From Minisyncoccota bacterium (lineage in GTDB: Bacteria; Patescibacteriota; Minisyncoccia; JBAYJV01): DNA of 64,000 bases. The stretch is taken from positions 264,302-328,301 of the forward strand of contig JBAYJV010000002.1 in assembly GCA_041664925.1 (NCBI GenBank), given 5' to 3'. Under the pieces are notes generated by a model. That model worked only from the letters and a program-made list of their open reading frames with translations. It had not been told where the DNA came from and made no database searches. Positions 1 to 64,000 of the stretch are shown here, piece by piece; position 1 is the first letter of the stretch, and each line of letters begins with the position of its first letter. Both the position numbers and the translations under genes were made by a program.

Positions 1-418
1 ACCAATCTGTTGGCGTAGATATCGTAGATACTCCCATATCAGTAGATTTGTTGAAGAAAGGGGGAGGGTAAAGCATGAAAATTGGAGGAAGATTAATGGC
101 GGGACAAAAATTATCAAAAGACTGGCTTTTAAGGCATGGCTGAGTAAGTGCTGGAGGGTTTGGAGTAATTGACAGTTTCGAAAAACCAAGTAAAGCTAAG
201 AAAAGAACCGTAAAAGGAGAAAAAAGAACCTATATTCCTGTTCTAGAGCTGAATGTTCAAACCAGTCGGATTGCTATGCTTGCAACTAGAATAATTTTTC
301 ATGATCTTAAAAGAGTTTCAAAATCATAGAAAATTCCTCAAGGCGCTTCAGATTCCGCCAGATAGCGGAAAAATAGATTATAAATAGTTCTTCAAGAAGG
401 AGTGCAAAAGGAGGTCCA

Positions 419-676
419 ATGACTGAAAAAGTGTTTTGTGCTGGAGAAAATGTCACCGAAAATGAGTTAAAAGATGCTGGATACAAAAAAGTAGTATTCC
501 GTACTGAGGGCTACCACTTTCCTTCGTTCTTTGTTAGGACAACCGGAAATTCCATCAGAACAGGAGTAGAAAAAACTGCGCTTGAATACGATGTCGTATT
601 AGTCGACAATGGAGAGATTGATAACGGAAAAATTCTTGGTGTCTGGAAAGGCCTTTATCCAATGTGTAGTTCTTAA
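419..676 (+). CDS. small hypothetical protein (85 aa)
   Basis: ORF with strong SD (aaaggagg) 6 nt upstream of ATG and an intrinsic terminator directly downstream. No recognisable family. Confidence 0.4.
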   Translation: MTEKVFCAGENVTENELKDAGYKKVVFRTEGYHFPSFFVRTTGNSIRTGVEKTALEYDVVLVDNGEIDNGKILGVWKGLYPMCSS

Positions 677-689
677 TACAGAATCTTCG

Positions 690-724
690 AAGCCCGATCG
701 TTAAAACGAAAGGGCTTTTTTGTT
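690..724 (+). terminator. rho-independent terminator
   Basis: Hairpin aagccc...gggctt followed by a T-run. Confidence 0.5.
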
Positions 725-842
725 ATAAATTAATATTAGTGTATTGATCAAAAATATATTGGAAGTCTCACTTCCAAATATTGATTCTTTTTTAAAAAAA
801 GGTTAAGATGTAAATACAAATATTATTCGTAATCACAAAATC

Positions 843-1487
843 ATGTCAAAAGAAATTACTAAAATTCTTATCATAATTGCTATTTTAATTGTTGTCGGAT
901 GGATAGTAGGATCTTGGATGAGCAAAGATCTTTCTCCTAAAACTAATACCAATATGGAAACAAAAAACCTTTCTTGGGCTGAAGCCCCAAAAATAGAAAT
1001 CGATAAAACAAAAACCTATAAAGCGCTTGTAAAAACAACTGATGGCGATTTAGAGATTGAATTATACGCAAAAGACAATCCAATTACCGTGAATAATTTT
1101 GTCTTCTTGGCTCACCAAGGATTTTATGAGAATGTTAAGTTTCACAGAATTATGAAAGATTTCATGATTCAAACCGGTGATCCGACAGGAACTGGATCAG
1201 GCGGACCTGGTTATCAATTTGCGGATGAATTGCCAATCGCGAAAAAATATACGAGAGGAATTGTGGCAATGGCAAATGCCGGTCCAAATACCAACGGCAG
1301 CCAGTTTTTCATCATGACTAAAGATTATTCATTGCAACCAAACTATGTAATTTTTGGAAAAATTATTGAAGGACTTGATACATTGGATAAAATTGCCAGC
1401 ACCCCGGTAATAGATAACGGCTTTGGGGAAAAATCAAAACCAACAGAAGATGTATTGATCAAGGAAATTACAATTGAAGAGAAATAA
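843..1487 (+). CDS. ppiB: peptidyl-prolyl cis-trans isomerase, cyclophilin type, with N-terminal membrane anchor
   Basis: Cyclophilin signature segments (FHRI..F(M)IQTGDP, GSQFFI) after an N-terminal hydrophobic segment. Confidence 0.9.
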   Translation: MSKEITKILIIIAILIVVGWIVGSWMSKDLSPKTNTNMETKNLSWAEAPKIEIDKTKTYKALVKTTDGDLEIELYAKDNPITVNNFVFLAHQGFYENVKFHRIMKDFMIQTGDPTGTGSGGPGYQFADELPIAKKYTRGIVAMANAGPNTNGSQFFIMTKDYSLQPNYVIFGKIIEGLDTLDKIASTPVIDNGFGEKSKPTEDVLIKEITIEEK

Positions 1488-1513
1488 TTAAAAGTAAATT
1501 TGGTAAAATAAAA

Positions 1514-1546
1514 AAGCGGAGAACCTTGTTCGCCGCTTTTGTTTTA
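1514..1546 (+). terminator. intrinsic terminator, probably bidirectional
   Basis: Hairpin gcggagaac/gttcgccgc flanked by A-run and T-run. Sits between convergent genes. Confidence 0.45.
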
Positions 1547-1813
1547 TATGCTGATATTTCCATCAGAATCAATTTCTATTCTTTCCATAAATTTCCCCAA
1601 CGTAGAACAATCTGAACCCGGATTTAATGCTACGCTGACTTCGAGTGAAAAAACTAATATCCGAACGATTTTAATCAAAACTTCTTCTTTTATAACAGTT
1701 TCGTTGTTTATTCCTCTGCGTCCTATTCCAGTTTCTTTAGCCAGAATAAATATAACTATTTTACGCACAAGCGCTTTGGTTTTTTCAGCCCTACTCTTTC
1801 GCTGAAAGCACAT
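1544..1813 (-). CDS. hypothetical protein (~89 aa; track ORF extends to 1822 from a GTG)
   Basis: Minus-strand ORF with aaggagg SD 7 nt upstream of ATG at 1813. The antisense + ORF is low-complexity. Confidence 0.4.
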   Translation of the reverse strand: MCFQRKSRAEKTKALVRKIVIFILAKETGIGRRGINNETVIKEEVLIKIVRILVFSLEVSVALNPGSDCSTLGKFMERIEIDSDGNISI

Positions 1814-1949
1814 AAAGAACACCTCCTTATTGATTCACAATTACCAAGTCAAGTGTAATAGAATAATTCACTATCGTCAAATAATTATCGTAATTGACAT
1901 AAGTAAAAATAAGAATTAATATCAGAATGGTTCTTTAAAAGGAGGATAG

Positions 1950-2174
1950 GTGACAAAGGAAGAAAAATCTAGCGATTTTGAGAAGCTAGAAAAAGGATTG
2001 AAAGCTGGAAAAATTGTAGTTCTTAAAAAAGGTCCAAACGGAGAAATACAATTAGATGGGGTGTACGCTAATGACTCTGATATAGCCGCAGATCATTGCG
2101 ATGAAGACTCTTGGATGACAAGAATAGTTTGCGTTAAAGGAGAATACGAGCCGGTATTTCCAGCTAATGCATAA
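1950..2174 (+). CDS. small hypothetical protein (74 aa), GTG start
   Basis: aaaggagg SD then GTG. Own terminator downstream. Confidence 0.45.
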   Translation: MTKEEKSSDFEKLEKGLKAGKIVVLKKGPNGEIQLDGVYANDSDIAADHCDEDSWMTRIVCVKGEYEPVFPANA

Positions 2175-2195
2175 TCTTTGAAAAAGAAAAGTTGT

Positions 2196-2230
2196 CCCGC
2201 ACTACCAAGAAATAGTGCGGGTTTTTGTTT
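2196..2230 (+). terminator. rho-independent terminator
   Basis: cccgcact...agtgcggg hairpin plus T-run. Confidence 0.6.
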
Positions 2231-2310
2231 GTTATTGAATTATCTTAAGAAACATTGACAAATAAGAAAATAAGTGTAAAATTAAAAATGCGCTTATAAA
2301 GGAGGTGCCA

Positions 2311-2583
2311 GTGAAAGCATGGCGCGATCAAAGTAGCGGAGATATGTGTTTTCAATTTCAAGGTATGGAGTTCTCGACTCTTGTTGGGCTAGTTTTAGCG
2401 GGCGCTCAGTATTATGAAAACACCGAGATTCCAAGAGTAACAAGAGAAGATCCAAAAAACGGAAACAAGTTAGGGCTTGAGGTTAGAGGTTTTAGAAAAG
2501 CATTTAATGAAATGGTCTCTACTCGTAATATTGCGCCCCAATTACTAGAAGGAGGAAAAGTAAAAGAAGTAAGTACTCGTTAA
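2311..2583 (+). CDS. small hypothetical protein (~90 aa; track start 2305 lies inside the SD)
   Basis: aaaggagg SD then GTG. Own terminator downstream. Confidence 0.4.
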   Translation: MKAWRDQSSGDMCFQFQGMEFSTLVGLVLAGAQYYENTEIPRVTREDPKNGNKLGLEVRGFRKAFNEMVSTRNIAPQLLEGGKVKEVSTR

Positions 2584-2590
2584 GAATAAT

Positions 2591-2619
2591 CCCGCATCAA
2601 AAAATGCGGGAATTTTTTA
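2591..2619 (+). terminator. rho-independent terminator
   Basis: cccgcat...atgcggg hairpin plus T-run. Confidence 0.6.
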
Positions 2620-2735
2620 TGCTATTTTTTGTTTTCCACTTTCATTCATTCCAAAAGTTTAATATAATTAGTCGTAGCCAGTAAAAACTGGTATGTTTTG
2701 CTGTTTCGATCATTTTTAGAGGATTGAAATAATAT

Positions 2736-5231
2736 ATGCAGCGTTTCGTCTTAAAAAAACTTTTTGACATTAGACCTCTCACTAAAAAAGGAGAGTTAAA
2801 TTTGCGCTGGATTTTAAGATCGGAAAAAACAGTCGAGGTAAAAAATATTCCTAAATCAGAAAGGGTTCTTCGAGAAAATACTTATAAACAAAATAAAAAT
2901 AAAAAAGATCATACGGAAATTCCCAAAAGACCTGGTTTTTCCTTGCCTGCCTGGGATAAAAAAAATCAGAAAGTAGTGACTCCAGAATACGAGTATGAAC
3001 AAATCAGACAAGCAATTTTAGATGAGTTAGATGATCTTGAGCTAAAAGAAGCAAAATTAAAACATGATTTCGGCCCACCTCTGAATCTCCCTATCTCAAT
3101 TTCAATTGAAAAAGAAGCCAAGAAAGAAAAAGCGCTATCTCTGATTCTCAGAAAGATATCCCCGCGAATAATTAATTTAAAGGAACGCTTGCCTCAGATA
3201 AAGCTAACGCCTTCTCTAAAGTATGCTTTTGTTTCTGTCCTAGTTTTGATTATTATTATTCCTTCGGTTCGTTTAGTTTCTAATTTTTCATCAACTAAAG
3301 ATTTTGTTGTTAATTCTGGAGAAAAAGGGTATCAAAATCTCCTTGACGCAAAAAATGCGCTCTTAAGTTTTAATCCGGTCAAAGCATCGCAAGATTTTAA
3401 AGAAGCTTACGAGAATTTTAATCAAGCATCAAAAACAATAAATAGCTTGGGCGGATCACTGCTTGAGGTAGTTGATATTTTACCGCTTCGCTACAAAGTC
3501 TCTGCCGGAAGGAAACTTTTGTCTGCTGGAGAAAATATATCAAAAGCTGGTGATTATTTAGCCAATGGTCTTGAAATTATTAACAATCTAAAAATTGACA
3601 GCATAATTCGAGGTAAAGATGAAATCTCTACTGAAGAGAACAAACCGACTGATTACATAAAACAATTCCGCCAAGAATTTTCTTTAGCAAAAAATGAATT
3701 AGAAAAAGGATTTGCGACTATTCAAGGAATAGAGCCCAAAAATCTCCCCGACAATTATAAAGAAAAATTCGCTTCTTTGTCCGCAATGATGCCTCAAATA
3801 AAAGAGGTTTTAAGTAATTTTGATAATTATTTCGATATATTTCTTTCAATCTTAGCCGAAAGCAGCCCGAGGCATTATTTAATTGTTTTCCAGAATAATT
3901 CAGAGATTAGAGCAACGGGCGGCTTCATTGGTTCCTATGCCTTAATCAGCATTCTTCAGGGACAAATTGATAATCTTGAAGTAAAAAATATTTTTGATGC
4001 CGATGGTCAATTGATCGTTAATGTTATTCCTCCAAAACCGATTCAAAAAATTTCTTCAGGATGGAGTACTCATGATGCTAATTGGTTTTTTGATTTTCCA
4101 ACTTCGGCCGAAAAAATCGCTTGGTTCTTTGAAAAAACTGGCGGCCCAAGCATAGATGGCATAATAGCCTTGACGCCTAAAATAGTTGAAGATATTTTAA
4201 ACATTCTAGGTCCAATTGAACTGCCAACTTATGGTCTTACAATCACGAAAGATAATTTTATTGAAGAAATTCAGTATAAAGTAGAAGAAGACTACGATCC
4301 TTACCAAAATGAACCCAAAAAAGTATTGGCTGATTTTACTACGCTTTTGATTGAAAAAATAACAAATGCCTCTAAAGAAGTCTGGCCAAAAATTATTGAA
4401 GTTTTAGGCAAGTCAATTACTAAAAAAGATCTGATTCTATGGCTTAAAGATACAAAAGAAGAAGAGCTTGTGAAAAAACAAAGTTGGGGAGGAAATATCA
4501 CTGAGACAAGCGGAGATTATTTGGCAATTGTCCATTCAAATATTAATGGATATAAAACAGACCGCTTCATCAAGGAAGATACTCAGCTTGATATTAGTTT
4601 TGATGCGGAAGGACACGCCACGAACGAACTTACTATCAAGAGAAAGCACGAGGGAGGAAATGAAGCTTATGATTGGTATAATAAAGTTAATAGCGATTAT
4701 GTGAGGATTTATCTTCCCAAAGGAACAAAAATCTTAGAGGCATCAGGTAATACACCTGAATTTTCCGTTCCGCCATTAGATTATGAGAGCTTGAAATTTA
4801 AGCAAGATTCGTTAGTTGCATCCATCGAATCAACCATGACAAAAGAGCCGGTTTCTGGAGTTGATCTTTTTGAAGAATCAGGAAAGACAGTGGTCGGCGG
4901 ATGGATTTATACTAGTCCCGGAGAAGAAAGTGTTTTTAAAATACGTTATCAAATTCCTGAATCAAGCTATCAAAATTTTCAAGACAACACACCAAAATTA
5001 CCCATAGAAGGTGCGCTTAATCAAGCAGTAAATTATAATCTAATCTTACAAAAACAACCGGGATTAAGCGATAATCCTTTGAGGATGACAATAAGTTATC
5101 CAGATTCGTGGCGTATTGGACAAATTTATCCAAGAGAAAAACTAACTTCTCAAAACCCAATTCGTTTCAGAGATATTATCGATCAGGATAAAATATTCAA
5201 TATTAATTTTAAATCATCTGAAAATAAATGA
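2736..5231 (+). CDS. large membrane-anchored protein (831 aa), possibly DUF4012-like (recalled from memory, unverified)
   Basis: Single TM near residues 165-185 and a large extracytoplasmic body. The segment LIVFQNNSEIRATGGFIGSY resembles the DUF4012 core as I remember it. Its stop is translationally coupled to murJ through ATGA. Confidence 0.5.
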   Translation: MQRFVLKKLFDIRPLTKKGELNLRWILRSEKTVEVKNIPKSERVLRENTYKQNKNKKDHTEIPKRPGFSLPAWDKKNQKVVTPEYEYEQIRQAILDELDDLELKEAKLKHDFGPPLNLPISISIEKEAKKEKALSLILRKISPRIINLKERLPQIKLTPSLKYAFVSVLVLIIIIPSVRLVSNFSSTKDFVVNSGEKGYQNLLDAKNALLSFNPVKASQDFKEAYENFNQASKTINSLGGSLLEVVDILPLRYKVSAGRKLLSAGENISKAGDYLANGLEIINNLKIDSIIRGKDEISTEENKPTDYIKQFRQEFSLAKNELEKGFATIQGIEPKNLPDNYKEKFASLSAMMPQIKEVLSNFDNYFDIFLSILAESSPRHYLIVFQNNSEIRATGGFIGSYALISILQGQIDNLEVKNIFDADGQLIVNVIPPKPIQKISSGWSTHDANWFFDFPTSAEKIAWFFEKTGGPSIDGIIALTPKIVEDILNILGPIELPTYGLTITKDNFIEEIQYKVEEDYDPYQNEPKKVLADFTTLLIEKITNASKEVWPKIIEVLGKSITKKDLILWLKDTKEEELVKKQSWGGNITETSGDYLAIVHSNINGYKTDRFIKEDTQLDISFDAEGHATNELTIKRKHEGGNEAYDWYNKVNSDYVRIYLPKGTKILEASGNTPEFSVPPLDYESLKFKQDSLVASIESTMTKEPVSGVDLFEESGKTVVGGWIYTSPGEESVFKIRYQIPESSYQNFQDNTPKLPIEGALNQAVNYNLILQKQPGLSDNPLRMTISYPDSWRIGQIYPREKLTSQNPIRFRDIIDQDKIFNINFKSSENK

Positions 5232-6829
5232 TTTTTCGTCGGTTATTTAAATTTACTTCAAGTTCTGTTACTTCTGCTGCGCTCCTTTTGGGGGGAGCAA
5301 GTCTTTTAAGTAGGCTCTTGGGACTTTTACGCGTCCGTATTTTTGCCTATCGCTTTGGTGCAGGTCAAGCACTTGATATGTATAACGCGGCATTCAGAAT
5401 TCCTGATTTGATTTTTACAATTATTATCATGGGAGCTGTCAGTTCTGCCTTTATTCCAATTTTTACCTCATCACGCTTCACTAAAGATAAAAAAAATCAG
5501 TGGCTCCTTGCCAATAATTTTCTCCATATTTTTTCTTTTATTGTTTTATTGCTCGCAATTGTTTTGATGATTGTTGCGCCCTATCTTATAAAAATTATTG
5601 CTCCAGGATTTAGTGCTGAAGCTCAGACAACCACTACGATGATGACAAGAATCATGTTGATTCAACCGATTTTATTGGCTATTTCCGGCATTATTTCTGG
5701 AATTCTTCAAAGTTTTAACATTTTCTTCGCTTTTGCGCTTTCGCCACTTTTATATAATGTTGGTATTATTACGGGCGCGCTCTTTTTTGCTAGGTGGTGG
5801 GGAGTGTTTGGTCTTGCCTGGGGAGTAGTTTTGGGCGCAGGTCTTCATTTATTAATCCAATTACCAAGTTTGCCATCAACTGGTTATCGCTATAAATTCT
5901 ATATTAATTGGAAAGATGTTTTAATGCGCAAGATCATTAAATTGACTATTCCTCGAAGCATCGGATTGATTACCTCTCAACTAAACACAATTGTGACTGT
6001 CGCTATTGCTTCCACTCTTGCTGTTGGCAGTATTGCGATTTTTACTTACGCTAATGATATTCAATATGTTCCTTTGGGCACAGTTGGTATCGCTTTCGCA
6101 ACCGCGGCTTTCCCATTGCTTTCGGCGGCTTTTGCTAAAAAAGAGTTAGAGAATTTTAGAAAAATATTTTTAAGAGCAGTTCTTGAAACTCTTTATCTGG
6201 CAATCCCTATGGCGATTGCTTTTTTCTTCTTGAGATACGAAATTACCAGTGTTCTTCTTCGGACAGGAAAGTTTGGTTTGGAAGAAGTAGGTATTACTGC
6301 TGCAACAATTGCGCTTTTTTGTATCGGTATTCCTTTTCAAGCGTTGGTACCTCTTTTATCTCGCGCTTTTTTTGCAGTCCATAACACCATAATTCCTGTC
6401 ATGGTTAACCTCTTTGCTACAGGGATCAATATTGTTATCGCTCTCTGGCTAATTAAAATTCCTCAACTTTTTCCTATGTTCAATGTCGAAGGTGATAAAA
6501 GAATTTTAGCTTTACCTTTCGCATATTCACTTGCAGCGATTTTAAATGTCTTGCTTCTTTGGGTTTTTCTTGGTAGAAAGATAGGGCGTATAAAATACCG
6601 AGAAATCACAATAGCAATTTTTAAATTTTTGATTGCAGGATTAGCGTTAGGATTAACTCTTCTCTTGTCGCGCAATTTCCTCTATCAATACCTCGATACT
6701 GAAAAAGTATTAAATCTTCTAATTATTGGCGTAGTCTCTGGTCTAATTGGCATTCTTGTGTATCTCTTGATAAGTTATCTTTTGAAAATAAAGGAGATAA
6801 AAAGTATTGTGAAAGTGTTTAGAAGATAA
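5228..6829 (+). CDS. murJ: lipid II flippase MurJ (MviN)
   Basis: Polytopic membrane protein. N-terminal LLSRLLGLLRVRIFAYRFGAG...RIPD motif is typical of MurJ. Confidence 0.85.
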   Translation: MIFRRLFKFTSSSVTSAALLLGGASLLSRLLGLLRVRIFAYRFGAGQALDMYNAAFRIPDLIFTIIIMGAVSSAFIPIFTSSRFTKDKKNQWLLANNFLHIFSFIVLLLAIVLMIVAPYLIKIIAPGFSAEAQTTTTMMTRIMLIQPILLAISGIISGILQSFNIFFAFALSPLLYNVGIITGALFFARWWGVFGLAWGVVLGAGLHLLIQLPSLPSTGYRYKFYINWKDVLMRKIIKLTIPRSIGLITSQLNTIVTVAIASTLAVGSIAIFTYANDIQYVPLGTVGIAFATAAFPLLSAAFAKKELENFRKIFLRAVLETLYLAIPMAIAFFFLRYEITSVLLRTGKFGLEEVGITAATIALFCIGIPFQALVPLLSRAFFAVHNTIIPVMVNLFATGINIVIALWLIKIPQLFPMFNVEGDKRILALPFAYSLAAILNVLLLWVFLGRKIGRIKYREITIAIFKFLIAGLALGLTLLLSRNFLYQYLDTEKVLNLLIIGVVSGLIGILVYLLISYLLKIKEIKSIVKVFRR

Positions 6830-6874
6830 CGAAATCTCGTTAATCATGAATCGTGAGTCGTTATTGACCGCTAA

Positions 6875-6910
6875 TAAAAAATGTACGAGGTCGAACCTCG
6901 TACATATCTT
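6875..6910 (-). terminator. intrinsic terminator for the minus-strand gene
   Basis: Hairpin gtacgagg-tcgaa-cctcgtac. On the minus strand it is followed by a T-run. Confidence 0.5.
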
Positions 6911-6920
6911 GCGAACTAGA

Positions 6921-7205
6921 TTACTTTAGCTCAAAAACTCTCACAAGATTAACATTTTCGTCTCCAGGGACTTGGCAAACAAAAGTACTTAAAAGAACGG
7001 AAAGAATGATTCTCAACAATCCTCTTTTTTCTTCGCATTTTCTTTCCAAGAAACCAATCGCTGTAGCCATATTCCATATCGGCATTGTTGGAGAAATACC
7101 AAGGGATTGATAATGTGCCGCTGACATAATCTTAATCCAAGAATCTGTATGGCAAATGTAAAAGCTTCTTCCATTATCATCAACAACCATCACCCATGTT
7201 TCCAT
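6921..7205 (-). CDS. hypothetical protein (94 aa)
   Basis: Minus-strand ORF with ggaggtga SD upstream and a terminator downstream. Confidence 0.5.
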   Translation of the reverse strand: METWVMVVDDNGRSFYICHTDSWIKIMSAAHYQSLGISPTMPIWNMATAIGFLERKCEEKRGLLRIILSVLLSTFVCQVPGDENVNLVRVFELK

Positions 7206-7247
7206 CTTATATCACCTCCATTTTGGATACTAGCATAATAATAACAA

Positions 7248-9110
7248 ATGTCAAGCAATATTAGAAATTTTTGCATTATTGCCCACATCGATCACGGTAA
7301 GTCCACTCTGGCTGACCGTCTTTTGGAATTGACCAATACTATTCCCAAAAACAAAATGAAAGAACAGGTTTTAGATCGCATGGACTTGGAAAGAGAGCGG
7401 GGGATTACCATAAAAATGCAACCAGTCCGTATGATATATCATACGGAAATCCGAAATCCGAATATCGAAATTCGAAACAGTTTAAAAATTAAAAATTTAA
7501 AATTAGAAATTGAAGATTCAAGATTCATCTTGAATCTTATCGATACTCCCGGCCACATGGACTTTGGATATGAAGTTGAAAGATCATTGGCGGCAGTTGA
7601 AGGCGCAATTCTTTTAATTGATGCCACAAAAGGAGTCCAAGCGCAAACTCTGGCAAATTTAAGATTGGCTAGAGCGCAAAACTTAACAATCATTCCCGTG
7701 CTCAACAAAATGGACATGCCGGCCGCTCAAATCAATGAAGCTAAAATTAAGCAAGAAATAAAACAACTTTTAAATATTGATCCTGAAGAAATCCTTTCAG
7801 TTTCCGCCAAGCAGGGAACAGGCGTAGGGGCAGTTCTTGAGAGAATTATTAGAGATGTCCCTCCGCCAGAGATTCTTGAAAATAAACCTTTAAAAGCATT
7901 GGTCTTTGATTCAGCTTATGATTCCTATAAGGGCATCATTGCCTATGTTCGCATTTTTGAGGGAAGTTTAAAAAAGGCAGGAAAAATCAAACTTTTTAAT
8001 GTGGGAAAAGGCACAGAGACAATAGAGTTAGGATATTTTTCTCCTGATTTTAGTCCCCAAGAAGAAATTCGTACTGGCGAGATTGGTTATATTGCGACTG
8101 GTCTTAAGGATAGCCGATTAGTCAAAGTCGGAGAAACTATTACTAGTTTAGAAAATGGCACGCAAAATCCAGTCGCGGGTTATCACGAACCGGAGCCCCT
8201 TGTCTTCGCTAATGTTTTTCCTAGCGAAATGAAAAGCTTCCCCCAATTAACAGACAGCTTATCTAAGCTTCACTTAAATGATGCTTCATTTTATTACGAA
8301 CCGACTAATCATGCTATTTTGGGACGCGGCTTTAATGTTGGTTTTTTGGGAATGCTCCACTTGGAAATCGTTTTTGAGCGCCTCAAAAGAGAATATGGCA
8401 CAAAAATAATCCTGACTTCGCCTACAGTAATCTATAAGATTGTTAATAGGAATGGCAAAGAGATTGAAATTTATTCTGCCCAAGAAATGCCTGATCCCAA
8501 CGAAATTCAAGAGATCAAAGAACCATGGGTCGAGATTGAAATTATTACTCCCACTCAATATTCAAGCAAAATTCATGAAATTTTAAAAAACGCTCGCGGT
8601 ATTTTTAAAGACACCGAAGTCCTTTCAGGAGAAGATATTATTTTAAGATATGATGCGCCATTATCAGAAATTATTGAAGATTTTTTGGATAATTTGAAAA
8701 GTGTTTCCCAGGGATATGCTTCTTTTAGTTATAAAGTGTTAGATTACAAAACTGTTGATTTGGTAAAATTAGATTTTGCGATTGTCGGAGAAGTGAAGCC
8801 ATCTTTGTCAAAATTAGTTGAAAAAAATAAGTCTTATCGTTTTGCTCGTGACTTTCTTTTGCGCCTTAAAGAAAATCTGCCAGGTCAGCAATTTTCTCAA
8901 GCGATTCAGGCTAAAATTGGAGGAAAGATTATTGCCAGGGAAGACATTAAGGCAATGAGAAAAGATGTTACTGCTCCTCTTTATGGCGGAGATTACACCC
9001 GCAAAAAGAAGCTTCTTCAAAAACAAAAAAAAGGAAAGAAACGACTTCTAGAAAATGCTTCTGTTAGAATCCCGGAAGAAGTTTATTTAAAAATCTTGAA
9101 AAGAAAATAA
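7248..9110 (+). CDS. lepA: translation elongation factor 4 (LepA)
   Basis: N-terminus NIRNFCIIAHIDHGKSTL, DTPGH, NKMD and the LepA C-terminal domain. It contains about 21 extra residues between the G2 and G3 motifs. Confidence 0.95.
   Translation: MSSNIRNFCIIAHIDHGKSTLADRLLELTNTIPKNKMKEQVLDRMDLERERGITIKMQPVRMIYHTEIRNPNIEIRNSLKIKNLKLEIEDSRFILNLIDTPGHMDFGYEVERSLAAVEGAILLIDATKGVQAQTLANLRLARAQNLTIIPVLNKMDMPAAQINEAKIKQEIKQLLNIDPEEILSVSAKQGTGVGAVLERIIRDVPPPEILENKPLKALVFDSAYDSYKGIIAYVRIFEGSLKKAGKIKLFNVGKGTETIELGYFSPDFSPQEEIRTGEIGYIATGLKDSRLVKVGETITSLENGTQNPVAGYHEPEPLVFANVFPSEMKSFPQLTDSLSKLHLNDASFYYEPTNHAILGRGFNVGFLGMLHLEIVFERLKREYGTKIILTSPTVIYKIVNRNGKEIEIYSAQEMPDPNEIQEIKEPWVEIEIITPTQYSSKIHEILKNARGIFKDTEVLSGEDIILRYDAPLSEIIEDFLDNLKSVSQGYASFSYKVLDYKTVDLVKLDFAIVGEVKPSLSKLVEKNKSYRFARDFLLRLKENLPGQQFSQAIQAKIGGKIIAREDIKAMRKDVTAPLYGGDYTRKKKLLQKQKKGKKRLLENASVRIPEEVYLKILKRK
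7444..7530. repeat. CGAAAT-rich repeat-like segment plus palindrome inside the lepA coding sequence
   Basis: ggaaatccgaaatccgaatatcgaaattcgaaacag resembles the termini of the intergenic elements at 14696, 21976 and 23888. It is followed by the palindrome agattcaagat/atcttgaatct. Confidence 0.45.
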
Positions 9111-9220
9111 ATATCTCATACTGTTGATATCTTTGTTGAAAAAAAACCGTGTTTGTGGTAAGTTAATGATTAGTTCTTCTGTTGGTTCTTTTACAAGAAA
9201 TCCTTAGATAAGGAGGAAAA

Positions 9221-9478
9221 ATGCAAAGAACAAAAACTGCAATTATAGGAACGATTATTGGCGAATTCATTTTTGTCGCAATTCTTGGCATCGTACTCTA
9301 TTTTTCGTTTCCATATGTTCACTCATATTTAATGAATCCGGAAAATAAAACTGATGCCTTCGTGATTGTTGTTGTTCTAATAATTTCGACTTTTGTTTTC
9401 TTGTATCATACAATGAATCGAATTATTTTCCGAGTCAAGATTCTTTTGAGAAAGACAAACCCGCTTACGAATAAATAA
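9221..9478 (+). CDS. small membrane protein (85 aa)
   Basis: aaggagg SD and two hydrophobic helices. Confidence 0.4.
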   Translation: MQRTKTAIIGTIIGEFIFVAILGIVLYFSFPYVHSYLMNPENKTDAFVIVVVLIISTFVFLYHTMNRIIFRVKILLRKTNPLTNK

Positions 9479-9494
9479 GCGGGTTCTTTTTTTT
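9458..9494 (+). terminator. intrinsic terminator (bidirectional, shared with tspO)
   Basis: aacccgctta...taagcgggtt hairpin plus T-run. Confidence 0.55.
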
Positions 9495-9532
9495 ATTTTG
9501 GATTTACTATTTTAATTTTAAGCAGTCTTTGT

Positions 9533-10006
9533 TTATTTATTAAGATAGAAAAGGGCAAAATTTAAAACACTTGCGAATGTAACCCATATTTGGTAGGGGA
9601 TAAGCAATAGCGCTGCCTGTCGATCTATCTTATAAAACTTGATAATTGTAAGTAAGATAAATATCCAAAGAATAATTATTTCAATGAAGGCAAATAATGG
9701 CTGATGGAGTCCAAAGAAAATAATTGACCAGAACATATTCAAGATAAGTTGTGTGCTAAAAAACGAAAGCGCCATTTTCTTTTTTTCCGATTGAGATTTG
9801 AGAATCAAAAACAAGGCAACGCCCATAAGAAAATAAAGAAAAAGCCAAGCTGGCATAAAAAGCCAATTAGGAGGAGCAAATGAGGGTTTAACTAGATCTT
9901 TATACCAACCCTGGACTGAAGATGCCGTTGAAATTCCCCCAATGAATCCAATAACTTGAGGGATCAGAATAGAAATAATGAAGAGAATAATTTTATTTTT
10001 TTTCAT
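9533..10006 (-). CDS. tspO: TspO/MBR family tryptophan-rich sensory protein
   Basis: Five-TM 157 aa protein with W/Y/P-rich motif W.KDL.KPSFAPP.W.F..W..LY.LMG. Confidence 0.7.
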   Translation of the reverse strand: MKKNKIILFIISILIPQVIGFIGGISTASSVQGWYKDLVKPSFAPPNWLFMPAWLFLYFLMGVALFLILKSQSEKKKMALSFFSTQLILNMFWSIIFFGLHQPLFAFIEIIILWIFILLTIIKFYKIDRQAALLLIPYQIWVTFASVLNFALFYLNK

Positions 10007-10067
10007 ATTTTACTTGCAAAATTTAAAATAACATATTAAAATGCCAATAAGTTAAAGGAGGCAGGAA

Positions 10068-10211
10068 GTGGAAGAAAACATTTTTATTTCACTGCTCGAG
10101 TTGTCTATTCCTATAGTTCTGTTAATTATCGTAATTAGATTGGTTCCTGCTAGTGTTAATAAGTTCTTTTTGGATAGATTTAGAAAGCTCTTTAGACGGT
10201 TATCTAGCTGA
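10068..10211 (+). CDS. small hydrophobic peptide (47 aa), not in ORF track
   Basis: aaaggagg SD then GTG, followed by a strong terminator. Confidence 0.3.
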   Translation: MEENIFISLLELSIPIVLLIIVIRLVPASVNKFFLDRFRKLFRRLSS

Positions 10212-10218
10212 ATCACAA

Positions 10219-10243
10219 GAAGCCTAAGCAGGCTTCTTTTTTT
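10219..10243 (+). terminator. rho-independent terminator
   Basis: gaagcct-aagc-aggcttc hairpin plus a T-run of eight. Confidence 0.6.
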
Positions 10244-10296
10244 ATTAAGCAGGCCGTCATAGGCGAGCCTCGCTCAAAAATTGCAAACAATTTTTG

Positions 10297-10367
10297 AGCG
10301 GGATACGGGAATCGAACCCGCACCTCAACCTTGGGAAGGTTACGTACTACCACTATACTAATCCCGC
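10297..10367 (-). tRNA. tRNA-Gly (anticodon CCC)
   Basis: Cloverleaf folded by hand: acceptor GCGGGAT/ATCCCGC, D-loop AGTGGTA, anticodon loop TTCCCAA, T-loop TTCGATT. No encoded CCA. Confidence 0.85.
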
Positions 10368-10375
10368 GCATTATA

Positions 10376-10780
10376 TTAATTAACATTATTAAAGAAATAA
10401 TTCCACCATTTTGTCGGATTTGACACTTCCTCTTGATCCCCGTTTCCTTCGATAACTTTAAATCCATTTTTTATGTTGATTTCTGGATCATTCCTTTTTT
10501 TTGATATTACCACATAAACTTCTTCGCCCGGCTTTTGATAACTAAGAATGCGCCTCGCTTCTTTTTCTAAAAATTCATCGCTAGAATAATATCCCTGAAG
10601 TTTTAAAAGTTCTGCCTCTTTATTGTTTAATTCTTCTATTTCTTTTTGAATGCTTGCAAGTCTTGCCATTGAGTTTTTTCTAAGAGCTATCTGTTTTACT
10701 ATGGAAAAAGAAAGATATCCAATAATAAGAAGAGCGATAAAAAAAACAATTTTTGAGCGTAATAGTTTCTGAGACAGCAT
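10376..10780 (-). CDS. ftsB: septum formation initiator FtsB/DivIC-like protein
   Basis: N-terminal TM followed by a coiled-coil (IQKEIEELNNKEAELLKL) and a short C-terminal domain. Confidence 0.6.
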   Translation of the reverse strand: MLSQKLLRSKIVFFIALLIIGYLSFSIVKQIALRKNSMARLASIQKEIEELNNKEAELLKLQGYYSSDEFLEKEARRILSYQKPGEEVYVVISKKRNDPEINIKNGFKVIEGNGDQEEVSNPTKWWNYFFNNVN

Positions 10781-11081
10781 GATCTTTAATTTTTCGACAA
10801 ATCAGTTATAATAGATCTTTATGGAAAAAAAGAAACTTTCAAGTCTAATTTGGAAAATCGTTGTTATCTTCGTCACGATTTCAATGATCGGTTTTTTGAT
10901 TATTCCTGCTTTTACTTAAATTTTAGCAATTACAGGCTATTTAAGCAAGTTAGGTATTACAAATCAAAATCTTGTTTGGTTTTTAATTTAAATTATATTT
11001 TGTCATTTTGCCAGCGTAGCTTCCTCCTTCCTCCGGCATGCCGGAGTTCGGACGGACAAGCAGTTGGTAGAAATTATACCT

Positions 11082-11154
11082 GCCGCCTTAGCTTTAATGG
11101 TAGAGCAATCGCTTCGTAAGCGAGAGGTTCTCGGTTCAAGCCCGAGAGGCGGCT
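11082..11154 (+). tRNA. tRNA-Thr (anticodon CGT)
   Basis: Cloverleaf: acceptor GCCGCCT/AGGCGGC, anticodon loop TTCGTAA, T-loop TTCAAGC, followed by a T-run. Confidence 0.85.
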
Positions 11155-11231
11155 TTTTTTTATTGTAAGTGATTGACTTTTTTAAAAATAATGATAAGTT
11201 TAATGTAGTTCTTCAAATAGAGGGAGGCAGT

Positions 11232-11723
11232 ATGCAATTCGCGGTGATTAGATTGGGCGAAGACAGAGCTACATCGAGTAATCGTGAGTCATTAAAATAT
11301 ATTATTGATACCACTCTAAGACGATTTCTCGCGCAACACGACTGGGAAATCACTGGTTTAGTTTTCACAGAAGATATTGGTATTTTACTATCTCTTAAGG
11401 GATCGTCTAGTGGTAGCTTAGAAGAGTTGATTGAAGAATTTGAGAATTTCATTGGCAAAAGGTGGCATAGTAGAAAAACTGATCCCGAACATCAAGAACT
11501 TTTAGAAGCTTTCCCCGGACTCAAAGATGCAACAGCTGATCAAGTATCTGGTCTTTATGCTTTAGGAAGAGATATTCACGTTGAAATTCTGATGGATAGT
11601 ACAGAAACCGATGGTCAAATCTTCGCACAAATCGTTCTTAGGGCACAACTTGAGGCTGTAGACAATAAAATTAGTGAAGTTAAAGAATCATTAGAAGAAA
11701 TCGGAGAAATGTTTGAGTCGTAG
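11232..11723 (+). CDS. hypothetical protein (163 aa)
   Basis: ATG at 11232 is preceded by agggagg SD. The track start at 11169 would overlap the tRNA terminator. A terminator follows at 11744-11771. Confidence 0.45.
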   Translation: MQFAVIRLGEDRATSSNRESLKYIIDTTLRRFLAQHDWEITGLVFTEDIGILLSLKGSSSGSLEELIEEFENFIGKRWHSRKTDPEHQELLEAFPGLKDATADQVSGLYALGRDIHVEILMDSTETDGQIFAQIVLRAQLEAVDNKISEVKESLEEIGEMFES

Positions 11724-11743
11724 ATATAAGTAATTTCTATTGA

Positions 11744-11771
11744 GAGCCTGAAAATCAGGCTCTTTTTTTTG
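11744..11771 (+). terminator. rho-independent terminator
   Basis: gagcctg-aaaat-caggctc plus a T-run of nine. Confidence 0.6.
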
Positions 11772-11823
11772 CAGTCATTTTTTAACTGGAAATTTTTTAA
11801 ATCTTGAGGTAAAATGGTTAAAT

Positions 11824-12960
11824 ATGATTTCTGCTAGAGAACTTAAGGAAAAATTAATAGAGCTCAAAGACAATATCCATCAAGTGATGGATTATCTTAA
11901 TTTTCCTGAGATAGAAAAGGAAATTAAAGAATTAGACAAAGAAATTCAAGACCAGCGTCTTTGGCAAGAAGATCCTAAAAAAGCAGAACAGGTCCAAACT
12001 CGCTTGAATCTAATAAAAGATCAAAAACAGAGATGGTCAAGTCTTCAAAAAGAGACAGACGAGCTTTTTTTATTAGTTAGAGATTTAGAAAGTCCCGAAT
12101 CAGAAAAAGGAGAAGAGATCAGTCAAGAGGAAAGAGATTTACTGATAGAAGTAGAAAAGGAACATGAGAAGTTACGCACATCTTTCAAGAATTTTGAACT
12201 TGAAGTTTATCTCGGAAAAAAGTATGATAGAAGAAATGCCGTTATTTTGATTTACTCTGGTGCCGGAGGAGTGGATGCGCAAGATTGGGCAAATATATTG
12301 TTGCGCATGTATCAGCGATATTGCGATAAGAAAGGGTTTTCCACTAAGCTTTTAGACATAACCAAAACAGAAGAAGGGGGCATAAAAAATGCCACCTTAG
12401 AAATTCGAGGAAATTATGCTTATGGTCTTTTAAAGAATGAAGCTGGGGTGCATAGATTGATACGCATTTCGCCGTTTTCCGCTCAGTCGTTGAGACATAC
12501 TTCATTTGCTTTAGTGGAAGTTCTTCCGGAGCTTGAAAAATTGGATGTTCAAAATTTCAAACTCGATCCAAATGATCTTAAGGTAGACGCCATGAAATCG
12601 AGTGGTCCGGGAGGACAGAATGTTAACAAAAGAGAAACTGCCATTCGAGTTACTCATTTGCCGACAGGCCTACAAGTAGCTTCGCAAGAAGCCAGATCTC
12701 AGGCGCAAAATCGCGAAAAAGCAATGTCTATCTTGACAGCAAAATTGATCAATCTTCTAGAAAGAAAAAATCTTGAAACCATAGAATCGCTGAAAGAAAA
12801 AATCTCTCCGGAATGGGGAAATCAAATTAGGACTTATGTCTTGCATCCATATAAACAAGTAAGAGATCATCGAACCAAGCTTGAACTTTCAGGTGTGGAA
12901 AAAGTATTAGACGGTGATTTAGATGATCTCATAGAGGCAAATTTAAAAAAACAAAATTAA
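11824..12960 (+). CDS. prfB: peptide chain release factor 2
   Basis: GGQ motif and SPF tripeptide (RISPFSAQ). Single uninterrupted ORF with no +1 frameshift site. Confidence 0.85.
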   Translation: MISARELKEKLIELKDNIHQVMDYLNFPEIEKEIKELDKEIQDQRLWQEDPKKAEQVQTRLNLIKDQKQRWSSLQKETDELFLLVRDLESPESEKGEEISQEERDLLIEVEKEHEKLRTSFKNFELEVYLGKKYDRRNAVILIYSGAGGVDAQDWANILLRMYQRYCDKKGFSTKLLDITKTEEGGIKNATLEIRGNYAYGLLKNEAGVHRLIRISPFSAQSLRHTSFALVEVLPELEKLDVQNFKLDPNDLKVDAMKSSGPGGQNVNKRETAIRVTHLPTGLQVASQEARSQAQNREKAMSILTAKLINLLERKNLETIESLKEKISPEWGNQIRTYVLHPYKQVRDHRTKLELSGVEKVLDGDLDDLIEANLKKQN

Positions 12961-12964
12961 TCAT

Positions 12965-13642
12965 ATGATTGTTTTCGAGAATGTTTCCAAAAAATACAGC
13001 AATTGTTCCGTTTTAGACGGCATCAATATTAGAATTGCTCCTCAAGAATTTGTTTCTATTGTTGGAAGATCTGGTGCAGGAAAATCAACTTTAGTCAAAC
13101 TTTTAATTGCCGAGCTTAAACCGACTTCTGGGCATATTTTTGTTGATAAAATTGACGTTACCAAGATTAAGTCAAAATTAATGCCTTTCTATCGAAGAAA
13201 GATTGGGATTGTTTTTCAAGATTTCAAACTTTTAAATTTCAGGACTGCTTATGAAAACATTGCTTTCGCTATGGAAGTTGCCAATCTTCCTCATAAGAAA
13301 ATAAAGGATGATACAATGAAAATTCTTCGTATTATTGGTCTAGAAGATAGAAAAGATCATTTTCCGGCTCAATTATCGGGCGGAGAAAAACAGAGAATTG
13401 CTATTGGCAGAGCTCTTGCACTAAAACCAGAAATCCTTATTGCTGATGAGCCAACTGGCAACTTAGATCCGATTCATACTTGGGACATTATTAATCTTTT
13501 GGTTAAAATTAACGAATTGGGCACAACCGTAGTCTTAGCTTCTCATGATAAGGAAATCATCAATTCTTTAGGCAAGCGGGTTATTAGTTTGGAGAAAGGA
13601 AGGGTCATCCGCGACGAAGAAGAAGGAAGGTTCATTGTATAA
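12965..13642 (+). CDS. ftsE: cell division ATP-binding protein FtsE
   Basis: ABC ATPase with Walker A GRSGAGKST, signature LSGGEKQR and FtsE-like N-terminus. Followed by ftsX. Confidence 0.85.
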   Translation: MIVFENVSKKYSNCSVLDGINIRIAPQEFVSIVGRSGAGKSTLVKLLIAELKPTSGHIFVDKIDVTKIKSKLMPFYRRKIGIVFQDFKLLNFRTAYENIAFAMEVANLPHKKIKDDTMKILRIIGLEDRKDHFPAQLSGGEKQRIAIGRALALKPEILIADEPTGNLDPIHTWDIINLLVKINELGTTVVLASHDKEIINSLGKRVISLEKGRVIRDEEEGRFIV

Positions 13643-13778
13643 CTAAATTAATAAAGTTAGAGTTTCGAAATATTGCCTAGAAAATTGTAGAATCATAAAA
13701 AATTTATTAAAACTTTCAATTATCAATTTTCAATTTTCAGATGACTTAGTTCTTAATTGAAAATTAAAAATTAAATTT

Positions 13779-14687
13779 ATGTTTATTCCTTTTGTTCGTA
13801 TCCTAAAAACTGGTTTTTCTGATTTTTGGCGTAATAAATGGGTTTCTCAAGCCACTTTAGGCGTAATGATAATCACTCTTTTCGTCATCGTTTCATTTTT
13901 CATGCTTAATGGTGTGATGGGAAGCTTGATCGCTGATTTAAAATCGCGCATGGATATTAGTGTTTATTTTAAAATTGACACTGATGAAAGTGAGATTTTG
14001 AAAATTAAAAACAACCTTGATGATTTGAGCCAGGTTAAAAATATAGAATACATATCAAGAAACGATGCCTTAACTCGTTTTCAAAAGCGCCACCAAAATG
14101 ATCCTTTGATTCTACAGAGCCTAGAAGAAATTGGTTCAAATCCACTAACCGCTTCGCTTAATGTTCAGGCCAATGATCCAACATCAGACTTTCCTTTTAT
14201 AAGTCAATTTTTAGATAAAAATTATAGCAATTTGATAGATAAAGTAAATTATCAAGAAAATAAGGATATTATTTCACGAATCAGCAGTTTTTCTGCAGGC
14301 ACAAAAAAGGCTGGCATTATTTTAAGCCTCATTCTTGTTACTATCGTCATCCTGGTAACATTTAACACAATTCGATTAACAATTTATTCTGTTAGAGATG
14401 AGATTGGCATTATGCGCCTTGTTGGCGCAAGCAATGCTTATATAAGAGGACCTTTTATTATTGAGGGAATTATTTATGGGGTTATCGCTACTTTTGTAAG
14501 CACACTTGCTTGCTGGATGGTTTTTAAAGTAATCAGTCCGAAGATTTCATCAATGTTGCTGGATTTTAGCTTGTATAATCACTTTGTTCAAAATTTTTGG
14601 TCCATTATTGGCATTGAACTTGTTATTGGCATCGCCTTAGGAGCTTTGGGAAGTTATATTGCCATTAGAAAATACTTAAAGGTATAA
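13779..14687 (+). CDS. ftsX: cell division permease FtsX
   Basis: TM1, a large extracytoplasmic loop and three C-terminal TMs. Adjacent to ftsE. Confidence 0.8.
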   Translation: MFIPFVRILKTGFSDFWRNKWVSQATLGVMIITLFVIVSFFMLNGVMGSLIADLKSRMDISVYFKIDTDESEILKIKNNLDDLSQVKNIEYISRNDALTRFQKRHQNDPLILQSLEEIGSNPLTASLNVQANDPTSDFPFISQFLDKNYSNLIDKVNYQENKDIISRISSFSAGTKKAGIILSLILVTIVILVTFNTIRLTIYSVRDEIGIMRLVGASNAYIRGPFIIEGIIYGVIATFVSTLACWMVFKVISPKISSMLLDFSLYNHFVQNFWSIIGIELVIGIALGALGSYIAIRKYLKV

Positions 14688-14695
14688 TAAAAAAA

Positions 14696-14845
14696 TCCGA
14701 AGCACGAAATCAGAAATACGAAATAATATTTAAATTATAATTCTTAAATTCAAAACCGTTTAATATTTTAGATTTTGAAAATTAGAATTCCCGCCTGTCG
14801 GTAGGCAGGTGTTTCGAATTTCGATATTCGAATTTCGAGTTTATA
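14696..14845. repeat. MITE-like intergenic element, copy A
   Basis: CGAAAT-rich left end, AT-rich centre, GC palindrome cccgcctgtcggtaggcagg, and right end gtttcgaatttcgatattcgaatttcgagttta abutting the dcd start. Confidence 0.6.
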
Positions 14846-14850
14846 GGTTT

Positions 14851-15534
14851 ATGTTACTTTCCCGCAGCGCAATTTTAAGACATATGAAAGAGGGGAATAT
14901 TGTTATTGAGCCTTTTGATGAGAGAAATTTAACTTCTGCTTCGTATGATGTGACATTGGGAAAGTATTATTGGCGAGAGACTATTCATGATGGTGGATAT
15001 ATCACCTATAATCCTTACTCTAAGAAGGATGTATATCGTGTTTGGGGACCAGAATACTACGCAGCAAAACCATTGAAAGAATGGTTAATAAATTCACCTT
15101 TTAAGAAAATGTCTGGTATCAGTATGAACGATCTGGTAATTTGGATAGCGCCCGGAGAAACTATTTTGTCCCATACTCAAGAATTTATCGGTGGAAGGAA
15201 TTGCGTTAACACAATGATGAAAGCAAGATCTTCAATGGGAAGAAATTTTATTGAAATTTGCAAGGATGCTGGTTGGGGAGATATTGGCTATGTGAACCGT
15301 TGGACAGTTGAAATAACCAATAATAGTCGTTTCTATCATATTCCGCTTGTTGTCGGTCGCAGAATTGGGCAAATTACCTTTTTTGAAACAGAACCAATCG
15401 ATGAAAAAGACGCTTATTATAAATCGGGAAAATATCAGGGCGGGAAAGATATTGAAAAATTGAAAAAAGACTGGTCTCCAGAAACAATGATCCCAAGAAT
15501 GTATAAAGATTGGGAAGTTAAAGAAAAACAATAG
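14851..15534 (+). CDS. dcd: dCTP deaminase
   Basis: N-terminus LSRSAILRHMKEGNIVIEPF...SYDVTLG and C-terminal GKYQGG motif typical of Dcd. Start chosen at the MLLSRS methionine. Confidence 0.75.
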   Translation: MLLSRSAILRHMKEGNIVIEPFDERNLTSASYDVTLGKYYWRETIHDGGYITYNPYSKKDVYRVWGPEYYAAKPLKEWLINSPFKKMSGISMNDLVIWIAPGETILSHTQEFIGGRNCVNTMMKARSSMGRNFIEICKDAGWGDIGYVNRWTVEITNNSRFYHIPLVVGRRIGQITFFETEPIDEKDAYYKSGKYQGGKDIEKLKKDWSPETMIPRMYKDWEVKEKQ

Positions 15535-15747
15535 TTTTTCCTACTTTAAACTATAAACTACAAACCTTAAATATCATCGCTAATATCCGACACTTAATGT
15601 TGGATATTTTTTACGGCTCATTTCATTTGAGTCATAGAATTTATTGAAGTCCGACTTCAATAAATTAAAAATCTTATAAAAACTTGACAAATAATATTAT
15701 AAAGATTAGGATAAGTGGTAAACGGTCGCTGATCTAAGGGAGGTCAG

Positions 15748-16077
15748 ATGGAAAGGTTGCCAGTGCTTCTGAACTTGGAGTTGGAAGGACTTATTGATGT
15801 AGACGGTCATTTGCTGATTGGTTGCCAAAATAAAGGAAGATTTTCAAAATCAAAACAAGCTAAAATCGAACTAATCAGAAAAGCGCTTGAAAAAAGATAC
15901 CCTGGCATACATATGGTTTCTCATGGCTCAAGATATGTTAGGTTTACTAGGTTCGATTCGCTTGAAAACCAATATTCGTTTGCAGCCGTAGACGAATTAC
16001 GCTCTCTTGGTATTGGTATTCTTGTTCTTTCGCTAAAAGATAAAGAAAGAATTGTAAGAGAAATGGAACTTAAATAA
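15748..16077 (+). CDS. hypothetical protein (109 aa)
   Basis: gggagg SD. A terminator follows. Confidence 0.45.
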   Translation: MERLPVLLNLELEGLIDVDGHLLIGCQNKGRFSKSKQAKIELIRKALEKRYPGIHMVSHGSRYVRFTRFDSLENQYSFAAVDELRSLGIGILVLSLKDKERIVREMELK

Positions 16078-16096
16078 ACATGCCTATAGTCCGCAC

Positions 16097-16130
16097 CCCC
16101 CGAAGAGAGTTTCTTCGGGGATTTGTTTAT
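16097..16130 (+). terminator. rho-independent terminator
   Basis: ccccgaaga-gagtt-tcttcgggg hairpin plus T-rich tail. Confidence 0.6.
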
Positions 16131-16191
16131 TATTCTTTATTTTATACAAAAAACATGTTATTATTCATAAATTAACTATTTTTTAACCACT

Positions 16192-17847
16192 ATGATTAAT
16201 CAACTTAAAAAATATATCACAAAGAAAAAATGGACCAAGAAAAAAATTGTTTTAATAATCATTGGTCTTGTTCTTGTTTTAGTTGTCGGTAATGGTATTT
16301 ATAAAAAACTCACAACAAATATTGAAGACACTCTTAATATTTACAAAGTTACCAGACAAGATTTAATGACTACTGTTTCTGAGGCTGGTATTGTAAATAT
16401 TTCCGATGAAATCGGCCTGAGTTTTAAATATGGCGGAAAAATCGATAACATCTATGTGGAAATAGGCGACAAGGTGAAACGAGGCGAGTCCTTGGTTAAG
16501 GTTGATTCAAGTGATTTTTTTATTCAGTATCAACAAACTGACGCATCAGTTCAATCAGCTCAAGCTCAGTTAGATAAGCTTTTGGCTGGCGCAACTTTGT
16601 CAGACATCAACATTGTACAAGCACAGTTGGAAAGCGCTAAAGTAAGTCTTCAAAATAAAGAAGAAAGTCTTGCTAACACTAAACTTGATGCGGACAATGA
16701 TATTGCCGATGTTTACCAGAATGCCATTAATAATATTAATGATGTTTATCTTGACACTTATAATGTTTATACCAACACCGTTCTGATACAAAGAACTTAT
16801 TTTGGTAATTATGATCAAGAAGGAATTAATGTTAGTCAAGCGAAAGATCAAATTAAAACCGCCTTAGATTCTATTAAATTAGACGCAGACAATATTTCTT
16901 CTCCAAATATTACAAATGAAAATATTGATAGCGCGCTCATAAGAACAAAAACTAATCTTGATAGCGTCTATGGTGCATTAGATATTATCCGTAATGCTAT
17001 GGAAACAGACGCTTACCGCAATTCCGTATCTAGCGCAAATAAAACTATTGTCGACACAGACAAATCAACAACGAACACCAATAGAACATTAATTACTACT
17101 ACTCAACAAACTATTTCGTCAACAAAGATAACTAATACCACTAACATTTCTGCTGCTGATGCTTTAGTCAGATCAGCGAAAAGATCTGTTGATGAAACAG
17201 AAAAATCCCTGCAAAAGCTATTAGCAGGACCAACTCAAGAAGATATTAATATCTACAAAGCAAATTTGGCAAGAGCTCAAGCTGAAAGATCGGCAGCCTC
17301 GAATAAAGTTAACGAGTCTACGCTAAGAAGCCCGGTTGATGGTCAGGTTGTCAAGATTAATGTAAGGGTCGGAGAAATTGCTTCTATCAATCAGGTTGTC
17401 ATGTACATCCTTCCGGAAAAACCATTTCAGGTCAAAGTTGATATATATGAAGAAGACATTGCTAAAATAAAGATAGGAAATCTCGTTGATATTAAACTTG
17501 TAGCTTTCCCAGACACTGAAATTGCCGGCAAAGTTTCATCTATTGACCCTATCGATAAAACTGTTAATGAGGTTGTTTATTATGAAGTATCTATGGACTT
17601 TGATCAACAAATCGAAGGACTTAAGCCAGGAATGACGGCAGACATAGTTATTATTGCGAATAAACAGACAGATTTACTCATTATCCCAGAATCATCAATC
17701 ATCAAGGAAACCGGTAAGAATTATGTTAAGGTGTTAGATGACAAGAAGATTATTAAGAAAGAAGTATTGGTCGGCAATAAAGGAGATGACGCTATGATAG
17801 AAATAAAAGAAGGACTTCAAGAAAACGATAAAGTAATTTTGCCATAA
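16192..17847 (+). CDS. HlyD-family membrane fusion / periplasmic adaptor protein with long coiled-coil
   Basis: N-terminal TM, beta-strand motif (VTRQDL...), very long coiled-coil and a C-terminal beta-barrel. Precedes a MacB-like ABC pair. Confidence 0.7.
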   Translation: MINQLKKYITKKKWTKKKIVLIIIGLVLVLVVGNGIYKKLTTNIEDTLNIYKVTRQDLMTTVSEAGIVNISDEIGLSFKYGGKIDNIYVEIGDKVKRGESLVKVDSSDFFIQYQQTDASVQSAQAQLDKLLAGATLSDINIVQAQLESAKVSLQNKEESLANTKLDADNDIADVYQNAINNINDVYLDTYNVYTNTVLIQRTYFGNYDQEGINVSQAKDQIKTALDSIKLDADNISSPNITNENIDSALIRTKTNLDSVYGALDIIRNAMETDAYRNSVSSANKTIVDTDKSTTNTNRTLITTTQQTISSTKITNTTNISAADALVRSAKRSVDETEKSLQKLLAGPTQEDINIYKANLARAQAERSAASNKVNESTLRSPVDGQVVKINVRVGEIASINQVVMYILPEKPFQVKVDIYEEDIAKIKIGNLVDIKLVAFPDTEIAGKVSSIDPIDKTVNEVVYYEVSMDFDQQIEGLKPGMTADIVIIANKQTDLLIIPESSIIKETGKNYVKVLDDKKIIKKEVLVGNKGDDAMIEIKEGLQENDKVILP

Positions 17848-17852
17848 TTTTC

Positions 17853-18536
17853 ATGACCGACAAAAGACCAATTATTGAACTACAAGAAGTCTGGAAAACA
17901 TATGCTCCAGGCAAGATTCCCGTGCATGCTCTAAGAGGAGCCAATCTTAGTATTTACCCTGGAAAATTTGTAACTATTGTCGGTCCAAGCGGATCAGGAA
18001 AATCAACACTTCTACATCTAGTCGGATGCTTAGATCTTCCAACAAGCGGAAGCATATTTTTAGATAGTCAAGACATTTCTAAAATGACAGAAAATGAATT
18101 AGCTCAAATTAGGGGAAAGAAAATTGGTTTTATTTTTCAACAATTTAATATTTTACAAAACCTTACTGCTATTGAAAATGTAACACTTCCGATGGCATTC
18201 ATTAATCATATGTCGGTAGAAAAGAGAAATGAACGGGCAATAGAACTTCTAACCTTGGTTGGCCTAGAAAAAAGAATTAATCATCGACCTACTGAAATGT
18301 CAGGGGGCGAGCAACAAAGAGTTGCTATTGCAAGAGCTCTCGCTAATGATCCTGATGTTATTCTAGCTGATGAACCTACGGGAAATCTTGATTCTGTGAC
18401 AGGCGAAAAGATTATGGGTATTTTTCAACATCTTCACGAAAAAGAAAAAAAGACAATCATTATTATAACTCACGATCACGAGGTTGCTGCTTACGGTCAA
18501 ATGATTGTCAAAATAAAAGATGGTCAAGTTGTTTAA
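17853..18536 (+). CDS. ABC transporter ATP-binding protein (MacB/LolD-like)
   Basis: Walker [10 protein letters not shown], signature MSGGEQQR, Walker [12 protein letters not shown]. Confidence 0.85.
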
Positions 18537-18542
18537 ATTTAA

Positions 18543-19757
18543 ATGAAGAAAGATTACTTAAGAATTGCAATTAGAAATTTAAAAAGCCGATCCCTTCGAA
18601 GTTGGCTGACGATTTTTGGTTTTGTTATTGGCGTTTTTATGATCATCAGTCTTCTTTCTTTATCAGAAGGCATGAAACAAGTCGTTATGAACCAAATGAA
18701 AATGATGGGTTCTGATACTGTGATGATAACTCCTGGAGATTCAGATAATCTTGTAAATACAATGATGGGAAATATGAAAATTTCCGAAGAAAACATAAGG
18801 ACGATTGAAAAAACCGATGGCGTGGAAAAGGTTATTCCATATAACTGGGGAGGAGAAACAATGAGATTTGGCGGAAAAAAGAAAACTGTTATTCTTTATG
18901 GTTTTCCCATGGATAAAGAAAGTGTCTATTACCTTGAAAGCAAATTTGGCATCAAGGCCGCTCAAGGCAAGTTTCCGGGAGAAAACAAAAGAGAATTATT
19001 GATTGGCTCTGTTGTCGTTACAGAAATTTTTCCAGGCATCGCTATTGGCGATGAAGCCTATATTGCTGGTAATAAATTTAAGGTTGTCGGTATTGCCCGT
19101 GCCCAAGGAAGCAAGCAAGACGACAGCATGGTCGCTTTAGACATTAATTTATTTAGAAAGATCACGGGAGCAAGAAAAGATGCTCCCATGGTTATTGCAA
19201 TCATCAAAGAAGGTTATGACCAAAAAGATGTGTCTAATATGATTAAAGTCAATCTGGAAAAGACAGGAAAACGCCAAAGAGGAAATGATTCTGCGTCATT
19301 TAGCGTTATTAATAGCGAAAAGGCGATGGAAACCGCCAGTAATGTTATTGGCACGATTCAAGCAGTAATTTTTGCGATTGCCGCTTTTTCGATTTTAATC
19401 GGTGCTATTGGCATTATGAATACGATGTACACTTCGGTCAGAGAACGCACCAAGGAAATTGGTATTATGAAAGCTGTCGGCGCCAAAACAACGGCCATTA
19501 CTCAAATATTTCTGATTGAAGCTGGGATTATGGGTTTAATTGGGGGAATGGGCGGAATGGTTCTAGGTATAACCCTCGCCAAATTAGCCGCTTTTGTAAT
19601 TAGAACCCAGGGATCAATGGCAATCCAAGCTTATATTTCTCCAGGAATGGTCATTTTCACGATTATTTTTGCTATTGCTGTTGGTTGTGTTTCTGGATAT
19701 TTGCCCGCCAGAAAAGCGGCAAAATTAAATCCAGTCGACGCGCTAAGATACGAATAA
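18543..19757 (+). CDS. ABC transporter permease, FtsX-like/MacB family
   Basis: TM1, large periplasmic domain and three C-terminal TMs. C-terminal motif KLNPVDALRYE. Confidence 0.8.
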   Translation: MKKDYLRIAIRNLKSRSLRSWLTIFGFVIGVFMIISLLSLSEGMKQVVMNQMKMMGSDTVMITPGDSDNLVNTMMGNMKISEENIRTIEKTDGVEKVIPYNWGGETMRFGGKKKTVILYGFPMDKESVYYLESKFGIKAAQGKFPGENKRELLIGSVVVTEIFPGIAIGDEAYIAGNKFKVVGIARAQGSKQDDSMVALDINLFRKITGARKDAPMVIAIIKEGYDQKDVSNMIKVNLEKTGKRQRGNDSASFSVINSEKAMETASNVIGTIQAVIFAIAAFSILIGAIGIMNTMYTSVRERTKEIGIMKAVGAKTTAITQIFLIEAGIMGLIGGMGGMVLGITLAKLAAFVIRTQGSMAIQAYISPGMVIFTIIFAIAVGCVSGYLPARKAAKLNPVDALRYE

Positions 19758-19912
19758 TTAACCTTATAACTTTACAAAGAAACAACTATCGAGAATAAAT
19801 TTCGATGGTTTTTATTAACCCAAGAATTGACAAAAGAAATTTTTCTGATACACTAATCACACTAGTACCTTACAATTATCCTTAGTGTCTTAAAAAAAGA
19901 CGAGGAGGAAAT

Positions 19913-20359
19913 ATGGTTAGAAAAGCTTCGGTTGAAAAATTCGATGCTGTGGTTTACTGGGCAAACCAAGTTAAGAAAGCTGAAGAAGGCGTTAGAATAC
20001 AGTGGGCTGTTTATTGGTTTATTTTGGGTATTATCAGACAAATTTCTGAAACAGGGCAAAAGGCATCATTTAAAGAAATCAATGATCGACTCGTCTTAGA
20101 AATGCAAAGAAAAGATATTCGTTCCAATAATGTATTTATGATTATCAGTGGCGGCAGGCTAAGAGAAACTCTTCTTAGGCTTAGCGCAATGAAACTACTA
20201 GCTCACACCAAAGAAAACAGCGAAAGATTAGCTTTTGTAACAGAAAACAGTCGATTTGCCTTGACTGAGCGTGGCATAGAAAGATTAAGGGGCGAAGAAG
20301 CTCGAAAACTAATAGAACAACATATCTTTTGTTGTCGAGATGATCGGGGCGTAAAATAG
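19913..20359 (+). CDS. hypothetical protein (148 aa)
   Basis: gaggagg SD. A terminator hairpin ggggcgtaa/ttacgcccc overlaps the stop. Confidence 0.45.
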   Translation: MVRKASVEKFDAVVYWANQVKKAEEGVRIQWAVYWFILGIIRQISETGQKASFKEINDRLVLEMQRKDIRSNNVFMIISGGRLRETLLRLSAMKLLAHTKENSERLAFVTENSRFALTERGIERLRGEEARKLIEQHIFCCRDDRGVK

Positions 20360-20451
20360 TTACGCCCTCTTTTTTTGATTATTTTTTTGTGATACGATTG
20401 GTATATAGGAATGTGTACTTGATTTTGTACACAGTGTTTGTGTTTTATATT

Positions 20452-21966
20452 ATGAAATATCAACCAACAATCGGTCTTGAAATTCATACTGAGCTAAAAA
20501 CAAATTCTAAAATGTTTTGTTCGTGTAGGAACGATCCAGACGAAAAACAGCCAAATAAGAATGTTTGTCCAGTTTGTTTAGCCCACCCAGGAACACTCCC
20601 TGTCATGAACAAATCAGCAATCGAAAAGGTTCTTAAAACAGGCCTTGCGCTCAATTGTAAAATTGCCACACATTCATATTTTGATAGAAAAAATTATTTT
20701 TATCCTGATTTACCAAAAGGCTATCAAATTTCTCAATACAAAGACCCCTTATGTGGTCCTGGTTACTTAGATATTAATGATAAGCACATCGGAATTACCA
20801 GGATTCACCTAGAAGAGGACACTGGTCGCTTAGCTCATCCAAAGGGCGCTGATTATAGTCTTGTTGATTTTAATCGCGCTGGAGTACCCTTGATGGAGTT
20901 AGTAACCGATCCTGATATTAAAACAGGCCTTGAGGCCAGAAAATTTTGCGAAGAGCTTCAGCTTATTCTTCGTTATCTTGAAGTTTCTGATGCTGATATG
21001 GAAAAAGGTCAAATGCGTTGCGAGGTAAATATCAGCGTATCAAAAGATAAAAAACTAGGTACAAAAGTTGAGATAAAAAACTTAAATTCATTTAGATCGG
21101 TTGAAAAATCAATTGATTATGAGATTAAAAGACAAACTGACGTTTTAGATGGCGGAGAAAAAATTGTTCAGGAAACTAGGGGATGGGACGAAGGAAAACA
21201 GGCAACCGTTTCTCAGAGAATAAAAGAAGAAGCTCACGATTATCGATATTTTCCCGAACCAGACCTTCCTCATTTTGATATTCACCACGAGGAAAATCCT
21301 GACGATTTAAAGAAAATCAACGAAGGAGGCATTTATTTGGCAGATATAAGAAAAACTATGCCAGAATTACCACAACAAAGAAAAAATCGTTTCCTTGCAG
21401 AATATTTTCTTCCCCAAGATCAGGTTGAAATCTTGGTTAAGAATAAAAGTCTAGGCGAGTATTTTGAAAAAGTTGCCTCGGAATTGAAAGCTTGGGTTTT
21501 AACTGAAGAACAAAAACATACCATTCCTTTGCCTGAAGCAAAAAAACTCTACAAGCTTGCAGCTAATTACATAATTACTGAACTTCAAAAGTTAACAAAA
21601 GAGTCTCCATCCAAAGAAAATCTTGAAAAAATAACACCAGAAAACTTTGCTGAACTTATAAAAATGACTTACTTAGGACAAATCAATTCTTCAGCGGCTC
21701 AAGTTGTCTTAAAAGAAATGTTCATTAATGGCGGTGACCCGTCAAATATTATTGATCAAAAGAAGCTCAGGCAAGTAAGCGATGTTTCTGTTATTGATGA
21801 AGTGATTGAAAAAATCATTGCTCAAAATCCTAAAGTAGTTGCCGATTATAAAAATGGACAAGAAAACGCCCTACAATTTTTTGTCGGACAGATCATGAAA
21901 GAAACGAAAGGACAAGTAAATCCGCAGATAGCCCAAGAAATGCTTTATAAAAAACTAAAGCATTAA
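20452..21966 (+). CDS. gatB: Asp/Glu-tRNA(Asn/Gln) amidotransferase subunit B
   Basis: N-terminus YQPTIGLEIHTEL...CSC...CPVC is typical of GatB. Start chosen at the MKYQPT methionine. Confidence 0.9.
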   Translation: MKYQPTIGLEIHTELKTNSKMFCSCRNDPDEKQPNKNVCPVCLAHPGTLPVMNKSAIEKVLKTGLALNCKIATHSYFDRKNYFYPDLPKGYQISQYKDPLCGPGYLDINDKHIGITRIHLEEDTGRLAHPKGADYSLVDFNRAGVPLMELVTDPDIKTGLEARKFCEELQLILRYLEVSDADMEKGQMRCEVNISVSKDKKLGTKVEIKNLNSFRSVEKSIDYEIKRQTDVLDGGEKIVQETRGWDEGKQATVSQRIKEEAHDYRYFPEPDLPHFDIHHEENPDDLKKINEGGIYLADIRKTMPELPQQRKNRFLAEYFLPQDQVEILVKNKSLGEYFEKVASELKAWVLTEEQKHTIPLPEAKKLYKLAANYIITELQKLTKESPSKENLEKITPENFAELIKMTYLGQINSSAAQVVLKEMFINGGDPSNIIDQKKLRQVSDVSVIDEVIEKIIAQNPKVVADYKNGQENALQFFVGQIMKETKGQVNPQIAQEMLYKKLKH

Positions 21967-21975
21967 ATCCTAAGC

Positions 21976-22112
21976 TCGAATTACGAAATTCGAAACACCT
22001 GCCTGCCGGCAGGCAGGAATTCAAATTTCGAAAGTCTAATGACAAAATGGTTTTAATTTAGAATTTTGAATTTAGATATTGTTTCGGATTTCAAGTTTCG
22101 ATATTCGAATTT
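21976..22112. repeat. MITE-like intergenic element, copy B
   Basis: cgaattacgaaattcgaaac, then perfect 20-bp palindrome cctgcctgccggcaggcagg, AT-rich core and right end tagatattgtttcggatttcaagtttcgatattcgaattt abutting the alr ATG. Confidence 0.6.
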
Positions 22113-23234
22113 ATGAAATACAGAAGTTGGCTTGAGATTGACTCATCAAACATAATACATAATCTAAAAGAAGCTCAAGGTCTTGTAAATAACAAGGTTA
22201 AATTGATGGTCGTTGTGAAGTCAAACGCCTATGGTCACGGCACTATAGAGATGTCAAAACTTGTTGTTTCTAAGGGCGTTGATTGGCTGGGAGTTGATTC
22301 TTTAGAAGAGGCTTCTTTAATACGAGAAAGCGGTATTAAGACGCCTATTTTAGTTTTAGGATATATATTAAAAGAAAATCTCAAAAAAGCAGTTGAAAAC
22401 GATATAAGTGTCGTGGTATATAACAAAGAAACACTAGCGGAATTGTCGAAATTAAAAAAACCAGCAAAAATTCACATAAAGGTTGAGACAGGCACAATGA
22501 GACAGGGGGTTTTGCTTGAAGATTTGGAAGAATTTATCAGATGCGCTAAAAAATCGTTAAATATAATCGTAGAAGGAATCTATACTCATTTTGCCAATAT
22601 CGAAGATACTACCGATCATAGCTTTGCCAAAGAACAGCTTCGAAAATTCAGCCAAGCTCTCCAGATTGCCAAAGATTTGAAAATAAAACCGCTTGCTCAT
22701 ACAGCTTGTAGCGCTGCCTTGATTCTTTTTCCCGAAACTCATTTCGATATGGTACGATTTGGTATCAGTATGTATGGTTATTGGTCATCTCCTCAAACCC
22801 TTGTTTCCTCGAAAGAAAATAAAAAAAGCATATTATTAAAGCCCGCTCTTTCGTGGAAATCAGTCATCGCTCAAATAAAGAACGTTAAGAGCGACACACC
22901 TGTTGGCTACGGTCTTATGGAAAAGACAAATCAAGATACAAAAATCGCTATTGTACCTGTGGGTTATTGGGATGGTTACGATCGAAAACTTTCAAGTGTC
23001 GGCAATGTGCTGATTGGCGGAAAGAGATGTAAAATTATTGGCAGAATTTGTATGAATATGTTAATGGTAGACATTAATCACCTTCCAGATGTTAAGGTCG
23101 AAGACGAAGTTGTCTTAATAGGACATCAAGGTGAAGAAAATATAGCCGTAGAAGAATTAGCTCAAAAAATCGGTACTATTAATTACGAAATTATCTCTCG
23201 AATTAATCCTTTAATTCCGAGAATTTACAAGTAA
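22113..23234 (+). CDS. alr: alanine racemase
   Basis: PLP-binding motif VVKSNAYGHG and overall Alr architecture. Confidence 0.85.
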   Translation: MKYRSWLEIDSSNIIHNLKEAQGLVNNKVKLMVVVKSNAYGHGTIEMSKLVVSKGVDWLGVDSLEEASLIRESGIKTPILVLGYILKENLKKAVENDISVVVYNKETLAELSKLKKPAKIHIKVETGTMRQGVLLEDLEEFIRCAKKSLNIIVEGIYTHFANIEDTTDHSFAKEQLRKFSQALQIAKDLKIKPLAHTACSAALILFPETHFDMVRFGISMYGYWSSPQTLVSSKENKKSILLKPALSWKSVIAQIKNVKSDTPVGYGLMEKTNQDTKIAIVPVGYWDGYDRKLSSVGNVLIGGKRCKIIGRICMNMLMVDINHLPDVKVEDEVVLIGHQGEENIAVEELAQKIGTINYEIISRINPLIPRIYK

Positions 23235-23325
23235 ATTGTCACGTGTCGCGCGTAGCGTGTCACAAATCTGTTCCAGTTATAGAAGCCTCGTGACCCGCAA
23301 ACCCGCAACTCGCGATCTTAAGTAA

Positions 23326-23886
23326 ATGTTGTGGATAATACTCGTTATTATTCTCGTCCCTGTTCTTTTCGTCATCTTTACCTACAATAAACTCATCACT
23401 CTTCGAACAAGATCGGAAGAAGCATGGTCAGACATTAAGGTCCAGCTAAAAAGACGTTACGATCTTATTCCAAACCTCATTGAAACCGTTAAGGGATACG
23501 CAAAACACGAAAAAAGTCTTTTTGAGAATGTTACCAAAGCTCGCGCTGATGCTATGAAAGCCGAAGGAGCAGAAGATTCTCTTAAAAAAGAAAATCAACT
23601 TTCTCAAACTCTCAAATCTTTGTTTGCCGTTTCAGAAAATTATCCCGAACTGAAAGCTAATACCAATTTCCTTGATCTTCAAAATGAATTATCAGACACG
23701 GAAGACAAGATTCAAGCGTCACGCAGATTTTATAATGGCAACGTAAGAGATCTTAATATCGCCATTCAAACTTTCCCAACTAATATTATTGCAAGCACCT
23801 TCAAGTTCGCCAAAAAAGATCTCTTTGAACTCGCATCAGAAGAAGAAGGAAAAACACCGAAGGTTGACTTTTCTTCTGAAAAGTAA
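23326..23886 (+). CDS. lemA: LemA family protein
   Basis: N-terminal TM plus conserved LemA region (YNKLI.LR...W..I..QLKRRYDLIPNL). Adjacent to an M48 protease, a typical pairing. Confidence 0.8.
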   Translation: MLWIILVIILVPVLFVIFTYNKLITLRTRSEEAWSDIKVQLKRRYDLIPNLIETVKGYAKHEKSLFENVTKARADAMKAEGAEDSLKKENQLSQTLKSLFAVSENYPELKANTNFLDLQNELSDTEDKIQASRRFYNGNVRDLNIAIQTFPTNIIASTFKFAKKDLFELASEEEGKTPKVDFSSEK

Positions 23887-23887
23887 A

Positions 23888-24022
23888 TCCGAAATCAAAA
23901 ATTCGAAATCCTAAACAAATTCAAATATTTAAATTCAAAATAAATAAACAGTTTTGTGTTTGAAGTTTAGAGTTTTAAATTTAGATATTGTTTCGAATTT
24001 CGTGCTTCGAATTTCGAGTTTA
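23888..24022. repeat. MITE-like intergenic element, copy C
   Basis: tccgaaatcaaaaattcgaaat, then AT-rich core and right end tagatattgtttcgaatttcgtgcttcgaatttcgagttta. Shares a 24-nt core with copy B. Confidence 0.6.
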
Positions 24023-24036
24023 TTTATTTTAATTCC

Positions 24037-24933
24037 ATGACCTTATACACCCAAAAATCCTCTAATATTCGCAAAACATTCTTTTTGATGTTTTTCTTTA
24101 TGGTTTTTGTTATTCTTATTGGCTGGATTTTTGGTCAGGCGTATGATTCTCCAGATATTCTCTATATTGCTGTTCTAATTAGCGTCTTTATGTCATTTGG
24201 CAGCTATTGGTGGTCAGATAAAATTGTTACTAAAATGGCTCACGCCAAACCAATAGAGCACAGTGAAAACCCAGAACTTTATCACATTGTCGAAAATCTT
24301 TGCATTACTGCCGGACTCTTGCAGCCAAAAATCTATCTGATTAACGAGGCTCAGCCCAATGCCTTTGCTACTGGCAGAGACCAAAAACATGCAGTTATTG
24401 CCGTCACATCTGGTTTACTTGAAAAATTAGATCGTTCGGAAATAGAAGGAGTAATTTCTCACGAATTATCGCATATTGGCAACCGCGACATGTTACTAAT
24501 GACTGTCACTGTCGTTTTAGCTGGTTTTATTGCAATTATTTCTGACTTATTCAGGCGAGGAAGATTATTTGGCGGCAGAAGGTCAAGTGATGACAATGGC
24601 ATACAAGGAATTATGATGATTGTCGCTATAATTGTTTCGATTTTAGCGCCTTTAGCTGCTACCTTAATTCGTTTAGCAGTTTCCCGCAAACGAGAGTTTT
24701 TGGCCGATTCGACTGGCGCTTTAATTACCAGATACCCCGAAGGACTTGCCAGCGCGCTTGAAAAAATCGCCAAAGACGAAAATCCGATGCCTTCTGCGAC
24801 CAATGCCACAGCGCATCTTTATATTGCCAGTCCATTTCGCGGCAAACAAGCGCTTAGTGGATTAACTAAACTCTTTATGACGCACCCGCCGATAGAGGAA
24901 AGAGTAAGAAGATTAAGAGAAACGAAAGTTTAG
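24037..24933 (+). CDS. htpX: M48 family zinc metalloprotease, HtpX-like
   Basis: HELSH (HExxH) motif within a TM-flanked context. Confidence 0.8.
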   Translation: MTLYTQKSSNIRKTFFLMFFFMVFVILIGWIFGQAYDSPDILYIAVLISVFMSFGSYWWSDKIVTKMAHAKPIEHSENPELYHIVENLCITAGLLQPKIYLINEAQPNAFATGRDQKHAVIAVTSGLLEKLDRSEIEGVISHELSHIGNRDMLLMTVTVVLAGFIAIISDLFRRGRLFGGRRSSDDNGIQGIMMIVAIIVSILAPLAATLIRLAVSRKREFLADSTGALITRYPEGLASALEKIAKDENPMPSATNATAHLYIASPFRGKQALSGLTKLFMTHPPIEERVRRLRETKV

Positions 24934-24985
24934 TCGCCGCGAATCGTTAATCGTAAATCGTGAATCGTACAAAAATCTAACTCCT

Positions 24986-25597
24986 ATGAGATTGCCGAAT
25001 TTAAAGGAAGAGAGAGCACTTTTTAAAAAAGGTTTTAAGTATATTGCTGGAATTGATGAAGCGGGCAGGGGACCTTTGGCGGGACCGGTCGTGGCAGGAA
25101 TTGTTGTCTTTGATAAACAAAAATTGGAAAGATGGTTAAAATTTAACATCAAAGATTCGAAGAAACTATCATCCGCTAAGCGTATAAAAATCAAGCAAAT
25201 CATTAAAGAAGAGGCGATAGAGGTTAAAACTTCACTCGTTTCTGAGAAAATAATTGATAAAATAAATATTCGCCAAGCAACCCTTCTGGCAATGAAAAAA
25301 TGTTACCAAAAACTTTCGACTAAAGTCGAATTTCTCTTAATAGATGGCAGAGATACTATTGAAGATTTAAATATCAATCAAAAAGCGATTATTGGTGGTG
25401 ATGGAAAGTCAATTATCATAGCCGCAGCGTCAATTATTGCAAAAGAGACCAGGGATGACATTATGCGACGCTTAGCTAAGAAATACCCGAAATACAGCTT
25501 TGAAAAGCACAAAGGTTATGGTACAAAATTACATAGAAAGATGATAAAAAAATACGGGCCATGTAAAATTCATCGAAAAAGTTTTAAATTATTATGA
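24986..25597 (+). CDS. rnhB: ribonuclease HII
   Basis: IAGIDEAGRGPLAGPVV motif. Confidence 0.9.
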   Translation: MRLPNLKEERALFKKGFKYIAGIDEAGRGPLAGPVVAGIVVFDKQKLERWLKFNIKDSKKLSSAKRIKIKQIIKEEAIEVKTSLVSEKIIDKINIRQATLLAMKKCYQKLSTKVEFLLIDGRDTIEDLNINQKAIIGGDGKSIIIAAASIIAKETRDDIMRRLAKKYPKYSFEKHKGYGTKLHRKMIKKYGPCKIHRKSFKLL

Positions 25598-26241
25598 CTA
25601 GCAAATTAAGAAACAAATTAATTAATATTGCTAAAGACAAGATAACGAATCATGATAGGTCACATGATTTTTATCATGCTTTAAGGGTTTTAAATAATGC
25701 TGAAGGAATAGTGGAATACGAAGGAGGAGATTTAGATATAATTGTTCCGGCGGCATTGTTTCATGATATAGTTTGCTATCAGAAAAATCATCCTAAATCT
25801 AATGATTCCTCTGAAGAAAGCGCTGAAACTACTAAGGAAATATTGGAAAACATTGATGAATTTCCAAGAAAAAAGATTGGCACAGTTTTCGAAGCTATCA
25901 ATCAATGTTCATTTTCAAAAAGCATCAATCCTAATACTTTGGAAGCAAAAATATTGCAAGATGCAGATAGACTAGAAGCAACGGGGGCAATTTCCATCAT
26001 GAGAACTTTTTCATCTACAGGACAAATGGAACGTCCTTTTTATCATCCAACAGATCCGTTTTGTAGATTAAGAAAACCAGACAGTAAAAAACAGGCGTTA
26101 GATCTTTTCTATTCACGACTTTTAGTAGTACAAGATAGAATGCATACAAAATACGCGAAGAAGTTAGCAAAAAAACGCACCAAATTTCTTAAACAATTCC
26201 TAAAAGAGTTGGCATGGGAATTAGGAGATATTAGTTGTTAA
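25594..26241 (+). CDS. HD domain phosphohydrolase
   Basis: H...HD metal-binding motifs (HDFYHALRV; LFHDIV). ATGA-coupled to rnhB. Confidence 0.7.
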   Translation: MTSKLRNKLINIAKDKITNHDRSHDFYHALRVLNNAEGIVEYEGGDLDIIVPAALFHDIVCYQKNHPKSNDSSEESAETTKEILENIDEFPRKKIGTVFEAINQCSFSKSINPNTLEAKILQDADRLEATGAISIMRTFSSTGQMERPFYHPTDPFCRLRKPDSKKQALDLFYSRLLVVQDRMHTKYAKKLAKKRTKFLKQFLKELAWELGDISC

Positions 26242-26330
26242 GTTGTCTTGTTACAGAGTCTAAAGTTGACACATGGTGGGTTCGCATAGTCCTGCCGGCA
26301 GGCAGGGGTCGAGATAAAATAAAATAACTT

Positions 26331-26415
26331 GGAGAGGTCGCATAGTGGTCGAGTGCACGCGCTTGGAAAGCGCGCAGGCCGCAAGGTCTCGCGGGTTCGA
26401 ATCCCGCCCTCTCCG
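26331..26415 (+). tRNA. tRNA-Ser (anticodon GGA)
   Basis: Acceptor GGAGAGG/CCTCTCC, anticodon loop TTGGAAA, long variable arm, T-loop TTCGAAT. Confidence 0.9.
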
Positions 26416-26478
26416 CAACAATGTGAAGATGTCGTATATGACCCACTAGCCTTATGTTAAGATGAGTATATTGAATAT

Positions 26479-26976
26479 ATGGAATCACCAAAATCTGGAG
26501 ACACTTTTGAAAACAAAGAACAGATAAAAGCGGAGACAAAAATTCTCTCAGCGGATGAGTTACTTGAGATAATCTATAAGGGGGATTCACTTCCTCAGGA
26601 TACAAGATTTCTTCCCTTAGAAGATGGTGGTGTCTTTAAGTATTTCTACCCGGGAGAGGTTGCTGGTATTAGTTCTTCGAAAAAGCTTTTTCCAGTTGTA
26701 TGTGAAACAGGCAAGGTGGTCGGTTTATCAGAGCTAGAGCAAGATCCAAAAGATGATCAAAATTTTTGGATAAAGTTTGTTTCTGTTGATCCAGAATATC
26801 AAGGTAAGGGGTATGCATCTGAATTACTTAGACAAATTTTCCAATTTGCGAAAGACAATGGATATGCACTAGAACCATCTTACTACTCCGAACAAGGTTT
26901 AGAAAAACTAAAAAGTGTTATTGAAAAACTTTCCGCAGAAACAGGCGTTAATCTTGTTAATCGTCATAATAGCTAG
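26479..26976 (+). CDS. GNAT family N-acetyltransferase-like protein with shared ME-SP leader
   Basis: Acetyl-CoA binding-like segment VDPEYQGKGYASELL. N-terminus MESPKSGDTFENKEQ resembles the leaders of downstream genes. Confidence 0.6.
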   Translation: MESPKSGDTFENKEQIKAETKILSADELLEIIYKGDSLPQDTRFLPLEDGGVFKYFYPGEVAGISSSKKLFPVVCETGKVVGLSELEQDPKDDQNFWIKFVSVDPEYQGKGYASELLRQIFQFAKDNGYALEPSYYSEQGLEKLKSVIEKLSAETGVNLVNRHNS

Positions 26977-27168
26977 CGACCCACATACATATTTTAGAGT
27001 AAAGAAAAGATATTGGAACATCCCCATGGAGCTTAGATCCTTGGGTACTTAATCCGACTAAACCGCCAGTAGTTTTGAAAAGTGACCGTCAAAATTCCCT
27101 TATTTTGCGCTACATTTCAAAACGGAAAAGTGTTAATATGTAATAATCCTAAAGGGATTCGAACTTGT

Positions 27169-27540
27169 ATGAAAAAAATTTATCGATCATCGAAAACAAT
27201 TACTGCACCACTTTCTGGAGCCTATGAAGTAAATGGCTTGGTTTTTGTTTCCGGACAAATCCACATAGATGCTACAGGCCAGCTGGTTGGCAATAGTATA
27301 GAAGAAAAACTTGGTGCGGTTATTTCAAATGTAAAGAAATTATTAGAGGAAGCTAGTCTTACTTTAGATGATGTTGTTCGAGTTCATCTATATCTGACCG
27401 ATCTAAACCAGCTTCCTGAACTCAATAAGGCATATGTGACTTACTTTAAACATCCGCTTCCCGCTAGAACAGCAGTTGGTGTAAGTACTCTCCCCTTGGG
27501 AGCAAGTTTGGAGATGGATGTAATTGCCACAAGAAACTAG
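27169..27540 (+). CDS. ridA: RidA/YjgF family reactive-intermediate deaminase
   Basis: YjgF signature region (GLVFVSGQ...; C-terminal AVGVSTLPLGASLEMDVIA). Start chosen at MKKIYRSS. Confidence 0.8.
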   Translation: MKKIYRSSKTITAPLSGAYEVNGLVFVSGQIHIDATGQLVGNSIEEKLGAVISNVKKLLEEASLTLDDVVRVHLYLTDLNQLPELNKAYVTYFKHPLPARTAVGVSTLPLGASLEMDVIATRN

Positions 27541-27678
27541 AATGACAAAACCTAAACTCATAAAAAGCGTCCCAGTATTTCAACAGAGCGCCTAGTGGAG
27601 CTTCGTCACGCCACTCTTAACAGATGCTCGTTACTAGGTAACACTACAGAAATAAAAAGTATATTATTAATAAAACCC

Positions 27679-28548
27679 ATGGAAAAGTCACCGGAAAGCG
27701 TCTCCACGGAAAAACAAATGGAAGAGTTTGAAAGAGAAAGACTGGATCTACTAACAGGGATCGAAACAGCCGAATTGGCTTCAAAAGTTTATGAAATTTT
27801 AGGAGCAGAATTGGGTTGTCGTTTAGCCGAACCCAACCTAATCCTACTAATATCCGGCATGAAAGGTCATACCGACATACCTTGGGTTAAATTAGACAAA
27901 GAAAGAATAGAAAAATTAGAACAAGTAAACGCACAGCTCGAGAATCTTGGGCTAAGAATATATTACCCAGAAACACTAGAAGAAGAATCAGAAATTACAA
28001 GCCTTTCCATTGTAAATTTTAAAGGTATTGAAAGAAAATCAAGAATGACCAAAATACCATGTGTTCCGCCTTATGAAAGTATTCTGGGAGATGAGCCGAA
28101 GGAATGGCTTAAGAAACTTACTAATTCATTAAAAGAAGCTCAAGAAGCAGGAAAAATACCCAAAGAAGTTAATGTTGAAATTCTAGCCGAAGGAATCATT
28201 TTTGGATATCCAGATCAGGCAATTCTTGATTATGAAAAATGCCGTCGAGAAGGAAAAATCGACGATGATTTACTAGACGCCGATATTCTTTCTTCTGCCC
28301 CCGAAACCACGGAATACAAAGGGGCAGTTCCTGAATTTTGTTATTACCCAGAACACAAAGACGATCATGAAATAATTGAATATATTACTAAGGCTAGGGA
28401 GATATTGGGAAGTTTTTACCAAACCGACTGGTTCAAAGAATTGTCTCAAGGGCAAGAATTTCAAAAGTCTCGACAAGAATCAATGCAAGTAGAAAGGGAA
28501 GGACTTTTAAAAATGGGTTTTAATATTGAAGATACAGACAAGGGTTGA
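27679..28548 (+). CDS. hypothetical protein with MEKSPE leader (290 aa; track start 27595)
   Basis: ORF. N-terminus MEKSPESVSTEKQ is shared with neighbouring genes. No recognisable domain. Confidence 0.4.
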   Translation: MEKSPESVSTEKQMEEFERERLDLLTGIETAELASKVYEILGAELGCRLAEPNLILLISGMKGHTDIPWVKLDKERIEKLEQVNAQLENLGLRIYYPETLEEESEITSLSIVNFKGIERKSRMTKIPCVPPYESILGDEPKEWLKKLTNSLKEAQEAGKIPKEVNVEILAEGIIFGYPDQAILDYEKCRREGKIDDDLLDADILSSAPETTEYKGAVPEFCYYPEHKDDHEIIEYITKAREILGSFYQTDWFKELSQGQEFQKSRQESMQVEREGLLKMGFNIEDTDKG

Positions 28549-28664
28549 AATTAAGCATAATTTCGCCTTTAAGAAAACAATCTGATCAAGTTTTATACTT
28601 TATGAGACGGGAGTCTGAATAACTTGATATAATTTAACCAGTTATTATTAATTAAGGAAAAATT

Positions 28665-29870
28665 GTGGAAAATTTTGAAATGCCACAACAACAGAATACA
28701 CAAGAAGTAATCAAACCACCCGTGGTCGAAAAAAAAGCATCCCGATCATCTTTAGAAATTGCTAATGAACAAAAAGAAAAAGAGTGTCGGCAGCATGAAC
28801 GCGATCTGGTTGTTGAAAATCCTGAATTTGTAGGAATTAATTTTGATCATGACTATATTGTTGATGCAAGGAACTTTTGGTCGCAAGAACGATACCTTCA
28901 GTACATACAAGAAAGAGATGGACAGATTTCAGATGAAATACGCCCTGCTGTAGAATCTGGTCAAGCTCAAAAAATTCTTTTAGATAAAAAAGAGAAGGAG
29001 GTTGGTAAAAAGTTATCTTTTAATGAATATCTATCTAGTTTTGAAGGGAAATTACAACACGCTAGAGTTCATCCTGCCGGAGAGTTATCTCCAATTACTC
29101 CGTCTCAAGCACTTGAAATTAAACCTGACGGAACTTTCGATGTTGCAATTGCCCCAGAATTTATTGATCAGATAAAAACACTCCAAGAGCAAATTAGCGA
29201 CTTAACTCTTGTTGTTCAATTTTATGATCACCGCCGCGGTAAAGAAAAATCATCTGATGTCCCTGAAACACAAGAACAAATAGAACAATACATCGCTATT
29301 TGTGAAAGGATTATTGAAAGTTTTGGAAATAGGGTTGAGCTAGAAATAGGAAATGAAACAAATATTTCAAGAAGCACTGGCACAATGTTCGCAGATAAAT
29401 TACAGTATGCCAGCCATGTAGATGCTGTTGAATATGGAAAATTTTTTACCGAAGTAGCTAAGAGAATAAAAGAAAAAAGCCCAGCAATAAAACTTTCAAT
29501 TGCTGGAGTTGCCTGTTTTGACCCAACATATCTAAGAGAAGTTTTAACTGAAGTTAGACGACTTCAAGTAGAAGCCGGAATAGATAGAGCACTAGTTGAT
29601 ACTATTAGTTTTCATCCATATAGAGAAAAACCGGAAGGTGGGTCGATTGAAGTAAAAAACGGTAATTTCACTATTAGTGAAATGGATTACGAAGGACAAA
29701 TGAAAGAAATGAAAAAAATCGCCTCGGATTTTGGTGTAAAACTAAATGTTGGTGAAATAAATTTTCCATTTTCTGACCCAGCACAAAAAACAAAGCTTGA
29801 GCAAGCGGTTTCCTTAACAGCAAAAAACGGGATAGAATCTTTAATATATCCGGGAGTTAATGTTCATTAA
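28665..29870 (+). CDS. hypothetical protein, possible clan GH-A-like glycoside hydrolase fold
   Basis: ELEIGNETN and LNVGEINFP motifs lie about 120 aa apart, resembling the NE acid/base and E nucleophile spacing of TIM-barrel glycosidases. N-terminus MENFEMPQQQ. Confidence 0.35.
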   Translation: MENFEMPQQQNTQEVIKPPVVEKKASRSSLEIANEQKEKECRQHERDLVVENPEFVGINFDHDYIVDARNFWSQERYLQYIQERDGQISDEIRPAVESGQAQKILLDKKEKEVGKKLSFNEYLSSFEGKLQHARVHPAGELSPITPSQALEIKPDGTFDVAIAPEFIDQIKTLQEQISDLTLVVQFYDHRRGKEKSSDVPETQEQIEQYIAICERIIESFGNRVELEIGNETNISRSTGTMFADKLQYASHVDAVEYGKFFTEVAKRIKEKSPAIKLSIAGVACFDPTYLREVLTEVRRLQVEAGIDRALVDTISFHPYREKPEGGSIEVKNGNFTISEMDYEGQMKEMKKIASDFGVKLNVGEINFPFSDPAQKTKLEQAVSLTAKNGIESLIYPGVNVH

Positions 29871-29987
29871 TTTCTCGCCAAACTTGGTATTAATATTTGC
29901 ATCACACGCAATTCTCAATTATTTTGCCGTTCTTTTCGGATTCTTTTCAGATAACGATAAAGCTCCGGTAATTAATAAATTATAAAC

Positions 29988-37847: not shown

Positions 37848-38570
37848 ATGTCTAAAGCTTTAATCGTTAACAATTTAGTAAAAAAATATAAAGAAGTTGA
37901 GGCGCTTAAAGGTATTAGCTTTGAAGTGGGCGAAGGCGAAATTTTCGGTCTTGTTGGACCAAACGGAGCAGGGAAGTCAACCGCCTTAAAAATCATTGCT
38001 ACGATTCTTTCTCCAACATCAGGCGAAGTGAATATTTTTGGTTATGACATCAAAAAAGACGCCCAGAAAATTCGAGAAATTATTAGCTATCTTCCCGAAG
38101 AAGCCGGCGCCTATAAAAATCTTACAGGCATAGCATATCTTAAGTTTATGGCAGAAATCTTTGCGGACGACAGGGAAAAACAAAAAGAATATCTTGATTT
38201 TGCTATTAAAATTACTGGCCTTGGCGTACGACTTAAGGATAAAATCAAAACCTACAGCAAGGGCATGACGCGCAAACTTTTGATCGCCCGCACCGTCATG
38301 TCTCGGCCAAAATTAATTATCTTAGATGAACCGACTAGTGGGCTAGATGTTATTAATGCTTATGAAATCAGAAGTATTATTCGCGATCTGGCGAAAAAAG
38401 GAATGAGCGTGCTTTTATCAAGCCACAATATGCTCGAGATTGAGTTTTTGTCGCAAAGAATTGGCATTATCCATGAAGGAAAAATCCACGAAATCGGAAC
38501 ACCTGAAGAACTAAAAAAAGAATATCAAGCCAATAATTTAGAAGAGGTGTTTATTAAATTAAATTCATGA
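37848..38570 (+). CDS. ABC transporter ATP-binding protein (ABC-2 type)
   Basis: Walker A GPNGAGKST, signature YSKGMTRKL, Walker B ILDEPTSGLD. Confidence 0.85.
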   Translation: MSKALIVNNLVKKYKEVEALKGISFEVGEGEIFGLVGPNGAGKSTALKIIATILSPTSGEVNIFGYDIKKDAQKIREIISYLPEEAGAYKNLTGIAYLKFMAEIFADDREKQKEYLDFAIKITGLGVRLKDKIKTYSKGMTRKLLIARTVMSRPKLIILDEPTSGLDVINAYEIRSIIRDLAKKGMSVLLSSHNMLEIEFLSQRIGIIHEGKIHEIGTPEELKKEYQANNLEEVFIKLNS

Positions 38571-39859
38571 AAAAATTCTTAGTATTATTAAAAAAAGAAA
38601 TTCGCGAATTAATCACGCCTCAAATGCTAATACCTATCGTTGTTATGGTGATTATTTTTTCGGTTATCGGAAGCCTGATGAGTAAAGAGACAAAAAAACT
38701 CGGAATACCGCAAGAAATCAATTTAATTGACCAAGATCAAACTCCAACATCCAAAGAAGTTTTTAACATTCTTGAGGCAAGCAATTTTAAGATCAATCTT
38801 CTTAAAAATCTAAGTATTGAAGCAGCGACAAAACAAAAACAAGGAAAAGAAGCTTTATCTTTAATTGTTATCCCGCAAGGTTTTGAAAAAGGGATTAATA
38901 ATTCATCTCCCCAAAAAATTGAAATTTATCGCCGCGTTCAAAGTTTTTCTATTTTATCAGACGTTAAGTCAAGCGGCATAAGTAAAATCGTCAGCCTGAT
39001 TAACGAAACTTTAAGCAATCAGCTGATCAGTAAAAATTCAAAAAATAGCGACCCGCAATTTCTTAAATATCCGGTTACAAGCCAAGATTTTGTCTTAGTT
39101 GGAGACAAAAAAGCCAATATCAGTCTTGATCAATTAAGGGGAACGATTCAATCCCAGGCAGCTTTTGTTCCTGTCATTCTTTTTATGGTTATTATCATGG
39201 CAGCGCAGATGGTCGCATCAACTGTGGCGGCTGAGAAAGAAAATAAAACTTTCGAAACGCTTTTAAGTTCGCCGATTGGCAGGAAAACAATCGTTTTGGC
39301 AAAATTGGTCGGATCAGGCATTGTCGCGCTTTTGTTTGCCGCATTTTATATGATTGGTTTTAGATCGTATATGCAAGGCATTACAGGTGGCGCAACTGGT
39401 CAGGCTAATCCGGCGCTAACCGAAGCTCTTAATACTTTAGGACTTAAAATGGGACAGGAAGGATATTTATTGCTTGGAATTTCTTTATTTATTGCTATTT
39501 TATGTGCTTTGGCAATCGCGATTATCCTCGGAATTTTAGCAGAAGACGTTAAAGGAGTTCAAGTTGTAACAACACCTCTAATGATTCTGATTGTTATCCC
39601 GTATTTCTTAACGCTTTTCTTTGACATCAACACGCTTTCACCAGTCGTAAGATATATCATCTATGCCATTCCTTTTTCCCATCCCTTTTTAGCCTCGCAA
39701 AATATTATGCTGGGCAATATCCTGCCAATTATTTTAGGTATTATTTATCAATTAATTGTTTTTATTGTTTTTGTTGTTATCGCAAGTAAAATTTTCTCAT
39801 CTGACAAAGTTTTGACCATTCGTCTCAATCTAAGAAAGAAAAAGCTCTTCAATCGCTAA
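38567..39859 (+). CDS. ABC-2 family transporter permease
   Basis: N-terminal TM, large extracytoplasmic loop and five C-terminal TMs. ATGA-coupled to the ATPase. Confidence 0.6.
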   Translation: MKKFLVLLKKEIRELITPQMLIPIVVMVIIFSVIGSLMSKETKKLGIPQEINLIDQDQTPTSKEVFNILEASNFKINLLKNLSIEAATKQKQGKEALSLIVIPQGFEKGINNSSPQKIEIYRRVQSFSILSDVKSSGISKIVSLINETLSNQLISKNSKNSDPQFLKYPVTSQDFVLVGDKKANISLDQLRGTIQSQAAFVPVILFMVIIMAAQMVASTVAAEKENKTFETLLSSPIGRKTIVLAKLVGSGIVALLFAAFYMIGFRSYMQGITGGATGQANPALTEALNTLGLKMGQEGYLLLGISLFIAILCALAIAIILGILAEDVKGVQVVTTPLMILIVIPYFLTLFFDINTLSPVVRYIIYAIPFSHPFLASQNIMLGNILPIILGIIYQLIVFIVFVVIASKIFSSDKVLTIRLNLRKKKLFNR

Positions 39860-39931
39860 TTCTTGTCCATTGTGCTTTTTCCGATACATAATGTTGAGAT
39901 AAAAAGAGTAACTAAATAAAAACTAATCTTT

Positions 39932-40801
39932 ATGAATCACGAAAAAGAACCACAACTAGATGTTAATACCGACCCAGAGGCTTTGTTGCCCGAAAGATTA
40001 GATGACGAAGAAGCAAAAAGATTGATTTGCCAAAAAGTTGGCATACCTGAAGAGGAATATTGGGACTATATGAATATGCTCGGCTCAGAAACATCGGAAG
40101 GATTAGCGCCTTATCCATTTAAGACACCAGAAGCGCTAGCAAGGCTTTTACTTGAATTACGCGACAAAATTAGCGATTACGACACAATATTATGCGACGA
40201 TACTAGTGGAAGATTACCGGCATTGTTTTTGAAAAAAATTATGGATAAGAAACACGAAGAGCAAGGCAAAGATCTTGTTAGGTTAGAATTTGTCGCTGCC
40301 GGAAAACAATATAGTCCTCTTTTTGGTGAAATCCGTGAATTTATCAGAGAAAAAAATAAAGAAGAAAATTGGCAGAAAGTTTTGGTTGTTACGGATCATA
40401 TTTTTTCGGGAGAAAGTATGAGAAAACTAGTTGATATTTTAGAAGAAGAAAATATTGATTTTGATATTGCCTCTGTTACTGCATACACAAAAAAACACGA
40501 TGAACGATACGAACATGATCCATGTAATGATCCAAAAGTTCTGCAAAAATTATACTTCGGCTCTTCTGTTAATGAAGACGAAGCAATGGCTGCACCTTTT
40601 TATCACAAACCAAAATATACTGGCGTTACAAAGGATGTTGGATTTGGTCCTACCTCTGCCCACGCAGAAAGAATCGAAGAATCTCTTGAAGAAAGACAAC
40701 AAAAGATTAGAAACAATGAAAAAACATTGGGACAAAAGAAAAAACAAGCACGAAAAGGAATGAAAGATTTAGCCGAAGAATTGTATAAATTAGTAGAATA
40801 A
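39932..40801 (+). CDS. hypothetical protein with phosphoribosyltransferase-like motif
   Basis: KVLVVTDHIFSGESM resembles a PRPP-binding loop. Otherwise unassigned. Confidence 0.35.
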   Translation: MNHEKEPQLDVNTDPEALLPERLDDEEAKRLICQKVGIPEEEYWDYMNMLGSETSEGLAPYPFKTPEALARLLLELRDKISDYDTILCDDTSGRLPALFLKKIMDKKHEEQGKDLVRLEFVAAGKQYSPLFGEIREFIREKNKEENWQKVLVVTDHIFSGESMRKLVDILEEENIDFDIASVTAYTKKHDERYEHDPCNDPKVLQKLYFGSSVNEDEAMAAPFYHKPKYTGVTKDVGFGPTSAHAERIEESLEERQQKIRNNEKTLGQKKKQARKGMKDLAEELYKLVE

Positions 40802-40817
40802 AAAATTATTTTAAACA

Positions 40818-41378
40818 ATGATAAAGTTAAATAAAAAACATGGTCCATGGACAATAAAAACAAGTCAAATAAAATACAAAAATCCATGGATAACAGTCAG
40901 AGAAGATAAAGTGGTTCAGCCTAGCGGTAAATCAGGTATTTTTGGAACGGTAACATTGCAAAAAGGTATATCAGTATTACCACTAGACGATCAGGGATTT
41001 GTATATCTAACTCAAGAATTTCATTATGCTTCAGGTAAAAATTCTTTAGAAACGGTAAGTGGAGCCGTAGAAAACACAGAAACCTATCTCGATGCTGCCA
41101 AAAGAGAATTAAAAGAAGAACTTGGTGTCGAAGCAAGAGAATGGATTAATCTTGGAAGGGTTGATCCATTAACTACTACCGTCAAAGCTCCAGCACAAAT
41201 ATTTTTAGCAAAAGATCTCGCATTTAAGGATTCTCAACAAGACGAAACTGAATTAATAAAAATGGTTAAAGTTAAGCTTGATAAGGCTGTGGATATGGTA
41301 ATAAAAAGCAAAATCACCCATGCACAAAGCTGCGTTTTAATTTTAAAAGCAAAATTGTATTTAGATATAAATAAATAA
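40818..41378 (+). CDS. NUDIX hydrolase
   Basis: Nudix box G.VENTETYLDAAKRELKEELGV. Confidence 0.75.
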   Translation: MIKLNKKHGPWTIKTSQIKYKNPWITVREDKVVQPSGKSGIFGTVTLQKGISVLPLDDQGFVYLTQEFHYASGKNSLETVSGAVENTETYLDAAKRELKEELGVEAREWINLGRVDPLTTTVKAPAQIFLAKDLAFKDSQQDETELIKMVKVKLDKAVDMVIKSKITHAQSCVLILKAKLYLDINK

Positions 41379-41402
41379 TGAATCGTGAAAAGGTATTAAA
41401 AA

Positions 41403-41855
41403 ATGAATCAGAAAATTAATATTATTAAAAAAACGCCCTATAAAATCGATGAAAAATGGCTTAAGAATACTGCCGGCAGAATTTTTAATTTGCTTGAAAC
41501 AAAAGAAAATTACGAATGCGAAATTAATCTAGTTTGCCAGGCAAGAATGAAAGCACTTAACAAGAAATTCCGCGACAAAGATAAGGTTACAACGATTTTA
41601 AGTTTTGTTGCAAGTGAAACAGACGATTTCGTTCTTCCAGCTTCGAAATATCAATACTTGGGCGAAATCTTTTTATGCCCATTGGTCATCCAAAAAGAAG
41701 CCAAAGACCTCGAGATATCCACTAAAAATCACATGACAAGACTTTTGTTGCATGGTATACTACATTTGTTGGGTTATTCTCATGACTCTGAGAAGTGCGC
41801 CCAAAAAATGGAAAAAATTGAAGAAAAAATACTAAAAGAAGTATTAGTCGACTAG
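41403..41855 (+). CDS. ybeY: rRNA maturation endoribonuclease YbeY
   Basis: HGILHLLGYSHD (H3xH5xH) motif. Confidence 0.85.
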   Translation: MNQKINIIKKTPYKIDEKWLKNTAGRIFNLLETKENYECEINLVCQARMKALNKKFRDKDKVTTILSFVASETDDFVLPASKYQYLGEIFLCPLVIQKEAKDLEISTKNHMTRLLLHGILHLLGYSHDSEKCAQKMEKIEEKILKEVLVD

Positions 41856-41917
41856 TGCCTTATGGTTATTAGAGTTTTTGAGTTAAAAAAAGTTAATTTA
41901 TTGGAATATTAAAAAAG

Positions 41918-43147
41918 ATGCGTCAAAACATTGTTGTAGGACTAGACATAGGTTCAATGAATATTCATACTGTTGTCGCAGGTGTTCATTCAGACACTGG
42001 TCGTCTTGAAATTATTACAAGTTTAATTGCGCCATCTCGTGGCATTAGAAAAGGTGTAGTTGTAGATCCCCAAGAAGTAACCGAACAATTAAGGGAAGTT
42101 ATTGCAACCATTGAAAAAAAAGCAGATATTTCAGTTACAGAAGTTTATGTCAGCTTATCTGGAACTCATATAGAAACAAAAACAAGCAAGGGAGTGATTG
42201 CAATTTCACGAGCCGATGGAGAAGTCTCGGATGAAGATATTAAACGAGTCATTGAGGCTGCCGAGACCTTTTCTCTACCGCAAAATCGACAAATCATTCA
42301 TACGGTTCCTCAAGATTTCTCTGTTGATAAAGAAACTGGCATTGAAAATCCTAGGGGCATGACGGGAGTGCGGCTAGAATTGAATGCTTTGGTTATTGAA
42401 GCATTCAAGCCTCATATTAAAAATATAAAGGAATGTTTAGAGAGAGCTGGTATAAAAAAAAGTCATTTAATCTTCAGTCCGCTTGCATCAGCAAAGGCAT
42501 GTCTATCGAAACGCCAGAGAGAATTGGGAGCTGTTGTCGTTGATTTTGGCAGCTCTACTACTGAGATTGCTGTTTATGAAGAAAATGTAATTCGTCATGC
42601 GGCAGTATTGCCGATTGGATCAAGTCATATCACCAATGACATTGCTATTGCATTTAAATTACCCGTTGACCTAGCTGAGGCTCTTAAAATTAAGTATGGA
42701 TCAGCCCTTGAGAGCGCGGTTTCAAAAACAGATAAAATTGATTTTAAAAAGTTCGGCATTCAAGAAGAAAAAATTGAGAGAACAGAGCTAGCAAGAGTTA
42801 TTGAAGCTCGTGTTCAGGAGATTATGGAGCTAATAAATAAAGAATTAAAACTAATCAATCGCGAAAAAATGCTTCCGGCGGGTGCTGTTTTTGTCGGTGG
42901 CGGAGCAAAATTAAGCTATCTTGTAGAATGTGCCAAAGAGGAATTGGGACTTCCAGCACAAATCGGCTATCCTGTTGAGATTGAGGGGTTGATTGATGAG
43001 GTTAATAGCCCAAACTTTGTTACTGCCGTCGGTCTGATTAAGTGGTCACGAGAACTTTATCATGATAGATCGTTAAATAAACACGACGATACTTACAGAA
43101 AGTATTTCAAAAAAGGCAGAGAATTGTTTAAAAATTTAATGCCATAA
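41918..43147 (+). CDS. ftsA: cell division protein FtsA
   Basis: Actin-fold N-terminus VVGLDIGS. Sits immediately upstream of ftsZ. Confidence 0.85.
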   Translation: MRQNIVVGLDIGSMNIHTVVAGVHSDTGRLEIITSLIAPSRGIRKGVVVDPQEVTEQLREVIATIEKKADISVTEVYVSLSGTHIETKTSKGVIAISRADGEVSDEDIKRVIEAAETFSLPQNRQIIHTVPQDFSVDKETGIENPRGMTGVRLELNALVIEAFKPHIKNIKECLERAGIKKSHLIFSPLASAKACLSKRQRELGAVVVDFGSSTTEIAVYEENVIRHAAVLPIGSSHITNDIAIAFKLPVDLAEALKIKYGSALESAVSKTDKIDFKKFGIQEEKIERTELARVIEARVQEIMELINKELKLINREKMLPAGAVFVGGGAKLSYLVECAKEELGLPAQIGYPVEIEGLIDEVNSPNFVTAVGLIKWSRELYHDRSLNKHDDTYRKYFKKGRELFKNLMP

Positions 43148-43546
43148 GTTATTTTTGAACGCTATCGTTTATAAAATTTGTAAGTGCTTTAAATGAAGAA
43201 TGCCCGAAAAAATCGGGTATTTTTGTTTTGAAATATAAAAAAATAAACTAAATAAAATCTGGTGTGTTTTTGTTTTGAGTTATAAAAATAGATGAGAGGT
43301 AATTTTTAACATGGTGTTTTAAAAAATAAGTTATAAAAAAACATGGTTTATCCATAAGTTATCAACAGCTTATCCAGAATACCCTATAAATATGTTTTTC
43401 TTAAGATTTGTATTTATTATTAAAAGAAGTATAATGTCATTATAAGAAGTGATTTTTTAACTAGAAATTAATTTTATCGGTTAAAATTTTACTAAAACTA
43501 AATGAAGATTAGTCTTCATATAAACCTGTAGTTGTAAATTAAAAAT

Positions 43547-44704
43547 ATGCCTTACATTAAACCTGATATAGAGACTTTTGCTCGTATCAAGGTCATTGGT
43601 GTAGGAGGGGGCGGTAATAATTCAGTTACCCGTATGGTGGAGGCTGACATCAAGGGAGTTGAATTTGCCGCAGTTAATACTGATGCCCAACAATTGCATC
43701 ATGCGAAAGCTTCAACAAAGATTCATATCGGCAAAAACCTGACGAAAGGATTAGGCGCTGGAATGAGTCCAGAAGTTGGTAGACAAGCTGCTGAAGAAAA
43801 TAGAGAAGAAATTTACGAAATTGTTAAGGGAGCTGATATGATCTTTATTACCTGTGGTATGGGTGGAGGAACCGGAACGGGAGCTGCTCCAATTATTGCT
43901 GAAGCCGCTAAGGATGCTGGCGCTTTAACTGTTGGAGTAGTAACCAAACCTTTTAGTTTTGAAGGTAAAAAAAGAGAGTCTATTGCCAATGCTGGATTAG
44001 CAGTTCTTAAGGATAAGGTTGACACTCTGATAACAATACCAAATGACAAAATCTTTCAAATAATTGATGAAAAGACCTCATTACTTGATGCTTTTAGAAT
44101 TGTTGATGATGTCTTACGTCAAGCTGTTCAGGGAATTTCAGACCTCATCACTCTTCCTGGTGTTATCAATCTGGATTTCGCTGACGTAAGAGCAATTATG
44201 GCTAATGCTGGATCTGCTTTGATGGGTATTGGTAGGGCTGAGGGAGAAAATAGAGCAATCGAAGCAGCTAAGGCTGCAATCAATTCACCATTACTCGAAG
44301 TTTCCATTAATGGAGCTAAGGGGGTACTCTTTAATATAACGGGTGGACCTGATCTTGTTATGCAGGAAGTTAGCGAAGCAGCTAAGATCGTGACTGAGTC
44401 AATTGATCCTAATGCAAAAGTGATTTTCGGCGCAGTAGTAAGTGATGACATAAAGAAAGGAGAAGTTAAGGTGACTGTCATAGCTACTGGCTTTGAAGGT
44501 TTTCGTTCTTCTGATCAACCAGAATTAATTCACACAAGTGAAAATGAGGAAAATAATTCATTTCTCAATGAAGAAAATCATGATCAAGGATTTATGAAAT
44601 CACAGATTGACCTGAGTGTAAATCAAGTAAAGTCAGATTCTGAGGAAGAAGAGTTTGAGGTTCCGGCTTTTATTCGTAATCGCCTTAAAAGAAGAAACGA
44701 ATAA
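43547..44704 (+). CDS. ftsZ: cell division GTPase FtsZ
   Basis: GVGGGGNN and [10 protein letters not shown] tubulin signature motifs. Confidence 0.95.
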
Positions 44705-44842
44705 TTCTAAAAATAAGTAAATCCATAAAGTTATCTTGGTTCTATTCGTGGGTATTGCATTAATTTTAAAAAGTAATATAATGGAGCGGATGGTTATTTT
44801 TTTCGACCCTATGTTTTTGTTTTAAATATCTAATTTAATTTT

Positions 44843-45823
44843 ATGGCCCACGAAATTAATCTTCCTCAAGCTCAAAGAGTCACGCAAAAAAATGATAACT
44901 TAGCAACTATCCAAATTGATGGTTGTCATCCTGGATATGGCATTACTTTAGCAAATGCCTTAAGAAGAGTTTTATATTCATCTTTGCCAGGTACTGCAAT
45001 TGTTGCCTTTAAGACAAAAGGGATAAATCATGAATTTTCCACTATTCCTCACGTAATAGAGGATATTATCCAAATAGGACTCAGTTTAAAAAAAGTTCGT
45101 CTTTTATCAAATGAAAATCTTATAGATAAACAGGTCCAAGCAACGCTCAAGATAAAAGGGGAAAAAGTTGTTAAGGCAGGGGATATCCAGACTCCATCGG
45201 GTATAGAAATAATCAATAAAGACTTAGTTATAGCTACTTTAAGTGATAAAAAAGCAGAACTAGATATGGAAATTTTCATATCAGGAGGATTTGGCTATGA
45301 AAGGGTTGAGGATCGACAAAAAGAAAAGTTATCTATTGGGACAATTGCACTCGATGCGTTTTATTCTCCAATCACAAGAGTTAATTACAAGATTGAGGAT
45401 ATGCGTATTGGAGAAAGAACAGATTTTAATCGCGTTATTATGGAAATTGAAACTGACGGATCAATTGAGGCGTCCGAAGCTTTAAAAAATGCTAGCGCTA
45501 TTCTTAGGGATCAATTTGGTTTTTTGGCATCATTCAAAGAAGCATCATTATTAAAAACAAAGAAGGCTTCAAAAACAAAAAAAGAAACAGTACTAGAAAA
45601 AAAAGGCAAAGACTCAAAAAAAGAGTTGCCTAAAGCAAAGATAGAAGATCTGGGATTAGAAGAAAGGGTCGTAAAATTATTGGAGGAAGCTGGTATAAAA
45701 ACTATCAGTGTTTTGACAAAAAAAACAGAGTCTCAAATTAAAGAAATCAAGGGAATTGGAGATAAGGCTGTTTCGACTATTAAAAGAAAACTTAAAAAAA
45801 TTGATCTTTCATTTAAATCTTAA
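44843..45823 (+). CDS. rpoA: DNA-directed RNA polymerase subunit alpha
   Basis: N-terminal domain conservation (GYG.TLANALRRVLLSSLPG) and C-terminal domain. Followed by rplQ. Confidence 0.85.
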   Translation: MAHEINLPQAQRVTQKNDNLATIQIDGCHPGYGITLANALRRVLYSSLPGTAIVAFKTKGINHEFSTIPHVIEDIIQIGLSLKKVRLLSNENLIDKQVQATLKIKGEKVVKAGDIQTPSGIEIINKDLVIATLSDKKAELDMEIFISGGFGYERVEDRQKEKLSIGTIALDAFYSPITRVNYKIEDMRIGERTDFNRVIMEIETDGSIEASEALKNASAILRDQFGFLASFKEASLLKTKKASKTKKETVLEKKGKDSKKELPKAKIEDLGLEERVVKLLEEAGIKTISVLTKKTESQIKEIKGIGDKAVSTIKRKLKKIDLSFKS

Positions 45824-45829
45824 TAAAAC

Positions 45830-46216
45830 ATGAGAAAAGGAACAGGAAGAAAATTTGCCAGAAAAAGAGATCAGCGTCGTGCTCTTAAGAAAAGCTTGGC
45901 AGTTGGCTTGATTACTCGAGGAACCATTAAAACAACTCTCGCAAAGGCAAAAGAATTAAGACCATATATAGAGCGTTTAATTACCAAGGCTAGAGTCGGA
46001 AATATTGCTGATTTTCGTCATATTTTACGCTATTTACCAAGAACCGCCGCTCGCAAGCTCTTCAAAGAAATCGCTCCTAAATTTAGAGATGTCTCAGGTG
46101 GTTACACTCGTATAATTAAAGCAGGCAAGAGAAAAACTGATTGTACCCCTCTTGGGATAATTGAATTTGCTTATAAGAATATTGACAAACATGAGTCAAG
46201 TAAAGAAACAAAGTAA
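45830..46216 (+). CDS. rplQ: 50S ribosomal protein L17
   Basis: L17 signature (RKLGR-like MRKGTGRKF...RAL, ITTL.KAKELRP..E.LIT). Confidence 0.85.
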   Translation: MRKGTGRKFARKRDQRRALKKSLAVGLITRGTIKTTLAKAKELRPYIERLITKARVGNIADFRHILRYLPRTAARKLFKEIAPKFRDVSGGYTRIIKAGKRKTDCTPLGIIEFAYKNIDKHESSKETK

Positions 46217-46577
46217 TCAAAAAGATAATAAAACAATCATTGAATTAGATGCAAAGGGTCAAAGTTTGGGTAGAATTGCAACTCAGATTGCTTTTTTACT
46301 AATAGATAAAAACAAACCAAGTTTTGCTCATAATATATCAGGAACTAATTTGGTTAGAGTTAAAAATGTTAAAGAAATAAAATTTACAGGCAAGAAGCTG
46401 ACTTCTAAGATTTATTTTCACCACACAGGACACCCAGGAGGATTAAAGGAAATTCCCCTAGAAACTCTTTTTAAAAAAAATCCAGAAGAGGTTTTAATTC
46501 GAGCCGTAACTGGAATGCTTCCAAAAAATAAGCTTAAGGATCAACGCATCAAAAGACTAATCTTTGTTAACGATTAA
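46191..46577 (+). CDS. rplM: 50S ribosomal protein L13
   Basis: DAKGQSLGRIATQIA motif. Start chosen at MSQVKK; the track start 46161 overlaps rplQ further. Confidence 0.85.
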   Translation: MSQVKKQSNQKDNKTIIELDAKGQSLGRIATQIAFLLIDKNKPSFAHNISGTNLVRVKNVKEIKFTGKKLTSKIYFHHTGHPGGLKEIPLETLFKKNPEEVLIRAVTGMLPKNKLKDQRIKRLIFVND

Positions 46578-46584
46578 GTAATTT

Positions 46585-47025
46585 ATGAATTCATTACCTA
46601 AAACAATTACAAGTAAAAAGTTTTATCAAGCTGTTGGCCGTCGAAAAGAAGCGGTTGCTCAAGTTAGATTATGGACTGCAAATCCTGAACAATCTGCCAA
46701 AACCGGTCATTTTTTTATAAACGATAAACCGTGCAATGAATATTTAAATAATGATATTAGTCTTATAAAAACAGTTCAATCTCCATTGGAAAAGATTAAA
46801 TCTGAAGAAAAATTTCTGATATCTGCTAAAGTAAGTGGCGGTGGAATACGAGGTCAGGCCGATGCTATTAGACATGGTCTTTCTAGAGTTCTGGTTGAAT
46901 TTTTCCCAAATTTTCGCAAGAAACTTAAAAAAGCAGGGTACCTCACAAGAGATGCTCGTGTTGTAGAAAGAAAGAAATACGGACTTAAAAAAGCACGAAG
47001 AGCACCTCAATTTTCGAAACGATAA
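46585..47025 (+). CDS. rpsI: 30S ribosomal protein S9
   Basis: GGG..GQA.A...G..RAL motif and C-terminus KKYGLKKARRAPQFSKR. Confidence 0.9.
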   Translation: MNSLPKTITSKKFYQAVGRRKEAVAQVRLWTANPEQSAKTGHFFINDKPCNEYLNNDISLIKTVQSPLEKIKSEEKFLISAKVSGGGIRGQADAIRHGLSRVLVEFFPNFRKKLKKAGYLTRDARVVERKKYGLKKARRAPQFSKR

Positions 47026-47039
47026 TTCTTGTTATCTCC

Positions 47040-48335
47040 ATGAAGAAAGAACAATTCATCATTCACGGTGGAATTCCCCTAAAAGGAGAGGTAGAATTAA
47101 GAGGATCAAAGAATGCTGCCACACCTATTCTGGCAGCTACTCTTTTAACTAAAAAGCCCTGTGTCATTGATAATATCCCTCTTATAGAAGATGTTTTTCG
47201 CATGTTAGAGCTTCTTGAAAGTATGGGAGCAAAGGTTCAGTGGTTAGGTAAGAGAAAAGTAAAAATACATAATGACAAAATCGATCCTAAAAAATTAGAC
47301 GAAAGTATTGTCTGTCAGTTGCGCTCGTCTGTTTTATTACTTGGACCCATCCTAGCTCGTTTTAAAAAAGTAACCCTACCAACCCCTGGTGGTTGCGTTA
47401 TTGGCGCCAGATCTTTAGATACCCATTTAATAGCTCTAAAAGATTTTGGTGTTAAAATTAGGGGTGTTTCTGAAAAATACTCTTTTGAATTAAATGATCG
47501 TACTCTTGAAAAAAATCACGATATTATTCTCAAGGAATTTAGCGTTACTACAACAGAGAATGTTTTAATGTTTGCGAGTCTTTTGCCAAAAACAACTATT
47601 GTGAGATTAGCCGCAAGCGAACCTCACGTTCAAGACCTGGCTCGCTTTCTTGTAAAAATGGGGTCACAAATTGACGGAATTGGCACTCATTACCTTACCA
47701 TTAAGGGAAAAAAAGATCTCGGAAGTGCTGAGTTTTGCCTTTCGCCTGACTATATTGAAGCAGGTACATTATTGATAGCCATTGCAGCTACTAAAGGACA
47801 AGCAACTGTGAAGAATGTCAGAATTGACCATATCGAAGCAATACTCTACAAGCTCAGAGAAATGGGCGTAAGAATGAAAATCAAACATAAAAAAAATAAT
47901 TTTGCAGACGTATTAATACTTCCAAGCCGAGCTTTAAAAGCAAGCACCATACAAACCCTTCCTTATCCTGGACTTCCTACAGATATTCAAGCTCCTTTTG
48001 GTATATTAGCCACTCAGGCCACAGGCACAACCTTAATCCATGATCCTATGTACGAAGGAAGATTGCGTTATGTATCAGAGTTAAATAAAATGGGTGCTAA
48101 TTGTATGCTCTCCGATGCTCACAGAGCTTTTATTGTAGGACCAACTCCGTTGTATGGAAATTACATTACAAGTTTTGATATCCGTGCTGGAGCAACCTTG
48201 CTTATTGCAGGACTAATTGCTAGAGGAAAAACTGTGATTGATAATATTTATCAAGTTGATAGAGGATATGAAAAAATTGAAAAACGCTTAAGGAAAATGG
48301 GGGCAAATATTAAAAGGGTTCGGTCTGTGGAATGA
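47040..48335 (+). CDS. murA: UDP-N-acetylglucosamine 1-carboxyvinyltransferase
   Basis: N-terminus GG.PL.GEV...GSKNAA.PIL and overall length. Confidence 0.9.
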   Translation: MKKEQFIIHGGIPLKGEVELRGSKNAATPILAATLLTKKPCVIDNIPLIEDVFRMLELLESMGAKVQWLGKRKVKIHNDKIDPKKLDESIVCQLRSSVLLLGPILARFKKVTLPTPGGCVIGARSLDTHLIALKDFGVKIRGVSEKYSFELNDRTLEKNHDIILKEFSVTTTENVLMFASLLPKTTIVRLAASEPHVQDLARFLVKMGSQIDGIGTHYLTIKGKKDLGSAEFCLSPDYIEAGTLLIAIAATKGQATVKNVRIDHIEAILYKLREMGVRMKIKHKKNNFADVLILPSRALKASTIQTLPYPGLPTDIQAPFGILATQATGTTLIHDPMYEGRLRYVSELNKMGANCMLSDAHRAFIVGPTPLYGNYITSFDIRAGATLLIAGLIARGKTVIDNIYQVDRGYEKIEKRLRKMGANIKRVRSVE

Positions 48336-48387
48336 TGCGCTATAGATTTTGTGAATTGACTCATGCATATATATAATAATTAAGAAA

Positions 48388-49410
48388 ATGTTTGTTAAAC
48401 AAATCGGCATCGACCTTGGTACAGTTAATACCTTAATCTATATCCCTAAGAAGGGGATTGTTTTAAATGAACCCTCTTTGGCTGTTTTTCGTAAAGGAGA
48501 AACTAAGCCAATAGCCGTAGGATTAATAGCTAAAGAAATGGTTGGGCGCATGCCTTCAGAGTTAGTAACAAGATCTCCTCTTAGAGATGGTGCTATTGCA
48601 GACTACAAAGCAACAGAAATAATTCTTAATTATTTTATTAATAAGGTAATTGGACCTCTTCAATTTTTTAAACCTGACGTAGTAATGTCTGTGCCAGCAG
48701 GGATTAGCTCTAGTGAAAAAAGAGCTATCACAGACGCCACATTGCGCATTGGAGCAAAGAATGTTTATTTGGTAAAAGAACCATTGCTTGCGGCCATTGG
48801 CGCTGGAATAAAAACGAATCAACCAGCAGGCCATATGGTCGTTGGAGTAGGAGGTGGAACCTCTGAAGTGGCAGTATTGTCCCTTGGATCAATAGTCGCG
48901 TTTGCGTCTCTTAAAATTGGAGGAATTAAAATGGATGAAAGTATTAAAGAATACATCAGAAAAAAATATAATTTGGAAATTGGATCAAGTACTGCTGAAA
49001 AAATAAAAATAGAAATTAGCAAAACAAATCCGGAAAATAAAAGAAATACAGTTCTTGTGAAAGGCCAAGATGTTATCGAAGGATTACCAGGAACGATCGA
49101 AGTTCAGGAAAGTGAAATTTCATCATGTCTCCAGGATATTTTAATAGACATCTCTCAAGCAATAAAAAATGTTCTTCAGCAAACTCCTCCCGAACTTTCA
49201 GCTGACATACTAGAAGAAGGAATAACTTTAACTGGCGGGGGATCGTTGACAAAAGATTTGCCAGAAATAATTCAAAGAGAGACTGGAATAGCTTGCTATC
49301 TCGCTGAAGACCCTCTTTTGTGTGTGATCAAGGGCATTGGTCAATCATTGAAAAATCTCGATAATTATAAAAAAGTTTTAACTCACAAAAGACCAGTTCC
49401 GTCCTATTGA
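48388..49410 (+). CDS. mreB: rod shape-determining protein MreB
   Basis: IGIDLGT.NTLIY, actin-fold motifs, 340 aa. Confidence 0.9.
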   Translation: MFVKQIGIDLGTVNTLIYIPKKGIVLNEPSLAVFRKGETKPIAVGLIAKEMVGRMPSELVTRSPLRDGAIADYKATEIILNYFINKVIGPLQFFKPDVVMSVPAGISSSEKRAITDATLRIGAKNVYLVKEPLLAAIGAGIKTNQPAGHMVVGVGGGTSEVAVLSLGSIVAFASLKIGGIKMDESIKEYIRKKYNLEIGSSTAEKIKIEISKTNPENKRNTVLVKGQDVIEGLPGTIEVQESEISSCLQDILIDISQAIKNVLQQTPPELSADILEEGITLTGGGSLTKDLPEIIQRETGIACYLAEDPLLCVIKGIGQSLKNLDNYKKVLTHKRPVPSY

Positions 49411-49434
49411 CTCCGCTTATCTGTGTGCTATAAT
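49407..49434 (+). promoter_or_regulatory. candidate promoter of the rpsL-rpsG-fusA-tuf-rpsJ cluster
   Basis: TTGACT, 16-nt spacer, TG-extended TATAAT. Located 33 nt upstream of the rpsL ATG; the -35 overlaps the mreB stop. Confidence 0.5.
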
Positions 49435-49466
49435 GAACATTCTGTTAATTTTATAATCAGCTAGCT

Positions 49467-49889
49467 ATGCCTACTATCAACCAACTCGTTAGAAAATCTA
49501 GAAAAAAAATCAAGAATACTTCTAATACTCCTTCGTTAAAAAAGGGTTTTAATGTTTTAATAAATAAACCAAGTTATTATTGTTCTCCATTCAAGCGAGG
49601 AGTAGTAACAAAAGTTTCCACGACAACTCCCAAAAAACCAAACTCAGCATTGCGAAAAATTGCCCGTGTTCGCCTAACAAATAATACCGAAGTCACTGCT
49701 TATATTCCAGGAGAAGGTCATAACATTCAGGAACATTCTATTGTTTTAGTTAGGGGTGGTCGTGTAAAGGATCTTCCAGGTGTGCGTTATCATATTGTAA
49801 GAGGAACATTGGACGTTGAGGGGGTAACCAAAAGAAAACAACAAAGAAGTAAATACGGAGCTAAAAGAGAAAAATCAGAAACTTCATAA
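49467..49889 (+). CDS. rpsL: 30S ribosomal protein S12
   Basis: [10 protein letters not shown] and [10 protein letters not shown] motifs. Confidence 0.95.
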
Positions 49890-49908
49890 ACAATAAAGAC
49901 ATATTATT

Positions 49909-50379
49909 ATGCGAAAAAAGAAAAAAGTTGATCGAAAAATAGTTTCAGATCCAGTTTACGGAGATGTTTTAATAGCAAAATTTACAAATCATCTTATGGT
50001 ATCTGGAAAAAAGAGTATTGCTAGAAAAATTATCTACGATTGTTTTGATTTGATTAAAGAAAGGACAAAGAAAGATCCTGTTGAAATTTTTCAAGATGCA
50101 ATTAACAACGCTGCTCCAAGAGTTGAGGTAGTTTCTAGACGAATTGGTGGAGCACGTTATCAAATTCCAAAAGAAGTAAGCGGTGAAAGAAAGACCACCC
50201 TAGCTATGCGTTGGCTGATCGGGTCTGCCAGAAAATCACACGGAAAATCTATGTCAGAAAAGCTTTTTACAGAATTAACCGCTGCTGCTAAGCACGAAGG
50301 TGAGGCAATAAAGAAAAAGCGTGAAATTGAAAAGATTGCTGAAGCTAATAGGGCTTTTGCTCATTTTGCGTGGCGATAG
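49909..50379 (+). CDS. rpsG: 30S ribosomal protein S7
   Basis: S7 conserved core, position between rpsL and fusA. Confidence 0.95.
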   Translation: MRKKKKVDRKIVSDPVYGDVLIAKFTNHLMVSGKKSIARKIIYDCFDLIKERTKKDPVEIFQDAINNAAPRVEVVSRRIGGARYQIPKEVSGERKTTLAMRWLIGSARKSHGKSMSEKLFTELTAAAKHEGEAIKKKREIEKIAEANRAFAHFAWR

Positions 50380-50426
50380 AAAATTAAGTGATTTTTAATG
50401 TAATTTTTTTTATTTAATCAGGAAAA

Positions 50427-52535
50427 ATGCCCAGAGAATATCCTATCAAAAGAACTCGCGACATTGGTATTATAGCTCACATCGATGCTGGTAAAACCAC
50501 ATTCAGTGAAAGAGTTTTGTTTTACACAGGAGTATCTCACAAGATCGGAGAAGTTCATGAAGGAGCAGCCATTATGGACTGGATGGAACAGGAAAGAGAA
50601 AGAGGAATCACCATTACTTCTGCTGCTACCACTTGTTTCTGGACACCTTCTTATTTAGAACCTAAAAAAGAAAACGAGTATCGTATTAATATTATTGATA
50701 CTCCCGGACACGTAGATTTTACAATAGAAGTGGAAAGGTCATTAAGAGTTCTTGATGGAGGCGTAGTTGTTTTTGATGGCGTAGCTGGTGTTGAAGCTCA
50801 ATCAGAGACCGTCTGGCATCAAGCTGATAAATATAAAGTTCCGAGGGTTTGTTTTATTAATAAACTTGATCGATTGGGTGCTAGTTTTGAAAGAAGTTTT
50901 GCTTCAATTATTGATCGTCTAACACCCAATGCAGTCGCTATGCAAATTCCTATTGGCCTAGAACAAAAACATGAAGGCATAATTGATCTTTTAATCAGAA
51001 AGGCTTATTACTTTGAAGGAGAAAATGGAGAAAAGGTTATAATGAAAGATATCCCTGAAGAATACAAAAAGGAAGTAGAAGAAAAGAGGCATACATTAAT
51101 AGAAAAGATAGTAGAAACAGATGTTATTTTGATGGAAAAATATTTGGAAGGCGATGAGCCGTCGGTTGATGAATTAAAGATTGCCCTAAGAAACGCTACT
51201 ATTTCATATAAACTTGTTCCTGTTTTGTGTGGCTCAGCTCTAAAAAATAAGGGCATTCAGTTGGTACTTGACGCCGTTTGCGATTATCTACCAAGTCCCT
51301 CTGATCTCCCGGCTGTTCAGGGTATAAATCCAAAAACAGGGAAAGAGGAAACCAGAGAAAGCTCAGACGAGTTGCCATTTGCTGCACTTGCATTTAAGGT
51401 GGCAACAGATCCATATGTCGGCCAATTAACTTATTTCAGAGTTTACTCTGGTACGTTGAAAAAAGGAAGTTATCTTTTAAATGCTAAAAATAATAAAAGA
51501 GAAAGAATTGGTCGTATATTAAGAATGCATGCTAATAAGCGCGAGGAAATAGACGAAATATTTTCTGGAGATATTGGTGCTGCCGTTGGTCTAGTAAGCA
51601 CTACTACTGGAGATACGTTGTGCGACCAAGATCATCCTATTATCCTTGAATCAATTGAATTTCCAGATCCGGTTATTGATATTCGTATCGAACCAAAAAC
51701 TAAAGCCGATCAAGAGAAAATGGGTATTGCCCTTAAGAAGCTTATGGAAGAAGATCCAAGTTTTAGAGTAAAAACAGACGAAGAGACCGCGGAAACGATC
51801 TTGTCAGGAATGGGAGAACTTCATCTTGAAATTATTGTAGACAGAATGTTTAGAGAGTTTAAAGTTGAGGCAAATGTCGGTCGTCCCCAAGTAGCATACA
51901 AAGAAACCATTAAGGGTAGTTCTGAAGCAGAAGGTAAATACGTCAGACAAACTGGTGGTCGCGGTCAGTACGGTCATGTCTGGATTAAAATGGAGCCACT
52001 AGAAAGAGGAAAGCAATTTGAATTCGTGAATGCTATCAGGGGAGGCACTATTCCTCAGGAATATATCCCCGCTATTCAAAAAGGAACTAAAGAAGCTATG
52101 GATAGGGGAGTTTTGGCTGGATATCCATTAATAGACGCAAAAGTTACTCTTTTCGATGGTTCGTTCCACGAAGTTGACTCTTCTGAAATTGCTTTTAAAA
52201 TAGCCGCGTCTATAGCTCTTCAAGAAGCAAGTAAAAAAGCAGGTCTTGTTCTGCTTGAGCCCGTCATGAGAACACAAGTAACCCTACCTCCTCAGTTTTT
52301 GGGAGACGTTACTGGAGATCTTAATTCAAGACGCGCTAAAATAACCCATATGGATGATCGCGGTATGATGAAAGTTATTGACGCCATGGTGCCATTGGCA
52401 GAAATGTTCGGATATGCAACAAACTTAAGATCTTTAACTGAAGGAAGAGCTATTTACACTATGGAATTTGATCATTATGCTCAGACCCCTGAGAATATAA
52501 TGCAAAAAGTTATTGCTCAGAAAAAAGGAAATTAA
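50427..52535 (+). CDS. fusA: elongation factor G
   Basis: [22 protein letters not shown], 702 aa. Confidence 0.95.
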
Positions 52536-52566
52536 AATTTATTGTTTATTTTTTGAGTATAAGGTG

Positions 52567-52595
52567 TTGACATTTTAGTTCTTGTACCTTAAGAT
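52567..52595 (+). promoter_or_regulatory. candidate internal promoter upstream of tuf
   Basis: TTGACA, 17-nt spacer, TAAGAT. A 5' UTR hairpin ttgtctt-tttata-aagacaa follows. Confidence 0.35.
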
Positions 52596-52691
52596 AGGTT
52601 ATATAACTAAAGATAAAATCTGTATTTAAGTCGGAGGTTAGTTTTTTGTCTTTTTATAAGACAAAAACTTACGACATTTAATATAAAAAAT

Positions 52692-53888
52692 ATGGCCGAA
52701 AAATTTGAACGAACAAAACCCCATGTTAATGTTGGAACCATTGGTCACGTTGATCATGGCAAGACAACTTTAACCGCAGCTATATTAAAAGTTGCAGGCC
52801 TAAAAGGAATGAAGGCCTCAAAAAAAGGTATCGATGAAATCGATTCAGCCCCAGAAGAAAAGGCAAGAGGTGTTACGATTAACCTAGCTCATGTTGAGTA
52901 CGAAACTGACAAGAGACATTATGCGCACATTGACGCTCCGGGACATGCTGATTATATCAAAAACATGATCACCGGTGCTGCTCAGATGGATGGAGCCGTT
53001 TTGGTAGTATCAGCTGCTGATGGTCCGATGCCTCAAACTCGAGAACATATTCTTTTGGCTAGACAGGTTGGTGTTCCTTCGATTGTTGTCTTCCTTAATA
53101 AAGTTGACCAAGTTGATGATCCAGAGCTTATTGATTTAGTTGAAGCTGAAGTCCGAGAACTTTTGAATAAATACGAGTTTGATGGTGATAAAATTCCATT
53201 CATTCGCGGTTCAGCTCTTAAGGTTATGGAAGAAGTTACAAGTGCCGATGATGAAGCAGCCAAGCCCATTCTTGAACTCTTGAAAACTCTTGACGATTAC
53301 ATTCCCGAACCAGAAAGACAAATTGATAAGCCATTCTTGATGCCAGTCGAAGACACCTTCTCTATAGAAGGAAGAGGATTGGTGGTTACTGGCCGTATTG
53401 AAAGAGGAGTTATTGGTCTCAATAAGGAAGTAGAAGTCGTTGGACTTAGGCCAACTCAAAAAACAGTGGTAACTGGTATTGAAATGTTCAACAAAAGCCT
53501 TGACGAAGGAAGGGCAGGCGACAATGCAGGCATTCTTCTTAGAGGTCTCAAAAAAGAAGATGTTGAAAGAGGTCAGGTCTTGGCCGCTCCCGGTTCTATT
53601 ACTCCTCATACAGAATTCGATTGCGAAATATATGTTTTAAGTAAAGATGAAGGTGGTCGCCATACTCCATTCACTGCTGGCTATAAGCCTCAATTCTATA
53701 TTCGTACCGCTGACGTAACCGGTGAAATTGTTCTTCCAGAAGGCACAGAGATGGTTATGCCGGGCGATACTATTAGTATTAAAGTAACCCTTCAAAAAGC
53801 CGTTGCTCTAGAAGAAAAACAAAAGTTTGCACTCAGAGAAGGTGGTCACACAGTTGGAGCAGGTAATGTTTCAAAGATTATCAAATAA
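52692..53888 (+). CDS. tuf: elongation factor Tu
   Basis: [22 protein letters not shown], 398 aa. Confidence 0.95.
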
Positions 53889-53902
53889 TTCAATTTAATC
53901 GT

Positions 53903-54331
53903 ATGCCTAAAGCATTAGCTACCAATAAAGTAGAAAAAAAAGTAAAGAAACCTGTTGTAGTTGCTTCAAAAAAAGAGGCTTCAAAAAAAGTTATTGCTCA
54001 AAAAGCTAAGCTTAAGACAGAGACAGAGGAGCAAAAAATTAGAATAAAGATAAGAGCATACGATCATCGTCTTATTGATGAAAGTGCCAAAAAAATTATC
54101 GACGATACCCTAAGACAAGGAGCAAAAGTTTGTGGTCCAATTCCTCTTCCTACGGAAACCCACAAATGGACAATAAATCGATCAACTTTTGTTCATAAAG
54201 ACGCTAGAGATCAATACGAAATGAGAATTTTTAAGAGAATCATTGACATTGTTAATCCTAATGCTAAGATTATTGATTCGTTGTCGAGACTAGATCTTCC
54301 GGCAGGTGTTGATATCGAGATAAAATATTAA
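53903..54331 (+). CDS. rpsJ: 30S ribosomal protein S10 with a ~40 aa Lys-rich N-terminal extension
   Basis: C-terminal 100 aa match the S10 core ([10 protein letters not shown]...DARDQYEMR). The ATG at 53903 lacks an SD; an internal gaggag SD lies 6 nt before ATT AGA ATA. Confidence 0.85.
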
Positions 54332-54403
54332 TCTTTTATTAAATGAAATTTGATCTTAAAAGACACTTTTAAGATTCTGCCAAAATTTAAGATTTAACCG
54401 AAT

Positions 54404-54428
54404 AACCTGGTTAAATCCAGGTTTTTTG
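54404..54428 (+). terminator. intrinsic terminator or attenuator-like hairpin between rpsJ and rplC
   Basis: aacctgg-ttaaat-ccaggtt followed by TTTTTT. Preceded by a second hairpin atcttaaaag...cttttaagat. Confidence 0.45.
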
Positions 54429-54451
54429 GTGAAATAGCTCAAAAGCTAATA

Positions 54452-55096
54452 ATGACAGACTCAAAGACTACAACTGAAAACTTTATTCTGGGACTAAAAC
54501 TTGGCATGTCTCAAGTATTTGGCGAAAAAGGAGAAGTTATTCCTGTAACACTTGTTAAAGCTGGTCCTTGTTATGTTTTGCAAAGCAAAAATTTTACCAA
54601 AGACGGGTATAGTGCCGTACAGCTGGGGTTTCTACCTAAAAGAAAAACAACTAAAGCGTTATTTGGACACATTAAGAAGAACTTTGAAAAAATAAGCGGT
54701 TTTAGATATTTAAGAGAGTTTATCCTTACCCGACCGGATAGTATTAAAGAAGGTGAAGTTATAGATGTCAAAATGTTTCAAAAGGGGGATAAGCTTAAAA
54801 TCACCAGTATTTCCAAGGGAAAGGGGTTTCAGGGCGTAGTAAAGAGGCATAATTTTCGTGGCGCCTCTGCCACTCACGGAACCAAACATGCTCTCAGACA
54901 GGGCGGATCAATTGGAGCAACCAATAAAGCTCGTGTTTTTAAGGGTATGAAAATGGCAGGAAGAATGGGTGGAAAAACTATTACAATAAAAAATCTTCCA
55001 ATAGTTGATATCAATGAAAAAGAAAATATATTAATAATCAAAGGTGCCGTGTCTGGACCAGTCGGATCCTTATTGAGAATCAATAAAATCAACTAA
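54452..55096 (+). CDS. rplC: 50S ribosomal protein L3
   Basis: L3 core (GKGFQGVVKRHNF.G...HG). Confidence 0.9.
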   Translation: MTDSKTTTENFILGLKLGMSQVFGEKGEVIPVTLVKAGPCYVLQSKNFTKDGYSAVQLGFLPKRKTTKALFGHIKKNFEKISGFRYLREFILTRPDSIKEGEVIDVKMFQKGDKLKITSISKGKGFQGVVKRHNFRGASATHGTKHALRQGGSIGATNKARVFKGMKMAGRMGGKTITIKNLPIVDINEKENILIIKGAVSGPVGSLLRINKIN

Positions 55097-55102
55097 CTCA
55101 CA

Positions 55103-55732
55103 ATGAAAATTGAAGTTTACAACTTATTAGGAGAGTCTACGAAAGAAATAATTATTCCGGAAAGTTTTTCTAAAGAAGAGATTGTTTATGATCTGCTTCA
55201 CGAGACCCTTATTTCTCTGCAAAAAAACCAGCGTCAACCATGGGCTCATACCAAGGATCGTTCTGAGGTTCGTGGTGGTGGAAAGAAACCATGGAAACAA
55301 AAAGGTACTGGTAGGGCACGTCATGGATCTAGTCGTTCTCCTTTATGGCGTGGCGGTGGGGTAACTTTTGGACCATTAAATACTGATATCCCAAAAAGAA
55401 AGATCAATAAAAAATCAGGTAGAAAGACTTTTATTGCGGTTTTCATTGATGCTTTAAAAAATAAAAAAATTGTTGTTGTAGAAAATCTAGCTATAGAAGA
55501 ACCAAAAACAAAATTCTTAATCAATAAAATAGAAAAATTTTTAAGCAAAGAAGAGATCAGTAAGAAATGTCTTATTATAGTTGATAAATTAGATAAAAAT
55601 TTAAAATTAGCAAGTCAAAATCTCAGCCATCTGACTGTTTTGCCAGTAAATAATATTAATATTGAATCTATCTTGATGCCAAAGAAAATATTGATTACAG
55701 AAAGTGCTTTTGGAAAAATTTTAAAAAAATAA
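55103..55732 (+). CDS. rplD: 50S ribosomal protein L4
   Basis: L4 core ([12 protein letters not shown]...P.WRGGG). Confidence 0.9.
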
Positions 55733-55776
55733 ACAAGTTTAAGTACAAAAAAAGAATTTTGAAATACTGAAAAACA

Positions 55777-56133
55777 ATGAAAGAGAAAACTCAAAAAAAA
55801 GATAGTCAATTAGTTGTAGAAAATAAGATCAGAACTAATTGGCAGGATATAGCTGGAATCTTGGTTGCTCTTCATGTAACCGAGAAAGCTTCCGGCGAAG
55901 AAGCTCAATCTAAGTATATTTTTAGAGTTTTATCTTCGGCAAATAAAATATTAATCAAGAATACTATCGAAAAGCTTTATAACAAAAAAGTGGTCAACGT
56001 GAGTATTATTAATGCTAAGAGAAAATTGAAAAAGAAAAGTGGAAAGATTGGATATCGCCCTGGTTACAAGAAAGCGATTGTCACACTTAAAAAAGGAGAG
56101 AAAATTGACCTTTTTGCTAAAAAAATAGTATAA
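55777..56133 (+). CDS. rplW: 50S ribosomal protein L23
   Basis: L23 core with an N-terminal extension. Operon position. Confidence 0.85.
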   Translation: MKEKTQKKDSQLVVENKIRTNWQDIAGILVALHVTEKASGEEAQSKYIFRVLSSANKILIKNTIEKLYNKKVVNVSIINAKRKLKKKSGKIGYRPGYKKAIVTLKKGEKIDLFAKKIV

Positions 56134-56137
56134 ATTT

Positions 56138-56899
56138 ATGTCACGAATTAAGCCTCTAAAAAAATTAACTAAAACCAAGAAGGAAAAAGCCGGAAGATCA
56201 AACGGCAGAATTACTGTTTGGCATCGAGGAGGAGGACATAAAAGAAAATATCGATTAATAGATTTTAATTGCTTAAAAAATATCAATATTAAGGCTAAGA
56301 TTGAACAGATAGAATATGATCCTAACCGGAATTGTAAGATAGCTAGAATTTTATATCAAAACGGTGAAAGAAATTATATCTTAGCTCCAGATGGTATTAA
56401 GGTTGGAGACAATGTTATTTGTCAGGAAAAAGCTCCCATTAAGATAGGAAATCGAATGAGATTAGAGAATATTCCAACGGGTACATTTGTTTATTGTATT
56501 GAGTTGATACCAGAACAAGGTGGTAAACTAGTAAGATCTGCGGGAAATTATGCTCAATTAACGGCTAAGGAAAAAGAGTATGCCCAGATAATCCTTCCAT
56601 CCAAAGAAGTTCGCTTGGTTTTATCTAGATGCTATGCAAGTATTGGTCAACTTTCTAATCCTCAAGCAAATACCATAAAACTAAGAAAAGCTGGTCAATC
56701 ACGCTGGCGTGGAATCAGGCCAACCGTCAGAGGATCTGCTATGAATCCTGTCGATCATCCACATGGTGGTGGTGAAGGAAGAACTCCAATTGGATTAAAA
56801 GGACCAAAGACTCCTTGGGGAAAGCCAGCGCTCGGCAAAAGAACACGAAATAAGAAAAAATACTCAAGTAGATTTATTATCCAACGTCGCAGTAAATAG
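56138..56899 (+). CDS. rplB: 50S ribosomal protein L2
   Basis: RGGGHKRKYRLIDF and C-terminal GGGEGR.P.G motif. Confidence 0.9.
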   Translation: MSRIKPLKKLTKTKKEKAGRSNGRITVWHRGGGHKRKYRLIDFNCLKNINIKAKIEQIEYDPNRNCKIARILYQNGERNYILAPDGIKVGDNVICQEKAPIKIGNRMRLENIPTGTFVYCIELIPEQGGKLVRSAGNYAQLTAKEKEYAQIILPSKEVRLVLSRCYASIGQLSNPQANTIKLRKAGQSRWRGIRPTVRGSAMNPVDHPHGGGEGRTPIGLKGPKTPWGKPALGKRTRNKKKYSSRFIIQRRSK

Positions 56900-56915
56900 C
56901 TGATAAATTAATACT

Positions 56916-57209
56916 ATGTCACGATCACTCAAAAAAGGATACTTCGTAGATGAAAACTTGATGAAAAAAATAACCAAGACCAAGCCAGGAGAGATTATCA
57001 AGACTTGGTCTAGGCGATCTTCTGTTATTCCAGAGATGATCGGCTATACTTTTGGCATCCATAACGGCAAAGAACATATTCCTGTTAAAATAGTAGAAGA
57101 AATGGTTGGTCATAAATTGGGCGAGTTTGCTGCCACAAGAAAGTTTATTAGACATGGCGGAAAGCTTCAGAAAGAAGAAGAGAAAAAAGCTGTTACTAAA
57201 AGCGAATAA
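56916..57209 (+). CDS. rpsS: 30S ribosomal protein S19
   Basis: [11 protein letters not shown]...GH.LGEFA motif. Confidence 0.9.
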
Positions 57210-57221
57210 TATAAGATAAAC

Positions 57222-57746
57222 ATGATTATCAAAGCAAGTTTAAATTATTTAAATATATCTCCGCGAAAGGTCAGGTTGGTAACGGAAGCAATTAAGGGAC
57301 TAGAAGCAAAAAAAGCAATAGCTCAGCTTTCTTATATCCACAATAGAGCAAGTAAGCCAATTTTAAAGCTCCTATTGAGCGCTATTGCTAATGCTCATCA
57401 TAATTTTAATATTAGCGAAGCTTCCGATTTATACATTAAGAATATTTTTGTTATTCAAGGGCCAATGTTAAAGCGCTGGAGACCACGCGCCTTTGGCAGA
57501 GCCTTCACTGTTAGAAAAAGAAGATCTCATGTAATTATTGAAATTGAAGCAGAAGGATCAAGGAGTGTGGCAAAAAATCAGAAGAAAGTAGTAGATGAAC
57601 ATACTTATGAACAAGAAAAAACTAATATAGAAAATATTAAATTAAATAAAGAAAAGCAACCGTTTTTTAATAAGAAAGAAGAAACAAGTCGAAAAATTCA
57701 AGATAGAAACGTTAAAAAACGATTTTTTCAAAGAAAAGCTATTTAA
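57222..57746 (+). CDS. rplV: 50S ribosomal protein L22 with a ~60 aa C-terminal extension
   Basis: L22 core (SPRKVRLV...IKG) plus a Lys/Glu-rich tail. Confidence 0.85.
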   Translation: MIIKASLNYLNISPRKVRLVTEAIKGLEAKKAIAQLSYIHNRASKPILKLLLSAIANAHHNFNISEASDLYIKNIFVIQGPMLKRWRPRAFGRAFTVRKRRSHVIIEIEAEGSRSVAKNQKKVVDEHTYEQEKTNIENIKLNKEKQPFFNKKEETSRKIQDRNVKKRFFQRKAI

Positions 57747-57757
57747 TTTTCAATAAT

Positions 57758-58408
57758 ATGGGAAAAAAAGTACACCCAAAATCAGTTCGCATAGCAATTA
57801 ACGAAACATGGCCTTCGCGATGGTTTGCTTTTATTAATAAGGGCGGACTAAATAAATATAAAAATAACCTAAAAGAGGATTGTGCGATTAGGGCTTATTT
57901 GGATAAAAAATTAAGATATGCTTCTGTAAAAGAAGTTGAAATCAGAAGATCTCCTCAGCAAGTAAGTGTTTTGATAAAAACAGCTAGGCCAGGTCTCGTT
58001 ATCGGCAAGGGTGGAAAAGATATTGATATTATAAAAAAAGAAATTATAAATCTTTCCAGATCGAATACTGCCGTGAAGATAGATATTGAAGAAGTAAGAA
58101 AACCTGAAAATCAATCCAGAATTATCGCCCTGAGTGTTGCAGAACAATTAGAGAAGAGATTTCCTTATCGTCGTGCTATGAAAAAAGTGCTTGACAAAAT
58201 TATTCTCGGAAAAGAAGTTATGGGGATAAAGATTCGCCTTTCTGGAAGACTCAATGGATCGGAAATTGCAAGAACTGAATGGTTAAGTAAGGGCACGATT
58301 CCTCTGCAAACATTTAGCGCTAATATAGATTACGCCCAAGAAGTAGCTTATACTACTTATGGAACTATCGGTATTAAGGTTTGGCTTTATAAAGAAAAAA
58401 ATAGTTAA
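57758..58408 (+). CDS. rpsC: 30S ribosomal protein S3
   Basis: MGKKVHPKSVRI, KH domain. Confidence 0.9.
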   Translation: MGKKVHPKSVRIAINETWPSRWFAFINKGGLNKYKNNLKEDCAIRAYLDKKLRYASVKEVEIRRSPQQVSVLIKTARPGLVIGKGGKDIDIIKKEIINLSRSNTAVKIDIEEVRKPENQSRIIALSVAEQLEKRFPYRRAMKKVLDKIILGKEVMGIKIRLSGRLNGSEIARTEWLSKGTIPLQTFSANIDYAQEVAYTTYGTIGIKVWLYKEKNS

Positions 58409-58433
58409 AATTTGACATTAGAAACTTTAAACA

Positions 58434-58844
58434 ATGCTTCTACCAAAAAAAGTACAACATAGAAAGTGGCAAAAAGGCGTCTTTAAAGGAAAGGCCACCC
58501 GTGGCAACACGGTTGATTTTGGTCAATACGGGCTTAAGGCACTAGAAATAAAGAGAATAACTTCAAGGCAAATTGAAGCATCTAGGCGTACCATAACAAG
58601 ACAGTTTAAAAAAGAAGGAAAAATCTGGATTAGAATTTTCCCAGATAAACCAATAACATCTAAGGGTGCGGAAGTTCCTATGGGTGCTGGTAAGGGAGAT
58701 GTTTCCCATTTTGTCGCAATGGTAAAACCAGGAACAATTATTTTTGAAGTTGGTGGTGTCAGCGAAAAATTAGCCCGCGAAGCATTAATCCAAGCGGCAT
58801 ACAAATTACCAGTTAGAACAAAATTTGTTAAGGCCTATTCGTAA
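58434..58844 (+). CDS. rplP: 50S ribosomal protein L16
   Basis: [11 protein letters not shown]...L16 core. Confidence 0.9.
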
Positions 58845-58846
58845 CC

Positions 58847-59074
58847 ATGAAAGAAATTAAAGTTGCTAGACAAAGAAATATTACTGATCTAAGAAAAGAT
58901 ATACAAAGTTGTTGCGAAAAACTTGTTGCTTTGCGTTTTGAACGAGAAGCCGGATCTTTAAAAAAAGTCCATGAAATAAGTGTTACTAAGAAAAAAATAG
59001 CAAGATTTCTTTACCTCATAAGAGAATACGATATTCAACAATCTTCTGAAACAGTAGATCAAGGTAAAAAATAA
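58847..59074 (+). CDS. rpmC: 50S ribosomal protein L29
   Basis: Short helical protein in the expected operon position. Confidence 0.8.
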   Translation: MKEIKVARQRNITDLRKDIQSCCEKLVALRFEREAGSLKKVHEISVTKKKIARFLYLIREYDIQQSSETVDQGKK

Positions 59075-59093
59075 AAGACTAATAAAAATATTA

Positions 59094-59402
59094 ATGAAAA
59101 AGGTAAAAACTTTAAATAAAAATAGCGAATCGGTCGCCTTACTCAATAAGAGTTCTAAACGTAAACAGCTTAAGGGAGTTGTTGTTTCTACGAAGATGGA
59201 GAAAACTATAGTTGTAAAGGTCACAACTACAAAAATCCATCCTGTTTATAAAAAACGCTATCGTTCATATAAAAAATACTTTGCTCATAATCTAGACAAT
59301 GGCTATAAATTGGGAGATTCTGTGGTTATAGAAGAATCAAGGCCAATGAGCGGAAAAAAACGATGGGTAGTTACAAATAAAGTTAAAACGAATCATAAGT
59401 AA
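59094..59402 (+). CDS. rpsQ: 30S ribosomal protein S17
   Basis: KGVVVSTKMEKTIVV motif. Confidence 0.9.
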   Translation: MKKVKTLNKNSESVALLNKSSKRKQLKGVVVSTKMEKTIVVKVTTTKIHPVYKKRYRSYKKYFAHNLDNGYKLGDSVVIEESRPMSGKKRWVVTNKVKTNHK

Positions 59403-59420
59403 ATCATATTTTAAGAAATC

Positions 59421-59786
59421 ATGATCCAGACCGAATCAAAATTAAATATTGCTGACAACACTGGCGCTAAGGTCATTCAGTGTATTAAAGTTCTTGGTGG
59501 ATCTAGGAGAAGATATGCTCGGATTGGAGATATCATAGTCGCCACAGTTAAGATTGCCGAACCTAGAAAAATTGTAAAAAAAAGTGAAGTTATAAAAGCT
59601 GTTGTTGTTAGACAAAAACAATCATATCGTCGCAAAGATGGAAGCTATGTTCGTTTTGATGAAAATGCAGCTGTTGTTTTGGACGGCAAAGAACCTAAGG
59701 GGACTCGCATATTCGGTCCAATACCAAGAGAATTGCGCGACAAGGGTTTCGTAAAAATTATTTCTCTAGCTCAAGATGTAATCTAA
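59421..59786 (+). CDS. rplN: 50S ribosomal protein L14
   Basis: [17 protein letters not shown]. Confidence 0.95.
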
Positions 59787-59792
59787 AGAATT

Positions 59793-60101
59793 ATGAAAGT
59801 TAAGAAAGGTGATAAAATAATAATTATTACTGGCAGAGATCGGTCAAAAACTGGTTCTGTCTTGAAAGTTTTTCCAAAAACTAATAGTCTTTTAATAGAA
59901 GGATTAAATTTGATTACACGCCACGTTAAGCCAAAAAGAAGTGGAGAAAAAGGACAAAAAATTAAAGTCCCAACGGCTATACCAGTTTCAAATGTTCAAC
60001 TAGTTTGCGCTAAATGCAAAAAACCTACTAAAATTACTTATCAGGTAAGTGAAAAAAAGAAAATAAGGATATGTAAAAAATGCAAATCTTCTATTGATTA
60101 A
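59793..60101 (+). CDS. rplX: 50S ribosomal protein L24 with C-terminal CxxC...CxxC zinc-ribbon-like tail
   Basis: KOW motif KVKKGDKIIIITG plus C-terminal CAKCKK...CKKCKS. Confidence 0.85.
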   Translation: MKVKKGDKIIIITGRDRSKTGSVLKVFPKTNSLLIEGLNLITRHVKPKRSGEKGQKIKVPTAIPVSNVQLVCAKCKKPTKITYQVSEKKKIRICKKCKSSID

Positions 60102-60118
60102 CTAACCAATATTTTAAA

Positions 60119-60670
60119 ATGTCCAGATTTCAAGAAACATTTAATAAAGAACTTGCTCCTGAGCTTCAAAAAGAACTTGGGATTAAGAACAGGTTTGCTA
60201 TTCCAATATTGAAAAAGATTGTTATTAATTCCGGAATAGGAAGAATTTCTAAGGAAGACAAGGCTATAGAAAGCGTTAATGAGCAGCTATCTTTAATAAC
60301 TGGTCAAAAACCAATTATAACAAAAGCTAAAAAAGCTATTTCAAGCTTTAAGATAAGAGAAGGCGCCCCTGTTGGACTTAAGGCAACTTTGCGTGGCAAA
60401 AGAATGTACGACTTTCTCGAGAGAATGATTAAGGTTATTATGCCTCGCACCCGTGATTTTGATGGAATACCTGAAAAATCTATCAGTGAAACTGGCATTC
60501 TTACCGTGGGCTTTAAGAACGTAGAAGCTTTCCCAGAAACATCCCACCAACAAAAAAAGATTGAGTATAGCTTTGGACTTGAAGTCACTATGGTGCCTAA
60601 ATGCAAAAATAGAGAAGAAGCATTGTTTTTGTATAAAAAGTTAGGTTTAATTTTTAAAAAGAACAAATAA
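60119..60670 (+). CDS. rplE: 50S ribosomal protein L5
   Basis: L5 core, operon position. Confidence 0.9.
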
Positions 60671-60671
60671 T

Positions 60672-60857
60672 ATGGCCCGAACCGCTTTAGTTGTAAAAGC
60701 AAAGAGAAAGCCTAAGTTTTCTACTCGCGTAATTACACGCTGTTTTCGCTGTGGTCGCAAAAGAGGTTTTTTGAGAAAATTCGACTTGTGCCGCATTTGC
60801 TTCAGGGAATTAGCTAATAAAGGCGGATTACCCGGAGTTAGAAAGTCTAGTTGGTAA
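60672..60857 (+). CDS. rpsN: 30S ribosomal protein S14 type Z (zinc-binding)
   Basis: 61 aa, CxxC...CxxC ([17 protein letters not shown]). Confidence 0.9.
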
Positions 60858-60915
60858 TTAATTTAAAACAATTTATTTTATTTAAGTTCTAATCTTGCGT
60901 TTCGCATTTGAAAAT

Positions 60916-61302
60916 ATGGATTCAATAAGCAATATGCTAACTAGTATCAGAAATGCCTTGGCTGTGTCTAAGGATAGTTGTTTTGTGCCATTTTCCAGAA
61001 TGACAGCGGAAATTAGTCGCATCTTAAAGGAGAATAAATTTATAGATGATTTTGGAATAGAGACTCTGGAAAAAAGCAAAATTGGACGCCTAAAATTGAA
61101 ATTAAGATATATTGATGGTTGTCCAGCCATTACGGAAATTAAAAGAGTAAGTCATTTAGGTAGAAGGGTTTATATAAAATATCACGATATTAAAACCTCT
61201 AAGTTTGGCATTGTCATTCTTTCAACGCCAAAGGGAGTTATGAAAGCTTCTGATGCTAAAAAGAATAAATTTGGCGGAGAAGTCGTTTGCTCAGTAAGAT
61301 AA
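60916..61302 (+). CDS. rpsH: 30S ribosomal protein S8
   Basis: MLTSIRNA motif. Start chosen at MDSISNML; the track start is 60895. Confidence 0.9.
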   Translation: MDSISNMLTSIRNALAVSKDSCFVPFSRMTAEISRILKENKFIDDFGIETLEKSKIGRLKLKLRYIDGCPAITEIKRVSHLGRRVYIKYHDIKTSKFGIVILSTPKGVMKASDAKKNKFGGEVVCSVR

Positions 61303-61333
61303 AAAATCAACCAAGATATAACTCAATAAATAT

Positions 61334-61882
61334 ATGTCAAAGATTGGTAAACAACCTATAAAAATCCCCACAGGAGTTGATGTTAAGCTAGACAATAGAA
61401 ATATTGACGTCAAAGGACCAAGGGGAACTATGGCGAGACAAATTCCTGGCGGAGTTGGCGTTGAAATCAAAGATGATTTTATTATTGTAACTTCTAAAAA
61501 TTTGGACACTAAACAGGGCAAAGCTCTTTGGGGGACATGGCGAGCTTTAATCAATAATATGGTTATTGGTGTCACTGATGGTTTTAAAAAGGTTCTAGAG
61601 TACAAAGGAGTTGGGTATAAGGCAGTTGTTGAAGGAAAGAATCTTAATTTAGAGCTTGGTTTCTCTCATTCCATTAAGATGCCTTCTCCTGATGGAATTG
61701 AATTCTCTACAGAAAAAAATACTATTATAGTAAGTGGTATTGATAAGGAATTAGTAGGACAAGTTGCTGCTCGAATAAAGAAATTGAGACCGCCTGAACC
61801 ATATAAGGGCGCTGGTATTAAATATTTGGGTGAAATTATTCTCCGAAAAGAGGGAAAGAAATCTGTTAGTGCTGGTTTTTAA
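61334..61882 (+). CDS. rplF: 50S ribosomal protein L6
   Basis: MSKIGKQPI.IP.GV.V, 182 aa. Confidence 0.9.
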   Translation: MSKIGKQPIKIPTGVDVKLDNRNIDVKGPRGTMARQIPGGVGVEIKDDFIIVTSKNLDTKQGKALWGTWRALINNMVIGVTDGFKKVLEYKGVGYKAVVEGKNLNLELGFSHSIKMPSPDGIEFSTEKNTIIVSGIDKELVGQVAARIKKLRPPEPYKGAGIKYLGEIILRKEGKKSVSAGF

Positions 61883-61888
61883 TTCAAC

Positions 61889-62239
61889 ATGAGACACAAA
61901 AAAAGTTATAAAAAAATATTAAAAAAGATTCGTGTGCACAAAAAAATTAGAGCTATTTCTAGTAGGCCGAGACTTTTAGTTTTTCGTAGCTTAAGACAGA
62001 TTTCTGCTCAAATCATTGATAATAAAAATAATGAAATTATTACTCAAGCTAATAGTCTTAAAATTAAAAAAGGAAAAATGACAAAGACGGCAATAGCAGA
62101 GAAAATTGGGCAAACTATAGCCCAAAACGCCATTAAGCAAAACATTCATAAAGTTGTTTTTGATAAAGGACCATATAAATATCATGGTCGCGTTAAGGCG
62201 TTGGCAGATGCCGCTAGAAAAGAAGGATTGGAGTTTTAA
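61889..62239 (+). CDS. rplR: 50S ribosomal protein L18
   Basis: RL.VFRS...AQ.IDD...VVFDKG.YKYHGRVKALADAARKEGLEF. Confidence 0.9.
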   Translation: MRHKKSYKKILKKIRVHKKIRAISSRPRLLVFRSLRQISAQIIDNKNNEIITQANSLKIKKGKMTKTAIAEKIGQTIAQNAIKQNIHKVVFDKGPYKYHGRVKALADAARKEGLEF

Positions 62240-62255
62240 TGTGTAGAGTATTATT

Positions 62256-63533
62256 ATGTTTCAGAAAATCACCAGAATTTTTCACATAAAAGATTTAAGA
62301 AGTAAAATACTTTTTGTATTAATAATATTAGCTGCTTCAAGATTAATAGCAGCAATACCAATACCTGGCATTGACCTCAGTAAGCTTCAGGCTTTTTTTT
62401 CTTCTAATCAGCTCTTTGGCATGATGAATGTTTTTACCGGTGGCACAATGAGTCGAATGTCAATTGCTATGTTGGGGTTGGGTCCATATATTACAGCAAC
62501 AATTATTCTGCAACTCTTAACCATGATCTCTCCTCGTCTTAAGGAAATATATCAAGAGGCCGGAGAACAAGGAAGAGAAAGGTTTAATCAATATGCAAGA
62601 ATAGCAACAATTCCTCTTGCTATGATTCAAGGGTTTAGTTTTTTAAAAATACTGAGAGGCCAGGGAATAATTCCTGTTCTTTCTCCAATTGAAACTATTG
62701 GAAATATTATTATAATTACCGCAGGAGCTGTATTATTGATGTGGTTAGGAGAATTGATTACTCAAAAAGGAATTGGCAATGGCGTTTCGCTTTTGATTTT
62801 TGCTGGAATAGTAGATCGTATTCCATCACAAATCGGACAAACTATATCTACTTGGGATCCAACTAAGATCCTCTCCTATGTTATTTTTATAGCCACAGCT
62901 CTTGTGGTTATTAGTGCTGTAGTTTTTATTACTGAAGGACAAAAGAATATACCGATATCATATGCTAAAAGGATTAGGGGGCATAAGATGTATGGAGGAG
63001 CAAGTACTTTTCTTCCTTTAAGAATAAATCAAGCGGGAGTTATTCCAATAATTTTTGCTATTTCAATTATGCTTATGCCTGGATTGGTTGCAACTTTTTT
63101 TTCTCACTCAACAATTCCTGTATTAGCTTCTTTTGCCACTAAACTTAATAGCATATTTCAAAATCAAATATTTTATATCATTGTTTATTTTGTACTAGTG
63201 GTTGCATTTACTTATTTTTATACTGCTGTTACTTTCGATCCAAAAAATGTTTCAGAGAATTTGCAAAAAAGCGGTGGTTTTATCCCTGGTATCAGGCCAG
63301 GGCAAAACACATCTCAATATATTAGTTATATTATTAATCGCATTACTCTTATTGGCGCTGTTTTTCTCGGTTTTATAGCGGTATTACCAATGATTGTTCA
63401 AAAATTAACAGGTGTTGTTTCCTTTGAATTTTTAATCGGAGGAACGGCTCTTTTAATCGTAGTTTCTGTTGTTCTCGAAACTATAAAGCAAATTAACGCT
63501 CAATTAGTAATGAGAGATTACGAATCATTTTAG
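62256..63533 (+). CDS. secY: preprotein translocase subunit SecY
   Basis: Ten-TM protein with SecY N-terminus and plug region (GGTMSRMSIAMLGLGPYITA). Confidence 0.9.
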   Translation: MFQKITRIFHIKDLRSKILFVLIILAASRLIAAIPIPGIDLSKLQAFFSSNQLFGMMNVFTGGTMSRMSIAMLGLGPYITATIILQLLTMISPRLKEIYQEAGEQGRERFNQYARIATIPLAMIQGFSFLKILRGQGIIPVLSPIETIGNIIIITAGAVLLMWLGELITQKGIGNGVSLLIFAGIVDRIPSQIGQTISTWDPTKILSYVIFIATALVVISAVVFITEGQKNIPISYAKRIRGHKMYGGASTFLPLRINQAGVIPIIFAISIMLMPGLVATFFSHSTIPVLASFATKLNSIFQNQIFYIIVYFVLVVAFTYFYTAVTFDPKNVSENLQKSGGFIPGIRPGQNTSQYISYIINRITLIGAVFLGFIAVLPMIVQKLTGVVSFEFLIGGTALLIVVSVVLETIKQINAQLVMRDYESF

Positions 63534-63557
63534 GTTTATTTTAAATTAATCTATTAA

Positions 63558-64000
63558 ATGAAACTGAAAAATATAAAGATTATCATTTTAGCGGGTCCTC
63601 CAGGATCAGGAAAGGGGACTCAGGCTCAGTTACTTGGGGAAAGATTTGGATTGGAAATGTTGCAAGCAAATAGATTAGTCAGAGAGAAATTCGAAACTGC
63701 GCCAAATGACCCAGATGTTATAGAATCAAAGAAAGCCTACGTTGAAGGTCGTCTCACAGACGGAGAAGTGATAGGAAAATGGCTAACAGAGAAAATAGAG
63801 AAATTTAACAGAAAAACCTTTGACAAAGGATTAATTCTTGAAGGTTTTGCCCGCACCCCGAAAGAAGCAAAAATAACCGCTAATATCCTGAAAGAAAAAT
63901 TTGGACTTAACCATGTTAGGCTTTTTTTTATTAAAATTGACCCGGAAGAAACCATAAGAAGGAATCTTGTGCGCGTTATTTGCCAGTCATGTCAGAAGCC
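63558..64000 (+). CDS. adk: adenylate kinase (3' end beyond the window)
   Basis: P-loop GPPGSGKGTQA at the N-terminus. C-terminal CQSC lid zinc motif is beginning. ORF runs off the window edge. Confidence 0.8.
   Translation, partial: MKLKNIKIIILAGPPGSGKGTQAQLLGERFGLEMLQANRLVREKFETAPNDPDVIESKKAYVEGRLTDGEVIGKWLTEKIEKFNRKTFDKGLILEGFARTPKEAKITANILKEKFGLNHVRLFFIKIDPEETIRRNLVRVICQSCQK

Follow-up and report, generated by a model that had tools for sequence, protein, structure and literature searches.

Heptamer-armed palindromic elements in operon junctions of a Minisyncoccota genome: probable miniature derivatives of an IVS-type hairpin cassette

Three genes of a Minisyncoccota bacterium, dcd, alr and htpX, are each preceded by a repeated spacer with inverted ends that stops at or just short of the start codon. 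This arrangement raises the question of whether such spacers serve as promoters or leaders of the genes that follow or were inserted as mobile DNA and, if so, from what kind of element they derive. The DNA analyzed here (the window) is a stretch of 64,000 nt of contig JBAYJV010000002.1 (positions 264,302 to 328,301). The most probable answer, to which we assign a probability of roughly 75%, is that the three copies (A, B and C) and a half-copy in lepA (D) derive, as miniatures without an ORF, from a selfish hairpin cassette that is widespread and of the 23S rRNA intervening sequence (IVS) type.

Elements in the window

An initial sequence-only reading of the window had described three intergenic repeats, and all three were recovered. 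The refined features are as follows:

7447..~7509, + strand: copy D, solo TAT-type arm with inner remnant, in frame inside lepA (7248-9110)
14693..14842 (150 nt): copy A, full element without an ORF, flanked by the ftsX stop codon (14687) and the dcd ATG (14851)
14693..14725, + strand: GCA-type 33-nt arm of A, AAATCCG AAGCACG AAATCAG AAATACG AAATA
14790..14809: nested 20-nt GC palindrome of A, CCCGCCTGTCGGTAGGCAGG, with the inner stem on one side and the TGTTT anchor on the other
14810..14842, - strand: TAT-type 33-nt arm of A, reverse complement AAACTCG AAATTCG AATATCG AAATTCG AAACA
21965..22112 (148 nt): copy B, full element without an ORF; begins at the AA of the gatB stop codon (21964-21966), and its last base adjoins the alr ATG (22113)
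21998..22017: nested 20-nt GC palindrome of B, CCTGCCTGCCGGCAGGCAGG, immediately 3' of the AAACA anchor
23885..24021 (137 nt): copy C, full element without an ORF; begins at the AA of the lemA stop codon (23884-23886), with 15 nt separating its end from the htpX ATG (24037)

The element ends are sharp 33-nt arms of four heptamers and an anchor (AAATYCG x4 + AAACA ... TGTTT + CGRATTT x4). The bounds of A, B and C were set by pairing, which ends exactly 33 nt outside the AAACA/TGTTT anchors, and by an arm HMM trained solely on copies from other phyla. The three sites agree with those first proposed, but B starts 11 nt further upstream, and the core of 24 nt that B and C were thought to share without difference is identical at 23 of 24 positions (18 identical, one mismatch, 5 identical). 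In the 64-kb window the HMM matched exactly seven arms, six of them with E-values from 4e-11 to 2e-7. These six are both ends of B and of C (4e-11 and 2e-7 for C), the TAT-type arm of A (9e-9) and the arm of D (7e-10); the GCA arm of A gave a weak match (14694-14716, E-value: 0.0027). By their 33-nt ends, A, B and C are members of one family at both ends and D at one end. The first reading had overlooked D, the half-copy at 7447-7488.

The heptamer motif is enriched in the window, with 26 matches as against 7.8 +/- 3.4 in shuffles. A and B lie in opposite orientation (inverted match of 80% over 84 nt) and, because both carry the GC palindrome, which C lacks, they descend from a copy that already bore it. 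The first AA of copies B and C is shared with the TAA stop codon of the preceding gene. A 7-nt periodicity is not general to spacers, as it is seen in only about 7-9 of the 31 spacers of at least 70 nt.

Occupied and empty junctions

Comparison with related genomes, as the first reading had proposed, revealed empty sites at all three positions. In two related Paceibacteria with the same gene order as the window, the junctions without the element measure 3 nt (ftsX/dcd), -4 nt (gatB/alr) and 10 nt (lemA/htpX) in L141, and 10 nt, an overlap and 3 nt, respectively, in L143. Because these syntenic genomes have only -4 to +10 nt at the junctions, the copies are insertions and not conserved leaders: A, B and C were inserted into formerly tight operon junctions. 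In close relatives the sites are variously occupied. L121 has an orthologous copy of C at lemA/htpX and, at gatB/alr, a copy that keeps the right arm and is missing approximately 64 nt of its left half, and L122 carries a different 218-nt element in place of C. Copies were found in both orientations, within ORFs and within rRNA, which together with the empty sites upholds the description of A, B and C as repeated, non-autonomous, palindromic elements of the insertion type. A lack of both empty sites and further copies had been named as the outcome that would favor regulatory leaders, and both empty sites and further copies were found.

A role as conserved cis-regulatory leaders, in which dcd, alr and htpX would each obtain a promoter, a 5' leader or a translation signal from the spacer, would account for the position of the elements, which do end close to the next ATG as originally noted (8, 0 and 15 nt for A, B and C, respectively), and like abutment on start codons occurs in other phyla and in L228. 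A weak sigma-70-like match lies in A (14760-14788), but no promoter consensus match was found in B or C, and the proposal that the elements supply promoters or leaders was thus not borne out. The missing Shine-Dalgarno (SD) sequences of dcd, alr and htpX, which had been offered in its favor, are uninformative because absence of an SD is the rule in this genome: 66 of the 74 genes in the window lack one, the motif being present at only 8/74 gene starts. Furthermore, the syntenic relatives express the same genes from their short junctions without any element, A is inverted relative to B, and the same element is found in ORFs and in a 23S rRNA gene. We therefore consider a leader function very unlikely.

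The size of 135-150 nt, the terminal inverted repeats and the multicopy occurrence with no internal transposase would also suit a classical MITE of a DDE transposon, such as an IS630/Tc1-like or Correia-like element. However, the target-site duplications (TSDs) to be looked for in that case were not detected above chance at any length: duplications of 0, 1 and 2 nt were found in 54, 20 and 5 elements, as compared with 49.8, 20.7 and 5.9 in shuffled flanks, so that the two length distributions are equal. TA flanks are likewise absent, and the larger units bracketed by the arms (described below) all hold a gene for a 121-aa four-helix-bundle protein and never a DDE enzyme. The TSD test largely refutes this reading, which is extremely improbable. 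The term MITE-like fits these elements insofar as they are short, multicopy and non-coding, have inverted ends and consist of the ends of a longer unit; it does not extend to TSDs or to a transposase-encoding parent.

Copies within protein-coding genes

Copy D, with the arm AAATCCG AAATCCG AATATCG AAATTCG AAACA and its inner remnant, encodes EIRNPNIEIRNSLKIKNLKLE within LepA. Relative to the LepA proteins of Aquifex and E. coli, which show a gap at this point, the protein has an insert of 21 aa in the segment that joins the ITIKxQxV strand to the DTPGH motif. D has no hairpin potential (z = +0.4 relative to shuffles). Among relatives, lepA contains a full copy in L225 and a left arm in L226, and further in-frame copies were identified in the genes for transketolase (L058) and MnmA (L047). 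In each of these conserved protein genes the element is inserted in frame without disrupting the ORF, as is characteristic of Rickettsia palindromic elements (RPEs). The family explains short "low-complexity" peptide inserts in Patescibacteria proteins (EIRNPK, SLEIRNSKLEI and similar).

Distribution of the family

A pattern of three heptamers gave at least 131 matches in GTDB genomes. The matches listed come from metagenome-assembled genomes (MAGs) of Desulfobacterota, Planctomycetota, Acidobacteriota/Aminicenantes, Omnitrophota, Verrucomicrobiota, Nitrospirota, Binatia, Armatimonadota, Gammaproteobacteria and several Patescibacteria; the same arms are thus present in more than 10 phyla, at loci with a GC content of 0.34 to 0.71. 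A complementary arm was detected in 79/131 of the matches listed, and in 77 of these 79 the pairing ends at exactly 33 nt. The total length of 102 arm pairs ranged from 65 to 293 nt (median ~143 nt). The elements are mostly intergenic, with 40 in tandem and 13 in convergent contexts as against 6 in divergent ones. Carriage by phages was considered as a cause of the cross-phylum spread and rejected, as just 13 viral contigs match. Integron attC sites, parS/NBS half-sites and CtsR boxes were also set aside, because their conserved motifs and the housekeeping gene context do not match. Neither the window nor 18 loci with canonical copies gave an Rfam hit at gathering score, and at E <= 10 the same sequences gave only chance-level matches. 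The heptamer-arm family was not described in any publication retrieved by sequence words or by concept.

The ORF-bearing cassette

Full cassettes of 462-762 nt (median ~495 nt) have the same sharp 33-nt ends, in which four AA[xyz]CG heptamers and AAACA are mirrored by TGTTT and four CG[x'y'z']TT heptamers. Between them lies a gene for a four-helix-bundle protein of approximately 121 aa, which belongs to Pfam PF05635 and NCBIfam TIGR02436 ("23S rRNA intervening sequence protein"). Arms flank PF05635 ORFs in L061 and L083, and among the best 80 metagenomic relatives of the cassette ORF, arms were present on both sides in 53, on one side in 16 and on neither side in 11. The cassette ATG lies inside the stem, 40 nt from the element end, an offset found in 21/33 cassettes. 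The ORFs match TIGR02436 (E-value: 1e-21) and PDB 2rld, the nearest relative with a solved structure, which was deposited as five chains. Cassettes with 80-92% identity sit in unrelated flanks, and the protein subfamily carries names from Thermodesulfobacteriota, Planctomycetes, Nitrospiraceae, Zixibacteria and Patescibacteria. In one Patescibacteria MAG, an ORF-bearing cassette occupies the def/fmt junction and ends at the fmt ATG.

The miniature copies correspond to two cassette ends of approximately 65 nt joined together, and A, B and C (137-150 nt) have no ORF between their arms. A local HMM search detected no PF05635 gene in the 64-kb window or in ~150 kb of the relatives' loci. Because they lack an ORF and the window holds no PF05635 homologue, A, B and C are classed as ORF-less derivatives and not as full members. 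In a Pfam scan of all 81 window ORFs, the 25 most widely matched families were all housekeeping; a transposase could lie among the 66 other families.

An autonomous element with a transposase was sought in long arm-to-arm intervals and rejected: the interval in L060 consists of two separate elements with dnaK between them, and that in L079 is unrelated. The sole recurrent ORFs between long-spaced arms are those of PF05635, and no transposase or recombinase was found within the cassette. These results bear on the possibility that the elements are REPIN/REP-RAYT-like or IS200/IS605-derived, single-stranded DNA hairpins moved by an HUH (Y1) transposase encoded elsewhere. The lack of TSDs, the long hairpin shape, the mostly intergenic positions with few divergent contexts, and the differentiated ends with conserved stem mismatches, as in hairpins read by ssDNA enzymes, would all be expected of such elements. 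Their ends, however, are AAATYCG...CGRATTT with no GTAG-type REP head, single arms are not palindromic, and no Y1 transposase gene lies between or beside the arms in about 200 loci, PF05635 being the consistent partner. In addition, the sequence is common to several phyla, whereas REP families are lineage-specific. An origin of this kind is quite unlikely.

Folding of the arms

Copies A, B and C are predicted to fold more stably than shuffled sequences (z = -3.6, -4.4 and -2.9, respectively; -36.4 kcal/mol for A), with ~25/33 Watson-Crick pairs between the outer arms and an additional inner stem. Element-specific compensatory pairing was rejected because the opposite was found: the two arms of an element are less complementary to each other than are arms paired across elements (-27.1 vs -31.9 kcal/mol, p = 1e-6). 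The folded stem has conserved internal loops and a conserved mismatch pattern. CGAA is strictly conserved every 7 nt, and the three variable bases do not co-vary between arms. The arms may be read as sequence motifs instead of as a perfect RNase III helix. No signal of RNA-level selection was obtained from sense/antisense folding or from G.U/C.A counts: the sense strand was the more stable in 25:18 of tandem-gene contexts (p = 0.18) and in 27:21 of cassettes, where G.U (72) and C.A (96) pairs showed no strand asymmetry.

The strong predicted hairpins could also indicate that the elements are domesticated modules (bidirectional terminators, mRNA stabilizers or binding arrays for a host protein) kept for their function, a reading compatible with a selfish origin. 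An arm rich in A on the 5' side and one rich in U on the 3' side are reminiscent of bidirectional terminators, the strict CGAA spacing with variable bases that do not co-vary fits protein recognition, and C has been kept at the orthologous site of L121. Against this, a terminator scan flagged only the nested GC palindrome of A, on the minus strand, the sites are empty or otherwise filled in relatives, terminators need no sequence identity between phyla, and copies lie within essential operons, in which a terminator would do harm. Retention for a host function is therefore unlikely as the explanation.

Copies in a 23S rRNA gene and a proposed mechanism

The 23S rRNA gene of a Saccharibacteria genome (L024) has one ORF-less copy after E. 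coli position 546 and two more in an insertion after approximately position 130. We take these positions to be helices 25 and 9, respectively, by textbook 23S numbering. Classical 23S IVSs are inserted in helix 9, 25 or 45; the window copies lie outside rRNA, between protein genes or inside lepA, and share with the classical IVSs a stem formed by terminal inverted repeats.

If A, B, C and D are derivatives of an IVS-type cassette, as we favor, a transcribed hairpin would be cut by RNase III, by analogy with characterized 23S rRNA IVSs. Such cutting would allow a copy to be tolerated where it separates cistrons or occupies an expansion site of rRNA, and the copy would at most uncouple the flanking cistrons and would not act as a promoter or leader. 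The full palindromic copies in ORFs (L225, L058) would not sit easily with obligatory cleavage by RNase III. Copies would be mobilized in trans by an as yet undescribed pathway, most likely assisted by the four-helix-bundle protein that ORF-bearing copies encode. To our knowledge, this protein has no catalytic activity. It is related to the accessory protein Avd of diversity-generating retroelements (DGRs), and PF05635 has been connected with DGRs (PMC10053308). A bolder proposal, which we regard as speculative and probably not correct as a whole, is that a ring of PF05635 protein reads five 7-nt units per arm and drives an undescribed form of transposition or homing, the intermediate possibly being RNA or a single strand. 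Under this proposal, a new class of mobile element would have entered more than 10 phyla, including the CPR, and would spawn miniatures in operon junctions, rRNA and protein-coding loops, with classical rRNA IVSs as no more than its most visible part.

The sequence data tie the ORF and precisely bounded heptamer ends to a very large ORF-less population outside rRNA, including reduced CPR genomes and the insides of essential genes. The origin and mobility of rRNA IVSs and the function of their protein become testable questions, now that the ends, a candidate factor acting in trans and naturally occurring sites with and without the element have been defined. Some MAG assembly breaks are probably explained as well, a guess based on the many short contigs bearing cassette genes. 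Spacers of this kind should not be read as promoters.

Comparison with known systems

Like MITEs and Correia elements, members of the heptamer-arm family are short, non-autonomous and multicopy, retain nothing of a longer unit but its two ends and often abut genes; unlike them, they have no TSD, TA target or IHF-site architecture, and the parent ORF is not a transposase. With REP/REPIN-RAYT systems they share intergenic hairpin repeats without TSDs and a preference for gene 3' ends, and they differ in the missing GTAG head, the lack of an adjoining Y1 gene in the loci examined and the conservation of sequence across phyla. RPEs are said to have been described by Ogata et al. in 2000 as elements of 100-150 nt without a transposase or clear TSD, moved by an unknown mechanism and reportedly located between genes, within RNA genes and, in frame, at surface loops of conserved proteins. 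The heptamer-arm family resembles them in its palindromic form, its lack of transposase and TSD and its three types of location. RPEs, however, are limited to Rickettsia and relatives and have no known ORF-bearing parent, whereas this family occurs in more than 10 phyla with 7-nt periodic arms and an ORF-bearing form.

The TAACTGA heptamer repeats of Beggiatoaceae, Cyanobacteria and Bacteroidetes are likewise heptamer-periodic, intergenic and patchy across phyla, and often lie a few nt 5' of the start codons of genes without an SD, with no known mechanism; unlike the family, they form direct tandem arrays that lack a palindromic partner, defined ends and an associated ORF (PMC4679880).

The 23S IVSs of Coxiella burnetii and Leptospira carry an S23p, or four-helix-bundle, ORF (PMC4990558). 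The IVS of Coxiella is a selfish element with a terminal stem cut by RNase III and an S23p ORF, and rRNA IVSs with this ORF have been known since about 1990, their origin, mobility and protein function still being unexplained (PMC4990558). The window copies differ in lying at mRNA junctions and in a protein-coding gene, in having no ORF and in their heptamer (CGAAATY), and the stem of the family is broken by conserved 3x3 mismatches, as compared with the near-perfect 28-bp Coxiella helix. In both, terminal inverted repeats form a long stem, a PF05635/TIGR02436 ORF starts near the 5' arm, that arm holds tandem heptamers (in Coxiella, two to three of GACAGAT ahead of the ATG, the number varying between strains), and the element is regarded as selfish with a mobility mechanism that is unknown (PMC4990558). 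The L024 copies place members of the heptamer-arm family in the 23S rRNA gene itself.

Extent and structure of the intergenic elements

The three intergenic repeats described in the sequence-only reading are real: each is a long imperfect palindrome with ends made of tandem heptamers, and both arms of each were matched by an HMM trained solely on copies from other phyla. An arm is the 33-nt element end, comprising four heptamers and an anchor (AAACA on the left, TGTTT on the right). When 79 relatives of these copies, taken from other genomes, were aligned, pairing extended exactly 33 nt outward of the two anchors and was random beyond, and this limit sets the borders of A, B and C:

Copy A, 14693-14842: ORF-less hairpin element at ftsX/dcd
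Copy B, 21965-22112: ORF-less hairpin element at gatB/alr
Copy C, 23885-24021: ORF-less hairpin element at lemA/htpX
Copy D, 7447-7488: solo arm, in frame within lepA (7248-9110), found with the arm HMM and previously overlooked

When run on the 64-kb window, the arm HMM gave exactly seven matches: two arms each for A, B and C, and the solo arm D. One A arm was weak (E-value: 0.0027), while the remaining six had E-values of 2e-7 or better. A, B and C fold more stably than shuffled sequence (z = -3.6, -4.4 and -2.9, respectively), and A is inverted relative to B. The gap from element end to the next ATG is 8 nt for A, 0 nt for B and 15 nt for C, and an upstream TAA stop codon supplies the first AA of both B and C. 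B and C share the core previously described as 24 identical nucleotides, with identity at 23 of the 24 positions. A and B have in common a GC palindrome of 20 nt, nested immediately interior to one anchor. This sequence, CCTGCC(TG)CCGG(CA)GGCAGG, is found in the window at 14790-14809 (in A), 21998-22017 (in B) and 26287-26306 (free-standing near tRNA-Ser), as well as in spacers of relatives (L122 1402-1421, L123 18066-18085 and L096 3758-3777). This palindrome may represent either another, very small dispersed repeat or the stem of a terminator.

A 7-nt periodicity was detected in about 7-9 of the 31 window spacers of at least 70 nt. The spacers at 6830-6920, 13643-13778, 15535-15600 and 23235-23325 (and possibly 52536-52691) are periodic and often palindromic, with a lag-7 identity of 0.37-0.50 against a background of ~0.3. 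Their heptamers (TCGTNAN, TTTCAAT/ATTGAAA, AAACYAT and GTCACGN/CCCGCNA) are different from those of the element arms, and the arm HMM gave no match to these window spacers.

A cross-phylum family and its ORF-bearing cassette

A three-heptamer pattern (18 specified bases) scanned over one genome per GTDB species produced at least 131 matches, compared to ~17 expected by chance under our own uniform-model estimate. The MAGs that contain them represent many phyla, and GC content varied between 0.34 and 0.71 among the loci; only 13 viral contigs carried the pattern. The anatomy is alike in nearly all: the ends read AAATYCG...CGRATTT, the arms are 33 nt long in 77 of 79 copies and total length is 65-293 nt (median ~143). 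Most copies are intergenic (40 tandem, 13 convergent and 6 divergent gene contexts), often spanning from the upstream stop codon to the next start, and copies wholly within ORFs were found in genes for a transketolase and MnmA. There was no target-site duplication, as the flank-identity distribution was the same as for shuffled flanks. No Rfam family matches the elements, and no description of this family was found in the searchable literature.

At two loci, the arms flank a small ORF of Pfam PF05635 ("23S rRNA-intervening sequence protein"), which additionally matches "four helix bundle protein" (NCBIfam TIGR02436); the closest relative with a solved structure is PDB 2rld (five chains in the deposit). 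When the 80 best metagenomic relatives of this ORF were fetched and scanned with the arm HMM, arms were found on both sides of 53, on one side of 16 and on neither side of 11. These cassettes are 462-762 nt in length. In 21 of 33, the distance between element end and ATG is 40 nt; the stop codon lies ~59-68 nt from the opposite end. An ORF-less copy is equivalent to a cassette reduced to its two ends, joined together. Cassettes that are 80-92% identical have unrelated flanks. The four-helix-bundle subfamily is very large, and its named members belong to phyla in which ORF-less copies also occur, Patescibacteria among them. In one Patescibacteria MAG (GCA_023381035.1; L228, 3430-3930), an ORF-bearing cassette lies at the def/fmt junction, its end abutting the fmt start codon. 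Its arms belong to a TA variant in which CTAAAT replaces CGAAAT, and this CG-to-TA change occurs in mirrored form in the two arms. No ORF-bearing copy was found within the window or ~150 kb of relatives' loci. The window copies are best read as miniature derivatives, lacking the ORF, of a selfish cassette of the intervening sequence (IVS) type with heptamer-built ends; the family extends across many phyla.

Junctions in related genomes

Gene order around the window copies is conserved in related Paceibacteria. In L141 (Alr identity 66%), the ftsX/dcd, gatB/alr, alr/lemA and lemA/htpX junctions measure 3, -4, 9 and 10 nt, respectively; in L143 (65%), they measure 10 nt, an overlap, 68 nt and 3 nt. 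Among closer relatives, L121 has an orthologous C, and its B is missing ~64 nt, the GC palindrome among them. The lemA/htpX junction of L122 is occupied by a different element of 218 nt, and the ftsX/dcd junction of L123 by a 76-nt palindrome built of other heptamers. A, B and C are therefore insertions that have been turned over among closer relatives, rather than conserved leaders. Mobile repeats had been proposed earlier, with a comparison of related genomes for empty sites as the check. The tight junctions in L141 and L143 and the element turnover in L121, L122 and L123 run counter to the pattern that would have argued for conserved leaders (related strains of identical sequence, no empty sites and no additional copies genome-wide).

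The L121 alr/lemA spacer (2245-2320) contains three to four tandem ~18-nt units (TAAAYAGTAATTTAKAAG) that are absent from the orthologous spacer of the window. The alr contigs of close relatives (P0122, P0123, P0135 and P0138) and most contigs with four-helix-bundle genes are very short, at 0.6-4 kb, and repeats of this kind may cause breaks in metagenome assemblies.

The suggestion that the elements supply promoters or leaders to the genes downstream found no support. Neither B nor C contains a sigma-70-like match, and dcd, alr and htpX function in relatives without the element. The missing Shine-Dalgarno motif, taken as a sign of a leader role, is not distinctive: GGAG, GAGG or AGGA precedes only 8 of 74 window genes, and Shine-Dalgarno sequences are largely absent from this Paceibacterota genome. 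Among sigma-70-like matches in the region, the best (TTGCCA-18-TATAAT, 11/12) is located at 14659-14688, at the extreme 3' end of ftsX and directly before A. Should this site be active, A would lie within the dcd 5' leader.

The lepA insertion loop

Relative to solved LepA structures, the window LepA has 21 additional residues (EIRNPNIEIRNSLKIKNLKLE) inserted after the ITIKxQxV strand and before the DTPGH motif. Copy D lacks the potential to form a hairpin (z = +0.4). Among 60 aligned Patescibacteria LepA proteins (P0001-P0060), 0 to ~60 extra residues occur in the loop that connects the switch-I strand to DTPGH, and many of these inserts are heptamer repeats in translation (for example, SLEIRNSKLEIAD, NPKSEIRN and KSQIQNS). 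At the DNA level, a complete, in-frame element with both arms occupies the same lepA position in L225 (LepA 52% identical), and L226 carries a left arm there. The nearest relatives (LepA 93-94% identical) have another heptamer repeat in the loop (ISVNQR..., from ATCAGCG heptamers). Across Patescibacteria, this loop is a hot spot for insertions.

Arm pairing and end types

Stem stability showed no bias toward the sense transcript, either in tandem-gene contexts (25:18) or in cassettes (27:21, with 72 G.U and 96 C.A pairs). An element's own two arms pair worse than arms of different elements (-27.1 versus -31.9 kcal/mol, p = 1e-6). The three variable bases of the heptamer form few "words" (ATC, ATT, GCA and TAT), and an identical word at the matching position of both arms is rarer than expected (heptamer 3: 6 versus 18.0 +/- 3.4). 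Most of the 107 elements analyzed, A, B and C included, combine one "TAT" arm with one "GCA" arm, in an order that is not fixed relative to the ORF. This combination produces conserved internal loops in the folded stem, a pattern that may reflect either differentiation of the ends or recognition of a bubble by a protein.

Comparison with 23S rRNA intervening sequences

In a Saccharibacteria MAG (L024), the 23S rRNA gene (3425-6545) has four to five ORF-less elements inside or adjoining it. One copy follows E. coli position 546, and an insertion of 485 nt after position 130 contains two more; textbook 23S numbering assigns these sites to helices 25 and 9, respectively. More insertions, to which the arm HMM gives no match, follow positions 650 and 1709. 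The Coxiella IVS is described as a selfish element that carries an S23p ORF, with two or three tandem heptamers (the number varying between strains) ahead of the ATG, and RNase III cuts its terminal stem (PMC4990558). By analogy with characterised IVSs, the hairpins of the elements described here would likewise be processed by RNase III.
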